Of a DNA stretch of 64,000 bases, positions 1-64,000 are shown piece after piece. The number at the start of each line of letters is the position of its first letter. Within the stretch, counting starts at the first letter, position 1. The notes below the pieces were generated by a model. It made no database searches and was not told where the DNA came from. It worked only from the letters and a program-made list of their open reading frames with translations. Both the position numbers and the translations under genes were made by a program. The stretch is from Macrostomum lignano (taxonomy: Eukaryota), in NCBI GenBank assembly GCA_002269645.1, contig NIVC01000906.1:62001-126000 (forward strand), in the 5' to 3' direction.

Positions 1-2116
1 AGATATGAAGATATACATCACACCTAATAATACAAATTACTATAAATAGCAATAGAAAGAGTAAAATATATAAACCTAGGCTCATTATTAGGGTCTATCT
101 ATTTAGACATTTAGAGATATGGTCATTTTAGTTATACACCACTAAGGGAAAGGCTATAATAAAGGCTGCCCCCTATATTATAGCTTGTAATCTAAATTAT
201 TTGCACCTTTTAAATCTCCCTTGCTATTTATTAATGTAGGTAAGGCTTAAGCCTAATCAATTTAGGCCTAATATAGACTTAGATAAAGAACAATTAAATC
301 CAATAATAAAAAATGCAAAATTCTTATTTTCTTAGCTTGACAAATTAATTAAATGTGGCAATCATAGTCTATGGTTGGTAGTCTTTGACCTCATTTTATC
401 AAACTAGCTAATAATAATGGGCTAGGCCTAATCCTATTATGTTGTACATTGTATTATAGATACAATAGGTCAATAGCCTAAAAACTATTAGCTAAGGCCT
501 AGCCTAGATAGGCTTACCAAATTTATAAGTAGGCCTAGGCTTAAATTTCTAGACACATGACTAAGACTGCCACAGCTATTACTGGCTACTAGTTTAAGCA
601 AGGAGGAGCTACCAATCTTTTATCGTTGCTATTCCTCTTATTAGGCCTAGTCATAGGTTCTTCTCTTTCAGGCTTGTTTTGCTAGCTCTCCCTATCCACT
701 CATTTTCTCTTTAGCACTATTAAATAACATATTGAGCCAAATTCCTCTCCTAGCTCCTACGTGTGGCAGTCTTGGTGTGTGGCAGTCTTGGTCATATACC
801 ATAAAATTTCTACTATATAGCTAAAAGCTAGGCTTAAACTATTTAATATAGACCTAAACTATAATTAAACTATATCATAGTATAGGGCCTACCCCTACTT
901 AATTGATAGGCTACGCCTAGACCCCTGCCCTAGGTGCTAGGTCCAAGTCATAAAAAATTAGGCCTAAGTAGGCTTAGGCCCTAGTGTAGAAACTAGGCTT
1001 TAATCTAGAAGTCTAATGAGGGGGCCTAAGAAAGAAGAATACAATACAAAAAATTCTTACTTGTTTCAGTATAGGCCTAGGCTCAATACCAACCAAACAG
1101 AAGGCCTAGGCCACATAAAATCAAAAAGAACAGAGGAGAGTCATAGAGAGGAGTTGAGAACAAATGGGGCCTTGTAAGTGAATCAAAATCAAAATCAAAA
1201 TGTATAAAAAGTATTGCCTTGTTAGGCTTTTGAGAAAATGCACAAAAATATTCATGCATGTTCTTTACTACCAATTAGGCTTCCTTTGTGCATGCACCAA
1301 TTGGCCTTAAGAAGGTTTCTCTATCAACATAGGTGAACAGGACTGCAATGGAGTGCAACGAGACCACAATGGAGTCATGGACAAAATCCTAAGTGATAAT
1401 AGATTGGATATTAAGGTTTGACTCAATTTAAACATTTTTTGCTAAATCCTATGATATAGCGCTACTGCACAAATGCAATTTATAAAATGTTTCTATTTTT
1501 TTCTATCAATTGCAAAAACATGTAGTCGCACTTTCATAAGAATTAAATTAATGTATTGATACACTTAATAAATGCACTGTTACTTAAGCTAGAAATTCTT
1601 ATTGGTAGACCTAATAAATCTTGGTCTTTAAAGAACTTTCGATTTGTTTAAACTAAGGTTGATAGTTTAAATTTTTCAGTCTTATTTTTACACCAAAACT
1701 ACTTTAGAGTTGGAAGCTTTGAGCCTCTTCACAGAAATCGATTCCAGAACCAGAATTGAGGATAATAAAATGGCACTTAAAATCATTTCAGAGTAAATGA
1801 TGTAAATGAGTAAATAAATAGGCCATTAGCTAAAGTGGTATATTACAAAAAATATAACATTCTTACAAGTTTGTTTGCAGCTAAATAATAGCTTTAAAAT
1901 TTTGGCATTCTTTCATTTTACAATCACATAGCACTGTCCTTATGGGAGTCAGGAATTTCATTATATGATCTTCCATAGAAGATAAAAAAGTTAAGTTCAA
2001 ATTGCTCCTAAAGTCAAACTTCAAAATAAGACCACCTCTAAGTATATTTTTATTGTAGTATTAAATCTTGTATCTTGTAGAAACACATAGCTTATAATCA
2101 CTTTTGTCATAGAATT

Positions 2117-2537
2117 CTGGTTGTTTCGCCCATGTACATTTTGCCCCTAGACCATTTTGCCCATAAACTAGTTTGGCAACAGGCATTTTGGCCAAAAATG
2201 TACATGTATTAGTGTTATTTCTCAGTCAGCCAGTAATGCAATACATGTGCTAATGGTCCACGGCTCACGCTCAATTTGCAATTGTAATTTTATTTAGTAT
2301 ATATTAGTATATAGATTGTTGGTATTTTAGCCCTGGAGTGGGGTGGCTACTACTATTGAACCTCGCTTATAATAAATCATATTGATGCGCACATGTTCAT
2401 TTCAACCCTGGTCCAAATTGGAGGCGAAACGGTCCATGGCCAAAATGGTCTGTGGGCGAAACAGTCTATGGGCAAAATTGTCTGGGGGCAAAATGTCCAT
2501 GGCCAAAATGGTTTATAGGCAAAATGACTGGTTACCT
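2117..2537. mobile_element. Foldback-like non-autonomous element with inverted subterminal ~17-bp repeat arrays
   Basis: Left CATTTTGCCC/GTTTCGCCC units (2120-2200) are reverse complements of right GGCAAAAT/GGCGAAAC units (2425-2530). Confidence 0.55.
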
Positions 2538-2879
2538 TATCATATTATCATTTAAATAGTAAAATTATATATAGGCCTAGGTGATTGCAAGACAAAACTG
2601 AACTCACTTTTGTCTTATGATCAATGTCTGGCGATCCTGAAGATTCCCGCGTTTAATTATTTTATGGAATTATTTTGCCCTCTATTCAAGGGTGGTGGGA
2701 GGGGGGTGGGGGTTATAATTAAACGCCGGAAACTAAGAAATCGCCCAATGTCTTTGTCTTTTAATGTGCCAAAAACAAAGATTGAAACTAAAGGTGATTA
2801 TAGTAAATGTAGTTATATTGCATGTTTAAAGTCCTATTCACAAATTTGAACTTAGTCAAGAATAAGACTTAAAACCTTT

Positions 2880-4720
2880 TTTGTGCAATGCCAATGCTTG
2901 TAGGCAGACTGTTAGGCCCTAATAATAGATAGTTCAGTCTAATGGCCTTTTGCTTTAAGGTAGCTTTTGCTATCTTCTTTAATTCTTTCTGCTTCTTCTG
3001 CATCTATTTTCTTCAATTCTTTCTGCTTCTTCTGCATCTTCTGTCACTAGCATAGCTCTTCTAGCTAGGCCTAGTCATCCTTGCCTTTCGCTGCCTTTGT
3101 CAGTTCCTTGAGTAGGGTTACATCGAATTTGTCAACATCTAATTCGTCAATAGACCTAAAATGTGAGAAATTGAGAAATTGGGGTCTCCCTAAAACACGC
3201 CCCGCACCGCCCTGCAGCGCTACACATTAAAACAAATTGGACTATAACTGAAGACACTTCAAAATGCGTTTTCTGTTAAGCTTCAAAGTTTTTATTAAAT
3301 TAAGTTTTTTTACTATGAAATATAAAATTCGGTGAATAATAAGTGATATTATTAATAATTAATAAAAAATGAAAACAAGAATATAAAAAATAGTAACAAT
3401 ATTTATAATAATAATTAAAGATATTTATTCCATTACTCGTACAACAAATAGTTTTCTTTACAATTAAATACTGCATTGACAAAAAATGTTATAATGTGTA
3501 GCGGTTCGGGGCGGTGCGGTGCGTGTTTTTTATTACTAAGTAATACTTAAATAAATAAATAAAAATTACCTGAACTATAATTTTTGCAGTTTTATTTTTA
3601 CAGCTATACATAGCTGTTGATTTTCAAAATGTTATTTTCAAAGAAAGGTTGTGTTTCACTGGCGCTAATTTTTCTTTGAGAGCAACTCATAGATTTCTTA
3701 TTGCTTAGCTTCAATGTCATCTAATTGCTAGAAAAATATATTGAAGTATCCTGCAATGTCATGGAGGCATTATGCAATGGTGACCCTGATTAGGCAGATG
3801 CTCAAAGTGGTAGTGCATTATGTAGCCTTTTTTCATAATGCAGTAATTCCCTCTCCTAACATCTTGCATTGCTTGTGCTCATGCTATAGCTATTATCATG
3901 TATTGGGTTCTGGCAAAAGATCTTACTACCATTAATCAGGCTATTGCTATCACTGCTTTGTGTACTTATCTCCTTACACTTCTTCTCTATCTCCTTAGGC
4001 CTACACTTCTCTATCTATATGTGCTTCCTCTTCTATCTCTAAATGCTTCTTCTCCTCTATCTCCACCTCCATGCCCTTTTCCTCTATCTTTTTATGATTC
4101 TTCTTTAACCCTTGTGCTTCTTTACTCTTCTATCTCCTTGTGCTTCTTCTCTTTTATCTCCTTATGCTTCTTCTCTACCATCTCTTTATGTCTCCTATCT
4201 TCTATCTCTATGTGTTTCCTCCTGTCATCACTTGCTTCTTCCTCATTCCTTCTGGCAGTAGCAATGCTGTTATTTTCTAGTTTTTTATTTTTCAATTTTC
4301 AAGTGTTTGTCTCATCATATAAAAAATTAGACAAATTGAAATCTTTATCCTCCATATGCTCTATTGCTTCATCATCCTGGCACTTCCTATCCTCTATCTC
4401 CTTGCACTTCTTCTCCTCCATCTCTTTGTCCTTATGCCTCTTCCATCTCTATGGCTATGCTTCCTATTTTCTATCTCTATATATTTCCTTGTGTCATTAT
4501 CCTTTGTTTCTTCTTTATCACTTTTGCTAATAACAACATTCTCACTCCTGCTACTGCTTGTCTCATTACCATCTGACATATTTGTTAAGTCACATCTTGA
4601 AACCTCACAGGGCTCTTTTCTTGAAATAGCAGCTTCTTGTCTTTGATATTGGGCTAGACATGCATTGTATGAATGACTTCTAGAGTATTGCCAAGAGCAA
4701 ATGGCTTTCCATTTTTGGTG
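2880..4720 (-). pseudogene. Heavily mutated coiled-coil (E/K/R-rich) coding relic, interrupted by the MITE
   Basis: Minus-strand frames read KHIEIEDRRHKEMVEKKHKEIKEKKHKEIEE, LDDIEAKQ*EIYELLSKKN and IDELDVDKFDVTLLKELTKAAK, with many stops. Confidence 0.4.
3192..3528. mobile_element. MITE-like element with about 40-bp terminal inverted repeats
   Basis: AAACACGCCCCGCACCGCCCTGCAGCGCTACACATT at about 3192-3228 is near-complementary to AATGTGTAGCGGTTCGGGGCGGTGCGGTGCGTGTTT at about 3493-3528; AT-rich noncoding interior; CpGs retained. Confidence 0.7.
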
Positions 4721-4749
4721 CACTTGGGCTCAGACTTAAAGAGCTTGAG

Positions 4750-7700
4750 AAACCTTTTAGGCACTTGTCTTTTGCAAGGTTAAATAACTTAAGTGTCACC
4801 TTTAGTTGAGCACACTTATCTTAAATTTAAACCAACTAGGATCATGCTCACCCTGCTGTAAGCACAGAATGCATACCTGATCATATAGAGATAATGGAAG
4901 GATTATTATCAAAATTGTTAATTAATATTTTAATATTATTAAGATTTTTTAAATTGCAATTTTTATTTTACTTTTAAAACAATTTAATTTGCATTTCAAT
5001 TTTTTTAACTAAGCTTTTTTCAAAATAAATTACTTTTTTAAACCTTTGAGATTAAAAAAATACTAAGAAAAACAAATTTAAAATATGAAATGTAAAAATA
5101 TTACAAATAATTTTTATTTAGATTTCTAAATTTCTAAGTTCCTTGATGTTCTTACTTGGCCTCAGAGCAAGGTACACAGAAGTTTCAATACATACTAGGC
5201 CTTTTTCCTACATTGTTCAGATTTGAGTTCAACAACCATTAGCTTTGCATACATATCTGCTAGTGATCATGTTTTCAAAAAGTCTTCTAAATGCCTAAGG
5301 CAAAAATTCCTATTCTTGAAAAGTTCAAAGGCTTGCTATAAAATGGTTCCTTTTGTAAAAATCATTAGAACACAAGTATAACTTTATAGTCTTGAGACCT
5401 TTGAAGAATTGCTACTAGCTTGCAAGCAACTACACTTGTGTTTTTGCATAACAAAATAAGCATCCTGTCAATGCAAACTTAGCATAATGTTAGCCTTGAC
5501 TTGAACTCGCCTAAACTGAAAATAACCATCAAAGCCAGGTGGTTTAGGGTAGATGTTCTATATTGGCTATATACCTTGGTGCCAACATTGCAACTCAACC
5601 TAAAAAGAGTGGTCAGTTCTACAAGGAGCATCTGTTTCTAGAAAAACTACTGTTCTAGCTTCCCTGCAGTATGTACTTTTTGTTGTGCAGTAGTCCCACA
5701 AAAAGTAACCTGTGTGGTCAATAGCATTATTCACAAATTTCTTGTAGGAAGATTCTATACAATTTACTTTAGCTCCACTAGCACCATTTTTCCTTGTAGG
5801 GAATGCTAGATAACTCAGTTAACATTTAAAACTTGCTTACAAAGTCCTGCAAAAATTCTATTGAAGCTGTTGGCTAGTTTTTTTCCAAAGTATATACCAA
5901 TGACAAAGATACAGTTTTTAATGTTCTTAATAGCACCTAGAGTGACCCAATAAGTTTTTTCTGAACTTTTGAAAAGTCATGCCATCAACATTTATAATCA
6001 AAGAAATTGTATCAGTAGGGTAAATCAGTTCACACTTAATCAGAAATTTCAATTCCAATAGCAATGCCAAAGTGATAATAATGGCCAGGGTCTCACTTCT
6101 TTTAGAGATACTGGTTGAATTGCAGGTTTAAGTAATGTCCAGTAATCCTTTGGAAGTTCTGGAATTACTTTGCAAAAAATCCTAAGCAGTTTCTTACTAG
6201 AAATGCAGGAAGGTTAATCTTGATAAAGTATTCTTTCAACAATGGCTTTATCACATCATAGGCATTATCAGTATTATCTGATTCATCTAATTCAATTGTA
6301 GTTATATCAAACTTGGATAAGCTTTTTTTAAAAAGGCTTGACAGCTTGCAATGGTGCATACCTCATCAATAGTTCCTGCCAGGCTTGGTGCAATGTAGAT
6401 TGGATATTGCTAATTTCTTATTAGCTTGGCACAGGCTATCAATGACAAGTAGACAATAGAATTGAAAAGGTAAATGTCTAATGACAAAGTAATAAAGACA
6501 ACTTAAAATTGAGATGATATACTGCAAAACTTCTTGACTGAACTAAGGCAAGAGGGAGGTTCTCACTTATAGGATGGCTGAAACAAATTGCACCTTAACA
6601 CAACATAATAGAATTGCACCAGTGCTTACAATATGGCATGACTAAAGTTCTCTAAGTTAGAACTAAAAAGGGGAGGTCATGCCTACAAGAGGCAAGGCTG
6701 CAGTTCTATTTTTAGAAACTGAATCCAAGATTTCCTCAAATGGCACAAGGGTCTACATGCAAACAAATTTGCTACTGTACAAGCAGACCAAAAGTACAGG
6801 CTAGATGCGCTGTACTTTTCACAAAATAATGCTAGGCTGACCTTGTCACTGGCTCATAAGGCTGGAAAAAGAGGACAGACAGACAATAAACAAACCAAGA
6901 GTAGCCCAAGCTAATAGGCTCAGAGGCTGCCAACAAGAATACAAAGGAGGAAAGGGATAAGGCATAGATGGCAATCTTGCTAAGGATGACTGGGGTGCAT
7001 CTAGCCATATGCCTGGTTACGCAGTGGGCAACACTCTGCAGCACTACCAGATAAGCCAGGCTTTGAAGGGCTGCATTGGCAAGGTCAATCAATTGCACAA
7101 TCAAAGGCATCTTGTTGGCTTTGATCTAGGAGCATACACATCTGAGTCTAGTTAGGTTATTGTAAGATTGGCTGGGCTCCGTTGTTGGCAACAATGGCAA
7201 AACAAGCAGCCAGGTAGATGGCAGCTGCCTCCACTTTGGTTGCCAGATCCAGTTCAAGAGCAGCCAGCAGGGTTATAGTTTCTAAAAGGTCAGCCTAGGC
7301 AATGGCATCGACCTAGCCTATAGTCTCCAATGTGTTGGGTGGCGCCATTGGGAAAGCCTGCTAAAGTTTATTTTGACTGTATATTAATGGCTTGTCTATC
7401 TGAGGTCTAGATGGCAACTTCTCGGAGGGGGACTGCTAGGTCAGATGATTATTAGCAGTTGTGTAGAGCTAGGCCTATCCCAGCCTGGGGAGGCTAAGAT
7501 AAGGCCAAAGTCTGGCCCACCATTACAAGCTGTTGTAGCCTTAGTTGCAGCCACCAGGGTGGGTATAGACACTATCGCCGCAGCCATAGGGGCCCAATCG
7601 TTGACTAAGCTTGGCCCAGGGCATGGCACTGAACAGTAGTTGTTGGCAGTTGCCCTAGCATTTTCTGGGCATGTGGTAAAGTGGCAAGCTAAGAACTATT

Positions 7701-7900
7701 GGAGGTTGAAAAAAGTGCCAAGCTTGGCAATCTCTATATGCCAAGCTATATACCATGAAGGCATTCCAAGCCCCTCTGTATGCCAAGTTGTATGCCAATA
7801 ATATACTTTGATCCTTCTATACACTAGAATTTACCATTGGTATAGCTTTGCCTTTAGTGCCTAAATGGCATTATGAATGAATGATCAAAATGTTCCTGGC
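4750..7900. mobile_element. Decayed, CpG-depleted TE-like sequence; possible non-LTR reverse transcriptase relic
   Basis: Plus-strand fragments SLDLNSPKLKI, IYLGANI and LASLQYVLFVV (about 5490-5700) loosely resemble late RT motifs but need frameshifts; no intact YADD seen. Confidence 0.25.
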
Positions 7901-9022
7901 TTCTTTCACGGAGTTACAGTCTAGGAGTCTGTCATAAATTATGTGTCTCTGCAGCATGAATTTATTTTTTAGAGGATTCTCCTTTTTTATTTGGCATTAT
8001 AATTTTCAATTTTCCCTCACTTTACAATCTGCAATGCACTCCATATTGTGGATCATATTGGATGCATTCTGGAATGTATACCAGGGAGTTTTTTGTTTGC
8101 ACACTTACTATATGCTATGCTCACTGACTACACACCATGCAGATTGCAGACCATTGACAATAATTAAAAATAAACCATAGGCATAAGCATTATATTACAA
8201 ATATGTTTTGTTGCAAAAATGTATTTTTATTTATTAGTAAAAGCAAACAAGATAAAGTAGATTTATGGGTATTTTTAAAACTCAAGAAGACTGCCTCTCT
8301 GACAATCATACTATACCACACATTATATCCTATCAAGCTAGCTCATGCTATTCCATGGCATAGCATGCCACTATGCCACATACCCAATGCATGCCAATAC
8401 ACTTCATTCAATTAGCCTTAAGCAGTTGTTTCATAGACAATAAAATTTTTCTATACCTAAAAATTTGCTTTGCTACCTCGCAACCTCAAGGTTTTGCTTT
8501 GGAGTTATTGCCTTATTAGCAAACATTGTTTTAAAATTCCTCAATTTACAAAAATTGCTTTTAGACAAATAAACAAGGACTAGAGATTGTGAATGATTTT
8601 ATTTGTTTTACTAGGAGGTTTTTTGGGTCCTTATGCTTGCCACTATTTTCCATGCTAAAGGCCATCTTTCTGACTATGCTCATAAGAATTTTTGTCTTGC
8701 ATACTCTGTATAGGAACATAGGATGTTAAATTAAATTTATTGTATATAAACTTGTATAGGCAATAGTTAAGAAAGTATAATTTGTCATAGAAGACAACCA
8801 ACTTTTGTTTGAATAATGGAAGACTTAAAAAATATTTTAAAGAAATTAATGATTGATGAAAATGATTTTTTAATAAGTTTACATTTATGCAAGTATTATA
8901 ATGAATGCAAATGCAATACCTAGTCATTTTTTGTATGAAACATAATTACCTTGACTTTTTCTTTCCTTAGATAGCAATAGTAAGTCTATATATGTATCAT
9001 TGTCATGCATGATTATTGAATA

Positions 9023-9314
9023 ATGGATAAAATGTTTATATTGCTGATTATCTGCATTCAATTGATTTCTGTTGGTTATTTGCAAGCTGCAACAGCAGGT
9101 GCCAATAACAATGATGAGGCATTGAAAGATATATTTAAGTCTTTACTGCCAAAAGATTTCCTAGAAAAGCAATTTGCCAAAGATGCCAAAAAGAATAGTA
9201 AATCTACAAAGACTTCTGGCAAAGCAATGCAAAATCTGATTCATGGTTTTGAAAATGTACTTGAAAGTCTTGCTGCACCTGACAATGGCAATTGCGTATA
9301 TAAGTGCCCTAATG
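9023..9314 (+). CDS. PLA2G12: Group XII secreted phospholipase A2, exon 1 (signal peptide ... CVYKCPNG)
   Basis: ATG at 9023; hydrophobic N-terminus MFILLIICIQLISVGYLQA; CxYKC motif typical of group XII sPLA2; donor G|GTGAGT at 9315 (phase 1). Confidence 0.85.
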
Positions 9315-9364
9315 GTGAGTGCTGTATGCTAAAGTAATATAGTAATTAATTCTGACTCCTGACT

Positions 9365-10095
9365 ATCCTTAGGCCTATCCCAAACTGACTCTCACTGCCC
9401 CCACTGACTCTCACCCCCCCTCACTGACTCTCACTCCCCCCTCACTGACTCTCACTGCCCCCCACTGACTCGCATTGCCTTCCACTGACTCTCACTGCCC
9501 CCCCACTGACTCTCACTGCCTCCCACTGACTCTCACTGCCCCCCCCACTGACTCTCACTGCCCCCCACTGACTCTTACTGCCCCCCCACTGACTCTCATT
9601 GCCCCCCACTGACTCTCACTGCCCCCACTGACTCTCACTGCCCCCACTGACTCTCACTGCCCCCCACTGACTCTTACTGCCCCCCCCACTGACTCTCATT
9701 GCCTTCCACTGACTCTCACTGCCCCACTGACTCTCATTGCCCCCCACTGACTCTCATTGCCCCCCCCCACTGACTCACTGCCCCCCACTGACTCTCACTG
9801 CCCCCCCCACTGACTCTCATTGCCCCCCCACTGACTCTCATTGCCCCCCCCACTGACTCACTGCCCCCCACTGACTCTCACTGCCCCCCCCACTGACTCT
9901 CATTGCCTCCCCACTGACTCTCACTGCCCCCCACTGACTCTCACTGCCCCCCACTGACTCTCATTGCCCCCCCACTGACTCTCATTGCCCCCCCACTGAC
10001 TCTCACTGCCCCCCACTGACTCTCACTGCCCCCCCACTGACTCTCATTGCCTCCCCACTGACTCTCACTGCCCCCCTCACTGACTCTCCCCCCAC
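9365..10095. repeat. Minisatellite, ~18-20 bp CCCCACTGACTCTCA(C/T)TG, PLA2G12 intron 1
   Basis: Direct tandem periodicity; ends about 15 nt before the acceptor. Confidence 0.95.
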
Positions 10096-10112
10096 TCTCC
10101 TTTTCCCCGCAG

Positions 10113-10180
10113 GGGCAACTCCCAAGGCCAAGCCTAATCACAAAGTAGTGCCAAACGGGTGCGGCTCTCACGGCTTTAAG
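10113..10180 (+). CDS. PLA2G12: PLA2G12 exon 2 (ATPKAKPNHKVVPNGCGSHGFK)
   Basis: Acceptor CCCCGCAG| (phase 1), donor AAG|GTAAAT (phase 0); NGCGS calcium-loop motif of group XII sPLA2. Confidence 0.9.
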
Positions 10181-10266
10181 GTAAATCAAAAATCACTAAT
10201 TTACGTTGGTCTACAGTATTATAAAGGAATTCTATATTCTCATAATCCCTGGTATGGCACCCGCAG

Positions 10267-10441
10267 CCCGATGTGTCAGCTTTCCCTGGCCTGACAGATT
10301 GCTGTAATAAGCACGACATCTGCTATGGCACCTGCGGTAGGGGTCAGGCCGTGTGCGACCGCAGCTTCAATGCCTGCATGGCCGACTCGTGTGAGCAGAT
10401 GCGCAAATCTGGAGCCATCAAATCTGATGAGGCTCTGACAG
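10267..10441 (+). CDS. PLA2G12: PLA2G12 exon 3 (catalytic CCNKHDICYGTC)
   Basis: Acceptor CCGCAG| phase 0; His-Asp dyad retained; CDxxFxxCM motif; donor G|GTGGGA phase 1. Confidence 0.92.
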
Positions 10442-10469
10442 GTGGGACACTCAATGCGTGTTGCTGAGC

Positions 10470-11325
10470 TAACTGGGTGTCAGCTGGGTTAAATCGTTTG
10501 TCAGATGGGTTAAATTGGGTGTCAGCTGGGTTAAATTGGGTGTCAGCTGGGTTAAATTAGGTGTCAGGTTGATTAAATTTGGTGTCAGCTGCGTTAAATT
10601 GGGTGTCAGCTGGGTTAAATTGGGTGTCAGGTTTGTTAAATTGGGTGTCAGGTTGGTTAAATTGGGTGTCAGGTTTGTTAAATTGGGTGTCAGGTTGGTT
10701 AAATTGGGTGTCAGGTTTGTTAAATTGGGTGTCAGGTTGGTTAAATTGGGTGTCAGGTTTGTTAAATTGGGTGTCAGCTGGGTTAAATTGGGTGTCAGGT
10801 TGGTTAAATTGGGTGTCAGGTTGGTTAAATTGGGTGTCAGGTTGGTTAAATTGGGTGTCAGGTTGGTTAAATTGGGTGTCAGGTTTGTTAAATTGAGTGT
10901 CAGGTTGGTTAAATTGGGTGTCAGGTTGGTTAAATTGGGTGTCAGGTTGGTTAAATTGGGTGTCAGGTTGGTTAAATTGGGTGTCAGGTTTGTTAAATTG
11001 AGTGTCAGGTTGGTTAAATTGGGTGTCAGGTTGATTAAATTGGGTGTCAGGTTGGTTAAATTGGGTGTCAGGTTGGTTAAATTGGGTGTCAGGTTGATTA
11101 AATTGGGTGTCAGGTTGATTAAATTGGGTGTCAGGTTGGTTAAATTGGGTGTCAGGTTGATTGAATTGGGTGTCAGGTTGATTAGATTGGGTGTCAGGTT
11201 GATTGAATTGGGTGTCAGGTTGATTAGATTGGGTGTCAGGTTGATTGAATTGGGTGTCAGGTTGATTAAATTGGGTGTCAGGTTGATTAAATTGGGTGTC
11301 AGGTTGGTTAAATTGGGTGTCAGAG
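10470..11325. repeat. Minisatellite, 21 bp TTAAATTGGGTGTCAGGTTGG, PLA2G12 intron 3
   Basis: Tandem periodicity. Confidence 0.95.
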
Positions 11326-11438
11326 TGGTTTTAAGGCTATCTCCTGCTAGGCTTCACAAGTGTCAGATTGGCTAAATCACATCCACGTGTCAGACTGTCA
11401 GGTGTGCCAAATTGTGTCAAACTGTTGCATCATTCCAG

Positions 11439-11576
11439 AATGCCGGGCCACCGCTGCCGCCTTCCACCTGACTGTGGTGTCGGTGGGCTGCCAGTTCTAC
11501 CGCGAGGCCCAGGCCAGCGCTTGCGTGTGCGGCGGCGCCGGAGAGAAGCCTACAGGTTCAACTGCTCAGGACAAAA
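11439..11576 (+). CDS. PLA2G12: PLA2G12 exon 4 (ECRATAAAFHLTVVSVGCQFYREAQASACVC...)
   Basis: Acceptor CATTCCAG| phase 1; matches group XII C-terminal GCxxYxxxQxxACxC; donor A|GTGAGC at 11577. If unspliced, the frame stops at 11590. Confidence 0.88.
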
Positions 11577-11619
11577 GTGAGCGGCATTGAGCTGGCTTTT
11601 CAGTGATTAGCGTTTGACC

Positions 11620-11955
11620 CGGGTGGCTCTGGGTCTGGGGATCTGGGAGGGAGGTCTGGGGATCTGGGAGGGAGGTCTGGGGATCTGGGAGGGAGGTGTG
11701 GGGATCTTGGAGGGAAGTATGGGGATCTGGGAGGGAGGTATGGGGATCTGGGAGGGAGGTGTGGGGATCTTGGAGGGAGGTATGGGGATCTTGGAGGGAG
11801 GTATGGGGATCTGGGAGGGAGGTATGGGGATCTGGGAGGGAGGTATGGGGATCTGGGAGGGAGGTATGGGGATCTGGGAGGGAGGTATGGGGATCTGGGA
11901 GGGAGGTATGGGGATCTGGGAGGGAGGTATGGGGATCTGGGAGGCTGGCCCAGCA
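11620..11955. repeat. Minisatellite, 21 bp GGGATCTGGGAGGGAGGTATG
   Basis: Tandem periodicity; starts about 45 nt after the 11577 donor. Confidence 0.95.
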
Positions 11956-12339
11956 GAGGGAATCTGGGAGCTTAATTGCACTGATGAATTGCTATTTTGC
12001 ATGCTCTACAGAATTTGCCTGGCTGTCTTGTTCGCATGAAGCAGAGACTGTAAATTACTGTTATTATTGTAATTTTTTTAAGTACAGAATTTACTTTTAA
12101 CAACCACGAAAATGATTTACTGATTTACAGAAAACAAAACAGGTCATTGAGTGAGTTGCGCCCCTTGAATATTTGTTTGTTACTCTTGCTTTAATGGCTT
12201 AGATTATTTAATGTCAGGTTTCGGTTTATTTGTTTCCATTCTTCAGGTGGTTAAGTAACGATATTAGGTGTTCTGACAACCTGCTAAGGTTTTTATGCTA
12301 TTCTTTCAGAAATTTTACACATCTCTTTAGTCACAGATT

Positions 12340-12990
12340 CTGAGCCAGCCTCCCAGGTCCCCAGATTCTGGGCCAGCCTTCCAGATCCTCAGTTGCTGGA
12401 CCAGCCTCCCAGATCCTCAGTTGCTGGACCAGCCTCCCAGATCCTCAGTTGCTGGACCAGCCTCCCAGATCCTCAGTTGCTGGACCAGCCTCCCAGATCC
12501 TCAGTTGCTGGACCAGCCTCCCAGATCCTCAGTTGCTGGACCAGCCTCCCAGATCCTCAGTTGCTGGACCAGCCTCCCAGATCCTCAGTTGCTGGACCAG
12601 CCTCCCAGATCCTCAGTTGCTGGGCCAGCCTCCCAGATCCTCAGTTGCTGGGCCAGCCTCCCGGATTCCCAGTTGCTGGGCCAGCCTCCCAGATCCTCAG
12701 TTTCTGGGCCAGCCTCCCAGATCCCCAGTTGCTGGGCCAGCCTCCCAGATCCCCAGTTGCTGGGCCAGCCTCCCAGATCCTCAGTTGCTGGGCCAGCCTC
12801 CCAGATCCCCAGTTGCTGGGCCAGCCTCCCGGATCGTCAGTTGCTGGGCCAGCCTCCCGGATCCCCAGTTGCTGGGCCAGCCTCCCGGATCGTCAGTTGC
12901 TGGGCCAGCCTCCCGGATCCCCAGTTGCTGGGCCAGCCTCCCGGATCGTCAGTTGCTGGGCCAGCCTCCCGGATCCTCAGTTGCTGAGGT
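12340..12990. repeat. Minisatellite, 28 bp CCAGCCTCCCAGATCCTCAGTTGCTGG(A/G)
   Basis: Tandem periodicity; inverted relative of the 11620 array. Confidence 0.95.
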
Positions 12991-13004
12991 TATTGAGTTG
13001 CCAG

Positions 13005-13237
13005 ATGCCAAATTCTCGTGTTTAAAACACATCAGTAGAATAGATGCACTTCGAGCTGCATCACACAGCACTGCCCCATCATCCTCCCCATTTCATGCAG
13101 TCCGCCAGTTCAATGAAGAGCAGAGGGCAAAGGAGGCGGCCCAGCCAGCACCCAGCATCGAGGACCTGCTTGACAACATCGACCTGTCTGATTCCTTGTT
13201 TGACCTTCCCGAAGCGGTGGATCATGACGAACTTTGA
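13005..13237 (+). CDS. PLA2G12: Probable PLA2G12 terminal exon ending ...PEAVDHDEL* (ER-retention signal)
   Basis: Acceptors TTGCCAG| (13004) and GAATAG| (13043) are both in phase with the 11577 donor; frame ends HDEL-TGA; vertebrate group XII proteins end in KDEL-like motifs. Exact acceptor uncertain. Confidence 0.6.
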
Positions 13238-13844
13238 TTGGCGTTAAATGTTTTTTGTTTTAATTTGGCTCCGGTTTTAATTCAAAGATTCAAATGTTAT
13301 TTTTATTCGAAGAAATTTATTTATTTTAGTATATATTGCTACATTTCTCTCGATCTTGTTCCGTTATGCTACTTTAAGTAAGCTAATACTTCAGTAGTAT
13401 TATTTTTCCTGTTTCTTTGTTTTTATGAGCTAATTGGAATTTTTTCAGCGGTTAAACATTCCTTATAAATCGTGTTGGGCTATGTAAACTTTTTATAAAT
13501 ATCTATGCTGCTATAAATGTAGCTCATATAATCTATCTGAATTGGTGTTTCGAAGGCTCAAATTATTTTTGCAATTTGCAACTGAGTCGAATTTAACAAA
13601 TAGTGAATGAAAAATTGAATTCGTTTTTTAAATATATTTTCATAGAAAGAGCATGCAGACATGTACTTTTATGCAGGAGACAGCAGTGCAGATGCACTCT
13701 AAGTTGATTTGTATGCAGTGCTATAAAATAACAATTAGAAAACCATTAAAAGTACTTGGCATTACGGGGCCCTACATGCGCACACGCAATATATTAATAA
13801 TGAGGCTGAATGTTTCTTTAAAATAAATATTTTCTCAAATGAGC

Positions 13845-14171
13845 TCATGATGCCGGAGTCCCTGCGGGTGGATCTGGCAGTGGGTAGCCATTGTTGCCGG
13901 TTCCGTAGGCCACAGTAGATGGATAGATAGTCTGGTAGTGAGGCTGGAACTGCTGATGAGGCTGCTGCAGTGCAGCTGCGTAGCTCTGGTAGGAGCTGGC
14001 TAGATATGCTGCATCGTAGAGTTGCTGTTGAAATGGTGGTTGCTGCTGCCGGTCTTCCGGCTGTTGAAGGTGCTGCTGATGCGTCTCCTGATGCGGCAGC
14101 TGAGGAGGCTGACCGCTGTTCCTAAGCTTTTCCTCGCGGCGCCACTTTGCTCGGCGATTTGAGAACCAGAC
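13845..14171 (-). CDS. Pax6: Pax6 last coding exon (VWFSNRRAKWRREEKLRN... Q/Y-rich tail)
   Basis: Acceptor AACAG| phase 0; homeodomain helix 3 with Ser50; open to TGA at 13845-13847. Absent from the ORF track because it has no start codon. Confidence 0.92.
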   Translation of the reverse strand, partial: VWFSNRRAKWRREEKLRNSGQPPQLPHQETHQQHLQQPEDRQQQPPFQQQLYDAAYLASSYQSYAAALQQPHQQFQPHYQTIYPSTVAYGTGNNGYPLPDPPAGTPAS

Positions 14172-14299
14172 CTGTTGGTTATTAATTTGGGCGGCTGTTG
14201 AATGCCTTTCAGGTGTACATGTACGACTTAGCTTGATGCTCAGCCAAATTATTTAGGTTTTGTTAATCGTCCCTAAACTTAAGCTGCTCAAGAAAATGT

Positions 14300-15475
14300 C
14301 CCTGCGCCAATCAAGAATCGCCCCTAAACCAGTCAATAATCGCTCCTGAACTAGTCAAGAATCGCCCCGGCCCCCTGAACTACTCAATAATCGCCCCTGA
14401 GCCAGTCAAGAATCGCTGCTGAGCCAGTCAAGAATCGCCCCTGACTGAACCAGTCAAGAATCGCCCCTGACTAAACCAGTCAAGAATAGCCCCTGACTAA
14501 ACCAGTCAAGAATCGCCCCTGAATGAACCAGTCAAGAATTGCCCCTGACTGACCTAGTCAAGAATCGCCCTGAACTACTCCAGAATCGCCCCTGAACCAG
14601 TCAAGAATCGCCCCAGAGCTAGTCAAGAATCGCCTCTGACTGTACCAGTCAAGAATCGCCCCTGAGCCAGTCAAGAATCGCTCCTGAGCCAGTCAAGAAT
14701 CGCCTCTGACTGAACCAGTCAAGAATCGCCCCTGAACTACTCAAGAATCGCCCCTAACTGAACCAGTCAAGAATCGCTCCTGACTGACCCAGTCAAGAAT
14801 CGCCCTGAACTACTCCAGAATCGCCCCTGAACCAGTCAAGAATCGCCCCTGACTGACCCAGTCAAGAATCGCCCCTAACTTACCCAGTCAAGAATCGCCC
14901 CTAGCTTACCCAGTCAAGAATCGCCCTGAACTACTCCAGAATCGCCCCTGAACCAGTCAAGAATCGCCTCTGACTGACCCAGTCAAGAATCGCCCCTGAG
15001 TGAACCAGTCAAGAATCGCCTTTGACAGTCAGTCAAGAAACGCCCCTGAGACAGTCAAGAATCGGCTCTGACCGTACCAGTCAAGAATCGCCCCTGAGCC
15101 AGTCAAGAATCGCCTCTGACTGTACCAGTCAAGAATCGCCCCTGAGCCAGTCAAGAATCGCCTCTGACTCTACCAGTCAAGAATCGCCCCTGAGCCAGTC
15201 AAGAATCGCTCCTGAGCCAGTCAAGAATCGCCTCTGACTGAACCAGTCAAGAATCGCCCCTGAGCCAGTCAAGAATCGCCTCTGACTGAACCAGTCAAGA
15301 ATCGCCCCTGAGCCAGTCAAGAATCGCCTCTGACTGAACCAGTTAAGAATCGCCTCTGACTGAACCAGTCAAGAATCGCCCTGAGCCAGTCAAGAATCGC
15401 CTCTGACTGAACCAGTCAAGAATCGCCCCTGAGCCAGTCGAGAATCGCTCCTGAACCAGTCAAGAATCGCCCCTG
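14300..15475. repeat. Minisatellite, variable ~24-28 bp CCAGTCAAGAATCGCCCCTGA, Pax6 intron
   Basis: Tandem periodicity filling most of the intron. Confidence 0.95.
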
Positions 15476-15492
15476 TGTCAGTCGAGACCCAC

Positions 15493-15740
15493 CTGAATCC
15501 GGGCCTCGGGTAGGCCAATCCTCTTTGACAGTGACTCCCTAGCGAACACATCCGGGTAGTGGGTCCTCTCGAACTCCTTCTCCAGCCAATCCAGCTGCTC
15601 CTGCGTGAAGGCTGTCCTGTTCCTCTGCAGCTTCCGCTTCAGCATCATCCTCAGGTCGTCGCTGTCCGCCCCCGCCTCGCTGTCAGTTGACGACTCGTCA
15701 GCGCCGGATTGGCCAGGCGAGCTGGGCGGCTCCGGGGGGT
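15493..15740 (-). CDS. Pax6: Pax6 homeodomain exon ([13 protein letters not shown]...PEARIQ)
   Basis: Acceptor CCCGCAG| phase 1, donor CAG|GTGGGT phase 0; Pax6-type [10 protein letters not shown] and [10 protein letters not shown]. Confidence 0.95.
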
Positions 15741-15827
15741 CTGCGGGTTTGGGCGATTTGTTTGAGGAATGAATGCAAAAGTCTTCAAAACTTGGGGGTT
15801 CCTCAGATCCTTTGATCAATTACGAGT

Positions 15828-17846
15828 ACTGATGCCACATCCGCCAGCTCAGATCCTTCAGTGACTGATGCCACATCCGCCAGCTCAGATCCTTCAGTGA
15901 CTGATGCCACATCCGCCAGCTCAGATCCTTCAGTGACTGATTCCACATCCGCCAGCTCAGATCCTTCAGTGACTGATGCCACATCCGCCAGCTCAGATCC
16001 TTCAGTGACTGATGCCACATCCGCCAGCTCAGATCCTTCAGTGACTGATGCCACATCCGCCAGCTCAGATCCTTCAGTGACTGATGCCACATCCGCCAGC
16101 TCAGATCCTTCAGTGACTGATGCCACATCCGCCAGCTCAGATCCTTCAGTGACTGATGCCACATCCGCCAGCTCAGATCCTTCAGTGACTGATGCCACAT
16201 CCGCCAGCTCAGATCCTTCAGTGACTGATGCCACATCCGCCAGCTCAGATCCTTCAATTCAGTGACTGATGCCACATCCGCCAGCTCAGATCCTTCAGTG
16301 ACTGATGCCACATCCGCCAGCTCAGATCCTTCAGTGACTGATGCCACATCCGCCAGCTCAGATCCTTCAGTGACTGATGCCACATCCGCCAGCTCAGATC
16401 CTTCAGTGACTGATGCCACATCCGGCAGCTCAGATCCTTCAGTGACTGATGCCACATCCGCCAGCTCAGATCCTTCAGTGACTGATGCCACATCCGCCAG
16501 CTCAGATCCTTCAGTGACTGATGCCACATCCGCCAGCTCAGATCCTTCAGTGACTGATGCCACATCCGCCAGCTCAGATCCTTCAGTGACTGATGCCACA
16601 TCCGCCAGCTCAGATCCTTCAGTGACTGATTCCACATCCGCCAGCTCAGATCCTTCAGTGACTGATGCCACATCCGCCAGCTCAGATCCTTCAGTGACTG
16701 ATGCCACATCCGCCAGCTCAGATCCTTCAGTGACTGATGCCACATCCGCCAGCTCAGATCCTTCAGTGACTGATGCCACATCCGCCAGCTCAGATCCTTC
16801 AGTGACTGATGCCACATCCGCCAGCTCAGATCCTTCAGTGACTGATGCCACATCCGCCAGCTCAGATCCTTCAGTGACTGATTCCACATCCGCCAGCTCA
16901 GATCCTTCAGTGACTGATGCCACATCCGCCAGCTCAGATCCTTCAGTGACTGATGCCACATCCGCCAGCTCAGATCCTTCAGTGACTGATGCCACATCCG
17001 CCAGCTCAGATCCTTCAGTGACTGATGCCACATCCGCCAGCTCAGATCCTTCAGTGACTGATGCCACATCCGCCAGCTCAGATCCTTCAGTGACTGATTC
17101 CACATCCGCCAGCTCAGATCCTTCAGTGACTGATGCCACATCCGCCAGCTCAGATCCTTCAGTGACTGATGCCACATCCGCCAGCTCAGATCCTTCAGTG
17201 ACTGATGCCACATCCGCCAGCTCAGATCCTTCAGTGACTGATGCCACATCCGCCAGCTCAGATCCTTCAGTGACTGATGCCACATCCGCCAGCTCAGATC
17301 CTTCAGTGACTGATGCCACATCCGCCAGCTCAGATCCTTCAGTGACTGATGCCACATCCGCCAGCTCAGATCCTTCAATTCAGTGACTGATGCCACATCC
17401 GCCAGCTCAGATCCTTAAATTCAGTGACTGATGCCACATCCGCCAGCTCAGATCCTTAAATTCAGTGACTGATGCCACATCCGCCAGCTCAGATCCTTCA
17501 GTGACTGATGCCACATCCGCCAGCTCAGATCCTTCAGTGACTGATGCCACATCCGCCAGCTCAGATCCTTCAGTGACTGATGCCACATCCGCCAGCTCAG
17601 ATCCTTCAGTGACTGATGCCACATCCGCCAGCTCAGATCCTTCAGTGACTGATGCCACATCCGCCTGCTCAGATCCTTCAGTGACTGATGCCACATCCGC
17701 CAGCTCAGATCCTTCAGTGACTGATGCCACATCCGCCAGCTCAGATCCTTCAGTGACTGATGCCACATCCGCCTGCTCAGATCCTTCAGTGACTGATGCC
17801 ACATCCGCCAGCTCAGATCCTTCAGTGACTGATGCCACATCCGCCA
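15828..17846. repeat. Near-perfect 36-bp minisatellite AGTGACTGATGCCACATCCGCCAGCTCAGATCCTTC (~55 copies), Pax6 intron
   Basis: Tandem periodicity; explains the spurious DVASVTEGSELA ORFs. Confidence 0.97.
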
Positions 17847-17972
17847 AATTATTTTTTTCAACGAAAGCTTAAATTGAATTGTAGAAAAAACAAAAAAATA
17901 ACCTAAATATTTTGAATACCCTACTCAGAACCCATGCTAACAGTAGTATCATTAACATATTCAGTTTCCCAC

Positions 17973-18477
17973 CTCCTACTACGCTGCCTCCGGCGCAGGC
18001 CTCATCTCCATCCTCGTCTGCTGCTGCCGTTGACTTGGCGTTCGCCGCTGCCGCTGCCTGCACCGCTGCAGCCGCCGCCGCCTGCTGGAAGCCGTTGAGG
18101 GCCGCGGCAGCGAAACCGGCGGCTGACACAGCAGCTTCGGGGTGCTGATGCTGCTGCTGTTGCTGTTGGTGCAGTTGATAGGGCTCCGCTGGTGTCTGGT
18201 TTGGCTGTTGGTCCTCCTGCTGCTGCTGCTGCTGCTGGGCCTGAGTCTGCGCGTACCACGCGGCATGCGCCTGGCTCCAGTGGCCTCCCAGCAGGTGCAG
18301 CTTGTCGTACACCGCGCCGCCGCCACTGAAACTTGCAGCGGCTGCGGCTGCGGCGGCGGCTGCTGCGGCTGCTGCTGCAGCGGTGGCCTGGGGATGGTGC
18401 GAGTCTCCGCTGCTGTGGCTGCCAGCGGCCGCTGCTTCGGTGGACAGGTTGCGAAGAACCCGATTGATGGAGGACAC
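17973..18477 (-). CDS. Pax6: Pax6 linker exon (VSSINRVLRNL...YDKLHLLGGHW...WY, poly-A/poly-Q)
   Basis: Acceptor TTCCAG| phase 0, donor G|GTGGGA phase 1; end of paired domain plus the Pax6 linker motif YDKL. Confidence 0.92.
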
Positions 18478-18509
18478 CTGGAATGAGTTGGGAGACGGCG
18501 GGTAAAGAT

Positions 18510-18830
18510 GAGAATTAGGTAGAGTAGGGGAGAGTCAGGGAAGTCTGGGAGAGTCGGGGAGAGTCAGGGAGAGTCAGTAAGAGGCAGGGAGAGTCAGTAA
18601 ATGTCAGGGAGAGTCAGTAAGAGGCAGGGAGAGTCAGGGAGCGTCGGGGAGAGTCAGTAAAAGTCAGGGAGAGTCAGGGAGAGTTGGGGAGAGTCAGTAA
18701 AAGTCAGGGAGAGTCAGGGAGAGTTGGGGAGAGTCAGTAAGAGGCAGGGAGAGTCAGGGAGAGTCAGGGAGCGTCGGGGAGAGTCAGTAAGAGGCAGGGA
18801 GTTTCAGGGAGAGTCAGGAATCAAAGTAGA
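18510..18830. repeat. GGGAGAGTCA-type minisatellite abutting a Pax6 acceptor
   Basis: 10/20-bp periodicity. Confidence 0.9.
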
Positions 18831-19349
18831 GAATCAGGGTCACAGTTCTGTGACGGCAGCGCGGACAACAGAATACCCTGTAAAAATTTGACAATTAACA
18901 AGCGAGGTCGGGGAGAGTCTAAAAAATCCCAGTTTTTCGCAATACCCCCCCCCCCCTAACCATGGGGATCAGCTCATTCTAGCGAGTAAGAACTGGAATA
19001 TAGTATTCGGCATTCATACTGTAGGACTTCAAATAATGCTGTATGAAGCCTTCTTCAGTTCGCCAGACTTAACACTGAAGAGAGAAGGGACTGGAGGTCT
19101 GTGAGCCGTTTCCCGAATCCCAGTAATTATCTCCCAGTCTGCTAGGTGATGCTCATCTGACCAGAAAATCGAGTCATCTGTAATCTTACAGACGGACTCA
19201 CGAGGATATCCCCGGCTCCTGTAACCTTTGCCGAGACCACCCTGATCAAGTCCCTGATCCTATAGGTTAGGAATGTCAAGAAAGGGCGGGCATTGGCCGA
19301 TTTCACCTGGAGATTTTTTTAATTCAAACTAATTGCGGGCTTGCTCAGT

Positions 19350-19628
19350 GCCATTAAAATTGGCGCCTCATTATTGATTCAATTTGGCGCCTCGATATCG
19401 ATTGAATTTGGCGCCTCAATATTGATTGAATTTGGCGCCTCAATATCGATTGAATTTGGCGCCTCAATATCGGTTGAATTTGGCGCCTCAATATCGATTG
19501 AATTTGGCGCCTCAATATTGATTGAATTTGGCGCCTCAATATCGATTGAATTTGGCGCCTCAATATCGATTGAATTTGGCGCCTCAATATCGATTGAGTT
19601 TGGCGCCTCAATATCGATTGAATTTTAA
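19350..19628. repeat. 24-bp minisatellite GAATTTGGCGCCTCAATATCGATT
   Basis: Tandem periodicity. Confidence 0.95.
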
Positions 19629-19723
19629 TGTGATTTCTGAATTTATGATCGATTGAACTCTATATCTAAATAATTCAAATCGGCGCCCTTGTCTGACAGT
19701 TAAAACAAACAAACGCCACTCAC

Positions 19724-20070
19724 GCTAGGAATAGTGTCCTGACTGCAGACTCCCTCCTGCATCAGCCGGTCTCGAATCTCCCAGGCGAAGATACTCGGGC
19801 ACTCGCGTTTGTACATGGCGATCCTGTCCACCACAGATTTCGTGGCCACCCGGGGCTTGGAGCCGCCGATGGCCTTCGGCAGCATGGAGCCGGTTTCGTA
19901 GAATCGGCACAGGATCTTCGACACGCAGCCGTTGGACACCTGCAGGATGCGGGAGATGTCGCAGGGCCGGGCGCCGCCCCTGGCCAAGTCGATGATGCGA
20001 TGCCGAGTGCTGTCCGGCAGGGGGCGCCCGTTCACGAACACCCCGCCGAGCTGGTTCACGCCCGAGTGGC
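19724..20070 (-). CDS. Pax6: Pax6 paired-domain exon
   Basis: (G)[22 protein letters not shown]...[12 protein letters not shown]...[13 protein letters not shown]; Pax6-diagnostic I-Q-N residues; acceptor CCAAG| phase 1, donor AGC|GTGAGT. Confidence 0.96.
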
Positions 20071-20129
20071 CTTGGCGACAGGGAAACGGTTGGGGGAGAA
20101 GTGATGCAAGGAGCTGTGTTTACAGGCGC

Positions 20130-20455
20130 CACTTATAAATCAGCGCCACTCATACCTTGGCGCCTCTCTAAATCGGCGCCACTCTAAATCGGCGCCACTC
20201 TAAATCGGCGCCACTCTAAATCGGCGCCACTCTAAATCGGCGCCACTCTAAATCGGCGCCACTCTAAATCGGCACCACTCATACCTTGGCGCCACTCTAA
20301 ATCGGCGCCACTCAAAAACAGGCGCCACTCTAAATCGGCGCCACTCATATTGGCGCCACTTATAAGTCAGCGCCATTCTAAGTCGGCGCCACTCATAAAT
20401 TAGCGCCACTTATAAATCGGCGCCATTCTAAATCGGCGCCACTCAAAAAGCGGCA
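20130..20455. repeat. 16-bp minisatellite TAAATCGGCGCCACTC
   Basis: Tandem periodicity. Confidence 0.93.
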
Positions 20456-20934
20456 CTGATGACGAGCCGTCTGGATCAACTGAACTGCCTTCTCAGACTC
20501 AGCAATGCGCAGGATATATTGCATATGCATGGCTTCTCAATACAGTCGGGTTGGCCCGCGGCTGTTTTCTTGTGTGACAGCTCGTGAAAGTATTATACCG
20601 CTATGTTACGAGATTTCGACTTTTAGTTGCTAACCAACATTTGCAGACTTTTTTCCAGTCTTTCCAGCCGCGCGGCCCTCCCATGTCAGACATTTGAAAT
20701 CCTGGCAGTCCAGTTTCAGATTGAGCCTCTCCCCCCCTCTCTCTCTCCCCTTCCCTTTTCTCCCCTTCTCGTCTCCCGATGACAGAACTGAATCCCGGGG
20801 ATCAGTGATTGATCGCCTAGCGGTTTGAGCACTTCGGGAACTCGATTCGAAGTAATGAGTCCATATAGAAGTTTTATTACTGTGTTATAATTTTTTCGTT
20901 GTAGCTATGCCAATTCTGGCGCTTTGAAACGGCG

Positions 20935-21355
20935 CTTTAGGATGTCAGGAAGCGCTGATTCAAGATGCCAGAAAGCGCCGATTTCAGATGTCAGTAAACG
21001 TCGGTTTTAGATGTCAGGAAGCGCTAAGTTCAAATGTCAGAAAGCGTTAAGTTCAGGTGTCAGAAAGCGCCAATTTCAGATGTCAGGAAGCGCCGATTTC
21101 AGATTTCAGGAAGCGCCGATTTCAGATGTCAGGAAGCGCCGATTTCAGATTTCAGGAAGCGCCAATTTCAGATGTCAGGAAGCGCCGATTTCAGATTTCA
21201 GGAAGCGCCGATTTCAGATGTCAGGAAGCGCCAATTTCAGATGTCAGGAAGCGCCGATTTCAGATGTCAGGAAGCGCCAATTTCAGATGTCAGGAAGCGC
21301 CAATTTCAGATGTCAGGAAGCGCCGATTTCAGATGTCAGGAAGCGCCAATTTCGG
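20935..21355. repeat. 23-bp minisatellite AGGAAGCGCC(A/G)ATTTCAGATGTC
   Basis: Tandem periodicity. Confidence 0.93.
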
Positions 21356-21859
21356 CTGTCTTTTTCCCGAAATTTCGCGAAAACTTCGCTACTGACAAGC
21401 CACTGCTAGAATGCGGTCAGTGGAGGGTCAGCCCGGTATCCAACTTGAACCAGAATCGATGCGCAATCCTTTCCAGTCCTCCCGAGCCCCTCCCCCCCTC
21501 CGTCCAAGATTTCGACCGTTCTCGGGCTCAAGCAAGGAGTCTGGAGGGCCCAGAATTGATTTCCACTCAACCCTGCTCCCCAATGCCCGACTTGCCACCG
21601 CATACCCCTGATTTAATTACCTCAAGGATGTTGCAATCGACTCTATATGTCGGGGTTTGCGGGAGATGAGCTGGCGGGGAAAGGAGAGAGAGGGGCCCTC
21701 CTAACACTGCATTGCGTCTTTCCTCTGCTGCTCGCTATCCACCTTTTTTGCTTTATTTCTTCCCCGCGTATGGCTAAGGCTAAAAAAGATGTTTTACCAA
21801 ACATTTTCCCTGCACAGCAACCAAGTCCGGACTCATCCTGCAGTCGGTTGATCTCAGGA

Positions 21860-22385
21860 CTCCAAAGTTTTGTGTCTTTTCAGCAATTAAGTTTGTGTCT
21901 TTTTGGCAATTAAGTTTGTGTCTTTTCAGCAATGAAGTTTGTGTCTTTTTCACCTTGAAGTTTGTGTCTTTTCGGTGTTGAAGTTTGTCTCTTTTGACGT
22001 TGAAGTTTGGGCATTTTCGGCATTGAACTTTGTGTCTTTTGGCTTTGAAGTTTGTGTCTTTCCGGCAATGAAGTTCGTGTCTTTTCGGTGTTGAAGTTTG
22101 TGTCTTTTCGGTGTTGAAGTTTGTGTCTTTTCGGCGTTGAAGTTTGTGTCTTTTCGGTGTTGGAGTTTGTGTCTTTTTGACCTTGAAGTTTGTGTCTTTC
22201 GACGTTGAAGTTTGTGTCTTTTGGCTTTGAAGTTTGTGTCTTTTTGGCGTTGGAGTTTCTGTCTTTTTGCCGTTGATGTTTGTGTCTTTTCAGCAATGAA
22301 GTTTGTGTCTTTTTGGCGTTTGAGTTTCTGTCTTTTTGCCGTTGATGTTTGTGTCTTTTGGCTTTAAAGTTTGTGTCTTTTCGGC
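21860..22385. repeat. ~21-22-bp minisatellite TTGAAGTTTGTGTCTTTTCGG
   Basis: Tandem periodicity, degenerate. Confidence 0.9.
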
Positions 22386-22924
22386 GCTAAATTGGGGTTT
22401 GCCAGTCAGTTCAGTCATTCGATGCTCCCCAAATCCTTGATCCCTAAACCTCTAGATCGCTAAGCCTAAAGAAACCTCCCCACAGTTTTTCAACTCTTTG
22501 TGCAAGTCTTTATGATTTGTTATCAATATCAAAAATCTATTCCACCTCTCACAATATAACTTCATTGTTCAATGTCCATGCAGTCATTGTGTAGCCTTTT
22601 CCCCCGAAATGCCATCATTGCGTGCGTTTCGCTGATGGGTTGAAGAAATATTAAACAGCAAAGTTTTGAATTTCTCAGGCAAACTGCAATCGGAGTCTGC
22701 AGGCTTTGTGTTGTCATTTTTTTCTAAATCTGTTTCACTTCCCATTCGAGTTCCTTAGCGGCTTGCGTGCGCGACTGGGGACTCAGAAAGTCACCAATGC
22801 AACGAAAAAACAAGTTGTTGACGATTTTTTTAGCTTAAAACATTTCATTCGCAGATTCTCTGGTGGAAATTTAAGAAGCTCGCGTGTCTGACAGTGAGCA
22901 AAGGATTCGAGTGGAGTTGCTCGA

Positions 22925-23655
22925 TTCTTGGAATCCCGAATCCTGGATCCCGAATCCTGAATCCCGAATCCTGAATCCCGAATCCTGAATCCCGAATCCT
23001 GAATCCCGAATCCTGAATCCCGAATCCTGAATCCCGAATCCTGAATCCCGAATCCCGAATCCTGAATCCCGAATCCTGAATCCCGAATCCTGAATCCCGA
23101 ATCCTGAATCCCGAATCCTGAATCCCGAATCCTGAATCCCGAATCCTGAATCCCGAATCCTGAATCCCGAATCCTGAATCCCGAATCCTGAATCCCGAAT
23201 CCTGAATCCCGAATCCCGAATCCTGAATCCCGAATCCTGAATCCCGAATCCTGAATCCCGAATCCTGAATCCCGAATCCTGAATCCCGAATCCTGAATCC
23301 CGAATCCTGAATCCCGAATCCTGAATCCCGAATCCTGAATCCCGAATCCTGAATCCCGAATCCTGAATCCCGAATCCCGAATCATAAAGCTTCAATCCCG
23401 AACCCCAAAACCCGAATCTCGAATCCCGAATCATGAATCCCGAATCTCGAACCCCGAATCATGAATCCCGAATCTCGAATCCCGAATCATGAATCCCGAA
23501 TCTCGAATCCCGAATCATTAATCCGGAATCCCGAATCCCAAAACCCGAATCTCGAATCCCGAATCATGAATCCCGAATCTCGAATCCCAAAACCCGAATC
23601 TCGAATCCCGAATCATGAAGCTTCAATCCCGAATCCCGAATCCTGAATCCCGAAT
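22925..23655. repeat. 14-bp satellite GAATCCCGAATCCT (7-bp subunit)
   Basis: Tandem periodicity. Confidence 0.95.
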
Positions 23656-24296
23656 CGTATCATATAAGGCTCTGGCGCATGCGGCATTTTCAGAATTCCT
23701 TAAGCCGTCTCATTTAATGCTTTGCCATTTTAACGCCGCCTCCCGCAAGTGCCAATCAGAGGCCATAAAAGCCACGCGTTACATTCCAAAAAAATTTCTA
23801 GAGTCATAAAACCTTCAGTGCAGAAGCTTTCCCAGTGTTTCACAGCTTGCAGTGCGTCAAGAGGGTCTGGGAGAATGTGTTTGACACTCGGATTCTTGTA
23901 AAAATTCTCCCAAGCTCCGTGTGCTGCCTCTTAAAAAAATTTTAACGCGAGGATCAGGGCGGGGATTACGGTGCCAATGCGAATTTGCAGGCACGCTGTG
24001 GGGAGTCGGCCGGGAGGAAACCCCCGCGGTGCGGGAGCGGGCTTTCGCGGGCTCCAGACAGAATGGCTCTGGTTTTGGCGATTCTTCCCAATCATTTTGC
24101 GACCAAGTTCCCCAACGCCCCGCTGGGTCTTCCCGGGAGACTGCGGAAGGGATTATAGGGGATTCCTGATTTGACTGGGAGGGGCTTTACCGGACCCGGC
24201 ATCTTAGCGGGACACGAGTTTTCGGGAAGGTGATAGTCTTGCCTAGGAATGAAACGCTAAATCAGGTAGATAAGCACAATGCATAAGCACAAACAA

Positions 24297-24895
<599 letters not shown>

Positions 24896-25344
24896 CTACA
24901 AGCCAGCACAGTTGCGTGACTGCAAAGCAATTAGACAGCCTGAGCATTTGTCTCCGCCACAAAGGCCCGCAGCCCCGGAGTCCTGCATGTTGATGCGCAG
25001 TGAAGCGAGCACCAAGGGGGCCTCTCTTCCAGTAGGGAAGCTACGGAACCGCTCGGCACAAAGGCCAACTAATTGAGAGTCGGAGTCAGCACCAACCCCC
25101 AGCCGTGTGCTGGAAGGTTGTTTATGAAAAAATCCCAAATTTAGTTTCAGTGACAGCGGCCACTGCAGCCTCCCGTGCCGCCCATCCTTTATAACGGAAA
25201 AACCCACGTAACTGAGCCGCCCCAGCTCAGCTGTCACTCAGCTCTCATTAGCGAAGGTGATGCGGAATCAAATTGCTCATTTTTGTAGGATTGCTCTCAT
25301 CGGCTCCGGTTCTGTTGTCGGTTTAAAATGTACCGTGCATGGGA

Positions 25345-26265
25345 ACACCTTCTAGCACACCTTCTAGCACACCTTCTAGCACACCTTCTAGTACACCTTC
25401 TAGCACACCTTCTAGCACACCTTCTAGCACACATTCTAGCACACATTCTAGCACACCTTCTAGCACACCTTTTAGCACACCTTCTAGCACACATTCTAGC
25501 ACACCTTCTAGCACACCTTCTAGCACACCTTCTAGCACACCTTCTAGCACACCTTCTAGCACACATTCTAGCACACCTTCTAGCACACCTTTTAGCACAC
25601 CTTCTAGCACACATTCTAGCACACATTCTAGCACACATTCTAGCACACCTTCTAGCACATCTTCTAGCACACCTTCTAGCACACATTCTAGCACACCTTC
25701 TAGCACACCTTTTAGCACACCTTCTAGCACACCTTTTAGCACACCTTCTAGCACACCTTTTAGCACACCTTCTAGCACACATTCTAGCACACATTCTAGC
25801 ACACATTCTAGCACACCTTCTAGCACACCTTCTAGCACACATTCTAGCACATCTTCTAGCACACCTTCTAGCACACATTCTAGCACACATTCTAGCACAC
25901 CTTCTAGCACATCTTCTAGCACACATTCTAGCACACCTTCTAGCACACCTTCTAGCACACCTTCTAGCACATCTTCTAGCACACATTCTAGCACACCTTC
26001 TAGCACACATTCTAGCACACCTTCTAGCACACCTTTTAGCACACCTTCTAGCACACATTCTAGCACACATTCTAGCACACATTCTAGCACACCTTCTAGC
26101 ACACATTCTAGCACACCTTCTAGCACATCTTCTAGCACACCTTCTAGCACACATTCTAGCACACCTTCTAGCACACCTTTTAGCACACCTTCTAGCACAC
26201 CTTCTAGCACACCTTCTAGCACACATTCTAGCACACCTTCTAGCACACCTTCTAGCACACCTTCA
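25345..26265. repeat. 12-bp minisatellite CACCTTCTAGCA abutting a Pax6 donor
   Basis: Tandem periodicity. Confidence 0.96.
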
Positions 26266-26273
26266 AGTCTCAC

Positions 26274-26342
26274 CTCTCTTTGATTTCCTGATGCCCTTGA
26301 CCGCAGGTGCATGCAGATCATCTTCAGACGATACGGACTGAC
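26274..26342 (-). CDS. Pax6: Pax6 69-nt N-terminal exon (QSVSSEDDLHAPAVKGIRKSKR)
   Basis: Acceptor ACTGCAG|, donor G|GTGAGA; phase 1/1; joins to give KSKR-G-HSGVNQ. Confidence 0.75.
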
Positions 26343-26779
26343 CTGCAGTGATTAATAAATATAACATGGCTGATACAATCGCAAAAGTTGTATCTTACAA
26401 GTATATAATAGACTCGGGGCCCACATTGACAATGACTCAATATTTACCATGCAGCATGCACTGCAGCACCTATATCATACCTTTATTCTCTGTCCCATAA
26501 GTTTGGGGGCGCATCTATAATTTATTAACTTAGCAAGGAGTTGCTCAAAAATACACTCAGAGATCAATAAATTAGTTAAGAATCGCAGCATATGCACATC
26601 TATATGCCTTGTATAGATCTGGGCCAGTCATAAGGCGTATATACATAGGGAAATAATTAACTGCATGTTGTTGTACATTTGCAGTTCCGCTTGGGTGCAA
26701 TAACTGCCTTCATGAGCAGGAGCAGCAGGAGCGGAGAGGACAGCTGCATGGATGCAATGACAAGTGGAGCCTCCCTACA

Positions 26780-27335
26780 AGGGGTGAGACTACGGGTGAG
26801 AGAAAGGGGTGAGACTAAGGGTGAGAGAAAGGGTGAGACTAAGGGTGAGAGAAAGGGGTGAGACTAAGGGATAGAAAGAGGTGAGACTAAGGGTGAGAGA
26901 AAGGGGTGAGACTAAGGGTGAGAAAGAGTGAGACTAAGGGTTAGAAAGGGGTGAGACTAAGGGATAGAAAGGGGTGAGACTAAGGGATAGAAAAGGGTGA
27001 GACTAAGGGATAGAGAGGGGAGACTAAGGGTCAGAAAGAGTGAGACTAAGGGATAGAAAGAGTGAGACTAAGGGATAGAAAGGGGTGAGACTAAGGGATA
27101 GAAAGGTGTGAGACTAAGGGATAGAAAGGTGTGAGACTAAGGGATAGAAAGAGTGAGATTAAGGGATAGAAAGGGGTGAGACTAAGGGATAGAAAGGAGT
27201 GAGACTAGGGTGAGAAAGGAGTGAGACTAAGGGTGAGAATAGAAGTAAGACTAAGGGTGAGAATAGAAGTGAGACTAAGGGTGAGAATGGGAGCGAGAAA
27301 AAGGGTGAGAATTGGAGTTAGACTAAGTGCGAGAC
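26780..27335. repeat. ~22-bp GTGAGACTAAGGGATAGAAA minisatellite
   Basis: Tandem periodicity. Confidence 0.92.
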
Positions 27336-27682
27336 AGTGAGACAGGACTTCGAAAATTACAATTTGGTTAGTAAATTACATGCATATATTATATTATAAA
27401 TATTTCAAAGCATATTTAACTGACCTGCAATCTTAACAACAAACTATAAGGTTGCAATGACAACTGCACGAATTTATAAACTATATATTTGATGTAAAAA
27501 ACATCTTTTTTGCCTATGATTTCCGAACTCGCCAAAGCTTAACACCGCGTGTGTTGGCGTGTGGCATCTAAAGAAATCAATTTCTTCTCAACTTCTCTTG
27601 CTATTTAGGTGCCTCCCCCATGTAATACTCCTATCGATAGCATGTTCCACACGCAATAGGCAAACAGGCAAATGTTGTATAC

Positions 27683-28019
27683 CTGCAGATTTTTCTGAAG
27701 CAACGGTAGGGGCTACTGCAGGAAGTTGATGAGGCTGAGGAGGCTGGACAAGTGCTGTAAGTCCATCAGATTGGCCGAGTGGATGCTGCTGATGAAGTCC
27801 GTGATGCAGGTGCTGCTGATGATGAACTGCCGGATGCTGCAGGTGAGTCTGATGGTGAGTCTGATGGGGCTGCGGTTGCAGCTGCTGCTGGTGCCCTGCG
27901 GTCATGTGCATCGCCGCAGCGGGTGGAGGATGCAGGGCTGCATGTTGCTGGCCGTAGTTCTCCAGGTAGGCACAGTTGCTGTGCACATGATGATGCTGAT
28001 GCTGCGGATGCTGCATCAT
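27683..28019 (-). CDS. Pax6: Pax6 probable first coding exon, His/Gln-rich extension
   Basis: ATG at 28019; H/Q-rich low complexity typical of transcription factors; donor G|GTATAC phase 1 in frame with the 69-nt exon. Confidence 0.65.
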
Positions 28020-29029
28020 ACCTATTTGTTCACCGCTTTATAGTATATAGTAATGTATATAGTATACAGACTAACAAGTGTAGACTTGAACTTTGCTTCA
28101 GTGGGCGACTTAACTCAAGCGTATATTGTGTAATGTGATTTCTCGTGCCAGCGCAAGCTGAATAAGCAGGAGCAGTCTGGGGCTGTTCAAGACCCACTGG
28201 CTTGGAAATCAAGTAGGCAGCAGGGCGGCGCCTTCACTGTGTCCTCCGACGGCCAATGGGAACTGCAGGCGTGGGAGCCCGCCAGCCAATTGGGAGCTGT
28301 CGAGACGGGAGACGGTCCTCCCGCTTGTGATCCAACCGAATTTAACGCTTCAACAAATTCTAAAAAGGCCCCTCCGTTCTTCTCTCCGCCTCTGGGCGGG
28401 CCTCTTCCGTCCTTCCTTATTCTTAATATATTTCCTTGTTACATAAATTTTGCTGCTTCTTCTGCTTTGCTTCTTCTAAAAGCAGAGCCAAGAGAGCAGC
28501 GCTTGTATGGCCTCTCTAACATCTACCTGTTTAATTCTTCTATAGTAACTAGTTTACCATGTAAGCATGTTACCTTAGGACTTCCAGGTATAGGCCAAAT
28601 CAGGGTTAGACTACTCCCCCCATCAGCATCAAAGCAGGCACATTTTATTCACGCCCCGAGGGCAAGCAGCAGCAGTTGTTGTGCAATCATCACCTGTCAC
28701 CTAACAATATGTTATCAAATGTGAGAAGACTATAAGAGTTGTCAGACAGGGCCTATGTATAAGAAATCTGAGCCACACGCAGAAGCATGCATAGCATCTC
28801 CGTTTGCAGTACTGTTTGACATAAATGAAGCTTTCTGTCTTCTTTTGGAGCTAATTAATACTTATCAAATTATATGTTAAATAGTTTTAGCTAGGCTGCG
28901 TTTGTATATTATGATAAATCCGCAAGTTTAAACAGATTCAAATTTGTTTTAACTGAATTCTATAATAGCCCGAGCTATTACTCTGTTTAATATTCAATTT
29001 TACCTGAGATATCGTGTGCACATAGAAAT

Positions 29030-29550
29030 ACCCGAATACCCACAACGAAAATTTGGTAGATAAGAATACCCAGAAATATCCACAGATATAGAAATACCCA
29101 TATATAGAAATCCCACAAATATAGAAATACCCATAGATATAGAAATACCCATATATAGAAATCCCACAGATATAGAAATACCCATAGATATAGAAATACC
29201 CATAGATGTAAAAAAACCCATAGATATAGAAATACTCATAGATGCAGTAATACCCACAGATATAGAAATACCCATAGATATAGAAATACCCATATATAGA
29301 AATCCCACAGATATAGAAATACCCATAGATATAGAAATACCCATAGATGTAAAAAAACCCATAGATATAGAAATACTCATAGATGCAGTAATACCCACAG
29401 ATATAGAAATACCCATAGATATAGAAATACCCATAGCTCGTAGATATAGAAATACCCATAGATATAGAAATACCCATAGATATAGAAATACCCATAGATA
29501 TCGAAATTCCCATAGATGTACAAAATATGCATAGATATAGAAATACCCAT
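29030..29550. repeat. 18-bp ATATAGAAATACCCATAG minisatellite
   Basis: Tandem periodicity with an internal block duplication. Confidence 0.92.
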
Positions 29551-30319
29551 AGTTTTCAGAAGTACCCAAGCCCCTAAAGAAGCATCTCAGCAGAGTACAA
29601 ACTTCACTCCAATCAATTCACTCGAAAGACAAAAAAACAATTAAAAATATACAATTAAACTAACAGACTGCCTCTCAAAAATCTCTATTCAGAGACTTCA
29701 CACTGAGCTGCTGCATGGATCCATGGTTGCCAAGGTCTTCTCAGAGACTTCAACCCTCGTTTCACTGTTTCCCTCAGGCCTCTCGCACAGCATCCAACAT
29801 CGCCTTGAGGCACTGAGGCTGTTGCTCTCCATGCATTTACCCCCACCAACCCCCCCGCCCCCCCCCCAAGTCGATAATTGACTACTCACAGTGAGCAGTC
29901 TGTCTATCTATAATCTATCTATACTTGAGACAAGAATTGGACTAATTTATTCTTCGATGTATAGAAAAACTTTCACCGAATCTAAGAAATTATGCGCCCG
30001 ATAGCACAGAGCGGGAACCAAGGGGAATTAAACAGGCCTCACGCTGTGTCACCAGCCGCATGGCTTCATACTACCCCCCCCCCCTGAAGCTAAAAAAAAG
30101 ATCAAGACGCCGGTCAATTGGCATGGAGACCAAATTATAGCGTGCAGACAGTCCAGATTGAATCTAAGTACCATAAGTGTGCGACCGATAATTTCACTGC
30201 CTTATCACCAATAACTGCGAATTACAACCATGGATTGTTATCAATACGGGCCTTTTTTGACGCAATTCTTTAAAGTTTGGTCTTTAGGATAGGGAATATT
30301 GAGACTGGGCGAGGTAGTC

Positions 30320-30852
30320 AAGGATGAGATGGCGGGAGAATCAAAGGGTGAGATGGTGAGAGAGTCAAAGTGTGAGATGGCGAGAGAGTCAAAGGTGAGA
30401 TGGCGAGAGAGTCAAAGGTGAGATGGCGGGAGAGTCAAAGGTGAGATGGCGAGAGAGTCAAAGTGTGAGATGGCGAGAGAGTCAAAGGTGAGATGGCGAG
30501 AGAGTCAAAGGTGAGATGGCGGGAGAATCAAAGGGTGAGATGGCGAGAGAGTCAAAGTGTGAGATGGCGAGAGAGTCAAAGGTGAGATGGCGAGAGAGTC
30601 AAAGGTGAGATGGCGAGAGAGTCAAAGGTGAGATTGCGAGAGAGTCAAAGGTGAGATGGCGAGAGAGTCAAAGGTGAGATGGCGAGAGAGTCAAATGTGA
30701 GGTGGTGAGAGAGTCAAAGGTGAGGTGGTGAGAGAGTCAAAGGTGAGATGGCGAGAGAGTCAAAGGTGAGGTGGTGAGAGAGTCAAAGGTGAGGTGGTGA
30801 GAGAGTCAAAGGTGAGATGGCGAGAGAGTCAAAGGTGAGGTGGTGAGAGAGT

Positions 30853-30918
<66 letters not shown>
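30320..30918. repeat. 23-bp GGTGAGATGGCGAGAGAGTCAAA minisatellite followed by (GA)n
   Basis: Tandem periodicity. Confidence 0.93.
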
Positions 30919-30921
<3 letters not shown>

Positions 30922-31509
30922 AGAGCAAAGAGCCAGTAGACAGACGAGAAGAGGACAGAGAGGAGCGACCATATGAAACTCGGGCGCATCAGGGCAACAG
31001 TCAGGGGGGGGGGGCATTTACAGATGAAGTTTATCTGTTCTGTCGTACCATGGGAGGCGGCTGAAATACAAGCAGAAAAATCTGTGCACCCAGAGCCATC
31101 AGCAAGGTTCGGCAATTGCTTATTTGTACAAGGCCTGCATACCGCAACTGCAAACCCCCCCCTTCAGTTATAGGGATTTTAAACCTGCGCCCCAACTTAA
31201 TCCCAAAAATCACTTCAGTTCATAATTGCAGGCATTGGGAATGGGAGCTATAGATTCCCACGGGCCAAGGAAGGGTAATGATAATATTTGTGGGAGAATT
31301 ATATATAATGTAGGGGGGATTTGAAAGGCCAATAAGAAGTCATACACAGCACTTATTGGCATTTGTGTGTGCGTGTGAGTTATTTGTTTTTCTGCATATT
31401 TCTTGGGGATGTCATCGCGAATGGCTGTCTGTCCGAGTCTCTTTAAGCCCCTGCGATCTCTTATCAGTCTTGTCTGACCACCGCTTGCACAGGGAGTTCG
31501 CTTGTTCGG

Positions 31510-31915
31510 GATAATTTGGGGTGATGCAGGGCGGTGATGGAGAGGGCGGATTGAAGGGGCGGATGGAATGGAGTGATGGAGAGGGCGGATTGAAGGGGGC
31601 GGATGAAATGGAGGGATGGAGAGGGCGGATTGAAGGGGGCGGATGGAATGGAGGGATGGAGAGGGCGGATTGAAGGGGCGGATGGAATGGAGGGATGGAG
31701 AGGGCGGATTGAAGGGGGCGGATGGAATGGAGGGATGGAGAGGGCCTATTGAAGGGGGGCGGATGGAGGGGCGGATGGAATGGAGTGTTGGAGAGGGCGG
31801 ATTGAATGGGGGCGGATGAAGGGGCGGATGGAATGGAGTGATGGAGAGGGTGCATCGAAGAGGGCGGATGGAGGGGAAGGGCAGATGAAGAAAAGGGCGG
31901 ATGGAAGGAGCGGGC
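31510..31915. repeat. ~40-bp G-rich minisatellite (GGGCGGAT core)
   Basis: Tandem periodicity. Confidence 0.88.
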
Positions 31916-32134
31916 AGACAGATGCAGAGACTTCATCAGAGAAAGCTGCAACTTCTGCCTTTAGATAATAATATTGGTTTTGTTTGGAAATTTTCCCATA
32001 GAAAAATGATTGGAATAGAATCCCATCGACTCAAAGAAACTGGCAAAACCCCCCACTTAATAATCCCCTGAGATAATAATAACAGCTTGATGAGACTTCG
32101 TGGCCTCTGCGTTTGAGACAAGACAGGCACCAAG

Positions 32135-33051
<917 letters not shown>

Positions 33052-33439
33052 TGATTTAATATATCTTTGCAAGGCTGGTCAATACCGGTAGATGTTAACA
33101 GAACAAGCCTTCAGGGTTAATGAGGCTGTTTACTTTCAGAGAAGCAGATTAATATTCAGTCGGAAAAGATGTGTTTGATGTGCTCTGTCGGTTGGAAATT
33201 GGACAGAAATTGACACAGGTTTGCAAGCCACTTTTTACGAGAATGTTAGTTGAGCATTGAAGAAGAAAACGACAAGCAAAGGCACAAGAAATTGTGTGTG
33301 TCAAATTAGAGTATGAAATGTTTGTGCCTATAGGCAAGGTAACCTGAGCCAGGCTTGCAGCTATAACTTGTGCCGTTGCGTAAAGCAGAAACCGGGCAAT
33401 ATGAGAGAAGGAAGCAAAAATAGAGCTTTATATAGAGAT

Positions 33440-34325
33440 GACTGATGAGAAATGAGATGGAAAGAGAGATGAGATGGCACGGAAGAAAAGAGATATCCCA
33501 CGGTAGAAAAGAGATAAGATGAAATAAGAGAGGAGAGATGGGATGACAAGAGAGAGGAGAGATAAGATGACATGAGAGATGAGAGAGGAGAGATGAGATG
33601 AGAGAGGAGAGATGAGATGAGTGAGGAGACATGAGATGAGAGAGGAGAGATGAGATGACAGAGGAGACATTAGATGAGAGAGGAGAGATGAGATGAGAGA
33701 GGAGAGATGAGATGAGAGAGGAGAGATGAGATGAGAGAGGAGAGATGAGATGAGAGAGGAGAGATGAGATGAGAGAGGAGAGATGAGATGAGAGAGGAGA
33801 GATGAGATGAGAGAGGAGAGATGAGATGAGAGAGGAGAGATGAGATGAGAGAGGAGAGATGAGATGAGAGAGGAGAGATGAGATGAGAGAGGAGACATCA
33901 GATGAGAGAGGAGAGATGAGATGAGAGAGGAGACATCAGATGAGAGAGGAGAGATGAATGAGAGAGGATAGATGAGATAAGAGAGGAGAGATGAGATGAG
34001 AGAGTAGAGATGAGATGAGAGAGGAGAGATGAGATGAGAGAGGAGACATCAGATGAGAGAGGAGAGATGAGATGAGAGAGGAGAGATGAATGAGAGAGGA
34101 GAGATGAGATGAGAGGAGAGATGAGATGAGAGAGGAGAGATGAGATGACAGAGGAGACATCAGATGAGAGAGGAGAGATGAGATGAGAGAGGAGAGATGA
34201 GATGAGAGAGGAGAGATGAGATGAAACCTTAGAGGGATGAGATGATACGGGAGACATGAGATGAGAGAGGAGACATGAGATTAAACCTCGGAGGGATGAG
34301 ATGACACGTGAGAGATGAGAGAGAA
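33440..34325. repeat. 17-bp GAGAGGAGAGATGAGAT minisatellite
   Basis: Tandem periodicity. Confidence 0.94.
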
Positions 34326-34754
34326 AAAAGACAAGAGCAGGGGGCAAGATTGAGCAGCCAACAACTGCAACGCAGAAAATGCCTCTAAAGTTTGCCTCAT
34401 TTATGTTGACGAATGATACACTTAAGCAGAGCTGTCGGTACCCACTGAGAAAGCTGATCTGAAGAGAATTGTAGCAAAATTTCTGCCGTAGTTCTTGTCT
34501 CTTGCTTTTGAGTTGTCTTCAATTGACCAAATGACCTGGTATTGACTCAGGAAAACGTGCAAAAAATTGACTTCAATGATTCCGGAAATTACTATATTGT
34601 TGTTTTTGCGGAAAATCTCGGTTTGCTACCTCGGTGTTAGCTGGGAGTCACGCACTCAGTTACTTTTATTGCTGAGAAATTTGAGCAACATTTTTATAGG
34701 ATGGAGTTTCTATAACTATTAATTTATTATTTGGGATCTCATGTATTCAACGAG

Positions 34755-35700
34755 ATGGAGTTCATGGGATCAGAGTTGTTAGGGTGGGATTTCATGGGAT
34801 CAGAGTTGTTAGGGGTGGGATTTCATGGGATCAGAGTTGTTAGGGGTGGGATTTCATGGGATCAGAGTTGTTAGGGGTGGGATTTCATGGGATCAGAGTT
34901 GTTAGGGGTGGGATTTCATGGGATCAGAGTTGTTAGGGGTGGGATTTCATGGGATCAGAGTTGTTAGGGGTGGGATTTCATGGGATCAGAGTTGTTAGGG
35001 GTGGGATTTCATGGGATCAGAGTTGTTAGGGGTGGGATTTCATGGGATCAGAGTTGTTAGAGATGGGATTTCATGGGATCAGAGTTGTTAGGGGTGGGAT
35101 TTCATGGGATCAGAGTTGTTAGGGGTGGGATTTCATGGGATCAGAGTTGTTAGGGGTGGGATTTTATGGGATCAGAGTTGTTAGGGGTGGGATTTTATGG
35201 GATCAGAGTTGTTAGGGGTGGGATTTCATGGGATCAGAGTTGTTAGAGACGGGATTTCATGGGATCAGAGTTGTTAGGGGTGGGATTTCATGGGATCAGA
35301 GTTGTTAGAGATGGGATTTCATGGAATCAGAGTTGTTAGGGGTGGGATTTCATGGAATCAGAGTTGTTAGGGGTGGGATTTCATGGAATCAGAGTTGTTA
35401 GGGGTGGGATTTTATGGGATCAGAGTTGTTAGGGGTGGGATTTCATGGGATCAGAGTTGTTAGGGGTGGGATTTCATGGGATCAGAGTTGTTAGGGGTGG
35501 GATTTTATGGGATCAGAGTTGTTAGGGGTGGGATTTCATGGGATCAGAGTTGTTAGGGGTGGGATTTCATGGGATCAGAGTTGTTAGGGGTGGGATTTCA
35601 TGGAATCAGGGTTGTTACAGATGGGATTTCATGGGATCAGAGTTGTTAGAGACGGGATTTCATGGGATCAGAGTTGTTAGAGACGGGATTTCATGGAATC
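34755..35700. repeat. 31-bp CAGAGTTGTTAGGGGTGGGATTTCATGGGAT minisatellite
   Basis: Tandem periodicity. Confidence 0.96.
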
Positions 35701-36659
35701 CCAATGGTCAGAAAAGGGATTTTCTGGGATTCAAACAGCTAGATTTAGACACGGCTTCTAAGCGTCTGAGGATCGGGGAAGACTCACATGAGTCTGCCCC
35801 GGGAGCAGATGGCTTGGCAGATGCAGCATCAATCACAGACGTGTTTTGAAGTTTTTTTAGTGCAAGCGGGCCCGGCAGAGTAGGAGGGCGGGGTAACAAG
35901 AAAAAGCAGCACAATGGGATGGGGAACAGTTTTTATCCAGCTATAGACATGGAGCAGGCCAATTGCACAGATGTTAAGCAGGGCATAAAGACATGTGCTG
36001 GGCGTGTCTGGGATGGGGTTGGGTGAGGGGGATCATAGGGTCATCATCAGATTGTCTCAGGCTCCTCAACTTGTAAGACATGATATTCGATAACCAGCGA
36101 GTTGACAATTTTAGTCGATTAATGTGCTACATTTGAGGAGTTGTCATGTCATCCTAAAGTATAGTCCTATTTTCTAATCTCTTCTCCCCCCTCTCTCCTC
36201 TCTCCTCTCTCCTCTCACACCTCTCATCTCTCACCTCTCCTCTCTCATTATTCTTTGTTCATCAGAAATTCGCCGACAAACTCAAGAGCCCCCATCGACT
36301 AGCAGGATTAATGATTAAAACCCGATTAAAATGCAAGACAGATAAATGTAACACCCTCAGCTTGCTGCTGGCACACTCTGAGAGACACCTGTACCTGATC
36401 AAGGATTGCCCAGAAGTTTCAGATGTTCTGACGAAAAAATTATGCTGAAGCACGTACTAGCCAGCCTCATGAGTGGCCTTGGTGGCGAGTTGTCGTCACC
36501 TTCCCAGTTGTAGCACTGCGAGTAATTAATCAACAGATTGACAAAACTCATCATGGAGATGAGCGAGTAGAGCTGAGCATGAGTCATCTAAAATCGTTTG
36601 AAAGTCCCCCAGTGTGGAGATATTGGTGAGCTGTTTGAAAATGCAGATAAAAATAGGCG

Positions 36660-37365
36660 ATGATGAAGGGAGACAGGGATGAAGGGAGACAGATGAAAGG
36701 AGACAGGGATGAATGGAGACAGGGATGAAGGGAGACAGGGATGAAGGGAGACAGGGATGAAGGGAGACAGGGATGAAGGGAGACAGGGATGAAGGGAGAC
36801 AGGGATGAAGGGAGACAGGGATGAAGGGAGACAGGGATGAAGGGAGACAGGGATGAAGGGAGACAGGGATGAAGGGAGACAGGGATGAAGGGAGACAGGG
36901 ATGAAGGGAGACAGGGATGAAGGGAGACAGGGATGAAGGGAGACAGGGATGAAGGGAGACAGATGAAGGGAGACAGGGATGAAGGGAGACAGGGATGAAG
37001 GGAGACAGGGATGAAGGGAGACAGGGATGAAGGGAGACAGGGATGAAGGGAGACAGGGATGAAGGGAGACAGATGAAGGGAGACAGGGATGAAGGGAGAC
37101 AGATGAAGGGAGACAGGGATGAAGGGAGACAGGGATGAAGGGAGACAGGGATGAAGGGAGACAGGGATGAAGGGAGACAGGGATGAAGGGAGACAGGGAT
37201 GAAGGGAGACAGGGATGAAGGGAGACAGGGATGAAGGGAGACAGGGATGAAGGGAGACAGATGAAGGGAGACAGGGATGAAGGGAGACAGGGATGAAGGG
37301 AGACAGGGATGAAGGGAGACAGATGAAGGGAGACAGGGATGAAGGGAGACAGGGATGAAGGGAGC
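36660..37365. repeat. 16-bp AGGGATGAAGGGAGAC minisatellite
   Basis: Tandem periodicity. Confidence 0.96.
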
Positions 37366-38024
37366 CAAACGTTTTGCAACCGTTCTTCATGAAAACTTGA
37401 CTCCGATAAAAACCTGGGCCATATTAAAGTTGCAGAATATTTTCAGATATCCCTGGACACCAGAGATAACAATGTGAATGACTTTCATGACAAGGTAATT
37501 ACATGTGTCAACGGGTCAGCCCAAGCACAATGCTTGCCTTAATGACCCGCAGGGTTTCAAGCTTACAAATATCTACTTGCCAACACCAATGCCAATGCAT
37601 TGCATTCCCATTCTGTCAAGTTCAGTGCAGCAGAAAATTCTCAACTCAACTGCCCCGAGAGACAAAGAATGGAAGAACTCAAGCGGCATCCAATTTGTTA
37701 GGCGGTCGAATCGAAATTGTGAAAGAATGACTGATTGATTTCTGAGCGGTTATTAATACGAGTCTTTAGCCACATGCCCGCATGAGAGTCACCGGCGACA
37801 AAGATGTCATTTACCTCTCAAACCCGACCTCGCGGACCTCGCGGAGACGGGGAGATAAGGGTTGGGATCAGTTTCCCTCCAGCAGAGATAATTGCAGATG
37901 ACGCTGAGCCGACTTTGTTTTCGAGTGGGGAGACTGTTATCGGGAGAGCGGGGGTGTTCTGCCTTGGAGAGTTGCGTCTTTGGTGAAATTTTTTTGAAGT
38001 TGAAGGCTCTGAAGCATGGTGCCA

Positions 38025-38365
38025 AGGAGGCGCCAGAAAGACACTGACAGGGGGCGCCAGAAAGACACTGACAGGGGCGCCAGAAAGACACTGACAGGGG
38101 GCGCCAGAAAGACACTGACAGGGGGCGCCAGAAAGACACTGACAGGGGGCGCCACAAAGACACTGACAGGGGCGCCACAAAGACACTGACAGGGGCGCCA
38201 CAAAGACACTGACAGGGGCGCCACAAAGACCCAGACAGGGGCGCCACAAAGAAACTGACAGGGGCGCCACAAAGACACTGACAGGGGGCGCCACAAAGAC
38301 ACTGACAGGGGCGCCACAAAGACACTGACAGGGGCGCCACAAAGACACTGATGGGGGCGCCAGAA
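38025..38365. repeat. 22-23-bp GGGGCGCCA(C/G)AAAGACACTGACA minisatellite
   Basis: Tandem periodicity. Confidence 0.94.
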
Positions 38366-38829
38366 GGAGACAAACCGTTAGAAGTGAATCAGAAAGGTGC
38401 TAAAAAGAAAAGTCTGAGACCATCTTCAGCTTGCAGGGAAGTTCATTCATAAAAGTTTAATGCAGTCATAAAATATGGAGGCAGACTGAATCACGGGTTC
38501 CGCGAGAAGTTTTGATGAGGCATTTATGCAGGCACTAGCATAAAAGGGGCATATGAAGCAAGTAGTCTCCAGTAAGCATTGATAGCAGATATTCTGACAA
38601 AAAGTATCATGAAACTGCTTCTTAATTTCGCCGATAGCCATGGCCAGTTCTCACGATTTATTTATTGCTTCGAGTAGCTCGAAATGGGGCAATCATCTCT
38701 TATACTTGCTGGTAATAAAACATGTGCTTAGGTCAGTTCAAGCTTACTCACTGTTGCATCTGGGGGGCAGTCAGGATTCGCAACTTATTGCTTTTTGATT
38801 GGAGGCGGCTTTGATTCTTCTGCTGTCTT

Positions 38830-41090
38830 ATCCTCTCTCTCTCTCTGCCTGTCTCACCCTCTCTCTGCCTGTCTCACCCTCTGTTTGCCTGTCTCACCCT
38901 CTCTCTGCCTGTCTCACCTTCTGTTTGCCTGTCTCACCCTCTCTCTGCCTGTCTCACCCTCTCTCTGCCTGTCTCACCCTCTGTTTGCCTGTCTCACCCT
39001 CTCTTTGCCTGTCTCACCCTCTTTCTCCCTGTCTCACCCTCTTTCTCCCTGTCTCACCCTCTTTCTCCCTGTCTCACCCTCTTTCTCCCTGTCTCACCCT
39101 CTTTCTCCCTGTCTCACCCTCTCTCTCTGTGTGTTATCCTCTCTCTGCCTGTCTCACCCTCTGTTTGCCTGTCTCACCCTCTGTTTGCCTGTCTCACCCT
39201 CTCTTTGCCTGTCTCACCCTCTCTCTGCCTGTCTCACCCTCTGTTTGCCTGTCTCACCCTCTGTTTGCCTGTCTCACCCTCTCTTTGCCTGTCTCACCCT
39301 CTGTTTGCCTGTCTCACCCTCTCTCTGCCTGTCTCACCCTCTGTTTGCCTGTCTCACCCTCTGTTTGCCTGTCTCACCCTCTCTCTGCCTGTCTCACCCT
39401 CTCTTTGCCTGTCTCACCCTCTGTTTGCCTGTCTCACCCTCTGTTTGCCTGTCTCACCCTCTCTTTGCCTGTCTCACCCTCTCTCTGCCTGTCTCACCCT
39501 CTGTTTGCCTGTCTCACCCTCTGTTTGCCTGTCTCACCCTCTCTTTGCCTGTCTCACCCTCTCTTTGCCTGTCTCACCCTCTCTCTGCCTGTCTCACCCT
39601 CTCTTTGCCTGTCTCACCCTCTCTTTGCCTGTCTCACCCTCTCTTTGCCTGTCTCACCCTCTGTTTGCCTGTCTCACCCTCTCTTTGCCTGTCTCACCCT
39701 CTCTTTGCCTGTCTCACCCTCTGTTTGCCTGTCTCACCCTCTCTTTGCCTGTCTCACCCTCTCTCTGCCTGTCTCACCCTCTCTTTGCCTGTCTCACCCT
39801 CTCTCTCTCTCCTTGTCTCACCCTCTCTCTCTCTCCCTGTCTCACCCTCTATCTCTCCCTGTCCTACCCTCTATCTCTCACTGTCTCACCCTCTATCTCT
39901 CCCTGTCCTACCCTCTATCTCTCACTGTCTCACCCTCTATCTCTCCCTGTCCTACCCTCTATCTCTCACTGTCTCACCCTCTATCTCTCACTGCCTGTCT
40001 CACCCTCTGTTTGCCTGTCTCACCCTCTCTCTGCCTGTCTCACCCTCTGTTTGCCTGTCTCACCCTCTCTCTGCCTGTCTCACCCTCTCTCTGCCTGTCT
40101 CACCCTCTGTTTGCCTGTCTCACCCTCTGTTTGCCTGTCTCACCCTCTTTTGCCTGTCTCACCCTCTGTTTGCCTGTCTCACCCTCTGTTTGCCTGTCTC
40201 ACCCTCTCTTTGCCTGTCTCACCCTCTCTCTGCCTGTCTCACCCTCTGTTTGCCTGTCTCACCCTCTCTTTGCCTGTCTCACCCTCTGTTTGCCTGTCTC
40301 ACCCTCTGTTTGCCTGTCTCACCCTCTCTCTGCCTGTCTCACCCTCTGTTTGCCTGTCTCACCCTCTGTTTGCCTGTCTCACCCTCTCTCTGCCTGTCTC
40401 ACCCTCTCTTTGCCTGTCTCACCCTCTGTTTGCCTGTCTCACCCTCTGTTTGCCTGTCTCACCCTCTCTTTGCCTGTCTCACCCTCTCTCTGCCTGTCTC
40501 ACCCTCTGTTTGCCTGTCTCACCCTCTCTTTGCCTGTCTCACCCTCTCTTTGCCTGTCTCACCCTCTCTTTGCCTGTCTCACCCTCTCTCTGCCTGTCTC
40601 ACCCTCTCTTTGCCTGTCTCACCCTCTCTTTGCCTGTCTCACCCTCTCTCTGCCTGTCTCACCCTCTCTTTGCCTGTCTCACCCTCTCTTTGCCTGTCTC
40701 ACCCTCTCTTTGCCTGTCTCACCCTCTGTTTGCCTGTCTCACCCTCTCTTTGCCTGTCTCACCCTCTCTCTGCCTGTCTCACCCTCTCTTTGCCTGTCTC
40801 ACCCTCTCTCTCTCTCCTTGTCTCACCCTCTCTCTCTCTCCCTGTCTCACCCTCTATCTCTCCCTGTCCTACCCTCTATCTCTCACTGTCTCACCCTCTA
40901 TCTCTCCCTGTCCTACCCTCTATCTCTCACTGTCTCACCCTCTATCTCTCCCTGTCCTACCCTCTATCTCTCACTGTCTCACCCTCTATCTCTCACTGTC
41001 TCACTCTCTTTCTCTGTCTGTCTCACCCTCTATCTCTCACTGTCTCACTCTCTTTCTCTGTCTGTCTCACCCTATCTCTCTCCGGTGTCT
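38830..41090. repeat. 20-bp CT-rich TGCCTGTCTCACCCTCT minisatellite with a higher-order duplication
   Basis: Tandem periodicity; variant block at about 39780-40000 recurs at about 40800-41080. Confidence 0.96.
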
Positions 41091-41479
41091 CTATCAACCT
41101 GAGTCACAAAAATAACTTTTCTAATCTCTTATATTTGTATAGATTGCATAAGTGCTTTTATATCCCAATTATTTTATCCTCAATTTCACTCTCAAAGCCG
41201 TAGTAATGAAAAAAACATCAAATCATATTTACTCGTACAACATCCCAAACAGAAAACAGGTGTCTCAGCTTCTTAAACATCAGCGACTTAATCTGGGGTC
41301 GAGTCGGTGGATAAAATTAATTAAATTGTCTTTAACACTGTTTGGCCTTTTTATAACGAGGCAGGTGGCTTGCCTTCATTCTTTGTAAATAATCTCCATC
41401 AAGTCTTCCTTCTGCCTTTCCACTTTTTATAGCTTTTATAACTGAAATGAGCAAGACTGCAGATGACGAGAAATTTTCA

Positions 41480-42440
41480 AACAGGCAATTACAGATGTCT
41501 ACAGGCAATTACAGACACATACAGAAAATGACAGACAAACAGGCAATTACAGGCACATACAGAAAATGACAGACAAACAGGCAATTACAGGAACATACAG
41601 AAAATGACAGACAAACAGGCAATTACAGATGTCTACAGGCAATTACAGACACATACAGAAAATGACAGACAAACAGGCAATTACAGGCACATACAGAAAA
41701 TGACAGACAAACAGGCAATTACAGGCACATACAGAAAATGACAGACAAACAGGCAATTACAGGAACATACAGAAAATTACAGACAAACAGGCAATTACAG
41801 GAACATACAGAAAATTACAGACAAACAGGCAATTACAGGAACATACAGAAAATTACAGACAAACAGGCAATTACAGGAACATACAGAAAATGACAGACAA
41901 ACAGGCAATTACAGCCACATACAGAAAATTACAGACAAACAGGCAAATACAGCCACATACAGAAAATTACAGACAAACAGGCAATTACAGGAACATACAG
42001 AAAATTACAGACAAACAGACAAATACAGGCACATACAGAAAATTACAGACAAACAGGCTATTACAGACACATACAGAAAATTACAGACAAACAGACAAAT
42101 ACAGGCACATACAGAAAATGACAGACAAACAGGCTATTACAGACACATACAGAAAATTACAGACAAACAGACAAATACAGGCACATACAGAAAATGACAG
42201 ACAAACAGGCTATTACAGACACATATAGACAACTATATATACAGACAAAAAGGCCTAATAAACAAGCAAACAAGTACAGATGCATACAGCCAATTACAGA
42301 CATTTAAACAGGAAATTTCAGACAATATACAGACGATTACAGACAAACAGACAACTAAAAAGACAACCAGGAAACACAGACACATACATGTACAGACAAC
42401 TACAGACAAAATGGACAATTACAGACACATACAGACAGAC
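41480..42440. repeat. ~38-bp ACAGGCAATTACAGGCACATACAGAAAATGACAGACAA minisatellite
   Basis: Tandem periodicity, degenerating to the right. Confidence 0.92.
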
Positions 42441-43019
42441 AGGATTCAAAAGTGTTAAAAACCAACCAGCTCAACAAGGCGAACTTGTCAGAATGGCGTC
42501 ACCTACCTGTGCCGATCAGCGCTGCTCGAGCGGACACCTCGCGGTGAATGATGGGGGGAAGCATCACTTAATCATGGGGTCATGCGGACCCGCATACCGT
42601 GAGACAGAATCTGGTCCCTCAGGCGATGACGACAAGCAGCAATTTATCATAACACAACGGAGAAAGCGGGAAGGCCGGATGACCGCGCGGGGACCTCCCG
42701 GGGTATTCAATGATGGCTGGCACGTGCGCATAGCTGCACCGATAGCCCCGCCAGTTTTCGCTTGCAAAAAGCATTTCAAAATGCCTTTGAAAGTTGAGAA
42801 TTTAGCAAAATACATGTACATGTACGTGGCTTGTCCGAGGCTGTACGATCACAAGTTTATCATTCAAAACGCATTCATAACTAAAACATCCACAATGGGC
42901 CATTCGGTACAGCTAGTGTATCATTGAAGCGACAAAAATAATTACCAAACTAAACTACTATACTAGTAGTATTATCGACCTTTTTCGACCGGATTACTGC
43001 TTTGTTGTCCTTTTTGGGA

Positions 43020-44520
43020 GTTTTACTTTGCTATCTAGACCAATTATCTGGGAGAGTGGATACTTTACTATCTAGACCAATTATCTGGGAGAGTGGATAC
43101 TTTACTATCTAGACCAATTATCTGGGAGAGTGGATACTTTGCTATCTAGACCAATTATCTGGCAGTGTACTTTGCTATCTAGACCAATTATCTGACAGTG
43201 TACTTTGCTATCTAGACCAATTATCTGACAGTGTACTTTGCTATCTAGACCATGAATTATCTGGCAGTGTACGAGGGCTATCCCAAAAGTAAGTTTCACT
43301 ATTGTATAAAATTTATTAATAGCATCTTGGACAGGAGACACTAGCCATTTACTAACCTATAGTCTATGGTAAAGAAGAATGACAAGTTTCAGAGTGCTGT
43401 CATGCTCACAAGCTGCAGAGCATCACTTAAATCAAATAGACCTTTTGAGAGAGGAACTCCATCAATTCAGACAGTGCGCAAGTGGATTCGTGAGGTCCAG
43501 GGAGGGAGGCTATGCATGGAAGATTAAGAGCAGATGGAGGAGCGGGTGAGGCTGTCCAGAGGGCACCTTCGTCGATTTCATCGAGAAGGCAACGACTTCC
43601 TCAGCAGGATTGTGACAGGAGATGAGACTTGGGTCTACGAATGGGATCTTGAGCTGAAGCGCCAGTCAGCACAGTGGCTTCCAAGGGGATCAGCAAGCCC
43701 GGAGAAGGTGCAGCGCAAGCAGAGTTCAACGAAGGTGATGCACATTATCTTCTTCGACGTCCATGGCATTCTGGTGGACTGGCCTGTGCCAGTCGGTACC
43801 AAGGTGAACGCCGAATATTACAAATGGATTCTGCAGGAGAAACTGCGACCGGCGATCAGAAAGAAGCGACCTGGATCACCTGGCTTGCTGGAGAGAGGCG
43901 TCATTTTTCATCACGACAACGCGCCTGTGCACCGCGCCAGAAGAGTGGAAGAGCTCCTGAGTCCTGGGACTGGGAAGTTCTGCCTCAGCCGCGCTATTCG
44001 CCTGGCTTGGCTCCGGCGGACTTCTACGTTTTCCCAAGGATGAAGGAGTCTTCGTGGTCAACGCTTTGCCTCGGTGGAACAGATTAATAACAGTGCTTCA
44101 TCAGCTCTCCGGCATCTGGCCATCGGGCGGTTGCAGCCCTGCCTTTGAGGCATGGGTGCGCCGCTGGCAGAAGTGCGTTGACCTCGGCGGCAAATTTGTA
44201 GAGTAACTATGAGTTCATTTTGCAGTTGCAAAGTTTTGTTGATTGTTGGGTCACTAGTTTGTCTTTTGGGACTTACTTTTGGGATAGCCCTCGTACTTTG
44301 CTATCTAGACCATGAATTATCTGGCTGTGTACTTTGCTTCTAGACCAATTATCTGGTAGTGTACTTTGCTTATCTAAGACCTTATCAGGGACTACTAAAA
44401 CTAGTTTGTTACACCGTCAGATATGGTAGTTAATTACCTTTGCTTATCTAAGACCTTATCTGGCAATGTACTTTGCTATCTACATGTAGACCTTATAAGT
44501 TGATAGTGTATATTTATTTA
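43020..44520. repeat. ~33-bp TACTTTGCTATCTAGACCAATTATCTGGCAGTG minisatellite split by the mariner
   Basis: Units on both sides of 43272-44293. Confidence 0.88.
43272..44293 (+). mobile_element. Mariner (Tc1/mariner, D34D) transposon, internally deleted and frameshifted
   Basis: Perfect TIR CGAGGGCTATCCCAAAAGTAAGT at both ends, TA duplication at 43270-71 and 44294-95; motifs RIVTGDETW, FHHDNAPVH, YSPGLAPADF (last one frameshifted); about 1.0 kb versus the usual ~1.3 kb. Confidence 0.93.
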
Positions 44521-46090
44521 CCTTATCATTTATCAAGACCTTATGACACTGCCACGAGTATTTTGGTATGCAGCTGTTCTACGAGTATGTAGGTTCAACT
44601 AGCATTTTTTTCTCCCTATGGTTTCCCTAACCCCAGACGCGAAACATGTACAATGTAATGATATCCTTGGGTGTGAGTGGCCGATTCAGTTGAAATTTAT
44701 TGTAATTAAAATATGAACATGCATATCAAACTAAGTTTGTAAGTCTAAGAAATAATTAAAGCATTGAACACAAGTTTGCCGACACAACAGGCTTATAATA
44801 ATTAATATTTTATCGAAACATTGGTCTCGATTCAACTTTAATTTTCATTTATGTATATAATAATGTGTCAGCAAAGCGATCTGTTCTGTTCCTAAGACAG
44901 AGGACAGAATTTTACAACAACTGCCGGCTGTCACTAGCTAAATAATAAAGACAGAGAGCATATCATACAGAATAACCACGACTGCACAATAGATAGGAAT
45001 CAGGGGGCTTCGCTTCACTGCGTAGGGAAGAGAAATCTGTTTAGTTAAACAATTGCCTGAACTAATAATCCTTTATTAGAAACATTATTATAATTTCAGT
45101 GATGTTTTTGTAAACATAATCCAGTAATATAAGGACAATAAAACAATTTCGAGGGGGGTGGCGGGGCAGATTGACAGACTGATGCGATTCAAAACAAGCA
45201 GACACGGAGCATGAAAGCAACAAAAATACAAACAAACAAAGTTTTATTGCTTTTTTTGGAACAAATTAAATTTATCTCGGGGCGAAACTGACACCAATTA
45301 CGTAAACTACAAATAAAAGAATTAAGAGGCATCATCTCGAGCGTGTCTTTTTTTATTTTAAAAGTTGAAAAATAATTTTCTACCGAATCAATCTCAATAT
45401 ACGTCCGACAGTAGCAAGGATTGTTAAATTAGTATGATAATAAATTAATTAATGGAGCTGAGGGATTGGATAGGCCAAGAGCTGAGACAACATTTAAGAC
45501 AAATATAAAGTAAAATTATGATTATAATAAGTAATTTTCATTCAGGCATAAATAAACAGAATCGAATCGAAAAAATGTTCCGTGTTGCAGTAACACAGAT
45601 TAGCCTAAGTGAGAAAGCGCACTTCGCTTGTTCGCCTAATTTAACCCAAAACTTTGGGTTCACTGCCGATATGTTGTGTAATTAACTTAATTAACCTAGA
45701 TTTTCAATTGATAATATGTTGTTTCAAGCCAGCCATGGAAAAGTCATAAAGAGGATTCATTTTAACCAGACCAATACCGCAGGAATTCGTGCAACAAGTG
45801 TGTCAGTTATTTTGACACTTTTAAACTGTCCTTTTATTACCAAAATAAATAATAGTATCAAAACTCGCTACTTGCCTACTGCAATCTTCATTATCAGTAG
45901 ACTCAATAGGAAACATGTAATCTATTCTATCGCAACTTAAAAGAAAACAGATTTTTCTTATCAATAACTGGTTTATTGTTGGAAACGTGAACCCATGTGT
46001 GACGTTGGAAACAATTGAAAATCGGAATCAGAGAATCTGAGATTGCCAAGTTGCTCTCTGACTGGGCAAGTCAAGAAAACCGGGTGAGCG

Positions 46091-46340
46091 TTACAGCAAA
46101 GTGCAGCATCGGTTAGTCTTCTTAGCCGTCTGATAGAAGGCCTTGCTCTGGGCGCTAAGCGCGTCAGATCTGGCCACCAGATCGTCCAGTTTCTCGCCGC
46201 GCTGCAACAGGCTGTCCATAGTCTGGCTCAGGATGCCTTTAGTCTCGTCGATTTCACTTTGGATTCGCATCATAGCGTCCGCTTGTTTTGGATCTTGGTA
46301 GCGGGCCAGATCTGACTCCAGCTGCTTGAACTGTACCTGC
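46091..46340 (-). CDS. YKT6: YKT6 exon 4 (R-SNARE motif, CCTLL prenylation site)
   Basis: LARYQDP...RGEKLDDLV...SKAFYQTAKKTNRCCTLL*; total spliced length about 200 aa. Confidence 0.95.
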
Positions 46341-46519
46341 CTGCGGGTGAGTGCGACACAAGCGGGATTAGAGACACGATTGCCAATGGGAGAATCGGTC
46401 CCTAAAAGGGCCGTTTTAGACGAGAATTTTAGTTTCGACAAACGCCGGCCCGCGAAACCACTCTATTCGGCACTCAGGGCCTTTGAAACTTCACAATAGC
46501 AATCCGGTCGCTCATGGTT

Positions 46520-47000
46520 TGTCTCTTCTCAGCTCTCTAAGTCTTCTCTCCCCCCTCTTTCCTCTTTCCCCTCTTTCCTCTTCTCTCCTCTCTCCCCTCT
46601 TTCCTCTTCTCTCCTCTTTCATCTTCTCTCCTCTTTCATCTTCTCTCCTCTCTCCTCTCCTCTCTCCTCTTTTCTCCTCTCTCCCCTCTTTCCTTTTCTC
46701 TCCTCTTCTCTCCTCTTTCATCTTCTCTCCTCTTCTCTCCTCTTTCATCTTCTCTCCTCTTCTCTCCTCTTTCATCTTCTCTCCTCTTTCATCTTCTCTC
46801 CTCTTTCATCTTCTCTCCTCTTCTCTCCCGTTTCATCTCTTCCCACTCCTCTCTCCTCTCCTATTTCCTCTCCTCTCCAATTTCCTCTTTCAACTCCTCC
46901 GTCCACTCCCATTTCCTCGCTCCTCTCCACTTCTCTCTCTTATCTATTCTCTCATCACATCTCCTGCATCTCCTCTCTTTTTTCATCTCCTATTTTCCAT
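46520..47000. repeat. CT-rich low-complexity array, YKT6 intron 3
   Basis: Direct. Confidence 0.9.
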
Positions 47001-47331
47001 TCCCTATCCTTTCCACTCGAGTTGAATTTTCATCTGGCGCTTGACGTAAAAAAGTTTCCCGACCCCTGCTTTAGTAAAAATTTAGACTTCAGGTTAGCTT
47101 TTAAAATATGCTAAAACACCAATTATGCACATACAGTAGGTCTATGAAAAAGGTGTCCTGAAAAGGGCCGTTTCTAGAGATTTCCAAGTACAAGCCGTGA
47201 GGGGGAACGAGATGATAGTAAAAATGATGAAAAAAGAACTCTCTTACAAAACTGATCACGAGGGGATGGCCCTTAAAAGGGCCGTTTTAGTCCTTCCTAA
47301 TAGACAAAGATGGAAACCATTGTTCACTAAC

Positions 47332-47390
47332 CCAGGCTGCAAGCTCGACCAGCTGGAAGCAGGATATTCCTTGGTGAATTCGTCCAGAAT
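47332..47390 (-). CDS. YKT6: YKT6 exon 3 (ILDEFTKEYPASSWSSLQP)
   Basis: Acceptor TTTCAG| phase 0, donor GG|GTTAGT phase 2; LDEF...W matches Ykt6. Confidence 0.88.
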
Positions 47391-47479
47391 CTGAAATCAA
47401 GTTTTTAAAGTAAATATTGCAGCAGTTTCAGGGTCTAAAATTAACATAGTACAAACTAATTCAGGTAGAATAAACGAAC

Positions 47480-47663
47480 GTTGTTAAGCAGGGTCTGAGC
47501 GACCCTATCGGGATATTCGTCATCTGAGATGCAGATGCCGGCTAGATAATCGCCCCGGATGTAGCAGTGACAGATGTAGGCCTGCTCGCGAACTTTGCTG
47601 CGATTGCAGCGCTGCGACCGTTCCACAATCAGCTTGCCTGTGAAGTCCATGAACTCCTTCACC
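47480..47663 (-). CDS. YKT6: YKT6 exon 2 (longin domain)
   Basis: VKEFMDFTGKLIVERS...YICHCYIR...ISDDEYPDRVA; acceptor CGCAG| phase 2, donor AAC|GTTCGT. Confidence 0.93.
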
Positions 47664-47699
47664 CTGCGATGGGCCAAGGGGGCGAGATGAATAGGTGAG

Positions 47700-48250
47700 A
47701 TTGATAGATTGAAATGCGGAGATTGATATGGAGAGAGTGGGTGAGATGAAGAGAGTGAATGAGATGGAGAGAGTGAATGAGATGGAGAGAGTGAATGAGA
47801 TGGAGAGTGAATGAGATGGGGAGAGAGTGAATGAGATGGAGAGTGAATGAGATGGAGAGTGAATGAGATGGAGAGTGAATGAGATGGGGAGAGAGTGAAT
47901 GAGATGTAGAGTGAATGAGTTAGAGAGTGAATGAGATGGAGAGTGAATGAGATGGAGAGTGAATGAGATGGAGAGTGAATGAGATGGGGAGAGAGTGAAT
48001 GAGAGGTAGAGTGAATGAGTTAGAGAGTGAATGAGATGGAGAGTGAATGAGATGGAGAGTGAATGAGATGTAGAGTGAATGAGATGGGGAGAGTGAATGA
48101 GATGGGGAGAGTGAATGAGATGGAGAGTGAATGAGATGGGGAGAGAGTGAATGAGATGGGGAGAGAGTGAATGAGATGGGGAGAGTGAATGAGATGTAGA
48201 GTGAATGAGATGGGGAGAGTGAATGAGATGGAGAGTGAATGAGATGCAGT
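47700..48250. repeat. GAGAGTGAATGAGATG minisatellite filling YKT6 intron 1
   Basis: Tandem periodicity. Confidence 0.94.
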
Positions 48251-48295
48251 GTTAGAGATGAAGTGAAGAGGACGCAGACACCAAAAATAACTTAC

Positions 48296-48405
48296 GCCTT
48301 CTTCTCGAAGAATCCAAACGAGTTGAGATCGTGAGCTACAATCAGAGGCGTGGCCTGATCCGAAGTCTCAGACTTGTACAGCACTTGCAGAGAGTACAGC
48401 TTCAT
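48296..48405 (-). CDS. YKT6: YKT6 exon 1 (MKLYSLQVLYK...DLNSFGFFEKK)
   Basis: MKLYSL start and DLxSFGFF motif of the Ykt6 longin domain; donor GC|GTAAGT phase 2. Confidence 0.93.
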
Positions 48406-49169
48406 TGTTGTTGAGCTTCAATTTGCTGAAACAATCAGATACAGAGACAGTTGTTGGCTCAGGACTCAGGCATCAGCTGCTTAAGCACGTGTTTAAGAGT
48501 AGGCCTAGCTCGAACCGCCCCATGCTCCAGGCTAACTAAATAAGCTAGACAGATCAGCCAGACAGTTAAAAGTGCTGTGCAAATGATACAAAGCCGACGA
48601 TTTACTTGACCAAAACTGCCAGGCTTCATTGCCCTGCTTACTGCTTGTTCTCTTTTAGAAGAAGAAAAACGCCGATGGAAATTATCTAAGTCCTATCCCT
48701 CTCTTATTTGTACCCGAACTGGGGGGGGGGGGGGTGAGGGAAGAGAGGAGAGGAGGGGGTTGTGAAGGCTGTACGCACAGACAGGCAAGATATTCACATT
48801 GCTGCACACTCGGGGAAAGAAATGTTGGGAGAGAGAGAGAATGACTGTTTGGATTTAGTCCTGTACAGACACTTCCCATTTTCTAACGATCCCCTTCTCC
48901 CTATAATGGTTCTGTAGTAGGGACTTAAATTAAAAGATTCAAATAAAAAATGAAAAAAACCGATAAAATGGTTTTGTTTCAATAAACTGCATTCCATTGT
49001 TAATTGTTTAGGCTTCATCAATAAATCACCATAATAGACGTTATTGTGCATATGGAAAATATGTTTGTGCTTGCATTTTAATATGCCTTTGACTCAGAAA
49101 ATAACAATTTTGAACAGAAATAAATCGCTTTCTTATAATTCTTTGTACGAGCATGACTGGGGTGAAATA

Positions 49170-49590
49170 CCTTTCACTATCACACTTTAACTGTCTCATT
49201 GCTTCAACTCTCCCTGTCACTCTAAACATGTCACTCTATCCCAAACACTGTCACTCCACCCCTGTCACTCTATTCCTAACATTGTCACTCTACACCTGTC
49301 ACTCTATCCCAAACACTGTCACTCTATTCCTAACACTGTCACTCTGTTCCTAACACTGTCACTTTACCCCTGTCACTCGTTCCTAACACTGTCACTCTGT
49401 TCCTAACACTGTCACTCTACCCCTGTCACTCTATTCTTAACACTGTCACTCTACACCTGTCACTCTATCCCAAACAGTGTCACTCTATCCCAAACAGTGT
49501 CACTCTATTCCTAACACTGTCACTCTGTTCCTAACACTGTCACTTTACCCCTGTCACTCGTTCCTAAACACTGTCACTCTACCACTCACC
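49170..49590. repeat. ~20-bp CACTGTCACTCTATTCCTAA minisatellite
   Basis: Tandem periodicity. Confidence 0.88.
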
Positions 49591-50034
49591 TATTTTTATG
49601 TCCAGTACCACTATCCCAATTACCACTATCTAGAGTGAAAGGAATTGGGTGCCACTAGAAACGTTACAACAACAGAATTCAAGGCACAATTGTTTTTAAA
49701 CATAAGCGAAACAGTAAGCATAAACAATAAATCGGTATTGTGAATTATCAGGATGAGTGTCACACGAGGAAAAACGAATAATGTTTATAGTGGACAAAAA
49801 CATAATAGAAGAAACTAACGAGAGTGACTATTATTTACAATCTATTCGAAGAATCAATGCCAAACTGGAAACACAGTTTGCTTTTGTAATAAACAAGCAT
49901 TGGAAGCCAAGAAATTAATAAACGTATCATAAGCTGATCTAGAATGGGTCAGGAGACCCTCTCTAAAAGATATTTGGGGTCATGACCCCTGTAGGAGGAA
50001 AATTTCCTACCCTCTCTAGCGCCAATTTCAACGC

Positions 50035-50620
50035 TCAACTAGTTTGGCGCCAATTAAAACACCCCATAAGTTTGGCACTAATTTAAATGACCAAACAATT
50101 TGGCGCCAATTTAAACGCCTCAGCAGTTTGGCGCAAATTTAAACACCCCATAAGTTTGGCGCCAATTTAAACACCCTATAAGTTTGGCGCCAATTTAAAC
50201 ACCCTATAAGTTTGGCGCCAATTTAAACACCCCATAAGTTTGGCGCCAATTGAAACACCCCATAAGTTTGGCGCCAATTTAAACACCCCATAAGTTTGGC
50301 GCCAATTTAAACACCCCATAAGTTTGGCGCCAATTTAAACACCCCATAAGTTTGGCGCCAATTTAAACACCCTATAAGTTTGGCGCCAATTTAAACACCC
50401 CATAAGTTTGGCGCCAATTGAAACACCCCATAAGTTTGGCGCCAATTAAAACACCCCAAAGTTTGGCGCCAATTAAAACACCTCAAAGTTTGGCGCCAAT
50501 TAAAACACCCCAAAGTTTGGCGCTAATTTAAACACCCGACCAGTTTGGCGCCAATTTAAACACCCCATAAGTTTGGCGCCAATTGAAAAAACGCATAAGT
50601 TTGGCGCCAATTTAAACGCC
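50035..50620. repeat. 28-bp AAGTTTGGCGCCAATTTAAACACCCCAT minisatellite just downstream of the RABL6 stop
   Basis: Tandem periodicity. Confidence 0.95.
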
Positions 50621-50683
50621 TGAACCAATCTGAATCAGTCTATAATACAACTGAAACCAGTAAGAAAAACTAAAGATAGAAAT

Positions 50684-51467
50684 TCAATCATCGTTAAAGA
50701 ATTTCTCCAAATCGTCTTCATCTCCTTGGCCAGTCTCTTGTGTTGCTTCGGCAACTACTGTTGTTGCTGTCTCTGGCGCTGCAGGTTCAACGGGTTCAGC
50801 CTGCGAAGTCGGGGGCGGTGGCTGTTCAGGCTCGGACTCGTTGCTAGAGAAAGTTTCGACCACTTGGGAACGTCGGTGATCGAAGACGGGCTGCTCAGAC
50901 AGATGGACAGCGGCAGCAACTGCTGACTCGTCCTCAGAGTCGATGTCTTCGGCAAACGCGGCCACCATGGGGTTGCCTGACGGTTGGTCATCGTCGCTGC
51001 TGTCTTCTTGATTAGCCAGCCCGTTGCCAGCTGCCGCAGCATCAGCAGCAGCATCCTCCTCCTCATCTAGGAATCGATCTAAGCGTCCCAAACCGCTGCC
51101 ATCATTGTCAGTGCGGTCATCCACTGGGGGTACAAAATTATCAATGGAAGTTAAAGTAGAAGCTGGCGCTGTACTTGCAGCACCTGCCGCTGCTGACGAG
51201 GCCGGAGCCCCGGCCGGTTCTGGGCGAGTCTGGGCTCGCTGCAGCTCCATCAGCAGCCGCTCACTGCCGGGGATCAGGCGGGGAGGCGGCGCCGCCGGTC
51301 TCTGCTGCTGTTGATCTTCGACTACTGGGCTGCTTGGAGACGGAGAGGCGTCCTTAACAACAGCAGTTCGTTGCTGTTGTTGCTGCTCCGATGGCGGCTG
51401 CTGCGGAACAGAATTCTGAGCAGCCAATTGTCCACTTTCAGCTCGAGCTCGAAGCTGCTGTTGATAC
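50684..51467 (-). CDS. RABL6: RABL6 last exon (acidic/proline-rich tail)
   Basis: Acceptor AAACAG| phase 2; SIDNFVP..LDRFLDE resembles the RABL6 DFVP..LDRSFL motif; stop at 50684. Confidence 0.8.
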
Positions 51468-51587
51468 CTGTTTAATTCGATTCGAATAGTTGTTCTGTCT
51501 CTGTCTTGTTAGTAAAAATGACTAATAAATCACAACTGGCTAGGGCCATATAGACAGACTAGAACGAAATCGTTGACCAACTGTCAA

Positions 51588-51671
51588 GTCAGGATGGCCG
51601 AGTGGTCTAAGGCGCTGCGTTCAGGTCGCAGTCCTCTTCTGAGGGCGTGGGTTCGAATCCCACTTCTGACA
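51588..51671 (+). tRNA. tRNA-Leu(CAG)
   Basis: GTCAGGATGGCCGAGTGGTCTAAGGCGCTGCGTTCAGGTCGCAG...GGGTTCGAATCCCACTTCTGACA; A and B boxes, long variable arm, CAG anticodon, downstream T-run terminator. Confidence 0.95.
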
Positions 51672-52294
51672 AGAATTTTTTCTATTTCACATGTATTTTT
51701 TCTGAATAACTTTTTCAAAAAGCAGAATCTCGGTTTTATTTTAAAAAGCGTTTTAGTTTCAGCTTTAGATTAGCGCAAACCTAGATAAAATATAAAAAAT
51801 GAAAACTGCCGATATGTATCGAAAATCTACTTTAAAAAGCTGTTATAAACCAGACTAACTAACTAACTAACATTTCTAATTAATTCAACAACAGGTTTTA
51901 AAAATGTTACAAATGATAATTAATTAATTAATTACTAATTAATTCTATTAGCTAATTTCTATATTAGGCGAAAAAGAAGTTTACTAAATGGGTTTGCATT
52001 AGATTTGCTGAAATTTTGCACTACTTACCAACAAAGTAGTCAGCAGTAGTAATATATGCTAAATATAAAAAATCACAACATGCAAGCATAGTCTATTAAA
52101 TATAAGTAAAGCGCAATTTTTGCAACTAAATTCTTGGTAAACAATAAACAGGCTTATCAATACTCGTATAATACACAACAACAAAAAAGTGATTGTTGCA
52201 CTATTTAAATAATTTTATCAATCAAAATAAACTAAGCCTCAGAATTAAAAATATTTTTTTATTAATATCTAAATAAATGCTACAAAATGCCTAC

Positions 52295-52339
52295 TCAGAA
52301 ACTCGGCTGACTTCATCGGATCTTTTGGCTTTAATGCAG
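52295..52339 (-). CDS. RABL6: RABL6 candidate 45-nt exon (CIKAKRSDEVSRVS)
   Basis: Strong acceptor TTTTTTCCATTGCAG|, donor GA|GTAGGC, phase 2/2. Confidence 0.6.
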
Positions 52340-52729
52340 CTGCAATGGAAAAAAATAGACAATGATATTAGAGAAAATTGGGTTAACAATCAAACAATAC
52401 AATAAGAGCAGCAAAATTAGATCAAGATTTTTTATTAGAAAAACAAGTTAAAAAACAGCACATGTGCGCTAATGGCACTACTGTCAATAAAACACTAGTA
52501 GTCGAAAACGAATATTGGTATAAAAACACGCTTTAAAGACTTTAAACATGTCTGAAATTAAAGTAACATAATAGTACAAGACTGGATATTTTGGTGCGAA
52601 GTGTTAGACCAGCTGTATTATTGACTAACTAACTGTGTCAGCTTGTTAAAAACCTTGTGTAACAAAAATTTACTCAAGCAACTTTTGTGCGCGTGTTTTT
52701 TCTAACAAATTATGCACATCTTTGTTTAC

Positions 52730-52750
52730 CTGCTTCGGTACAGAGCCAGA
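52730..52750 (-). CDS. RABL6: RABL6 candidate 21-nt microexon
   Basis: TTTCAG| and AG|GTAAAC, phase 2/2, frame-preserving (LALYRS). Confidence 0.5.
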
Positions 52751-52859
52751 CTGAAAGCAGATGAAACAGTACTCTAAGTATATAGAAATATGTAATATCT
52801 GCAATAATTATTCCTAAAGTATTTCACAGGACATGCAAAAAAAAGTTAGAACTTTTGTG

Positions 52860-53270
52860 ATTTATTTGGCACCCCTGTTCTCATTGTGGCACTCCTGTTC
52901 TCATTGTGGCACTCCTGTTCTCATTGTGGCACTCCTGTTCTCATTGTGGCACTCCTGTTCTCATTGTGGCACTCCTGTTCTCATTGTGGCACTCCTGTTC
53001 TCATTGTGGCACTCCTGTTCTCATTGTGGCACTCCTGTTCTCATTGTGGCAATTCAGACCCCATTCTGGTACTCCTGCCCCCAATTCTGGCACTCCTGCC
53101 CCCAATTCTGGCACTCCTGCCCCCAATTCTGGCACTCCTGCCCCCAATTCTGGCACTCCTGCCCCCAATTCTGGCACTCCTGCCCCCAATTCTGGCACTC
53201 CTGTCGACCAATTCTGGCACTCCTGCCCCCAATTCTGGCACTCCTGCCCCCAATTCTGGCACTTCGGTTC
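52860..53270. repeat. Two adjacent related arrays: 20-bp CTCCTGTTCTCATTGTGGCA then 21-bp CTCCTGCCCCCAATTCTGGCA
   Basis: Tandem periodicity; RABL6 intron 2. Confidence 0.93.
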
Positions 53271-53437
53271 TTAATCCAACACTTTAATCTGTCGCTTCAA
53301 GGCAATTCCTGGCGTAATGAACTTTTTTAATAAGCCATAAAAACTAAGAAAAACACTTCGGATGCTACTGATAGATGATGGATTAGTAGTGCACATAGAA
53401 TATTAACGAAAAGAAGTAAAGAAAGAGCAATACTCAC

Positions 53438-53919
53438 CTATCATAGCTACTCTCCTCGCTCTCCTCTTCCAAATCCAGCTCCAGAATCACCGCCTCCATA
53501 TCCTCCTCGTTAGTTTTCAACTGGGCCATCAGACTGAGCCTCTGCAGGTGCAGGAATGGCAGATTTAAAAACCGATGAATATACTTTAATCCGTAGCCGT
53601 TTCGCATGGAAGATTCGGCATAGCGAGTGGATTCTAGCGGCCGGCCGCTCTGCATTATGACAGACCGGGCCTGGGCCTCCGTGACACTCCGGTGGGCGCC
53701 CATGTCCCTGTGATTGGCCAGCACCAGCACTGGCAGACTTGCAGGCACCTGAGGCAGTTCGCGTTCAACGTAGGCCAAAGTCCAAGCCTTGGTCATGTCC
53801 AGCACTAGGATGACGCCGTGACAGCCTTTGTACACGTCCACCCACTCGGCGTCCAGCACCGGCTCCGTGGGTCGGCCTTTCGGTCGGCGGCTTTTGTCCA
53901 CTACGTCCCACACTTCTAC
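53438..53919 (-). CDS. RABL6: RABL6 exon 2 (GTPase-like core)
   Basis: VEVWDVVDK...LDAEWVDVYKGCHGV...RYAESSMRNGYGLKYIHRFLNLPFL; acceptor TCGCAG|, donor AG|GTGAGT phase 2. Confidence 0.94.
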
Positions 53920-53954
53920 CTGCGAGGTGGGGGGTTGAAGGGGGTTCTGTGATA

Positions 53955-55285
53955 CAGGGGAATTCTGGGAATTATATGGGGAATTCTGGGAATTATATGG
54001 GGAATTCTGGGAATGATATGGGGAATTCTGGGAATGATATGGGGAATTCTGGGAATGATATGGGGAATTCTGGGAATTATATTGGGATATCTGGGAATTA
54101 TATAGGGAATTCTGGGAATTATATAGGGAATTCTGGGAATTATATTGGGAATTCTGGGAATTATATAGGGAATTCTGGGAATTATATTGGGAATTCTGGG
54201 AATGATATAGGGAATTCTGGGAATTATATAGGGAATTCTGGGAATTATATTGGGAATTCTGGGAATTATATAGGGAATTCTGGGAATTATATTGGGAATT
54301 CTGGGAATGATATGGGGAATTCTGGGAATTATATTGGGAATTCTGGGAATGATATGGGGAATTCTGGGAATTATATTGGGATATCTGGGAATTATATGGG
54401 GAATTCTGGGAATGATATGGGGAATTCTGGGAATTATATAGGGAATTCTGGGAATTATATGGGGAATTCTGGGAATTATATAGGGAATTCTGGGAATTAT
54501 ATGGGGAATTCTGGGAATTATATAGGGAATTCTGGGAATTATATTGGGAATTCTGGGAATGATATGGGGAATTCTGGGAATTATATTGGGATATCTGGGA
54601 ATTATATAGGGAATTCTGGGAATTATATGGGGAATTCTGGGAATTATATTGGGAATTCTGGGAATTATATTGGGAATTCTGGGAATGATATGGGGAATTC
54701 TGGGAATTATATTGGGATATCTGGGAATTATATAGGGAATTCTGGGAATTATATGGGGAATTCTGGGAATTATATTGGGAATTCTGGGAATGATATGGGG
54801 AATTCTGGGAATGATATGGGGAATTCTGGGAATTATATTGGGATATCTGGGAATTATATAGGGAATTCTGGGAATTATATGGGGAATTCAGGGAATGATA
54901 TGGGGAATTCTGGGAATGATATGGGGAATTCTGGGAATGATATTGGGAATTCAGGGAATTATATGGGGAATTCTGGGAATTATATGGGGAATTCTGGGAA
55001 TTATATGGGGAATTCTGGGAATGATATGGGGAATTCTGGGAATGATATGAAAAATTCTGGGAATGATATGGGGAATTCTGGGAATGATATGGGGAATTCT
55101 GGGAATGAAATGGGGAATTCTGGGAATGATGTGGCGAATTCTGGGAATGATATGGGGAATTCTGGGAATGATATGGGGAATTCTGGGAATGATGTGGCGA
55201 ATTCTGGGAATGATATGGGGAATTCTGGGAATGATGTGGCGAATTCTGGGAATGATATGGGGAATTCTGGGAATGATATGGGGAA
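53955..55285. repeat. 21-bp GGGAATTCTGGGAAT(G/T)ATAT minisatellite filling RABL6 intron 1
   Basis: Tandem periodicity; explains the YHSQNSP/GNSGNDM ORFs. Confidence 0.97.
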
Positions 55286-55306
55286 GTCTTTTTAAAAAAG
55301 CCAAAC

Positions 55307-55630
55307 CTTAATAACGTCATCCGTAGTTTTATAATTCCAATGCACCGACACGACTTTAATCTCATCAGACGGTGCATAGCCTTCAATAAAATCTTTGCCC
55401 TGCAGTCTGGCTAACAGGCAACTTTTACCAACATTGGAATCGCCACGGATGACAATTTTCATATTGTACTGGACTCCGCGAGCAAAGCGGCGCTGCAGGT
55501 GCTGGTTCATTGGCTGGAAAGGCGCCGGGGACACGCCTGCAGGCGGTGCCGGAGTCGAAGACGGCGGAGCCGACCCGAACTCCGAATTGGCATTGGAGGA
55601 TTTGTTTATTAAGCGACTGATGAACGACAT
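55307..55630 (-). CDS. RABL6: RABL6 (Rab-like 6) exon 1
   Basis: [30 protein letters not shown]...[11 protein letters not shown] is the diagnostic RABL6 N-terminus; donor AAG|GTTTGG phase 0. Confidence 0.93.
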
Positions 55631-55789
55631 TGAGCTCTTTGGGATTTTGGATTGTAGCTTTTTTCAGGCTATTATTGATGAAGGGTTCATTGCTTGCATG
55701 ATGCATAAATATTGGTTCAAATTGAATTATAACAGATGTAAACAACACTATATAACCAGAAACTGTATTGGCTTATCCTGGTATAAAGC

Positions 55790-56935
55790 GGATAAAGGGA
55801 AAGAGTAGAGAGGGATAAATGGGGGAGAGAAGAAAGGGATAATTGGGGAGTAGAAAGAGATAAATGGGGAGTAGAAAGGGATAAAGGGGATAAAGGGGGA
55901 GACTAGAAAGGGATAAAGAGGGAGAGTAGAAAGGGATAAATGGGGAAGAGTAGAAAGGGATAAAGGGGGAGAGTAGAAAGGGATAAATGGGGAAGAGTAG
56001 AAAGGGATAAAGGGGGAGAGTAGAAAGGGATAAATGGGGAAGAGTAGAAAGGGATAAAGGGGAAGAGTAGAAAGGGATAAATGGGGAAGAGTAGAAAGGG
56101 ATAAAGGGGAAGAGTAGAAAGGGATAAATGGGGAAGAGTAGAAAGGGATAAAGGGGAAGAGTAGAAAGGGATAAATGGGGAAGAGTAGAAAGGGATAAAT
56201 GGGGAAGAGTAGAAAGGGATAAAGGGGGAGAGTAGAAAGGGATAAATGGGGAAGAGTAGAAAGGGATAAATGGGGAAGAGTAGAAAGGGATAAATGGGGA
56301 AGAGTAGAAAGGGATAAATGGGGAAGAGTAGAAAGGGATAAATGGGGAAGAGTAGAAAGGGATAAAGGGGGAGAGTAGAAAGGGATAAATGGGGAAGAGT
56401 AGAAAGGGATAAAGGGGGAGAGTAGAAAGGGATAAAGGGGAAGAGTAGAAAGGGATAAATGGGGAAGAGTAGAAAGGGATAAAGGGGAAGAGTAGAAAGG
56501 GATAAATGGGGAAGAGTAGAAAGTGATAAAGGGGAAGAGTAGAAAGGGATAAATGGGGAAGAGTAGAAAGGGATAAATGGGGAAGAGTAGAAAGGGATAA
56601 ATGGGGAAGAGTAGAAAGGGATAAATGGGGAAGAGTAGAAAGGGATAAATGGGGAAGAGTAGAAAGGGATAAATGGGGAAGAGTAGAAAGGGATAAATGG
56701 GGAAGAGTAGAAAGGGATAAATGGGGAAGAGTAGAAAGGGATAAATGGGGAAGAGTAGAAAGGGATAAATGGGGAAGAGTAGAAAGGGATAAATGGGGAA
56801 GAGTAGAAAGGGATAAATGGGGAAGAGTAGAAAGGGATAAAGGGGGAGAGTAGAAAGGGATAAATGGGGAAGAGTAGAAAGGGATAAAGGGGGAGAGTAG
56901 AAAGGGATAAAGGGGAAGAGTAGAAAGGGATAAAG
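55790..56935. repeat. ~23-24-bp GGGAAGAGTAGAAAGGGATAAA minisatellite upstream of RABL6
   Basis: Tandem periodicity. Confidence 0.95.
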
Positions 56936-58094
56936 GGCAGACATGTACTTAAATGAAATCCAATGCAAAAAGAGACTGCAATATTGATCGTAAACAAAAT
57001 AAAGTTTTACTCCAAAAACAGATTAAAAATCCTCACAATTGTTTCAAATATTATCATTAGCTAGAATAGTACTTGTAGTAGTATAAGCCAAGTGGAAAAC
57101 AACGGAAACTGAGAAAAAAATTGTTCGATTCAGCTTTAAAAGTTACAACAAAAAACTATATCGCAAAATTCAGATTTATTACTTCATCTACTAACAGTAG
57201 TTAGTCAGCGAATGTGACCCTTAAAAAGTACAAAAAACTAATAGAAATCTACTCAATATGTCTCGCAATAAAACATGCAAAAATCGGAATAAAAGACAAG
57301 TTAAAAAAAGAAAATATTGTGAATGAAAAATCAAAGATATACACAGTTAATAATGTGATTGTGAACTTCGGAGTGGAATTTAGAATTGGCAAAAAAATAA
57401 GGAAATATGATATATTGGCAATCATTTGTATATAGAATCCAATTCAAAGAATTCAATACTGTTTTCGTGATTATTAATGTGTTCAATCAAAGTGTGAAAA
57501 AGTGCAGAATAAAATAGTGAAAAAACCCTTTAAGGCTACTGAGAAAAATGAGTAGGCACAAGAGGTTTTTCATGATTTTTTTACAAAGGCAATAAAATCT
57601 AGGTACTTTTTTTAAAGTTTAGAAAAAAATTGGCAAAAGTTACGTGGTATAATAAAAAACCATACAAACATTTGAAATACAAGTTTCCCTGGAATAAATA
57701 TTACTTCAACAAAAGCATGCTACAAATCTTGAATTAACAAGAAACAAAAACACTAAAAAGCGACAAGCTATGTCTCAACGCAAATAAGAGATTATATTGA
57801 CAGTATTTTTTTTCTTTTAAAAGCCAAATTTTTGTTTTACAATTTTCCCGATGAAAAACGGTAGAGCTTTAGAGTCGTTGCAGGTAACACAGGTAAAATA
57901 GGAAACAAGTGACTATGGACAACTCTAAAACGATGAGATGTGACCGTAAAAAGTTAGTAGAAATTAAAGCGTTAACACAACGGCCCTTGGGCGACTTTTT
58001 TGTAACTCTTTTTACCGATACTGCAACTCACGTGATGCGCTAGTGGTGAGTCAGCAGTCGCTTCTCTGTTGCATTACAGTCGTTTGAGTCGTTG

Positions 58095-58640
58095 AAAAGT
58101 CACTAGAGTTGCCCTAGAGTCACTAGAGTCGCCCTAGAGTCACTAGAGTTGCTTTAGAGTCACTAGAGTTGCCCTAGAGTCACTAGAGTTGCCCTAGAGT
58201 CACTAGAGTTGCCATAGAGTCACTAGAATCGCCCCAGAGTTGCTAGTCGCCCCAGAGTTGCTAGAGTTGCCCTAGAGTTGCTAGAGTCGCCATAGAGTTG
58301 CTAGAGTCGCCATAGAGTTGCTAGAGTTGCCATAGAGTCACTAGAGTTGCCATAGAGTCACTAGAGTTGCCATAGAGTCACTACAGTCGCCCTAGAGTCA
58401 CTACAGTCGCCCTAGAGTCACTACAGTCTCCCTCGAGTCACTACAGTCGCCCTAGAGCTGCTAAGTGCTAATCGCCCTAGAGTCACTACAGTCGCCCTAG
58501 AGCTGCTAAGTGCTAATCGCCCTAGAGTCACTACAGTCGCCCTAGAGTCACTACAGTCGCCCTAGAGTCACTACAGTCGCCCTAGAGCTGCTAAGTGCTA
58601 ATCGCCTTAGAGTCACTAGAGTCGCCACAGAGCTGCTAGA
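58095..58640. repeat. ~20-bp CCCTAGAGTCACTA(G/C)AGT(T/C)G minisatellite
   Basis: Tandem periodicity. Confidence 0.92.
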
Positions 58641-58900
58641 GTCGGCGTACTGTAGTGCCACTTGAGTGCCAATTGTAGTCACTTGAGTGAGTTGTTTGCA
58701 ATGACTCTTTAGCCTGTACGAGTTTCAACGGGTTTGTCCGAATGAGCAGTTCTAACGAAGGAAGCAAAACACATGGTTTTTTAATCTAAGCCTTCAAAAG
58801 CATCAAAAACATCAAGAGTAGGTGAGCTAAGTGTGCGCAAGATGCAAAAAGTGCAAGATTATTTATTCAGTACTCGAGTTGATGAGGATCGATCGCATTC

Positions 58901-60289
58901 TCACAAATAGAAAGTGGAATCGCCAACAGTCACTGGGGCGGGCCAGCAGTCAGGCTGGGAGCCCAGCCTGTTAGTCTCCTGCACCAGCGGCAAGCTCACA
59001 ACAGAGGCCGTAGCGGCGCCAGAAAACCGGCTCTGCCGACTTATACGCGGCTGCACAACAATTGACAGCGGCTTCCAGTCTGTCAGGGGAGAATCTTCCA
59101 GAGGAGGAGAAGAAGTTGATTCAGCAGTTGTCGTTGGCGCCTGTTCAGGCGAGGACAAGTCAAGTAGCATCTCTGTTGAGGCGCGCTGACCCCTCGGACT
59201 AGGCAAGGGTGCCTCCGGCTCAGGCTCCGGGGTCAAAGTTGACACGACAGAAGTTCGGCTTAACAAAGACTGCAGCTCGGCCGAGAGCGGCTTTGAATGT
59301 CGTCTTGGTTCATCGTAAATTGGTTCTAATGCTGCATTGAGAGTGCCGCTGGAGTTTTGAGAGTCCTCTTTAGTCTCATCTGAGATTGGCTGAGAGTCCT
59401 CTTTAGTCTCATCTGAGATTGGCTGAGAGTCCTCTTTGGGCTTATCTGGGATTGGCTGAGAGTCCTCTTTAGTCTCATCTGAGATTGGCTGAGAGTCCTC
59501 TTTGGGCTTATCTGGGATTGGCTGAGAGTCCTCTTTAGTCTCATCTGAGATTGGCTGAGAGTCCTGCTTGTTCTCTTCTGACATTGGCTGAGAGTCCTCT
59601 TTGGTCTCATCTGAGATTGGCTGAGAGTCCTCTTTGGTCTCATCTGAAGTTGGCTGAGAGTCCTCTTTGGTCTCATCTGAGATTGGCTGAGAGTCCTCTT
59701 TGTTCTCTTCTGATATTGGCTGAGAGTCCTCTTTGGTCTCATCTGAGATTGGCTGAGAGTCCTCTTTGTTCTCTTCTGATATTGGCTGAGAGTCCTCTTT
59801 GGTCTCTTCTGATATTGGCTGAGAGTCCTCTTTGGTCTCATCTGAGATTGGCTGAGAGTCTTCTTTAGTCTCATCTGAGACTATGTGGGACTCCTGGCCC
59901 GCAATCTCCTCCGCGCTTAGCCGAGAGCTACTCCCCAAATGGTCGTCGCTGATTGGCTGGCAGCTTCCACTATCCAGCTCCTCGGCGATTGGCTGCGAAA
60001 TCGGGTCAATTCTGATTGGTTCCCAATCCTGCCCAGCGGATTGAGCCCTTGTACTATTGTCGAAGTTGGTTAGATCTAGTAGGTCACCACACGCAACTGA
60101 TTGCCTGGCTGCTGGGGACGGCTCTGCAGTCTCTGGAAGATTCTCCACACCAGCGAGGGACATCGTCAATAGGTCAATATTCGTTCTAGAAGAGGATCGG
60201 GCACTTGATGTCGAAGGAGTAATTGGAGCAAGACTGCCATCGGCATCAATTGATATTAACAGCTCGGGTTCAGAATATTCTCCAGCAGC
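58901..60289 (-). CDS. Ankyrin-repeat gene probable last exon; acidic disordered region with 11-aa repeat EDSQPISDETK
   Basis: Acceptor TTTTACACAG| phase 0; 463-codon open frame continuous through a 33-bp in-frame repeat (about 59345-59885). Confidence 0.7.
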   Translation of the reverse strand, partial: AAGEYSEPELLISIDADGSLAPITPSTSSARSSSRTNIDLLTMSLAGVENLPETAEPSPAARQSVACGDLLDLTNFDNSTRAQSAGQDWEPIRIDPISQPIAEELDSGSCQPISDDHLGSSSRLSAEEIAGQESHIVSDETKEDSQPISDETKEDSQPISEETKEDSQPISEENKEDSQPISDETKEDSQPISEENKEDSQPISDETKEDSQPTSDETKEDSQPISDETKEDSQPMSEENKQDSQPISDETKEDSQPIPDKPKEDSQPISDETKEDSQPIPDKPKEDSQPISDETKEDSQPISDETKEDSQNSSGTLNAALEPIYDEPRRHSKPLSAELQSLLSRTSVVSTLTPEPEPEAPLPSPRGQRASTEMLLDLSSPEQAPTTTAESTSSPPLEDSPLTDWKPLSIVVQPRISRQSRFSGAATASVVSLPLVQETNRLGSQPDCWPAPVTVGDSTFYL

Positions 60290-60364
60290 CTGTGTAAAAA
60301 ATTTAGAAATATTGGTATTAAATTTATTAAAAAATAATTTTTGACAGTTGAGTAGACGCCACTT

Positions 60365-61785
60365 TATTTGAAGGAGCGCCATTTAATTTGAGACAGGCGC
60401 CATTTCATTCGAGAGGCCCCAATTTATTTGAGAGAGGTGCCATTTCATTTGAGAGAGGCGCCATTTCATTTGAGAGTGGCGCCATTTCATTTGAGAGAGG
60501 CGCCATTTCATTTGAGAGTGGCGCCATTTCATTTGAGAGTGGTGCCATTTCATTTGAGAGTGGCGCCATTTCATTTGAGAGAGGTGCCATTTCATTTGAG
60601 AGTGGTGCCATTTCATTTGAGAGAGGCGCCATTTCATTTGAGAGTGGCGCCATTTCATTTGAGAGAGGCGCCATTTCATTTGAGAGTGGCGCCATTTCAT
60701 TCGAGAGAGGCACCATTTCATTTGAGAGTGGCGCCATTTCATTTGAGAGTGGCACCATTTCATTTGAGAGTGGCGCCATTTCATTCGAGAGAGGCACCAT
60801 TTCATTTGAGAGAGGCGCCATTTCATTTGAGAGTGGCGCCATTTCATTCGAGAGAGGCGCCATTTCATTTGAGAGAGGCACCATTTCATTTGAGAGTGGC
60901 GCCATTTCATTTGAGAGTGGCGCCATTTCATTTGAGAGTGGCGCCATTTCATTCGAGAGTGGTGCCATTTCATTTGAGAGTGGTGCCATTTCATTTGAGA
61001 GAGGTGCCATTTCATTCGAGAGTGGTGCCATTTCATTTGAGAGAGGTGCCATTTCATTCGAGAGAGGCGCCATTTCATTTGAGAGTGGTGCCATTTCATT
61101 TGAGAGTGGTGCCATTTCATTTGAGAGTGGCGCCATTTCATTTGAGAGAGGTGCCATTTCATTTGAGAGTGGCGCCATTTCATTTGAGAGAGGTGCCATT
61201 TCATTTGAGAGTGGCGCCATTTCATTTGAGAGAGGTGCCATTTCATTTGAGAGTGGCGCCATTTCATTTGAGAGAGGTGCCATTTCATTTGAGAGTGGTG
61301 CCATTTCATTTGAGAGAGGCGCCATTTCATTTGAGAGTGGCGCCATTTCATTTGAGAGTGGCGCCATTTCATTCGAGAGAGGCACCATTTCATTTGAGAG
61401 TGGCGCCATTTCATTTGAGAGAGGCGCCATTTCATTTGAGAGTGGCGCCATTTCATTTGAGAGAGGCGCCATTTCATTTGAGAGTGGCGCCATTTCATTT
61501 GAGAGTGGCGCCATTTCATTTGAGAGAGGCGCCATTTCATTTGAGAGTGGCGCCATTTCATTTGAGAGTGGCGCCATTTCATTTGAGAGAGGCGCCATTT
61601 CATTTGAGAGAGGCGCCATTTCATTTGAGAGAGGTGCCATTTCATTTGAGAGAGGCGCCATTTCATTTGAGAGAGGCGCCATTTCATTTGAGAGAGGCGC
61701 CATTTGATTTGAGAGAGGCGCCATTTCATTTGAGAGGCCCCATTTCATTTAAAGAGCGAATTTTTTGTTGAGGGGCGCCATTTCG
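60365..61785. repeat. 21-bp GGCGCCATTTCATTTGAGAG(A/T) minisatellite filling an ankyrin-gene intron
   Basis: Tandem periodicity, over 60 copies. Confidence 0.97.
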
Positions 61786-61806
61786 GAAAATAGAAAACTA
61801 TCAAAC

Positions 61807-62679
61807 CTCAGGCTGCTGCTGTTGCCCAGACGCCTGCTGCTCTTCGTTGAATGTCAATCCGCGCAGATGCGGAGGCGGCGGAGGGCGCTTCGGAGGCTGA
61901 ACACCAGTTGACGCCTTTGACGGCGGCAACAGCATGATAGTGGCGCGCTGCTGGCGAGGCCGAGCTGAAGGCTGCATTTGACCGGCAGCCGAAGTTGTTG
62001 AATCAGCTGGACCATGCAAGCTGTTAGCGCCAAGCATCGAGCGTCGTTTTGGTACAGGCGCTGCCTGCTGCTGCTGCAACTGGGCGGATAATCTTGGCCT
62101 TGGAGTAGGTGTTGGCGATGCCGAACGACCTTCTTCGCTGTCGTCGCCCACCAGTAGAGACCGAGGCGGTGGAGGTCGCGGCGGTGGCTGCTGCTGAGCG
62201 CCGGTGGTGGCGGTGGCTTTCGAGTCTCGACGACTGCTGTTTAGTTCGGCCCGACAGGCGACATCCTCGGCTAGGCGCAGGTGCTCAGGGGAGCCAAACG
62301 ACTGCAGCAGTTCCACAACGGTCCTGCCTGAGCAGTCCCTGGCAGCTGGGTTGGCTCCGGCCGACAGCAGCAACTGTACAGTGGAATGCCGAAGTCCAGC
62401 GCAAGCCGCGTGCAGCGCCGTGCCGCCTACCGACGCACTGCCGTCGCCGCAGCCGCTCCTAGCGTTGACGCGAAATCCGGCCTCAAGTAGCTGCTGTACA
62501 ACATTGGCGTGACCGCCGCGTGCGGCCTCCTCCAGAGGTGAGCAATCGGTGAAGCTGACCACTTCGGTTAGGAAGCCGCGACAGGCCGGCAGCAGAACGG
62601 CCACTGTGTCCGAGTGACCGCCCGAGCAGGCCAGGTCAAAGGCGGTCTGACCGGCAGCGTTGGTAACCAGTGGGCTGGC
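61807..62679 (-). CDS. Ankyrin-repeat gene exon (GQTAFDLA...SPLEEAARGGH...GTALHAAC, then Pro/Gln-rich region)
   Basis: TTCCAG| phase 0, GAG|GTTTGA phase 0; repeat order resembles the ANKS1/Caskin N-terminal ankyrin block (recalled similarity, not searched). Confidence 0.85.
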
Positions 62680-62799
62680 CTGGAATTGGCAGATCGAGAT
62701 AATCTCTAATCTGCTGTAACTGGATTTGCAGGCTTAAGTATCTTCCATTTCGTTTTTCAAGTCTAACCCCTACCTCTCTTTAGAATCCCCTTTCTAATA

Positions 62800-63350
62800 T
62801 CCACAGTCTCTTCCCATCTCCTAATCCTCTCCATAGTCTCTTTTTCATCTCTTAATCTTCTCCATAGCCTCTTCTTCATCTCTTAATCCTCTCCCCCTAG
62901 TCTCTTCCCAATCTCATAATCCTCTCCCCCCTAGTCTCTTCCCCATCTCTTAATCCTATCCATATTCTCTTCCCTATCTCCTAATCCTCCCCCTAGTCTC
63001 TTCCCCATCTCCTAATCCTCCCCCTAGTCTCTTCCTCATCTCTTTATCCTCCCCCTAGTCTCTTCCCCATCTTCTAATCCTCCCCCTAGTCTCTTCCCCA
63101 TCTCCTAATCCTCCCCCTAGTCTCTTCCTCATCTCCTAATCCTCCCCCTAGTCTCTTCCTCATCTCTTTATCCTCCCCCTAGTCTCTTCCCCATCTCCTA
63201 ATCCTCCCCCTAGTCTCTTCCTCATCTCTTTATCCTCCCCCTAGTCTCTTCCCCATCTCCTAATCCTCCCCCTAGTCTCTTCCCCATCTCCTAATCCTCC
63301 CCCTAGTCTCTTCCCCATCTCCTAATCCTCTCCCTAGTCTCTTCCCCATC
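62800..63350. repeat. ~31-bp CCTCCCCCTAGTCTCTTCCCCATCTCCTAAT minisatellite abutting an ankyrin-gene donor
   Basis: Tandem periodicity. Confidence 0.94.
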
Positions 63351-63366
63351 TCCAAGCCTCACTCAC

Positions 63367-63622
63367 ATTGCACCGAAGCAGATAGGCGGCAATATCTGAC
63401 AGATTCCGCTGGCAGGCAACGTGCAGAGGAGTGGCGCCATTATTAGACTCGCTAGTAGCGGCCATAGACACCAGCTGAGACTTCTGCTTTGAGTCCTCGG
63501 TGAGCAGGTAGGCCACCATCTCGGAGTTGGCATTCCAAACGGCGTAGTGCAGCGCTGTGCAACCGGTCTCGTCACGTGAGTACAGATTGGCGCCGGCGTC
63601 CACCAGAGCTTTGACGCAGATG
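63367..63622 (-). CDS. Ankyrin-repeat gene exon (GCTALHYAVWN...GATPLHVAC)
   Basis: Two ankyrin repeats; ATGCAG| phase 2, AAT|GTGAGT phase 0. Confidence 0.88.
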
Positions 63623-63705
63623 CTGCATGCGCGATGCGGTAGGATAGAGAGCATGGCGATTTAGGAATGTTTTAACAGGAGGATAAAAAACCCAATAATA
63701 CTCAC

Positions 63706-63789
63706 AGGTGATTGTGCCTGGCAGCCAGTAGTAAGCCAGTTCTCTTTCCATCCTCCGCTGAGTCTAAGATGTTGCCAGATAATTTCTGC
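63706..63789 (-). CDS. ANKS1/Caskin-like ankyrin-repeat gene, internal exon (ILDSAEDGKRTGLLLAARHNH)
   Basis: TTTTAG| and CT|GTGAGT, phase 2/2; ankyrin consensus. Upstream exon(s) not identified in window. Confidence 0.65.
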
Positions 63790-64000
63790 CTAAAATGATG
63801 TCGGGTATGTTCTATTATAAATTATATTTTAAAGCTACGATCAATAGGAACATTTCAGGCCTAAGATAAAGCTTACAGTTTGTAATGATAACTTGACAGA
63901 GCATCTAGTTTAATCATTTTTTAGCCATGACTGTGATTTTCATGTGACTTATTATACTGTGGAAATGGTCCTAGTTTTCTTAAAAGAAGTTGTGTAATTT

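What the first reader, a model, noticed from the sequence alone, without database searches (positions are those of the whole stretch)
1..9000. CpG-void, CTAG/TA-enriched domain: possible RIP-like or methylation-driven hypermutation in an animal
Seen: by manual count the first ~1.1 kb has about 20 CTAG but about 3 CG; the same texture runs through 2880-3180 and 3560-9000, while neighbouring genes are CpG-rich. The relic at 2880-4720 reads EMVEKKHKEIKEKKHKEIEE, readable as an EMEEKKRKEMEE repeat after CGY>CAY and ATG>ATA changes; the latter is a CpA-context change on the other strand. Established: plain CpG deamination gives TG/CA and then stops; CpA>TpA accumulation is the hallmark of fungal RIP. 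Inference: a repeat-directed C>T process acting beyond CpG may have operated on this domain.
Basis: partly seen in the sequence, partly recalled or inferred. Interest (0 to 1): 0.72.

Follow-up and report, generated by a model that had tools for sequence, protein, structure and literature searches.

The report
CpG- and CpA-eroded flatworm DNA block
A 9-kb non-coding stretch beside a phospholipase gene of the flatworm Macrostomum lignano has lost nearly all its CG pairs; sister copies show C still changing to T there roughly 15-30 times faster before G and about 3 times faster before A than in the DNA next door, which points to local DNA methylation, not a fungus-style repeat-killing system.

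Summary
The window is Macrostomum lignano DNA (contig NIVC01000906.1). Positions 1-9320 are an AT-rich (35% GC), non-coding, transposon-riddled block. It ends inside intron 1 of a PLA2G12-like gene.

The counts are right: 20 CTAG and 3 CG in the first 1.1 kb, and CpG o/e 0.0-0.2 elsewhere. TA and CTAG enrichment is confined to the first 1.1 kb. The other 8.2 kb shows CpG loss matched by TpG/CpA gain (deficit 204, excess 206).

Two paralogous copies share the CpG-void state. In window-versus-paralog alignments, 45% of CpG sites differ, against 1.5% for ordinary transition sites. C/T sites followed by A differ 2.9 times more often than other sites (p about 1e-5). The equally duplicated CpG-normal flank shows neither effect. 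Polarised changes are CpA>TpA 15, TpA>CpA 2.

A simulation with CpG 30x and CpA 3-6x reproduces both textures.

So a C>T process reaching beyond CpG is supported. It is slow, confined to this block and not triggered by duplication, so it is not RIP. The best reading is germ-line cytosine methylation (the species keeps DNMT1 and DNMT3) at CpG, more weakly at CpA, followed by deamination.

The "protein relic" is a decaying 21-24-nt minisatellite. All of this rests on one locus, and no methylation data were available.

The parts
1..9320 (.). CpG-void, AT-rich (35% GC) non-coding block. The left edge lies beyond the window: at least 981 more bases of the contig are also CpG-void. The right edge lies in intron 1 of the PLA2G12-like gene.
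   Evidence: CpG o/e 0.0-0.2 outside young insertions. The state is shared by paralogs L001 and L003. CpG and CpA hypermutability appear in paralog alignments.
1..1110 (.). TA/CTAG-rich, CpA/TpG-poor sub-block. TAGGC-type words already occur about 250 b upstream of the window. It passes the fungal RIP composition indices.
   Evidence: CG 3/33, CA+TG 89/126, TA 164/118 (observed/expected). TpA/ApT is 1.46, (CpA+TpG)/(ApC+GpT) is 1.00 and the composite is +0.46. Surviving C is followed by A 20%, C 30%, G 1%, T 49%. No other copy exists in the held sequence.
543..809 (.). MITE-like insertion with 32-nt inverted arms. It carries 2 of the 3 CpG of the first kb.
   Evidence: Inverted repeat I3; CpG positions 624 and 760.
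2124..2508 (.). Inverted-repeat element built of 16-nt subrepeats (GGCGAAACGGTCCATG type). It carries 8 CpG. Its subrepeats show CG>CA/TG and CCAT>CTAT variants.
2630..2745 (.). Small inverted repeat carrying 6 CpG.
   Evidence: Inverted repeat I4; CpG list.
3183..3529 (.). CpG-rich MITE with 43-nt inverted arms. It is absent at this site in L001. L001 has another copy elsewhere, flanked by an 11-bp direct repeat, and that copy has lost several CpG.
3967..4470 (-). Decaying 21-24-nt minisatellite. Its units form the series GCGC > GTGC/GCAC > ATGC/ACAC > ATAC > ATAT.
   Evidence: TRF and repeat families; unit table with the L001 orthologues; no protein homologue and no Pfam match.
6098..6747 (.). 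650-bp segment present in the window and L003 but absent from L001.
9020..9314 (+). Exon 1 of the PLA2G12-like gene. It lies inside the eroded block: GC 34%, 1 CpG against 8.6 expected.
   Evidence: The exon model reproduces NCBI protein PAA75043.1 exactly. Pfam PF06951 is recorded for the product.
9384..10088 (.). Intron-1 minisatellite (20-nt unit, nearly CpG-free) just past the right edge of the block. L001 and L003 have CpG-rich sequence here instead.
10113..13237 (+). Exons 2-5 of the PLA2G12-like gene (10113-10180, 10267-10441, 11439-11576, 13101-13237). GC is 55-66% and CpG o/e 0.57-0.80. The protein ends in HDEL.

Best explanation
Window 1-9320 is old, non-coding, transposon-riddled DNA upstream of a PLA2G12-like gene of Macrostomum lignano, and it includes that gene's exon 1. 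Cytosines in this block are under a local, context-dependent C>T regime. Relative to other transitions, change is very fast at CpG (roughly 15-30x) and moderately raised at CpA (about 3x per site).

Shown:
- the composition;
- the CpG and CpA excess in paralog comparisons;
- the C>T direction;
- the restriction to this block;
- its persistence after the duplication.

Inferred:
- The cause is dense germ-line 5-methylcytosine laid down by the DNMT1/DNMT3 system that this species retains. Methylation would be mainly at CpG with weaker CpA methylation, followed by spontaneous deamination.
- Most of the block is at an intermediate stage: CpG is gone and its TpG/CpA products are still present.
- The first 1.1 kb is close to the end state of the same regime: CpA/TpG depleted, TpA, CTA, TAG and CTAG enriched, and C surviving only before C or T.
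- Younger MITE insertions still carry their CpG.

It is a slow erosion, not a burst, and sequence duplication does not trigger it.
For: Organism and setting:
- The PLA2 product is 98-100% identical to M. lignano proteins.
- The window is identical to NIVC01000906.1.
- M. lignano keeps DNMT1 and DNMT3 and has low-level 5mC (PMC11292947 and PMC9246332, both citing Wasik 2015).

Composition:
- In w1111-9320 the CpG deficit (204) equals the CpA+TpG excess (206).

Shared ancestry:
- L001 and L003 are CpG-void over the orthologous stretches.
- Insertions private to one copy have CpG o/e 0.6-1.1.

Substitutions, window versus L001 over w3526-9320:
- CpG: 10 sites differ and 12 are conserved (45%).
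- C/T before A: 4.3%. Before C: 1.5%. Before T: 1.5%.
- Transversions: 0.9%.

Same comparison in CpG-normal spacers at 10-22 kb:
- CpG: 2.6% differ.
- C/T before A: 0.9%. Other contexts: 1.1-1.4%.
- Transversions: 0.7%.
- Fisher p = 3e-6 for the share of before-A transitions, block against flank.

Further support:
- C/T-before-A is the largest transition class in all four long BLAST segments of the diverged part.
- The excess holds for every 5' neighbour, 3.3-5.0%.
- Direction: CpA>TpA 11 against TpA>CpA 2 on the window and L003 lineages (p = 0.004), and 4 against 0 for L001 in the conversion patch.
- The 24-nt repeat units and the 16-nt subrepeats show the same stepwise series.
- Simulation from flank-like DNA. 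With CpG 30x alone, GC stays at 0.41 with CA/TG 1.39 and TA 0.88. With CpA 3x, early time points resemble w1111-9320. With CpA 6x, equilibrium gives CA/TG 0.73, TA 1.39, CTAG 3.2x and RIP product index about 1.4, which resembles w1-1110.
Against: - This is one locus. The CpA signal rests on about 48 substitutions and the CpG ratio on about 22 site-strands.
- No methylation data could be consulted. Wasik 2015 is not held, and the genomic pattern of 5mC in this species is described as unknown (PMC9246332).
- Most window-L001 differences cannot be polarised. T is carried 24 times by each copy.
- The first 1.1 kb has no paralog coverage and no other copy in hand. Its texture could be native to an unidentified element.
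- The simulation does not explain the 8-mer TAGGCCTA: 10 copies against 0.2 in first-order Markov simulations.
- Variants within minisatellite arrays of the flank show little CpG excess. That fits an unmethylated flank, but the test is weak.
- Relative to zero-order expectation, w1111-9320 shows no net TpA gain. A gain appears only against the TpA-poor genomic background.
Confidence: 0.6

Rival explanations
1. Plain CpG methylation decay only. The block is a methylated compartment that lost CpG to TpG/CpA. The CpA-context excess is a locus-specific fluke or an unrecognised context effect of AT-rich DNA. The first 1.1 kb is a natively TA/CTAG-rich element built around TAGGCCTA-type words.
For: The CpG deficit equals the CpA+TpG excess and TpA is not enriched in 88% of the block. 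TAGGCCTA is far above any dinucleotide-based expectation and is conserved among paralogs, so at least part of the CTAG excess is a real repeated word. The data come from a single locus.
Against: The excess of transitions at C/T before A has p about 1e-5 within the block and p = 3e-6 against the flank. It appears in four separate alignment segments and with every 5' neighbour. It is not shared by C/T before T in the same AT-rich DNA. The direction is C>T, 15:2. CpG-only decay leaves GC near 0.41 in simulation, not 0.35.
Confidence: 0.27
2. RIP-like repeat-induced point mutation: a duplication-triggered, premeiotic C>T burst acting on repeated DNA, as in filamentous fungi.
For: w1-1110 passes the usual RIP indices: TpA/ApT 1.46, (CpA+TpG)/(ApC+GpT) 1.00, composite +0.46. 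CpA>TpA changes are in excess between paralogs. The locus exists in at least three, and probably four, copies.
Against: The adjacent PLA2 gene and minisatellite flank are duplicated in the same copies and show no excess. The CpG-void state is shared by all copies, so it predates the duplication. Divergence between copies is only 2-4%, with background transitions and transversions equal to the flank, so there was no burst. CpG is hit much harder than CpA, the reverse of Neurospora RIP (own knowledge). w1111-9320 fails the indices: substrate 1.57, composite -0.65. No RID-type enzyme is known in animals (own knowledge).
Confidence: 0.03
3. Native or foreign composition. The block derives from a CpG-poor source such as a large transposon, a viral insertion or a horizontal transfer, and simply kept that composition.
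For: There is a sharp compositional step (GC 35% to about 50%) within intron 1. The block is rich in mobile-element insertions.
Against: No protein-coding remnant was found. All six frames of 4701-8100 and the composite 'relic' translation have no Pfam match, and the relic has no homologue among 5.8 billion proteins. CpG sites in the block are still being lost after the duplication, 45% against 1.5%. The block includes a functional host exon whose composition matches it.
Confidence: 0.05
4. Decayed CpG-free minisatellites. The block is the wreck of old tandem arrays whose units happened to lack CG, like several CpG-free arrays elsewhere in the window.
For: 49% of w9321-64000 is made of arrays, and some have zero CpG, for example 38839-41077 and 32136-33051. 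3967-4470 is such a decaying array.
Against: Apart from 3967-4470 no periodicity remains. The ancestral unit of that array did contain CpG: GCGC is kept in L001. This idea does not explain the CpG and CpA hypermutability between paralogs.
Confidence: 0.05

Closest known systems
5mC-driven CpG depletion in methylated genome compartments (vertebrate bulk DNA; 'mosaic' methylation of invertebrates)
   Same: CpG deficit balanced by TpG/CpA excess. CpG sites are hypermutable in sequence comparisons. Unmethylated-looking neighbours keep their CpG. The organism has DNMT1 and DNMT3.
   Different: Depletion is more extreme (o/e about 0.03-0.1, against about 0.2 in vertebrates, own knowledge). The compartment is an intergenic, transposon-rich block plus a first exon, not the body of a housekeeping gene. 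There is an added CpA-context component. Methylation itself has not been observed here.
Repeat-induced point mutation (RIP) of filamentous fungi
   Same: C>T transitions in CpA context. The first 1.1 kb reaches RIP-positive composition indices. The result is AT-rich, TpA-rich DNA.
   Different: It is not tied to duplication, since equally duplicated flanks are spared. It is slow, not a burst. CpG is hit harder than CpA. It occurs in an animal, with no known RID-type enzyme.
Non-CpG (mainly CpA) methylation by DNMT3-type enzymes, known in vertebrate neurons, oocytes and stem cells (own knowledge)
   Same: The preference order is CpG far above CpA, then CpT/CpC. The effect depends on the 3' neighbour and not the 5' neighbour. 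YAG, YAC and YAT triplets are more affected than YAA (3.7, 3.3, 2.8 against 1.6%).
   Different: Here only the mutational footprint is seen, in the germ line of a flatworm. No CpA methylation has been measured in this species.

Membership tests
Methylation-driven CpG decay domain | CpG deficit matched by TpG/CpA excess | tested here: met
   w1111-9320: CG 48 against 252 expected (deficit 204); CA+TG 1139 against 933 (excess 206).
Methylation-driven CpG decay domain | CpG sites mutate much faster than other sites in comparisons of related copies, and only inside the domain | tested here: met
   Window versus L001: 10 of 22 CpG site-strands differ (45%) against 1.5% for C/T before C or T. In the flank, 12 of 464 (2.6%) against 1.1-1.4%.
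Methylation-driven CpG decay domain | The organism has maintenance and de novo cytosine-5 methyltransferases | not testable with these tools
   Literature only: DNMT1 and DNMT3 are conserved and 5mC is low in M. lignano (PMC11292947, PMC9246332).
Methylation-driven CpG decay domain | 5mC is actually present on this DNA in the germ line | not testable with these tools
The primary paper is not held.
Non-CpG (CpA) methylation footprint | C>T excess at CpA that depends on the 3' neighbour and not the 5' neighbour, co-located with the CpG effect | tested here: met
   C/T before A 4.3% against 1.5% for other contexts. AYA 5.0, CYA 4.9, GYA 3.3, TYA 3.8%. Absent in the flank. Direction C>T is 15:2.
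Non-CpG (CpA) methylation footprint | Measured 5mC at CpA | not testable with these tools
   Needs bisulfite or long-read modification calls.
RIP (repeat-induced point mutation) | Composition: TpA/ApT high, (CpA+TpG)/(ApC+GpT) low, composite index above 0 | tested here: inconclusive
   Met in w1-1110 (1.46 / 1.00 / +0.46). Not met in w1111-9320 (0.92 / 1.57 / -0.65). Thresholds are from my own knowledge of the fungal literature.
RIP (repeat-induced point mutation) | Mutation is confined to, and triggered by, duplicated sequence | tested here: not met
   The flank is duplicated in the same contigs yet shows no CpG or CpA excess. The eroded state is shared by all copies, so it is older than the duplication.
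RIP (repeat-induced point mutation) | Burst-like hypermutation: copies heavily diverged by transitions | tested here: not met
   Copies differ by 2-4%. Background transitions (1.5% against 1.3%) and transversions (0.9% against 0.7%) equal those of the flank.
RIP (repeat-induced point mutation) | RID/Masc1-type methyltransferase-like enzyme | not testable with these tools
   The proteome of the species was not searched. No such enzyme is known in animals (own knowledge).
Protein-coding pseudogene ('relic' at 2880-4720) | Similarity to a protein or domain family | tested here: not met
   No hit among 5.8 billion proteins. No Pfam family. The peptide periodicity comes from a 21-24-nt DNA repeat.

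The most novel reading that the evidence does not exclude
A free-living flatworm has a genomic compartment in which cytosine methylation at CpA as well as CpG is mutagenic in the germ line. Without any dependence on repeats, this drives DNA to the TpA-rich, CpA-poor, RIP-index-positive composition otherwise known only from fungal RIP. The first 1.1 kb of the window would be that end state. The process would be strong enough to reshape a functional first exon.
Probability: 0.3. Interest if true: 0.7.

Novelty: new variant of a known kind. Interest (0 to 1): 0.5.

Why it matters
A 2022 review (PMC9246332) states that the genomic pattern of DNA methylation is unknown for any free-living flatworm. 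This locus gives sequence-level evidence that M. lignano has a sharply bounded, heavily C>T-eroded compartment next to DNA that looks unmethylated.

The erosion reaches CpA. If that holds genome-wide, it would be a rare case of non-CpG methylation leaving a germ-line mutational footprint in an animal.

It would also caution that RIP composition indices can be met without RIP.

The claim is directly testable with existing M. lignano assemblies and bisulfite or long-read data.

Tried and rejected
- **Coding relics.** I translated 4701-8100 in six frames with X at stops and searched Pfam: nothing. The stop density of the apparent long frame at 5150-6400 is what random 33%-GC DNA gives, so I dropped the idea of a transposase relic.
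- **TAGGCCTA as an excision footprint** of a TA-targeting transposon with GG...CC ends. At w3996 the word replaces a 24-nt unit that L001 has. But none of the polymorphic insertions has such ends, so this stays untested speculation.
- **TAGGCCTA as a deaminated CAGGCCTG.** No CAGGCCTG occurs anywhere in the window.
- **Other copies of w1-1300.** None in the window or the three loci.
- **Sampling more of the genome through the mariner relic at 43.5 kb.** The hits were mostly sea-slug proteins and the only M. lignano entry has no contig. This cost one protein search.
- **Variants within flank minisatellites as a polarised control.** Low power: no CpA excess and only a mild CpG excess.
- **The 8%-divergent patch of L003 (w6951-7350) as local hypermutation.** Changes run in both directions, so it is a gene-conversion tract from a fourth copy.
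- **Rfam and tRNA scans of 1-14500.** Nothing.
- **Literature.** Wasik 2015 is not held. A full-text search for TAGGCCTA gave only unrelated papers.
Full report
**What the window is.** A spliced model at 9020-13237 (+) reproduces NCBI protein PAA75043.1 of Macrostomum lignano residue for residue. This is a PLA2G12-family phospholipase (Pfam PF06951) ending in HDEL. The window is 100% identical to contig NIVC01000906.1 of assembly GCA_002269645.1, and window position 1 is position 982 of locus L002. On the minus strand from about 14170 lies the last exon of a paired-type homeobox gene (sub-threshold homeodomain end). From memory its peptides resemble Pax6. From 9.3 kb onward, 49% of the sequence is at least 40 unrelated minisatellite arrays separated by unrelated spacers.

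**The observation.** CpG stays nearly absent to about 9320. In 4001-9000 there are 12 CpG against 161 expected. 28 of the 51 CpG in 1-9400 lie in four MITE or inverted-repeat blocks (543-809, 2124-2508, 2630-2745, 3183-3529).

The TA/CTAG texture, however, is local to the first 1.1 kb.
- In 1-1110, TpA o/e is 1.4 and CpA+TpG o/e is 0.71.
- In 1111-9320, TpA o/e is 0.85 and CpA+TpG o/e is 1.22. CTAG (41) is close to its trinucleotide expectation (37.5).
- By the usual fungal RIP indices (thresholds from my own knowledge), 1-1110 passes (1.46 / 1.00 / +0.46) and 1111-9320 fails (0.92 / 1.57 / -0.65).
- In 1111-9320 the CpG deficit (204) equals the CpA+TpG excess (206), the arithmetic of simple CpG decay.

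**The 'relic'.** The peptide string exists. It is the translation of a 21-24-nt tandem repeat at 3967-4470. The composite translation of 2880-4720 has no homologue among 5.8 billion proteins and no Pfam family. 4701-8100 has no Pfam match in any frame. An orthologous unit in paralog L001 keeps GCGC (Arg codon CGC on the minus strand) where the window has GTGC (His). The units form the series GCGC > GTGC/GCAC > ATGC/ACAC > ATAC > ATAT. The 16-nt subrepeats at 2124-2508 show the same kind of steps.

**Paralogs.** The PLA2 protein cluster led to two further loci of the same assembly.
- L003 (NIVC01000953.1) is at least 99.5% identical to the window over 1586-9420. The exceptions are a 400-bp patch (w6951-7350, 8% divergent, changes in both directions), which I read as gene conversion from a fourth copy, and a private 2.5-kb insertion.
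- L001 (NIVC01000831.1) is 93-99% identical, with several private insertions and deletions.
- Both are CpG-void over the orthologous stretches, so the state predates the duplication.
- Insertions private to one copy have CpG o/e 0.6-1.1.

I tabulated window-versus-L001 substitutions by dinucleotide context, counting both strands and requiring identical flanks.

| Measure | Block, w3526-9320 | CpG-normal spacers, 10-22 kb |
|---|---|---|
| C/T before A | 48/1115 = 4.3% | 0.9% |
| C/T before C | 1.5% | 1.1% |
| C/T before T | 1.5% | 1.4% |
| CpG site-strands differing | 10 of 22 = 45% | 12 of 464 = 2.6% |
| Transversions | 0.9% | 0.7% |

- The excess at C/T before A has p = 1e-5 within the block and p = 3e-6 against the flank.
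- It is seen in each of the four long BLAST segments of the diverged part.
- It survives removal of the tandem-repeat stretch.
- It holds with every 5' neighbour, 3.3-5.0%. That argues against an APOBEC/AID-type enzyme and against a general AT-rich 'breathing' effect, because C/T before T is not raised.
- Background rates are equal inside and outside the block. The block is therefore not older or generally hypermutated. It has two extra context-specific classes.

**Direction.** Majority-rule polarisation on the short window and L003 branches gives CpA>TpA 11 against TpA>CpA 2 (p = 0.004 after allowing for site numbers). For L001 inside the conversion patch, where a fourth lineage serves as reference, it gives 4 against 0. 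Most window-L001 differences remain unpolarised: T is carried 24 times by each copy.

**Quantitative closure.** I simulated flank-like DNA (GC 0.46) under equal background rates.
- With CpG>TpG at 30x alone, it settles at GC 0.41, CA/TG 1.39, TA 0.88 and CTAG 1.1x.
- Adding CpA>TpA at 3x gives early states like w1111-9320: CpG 0.12-0.15, CA/TG 1.26-1.32, TA 0.85-0.94.
- At 6x the equilibrium has GC 0.30, CA/TG 0.73, TA 1.39, CTAG 3.2x and RIP indices about 1.4 / 0.74. This is close to w1-1110.
- In w60-1110 without the MITE, surviving C is followed by A 20%, C 30%, G 1% and T 49%, as such a regime predicts.
- The simulation shows consistency. It does not prove that the first kb had this history. 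That stretch has no paralog coverage and no other copy in hand.

**Mechanism.** M. lignano retains DNMT1 and DNMT3 and has low overall 5mC (PMC11292947, PMC9246332, PMC10658182, all citing Wasik 2015, which is not held). The simplest cause is dense germ-line methylation restricted to this block, followed by deamination. Methylation would be at CpG, with weaker CpA methylation of the kind DNMT3 enzymes produce (own knowledge). The right boundary falls in intron 1 at about 9320-9380 in all three copies. Exon 1 (GC 34%, 1 CpG against 8.6 expected) shares the block's composition, whereas exons 2-5 have GC 55-66% and CpG o/e 0.57-0.80.

**Why it is not RIP.**
- The flank is duplicated in the same copies yet is spared.
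- The eroded state is older than the duplication.
- There was no burst.
- CpG is affected far more than CpA.

**Limits.** This is one locus, with about 50 informative CpA-context substitutions and about 22 CpG site-strands. No methylation data were available. The left boundary is unknown. The 8-mer TAGGCCTA remains unexplained: 10 copies in 9.3 kb against 0.2 in first-order Markov simulations, and 11 of the 14 AGGCCT in the block have exactly these flanks.

**Verdict.** The CpA component, the extreme depletion and the flatworm setting make it a new variant worth a genome-wide check.

Noticed in passing
window 263, 423, 530, 642, 959, 1072, 2572, 3066, 3996, 7470, 9370 (and 48500): The palindromic 8-mer TAGGCCTA occurs 10-11 times in the first 9.4 kb (0.2 expected from first-order Markov simulations) and once in the other 54.6 kb. 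11 of the 14 AGGCCT in the block have exactly T before and A after. Some copies share longer words (TAGGCCTAGTCAT, TAGGCCTATCCCA). Most are conserved in the paralogs. At 3996 it replaces a 24-nt repeat unit that L001 has. Its origin is unexplained.
   Followed up: partly
window 9321-64000: About 49% of this stretch consists of at least 40 different minisatellite arrays (units 4-36 nt, 0.3-2.2 kb each). They lie in introns and between genes, and the spacers between them are unrelated to each other. Arrays differ between paralogs: the intron-1 array at 9384-10088 is replaced by CpG-rich sequence in L001 and L003.
   Followed up: partly
window 1331-3182, versus L001 1-1844 and L003: This segment is 98.9-100% identical in all three paralogous copies, while the rest of the block differs by 3-7% from L001. 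This suggests recent gene conversion between copies. L003 also carries a 400-bp patch (window 6951-7350) that is 8% divergent from both others, apparently converted from a fourth copy.
   Followed up: partly
L003 2116-4642; L001 1845-4379, 4948-5492, 5724-6469; window 3183-3529, 6098-6747, 8253-8715: The block is a hot spot of insertions and deletions that differ between paralogs. They include a 2.5-kb non-autonomous element with perfect 40-bp terminal inverted repeats (L003 only). They also include a CpG-rich MITE (GGGTCTCCCTAAAACACGCC... ends) flanked by an 11-bp direct repeat in L001.
   Followed up: partly
window 43534-44087 (+), flanked by 34-37-nt repeats at 43024-43272 and 44293-44381: This is a frameshifted mariner-type transposase relic (Pfam Transposase_1, DDE_3). 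Its closest named protein relatives in the database are from the sea slugs Elysia crispata and E. marginata (58-71% identity overall among the top hits), closer than the one listed M. lignano entry (58%).
   Followed up: no
window 13840-14170 (-) and 17869-18477 (-): These are exons of a paired-type homeobox gene. Peptides SSINRVLRNL and VWFSNRRAKWRREEK resemble Pax6 from memory. Its introns are filled with minisatellites. It is not among the genes called for this contig stretch in the collection.
   Followed up: no
window 53434-53950 (-) and 61801-62604 (-): The first is a Ras/Rab-like GTPase C-terminal exon whose open frame runs on into the 21-nt minisatellite at 53957-55289. The second is an ankyrin-repeat ORF.
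   Followed up: no
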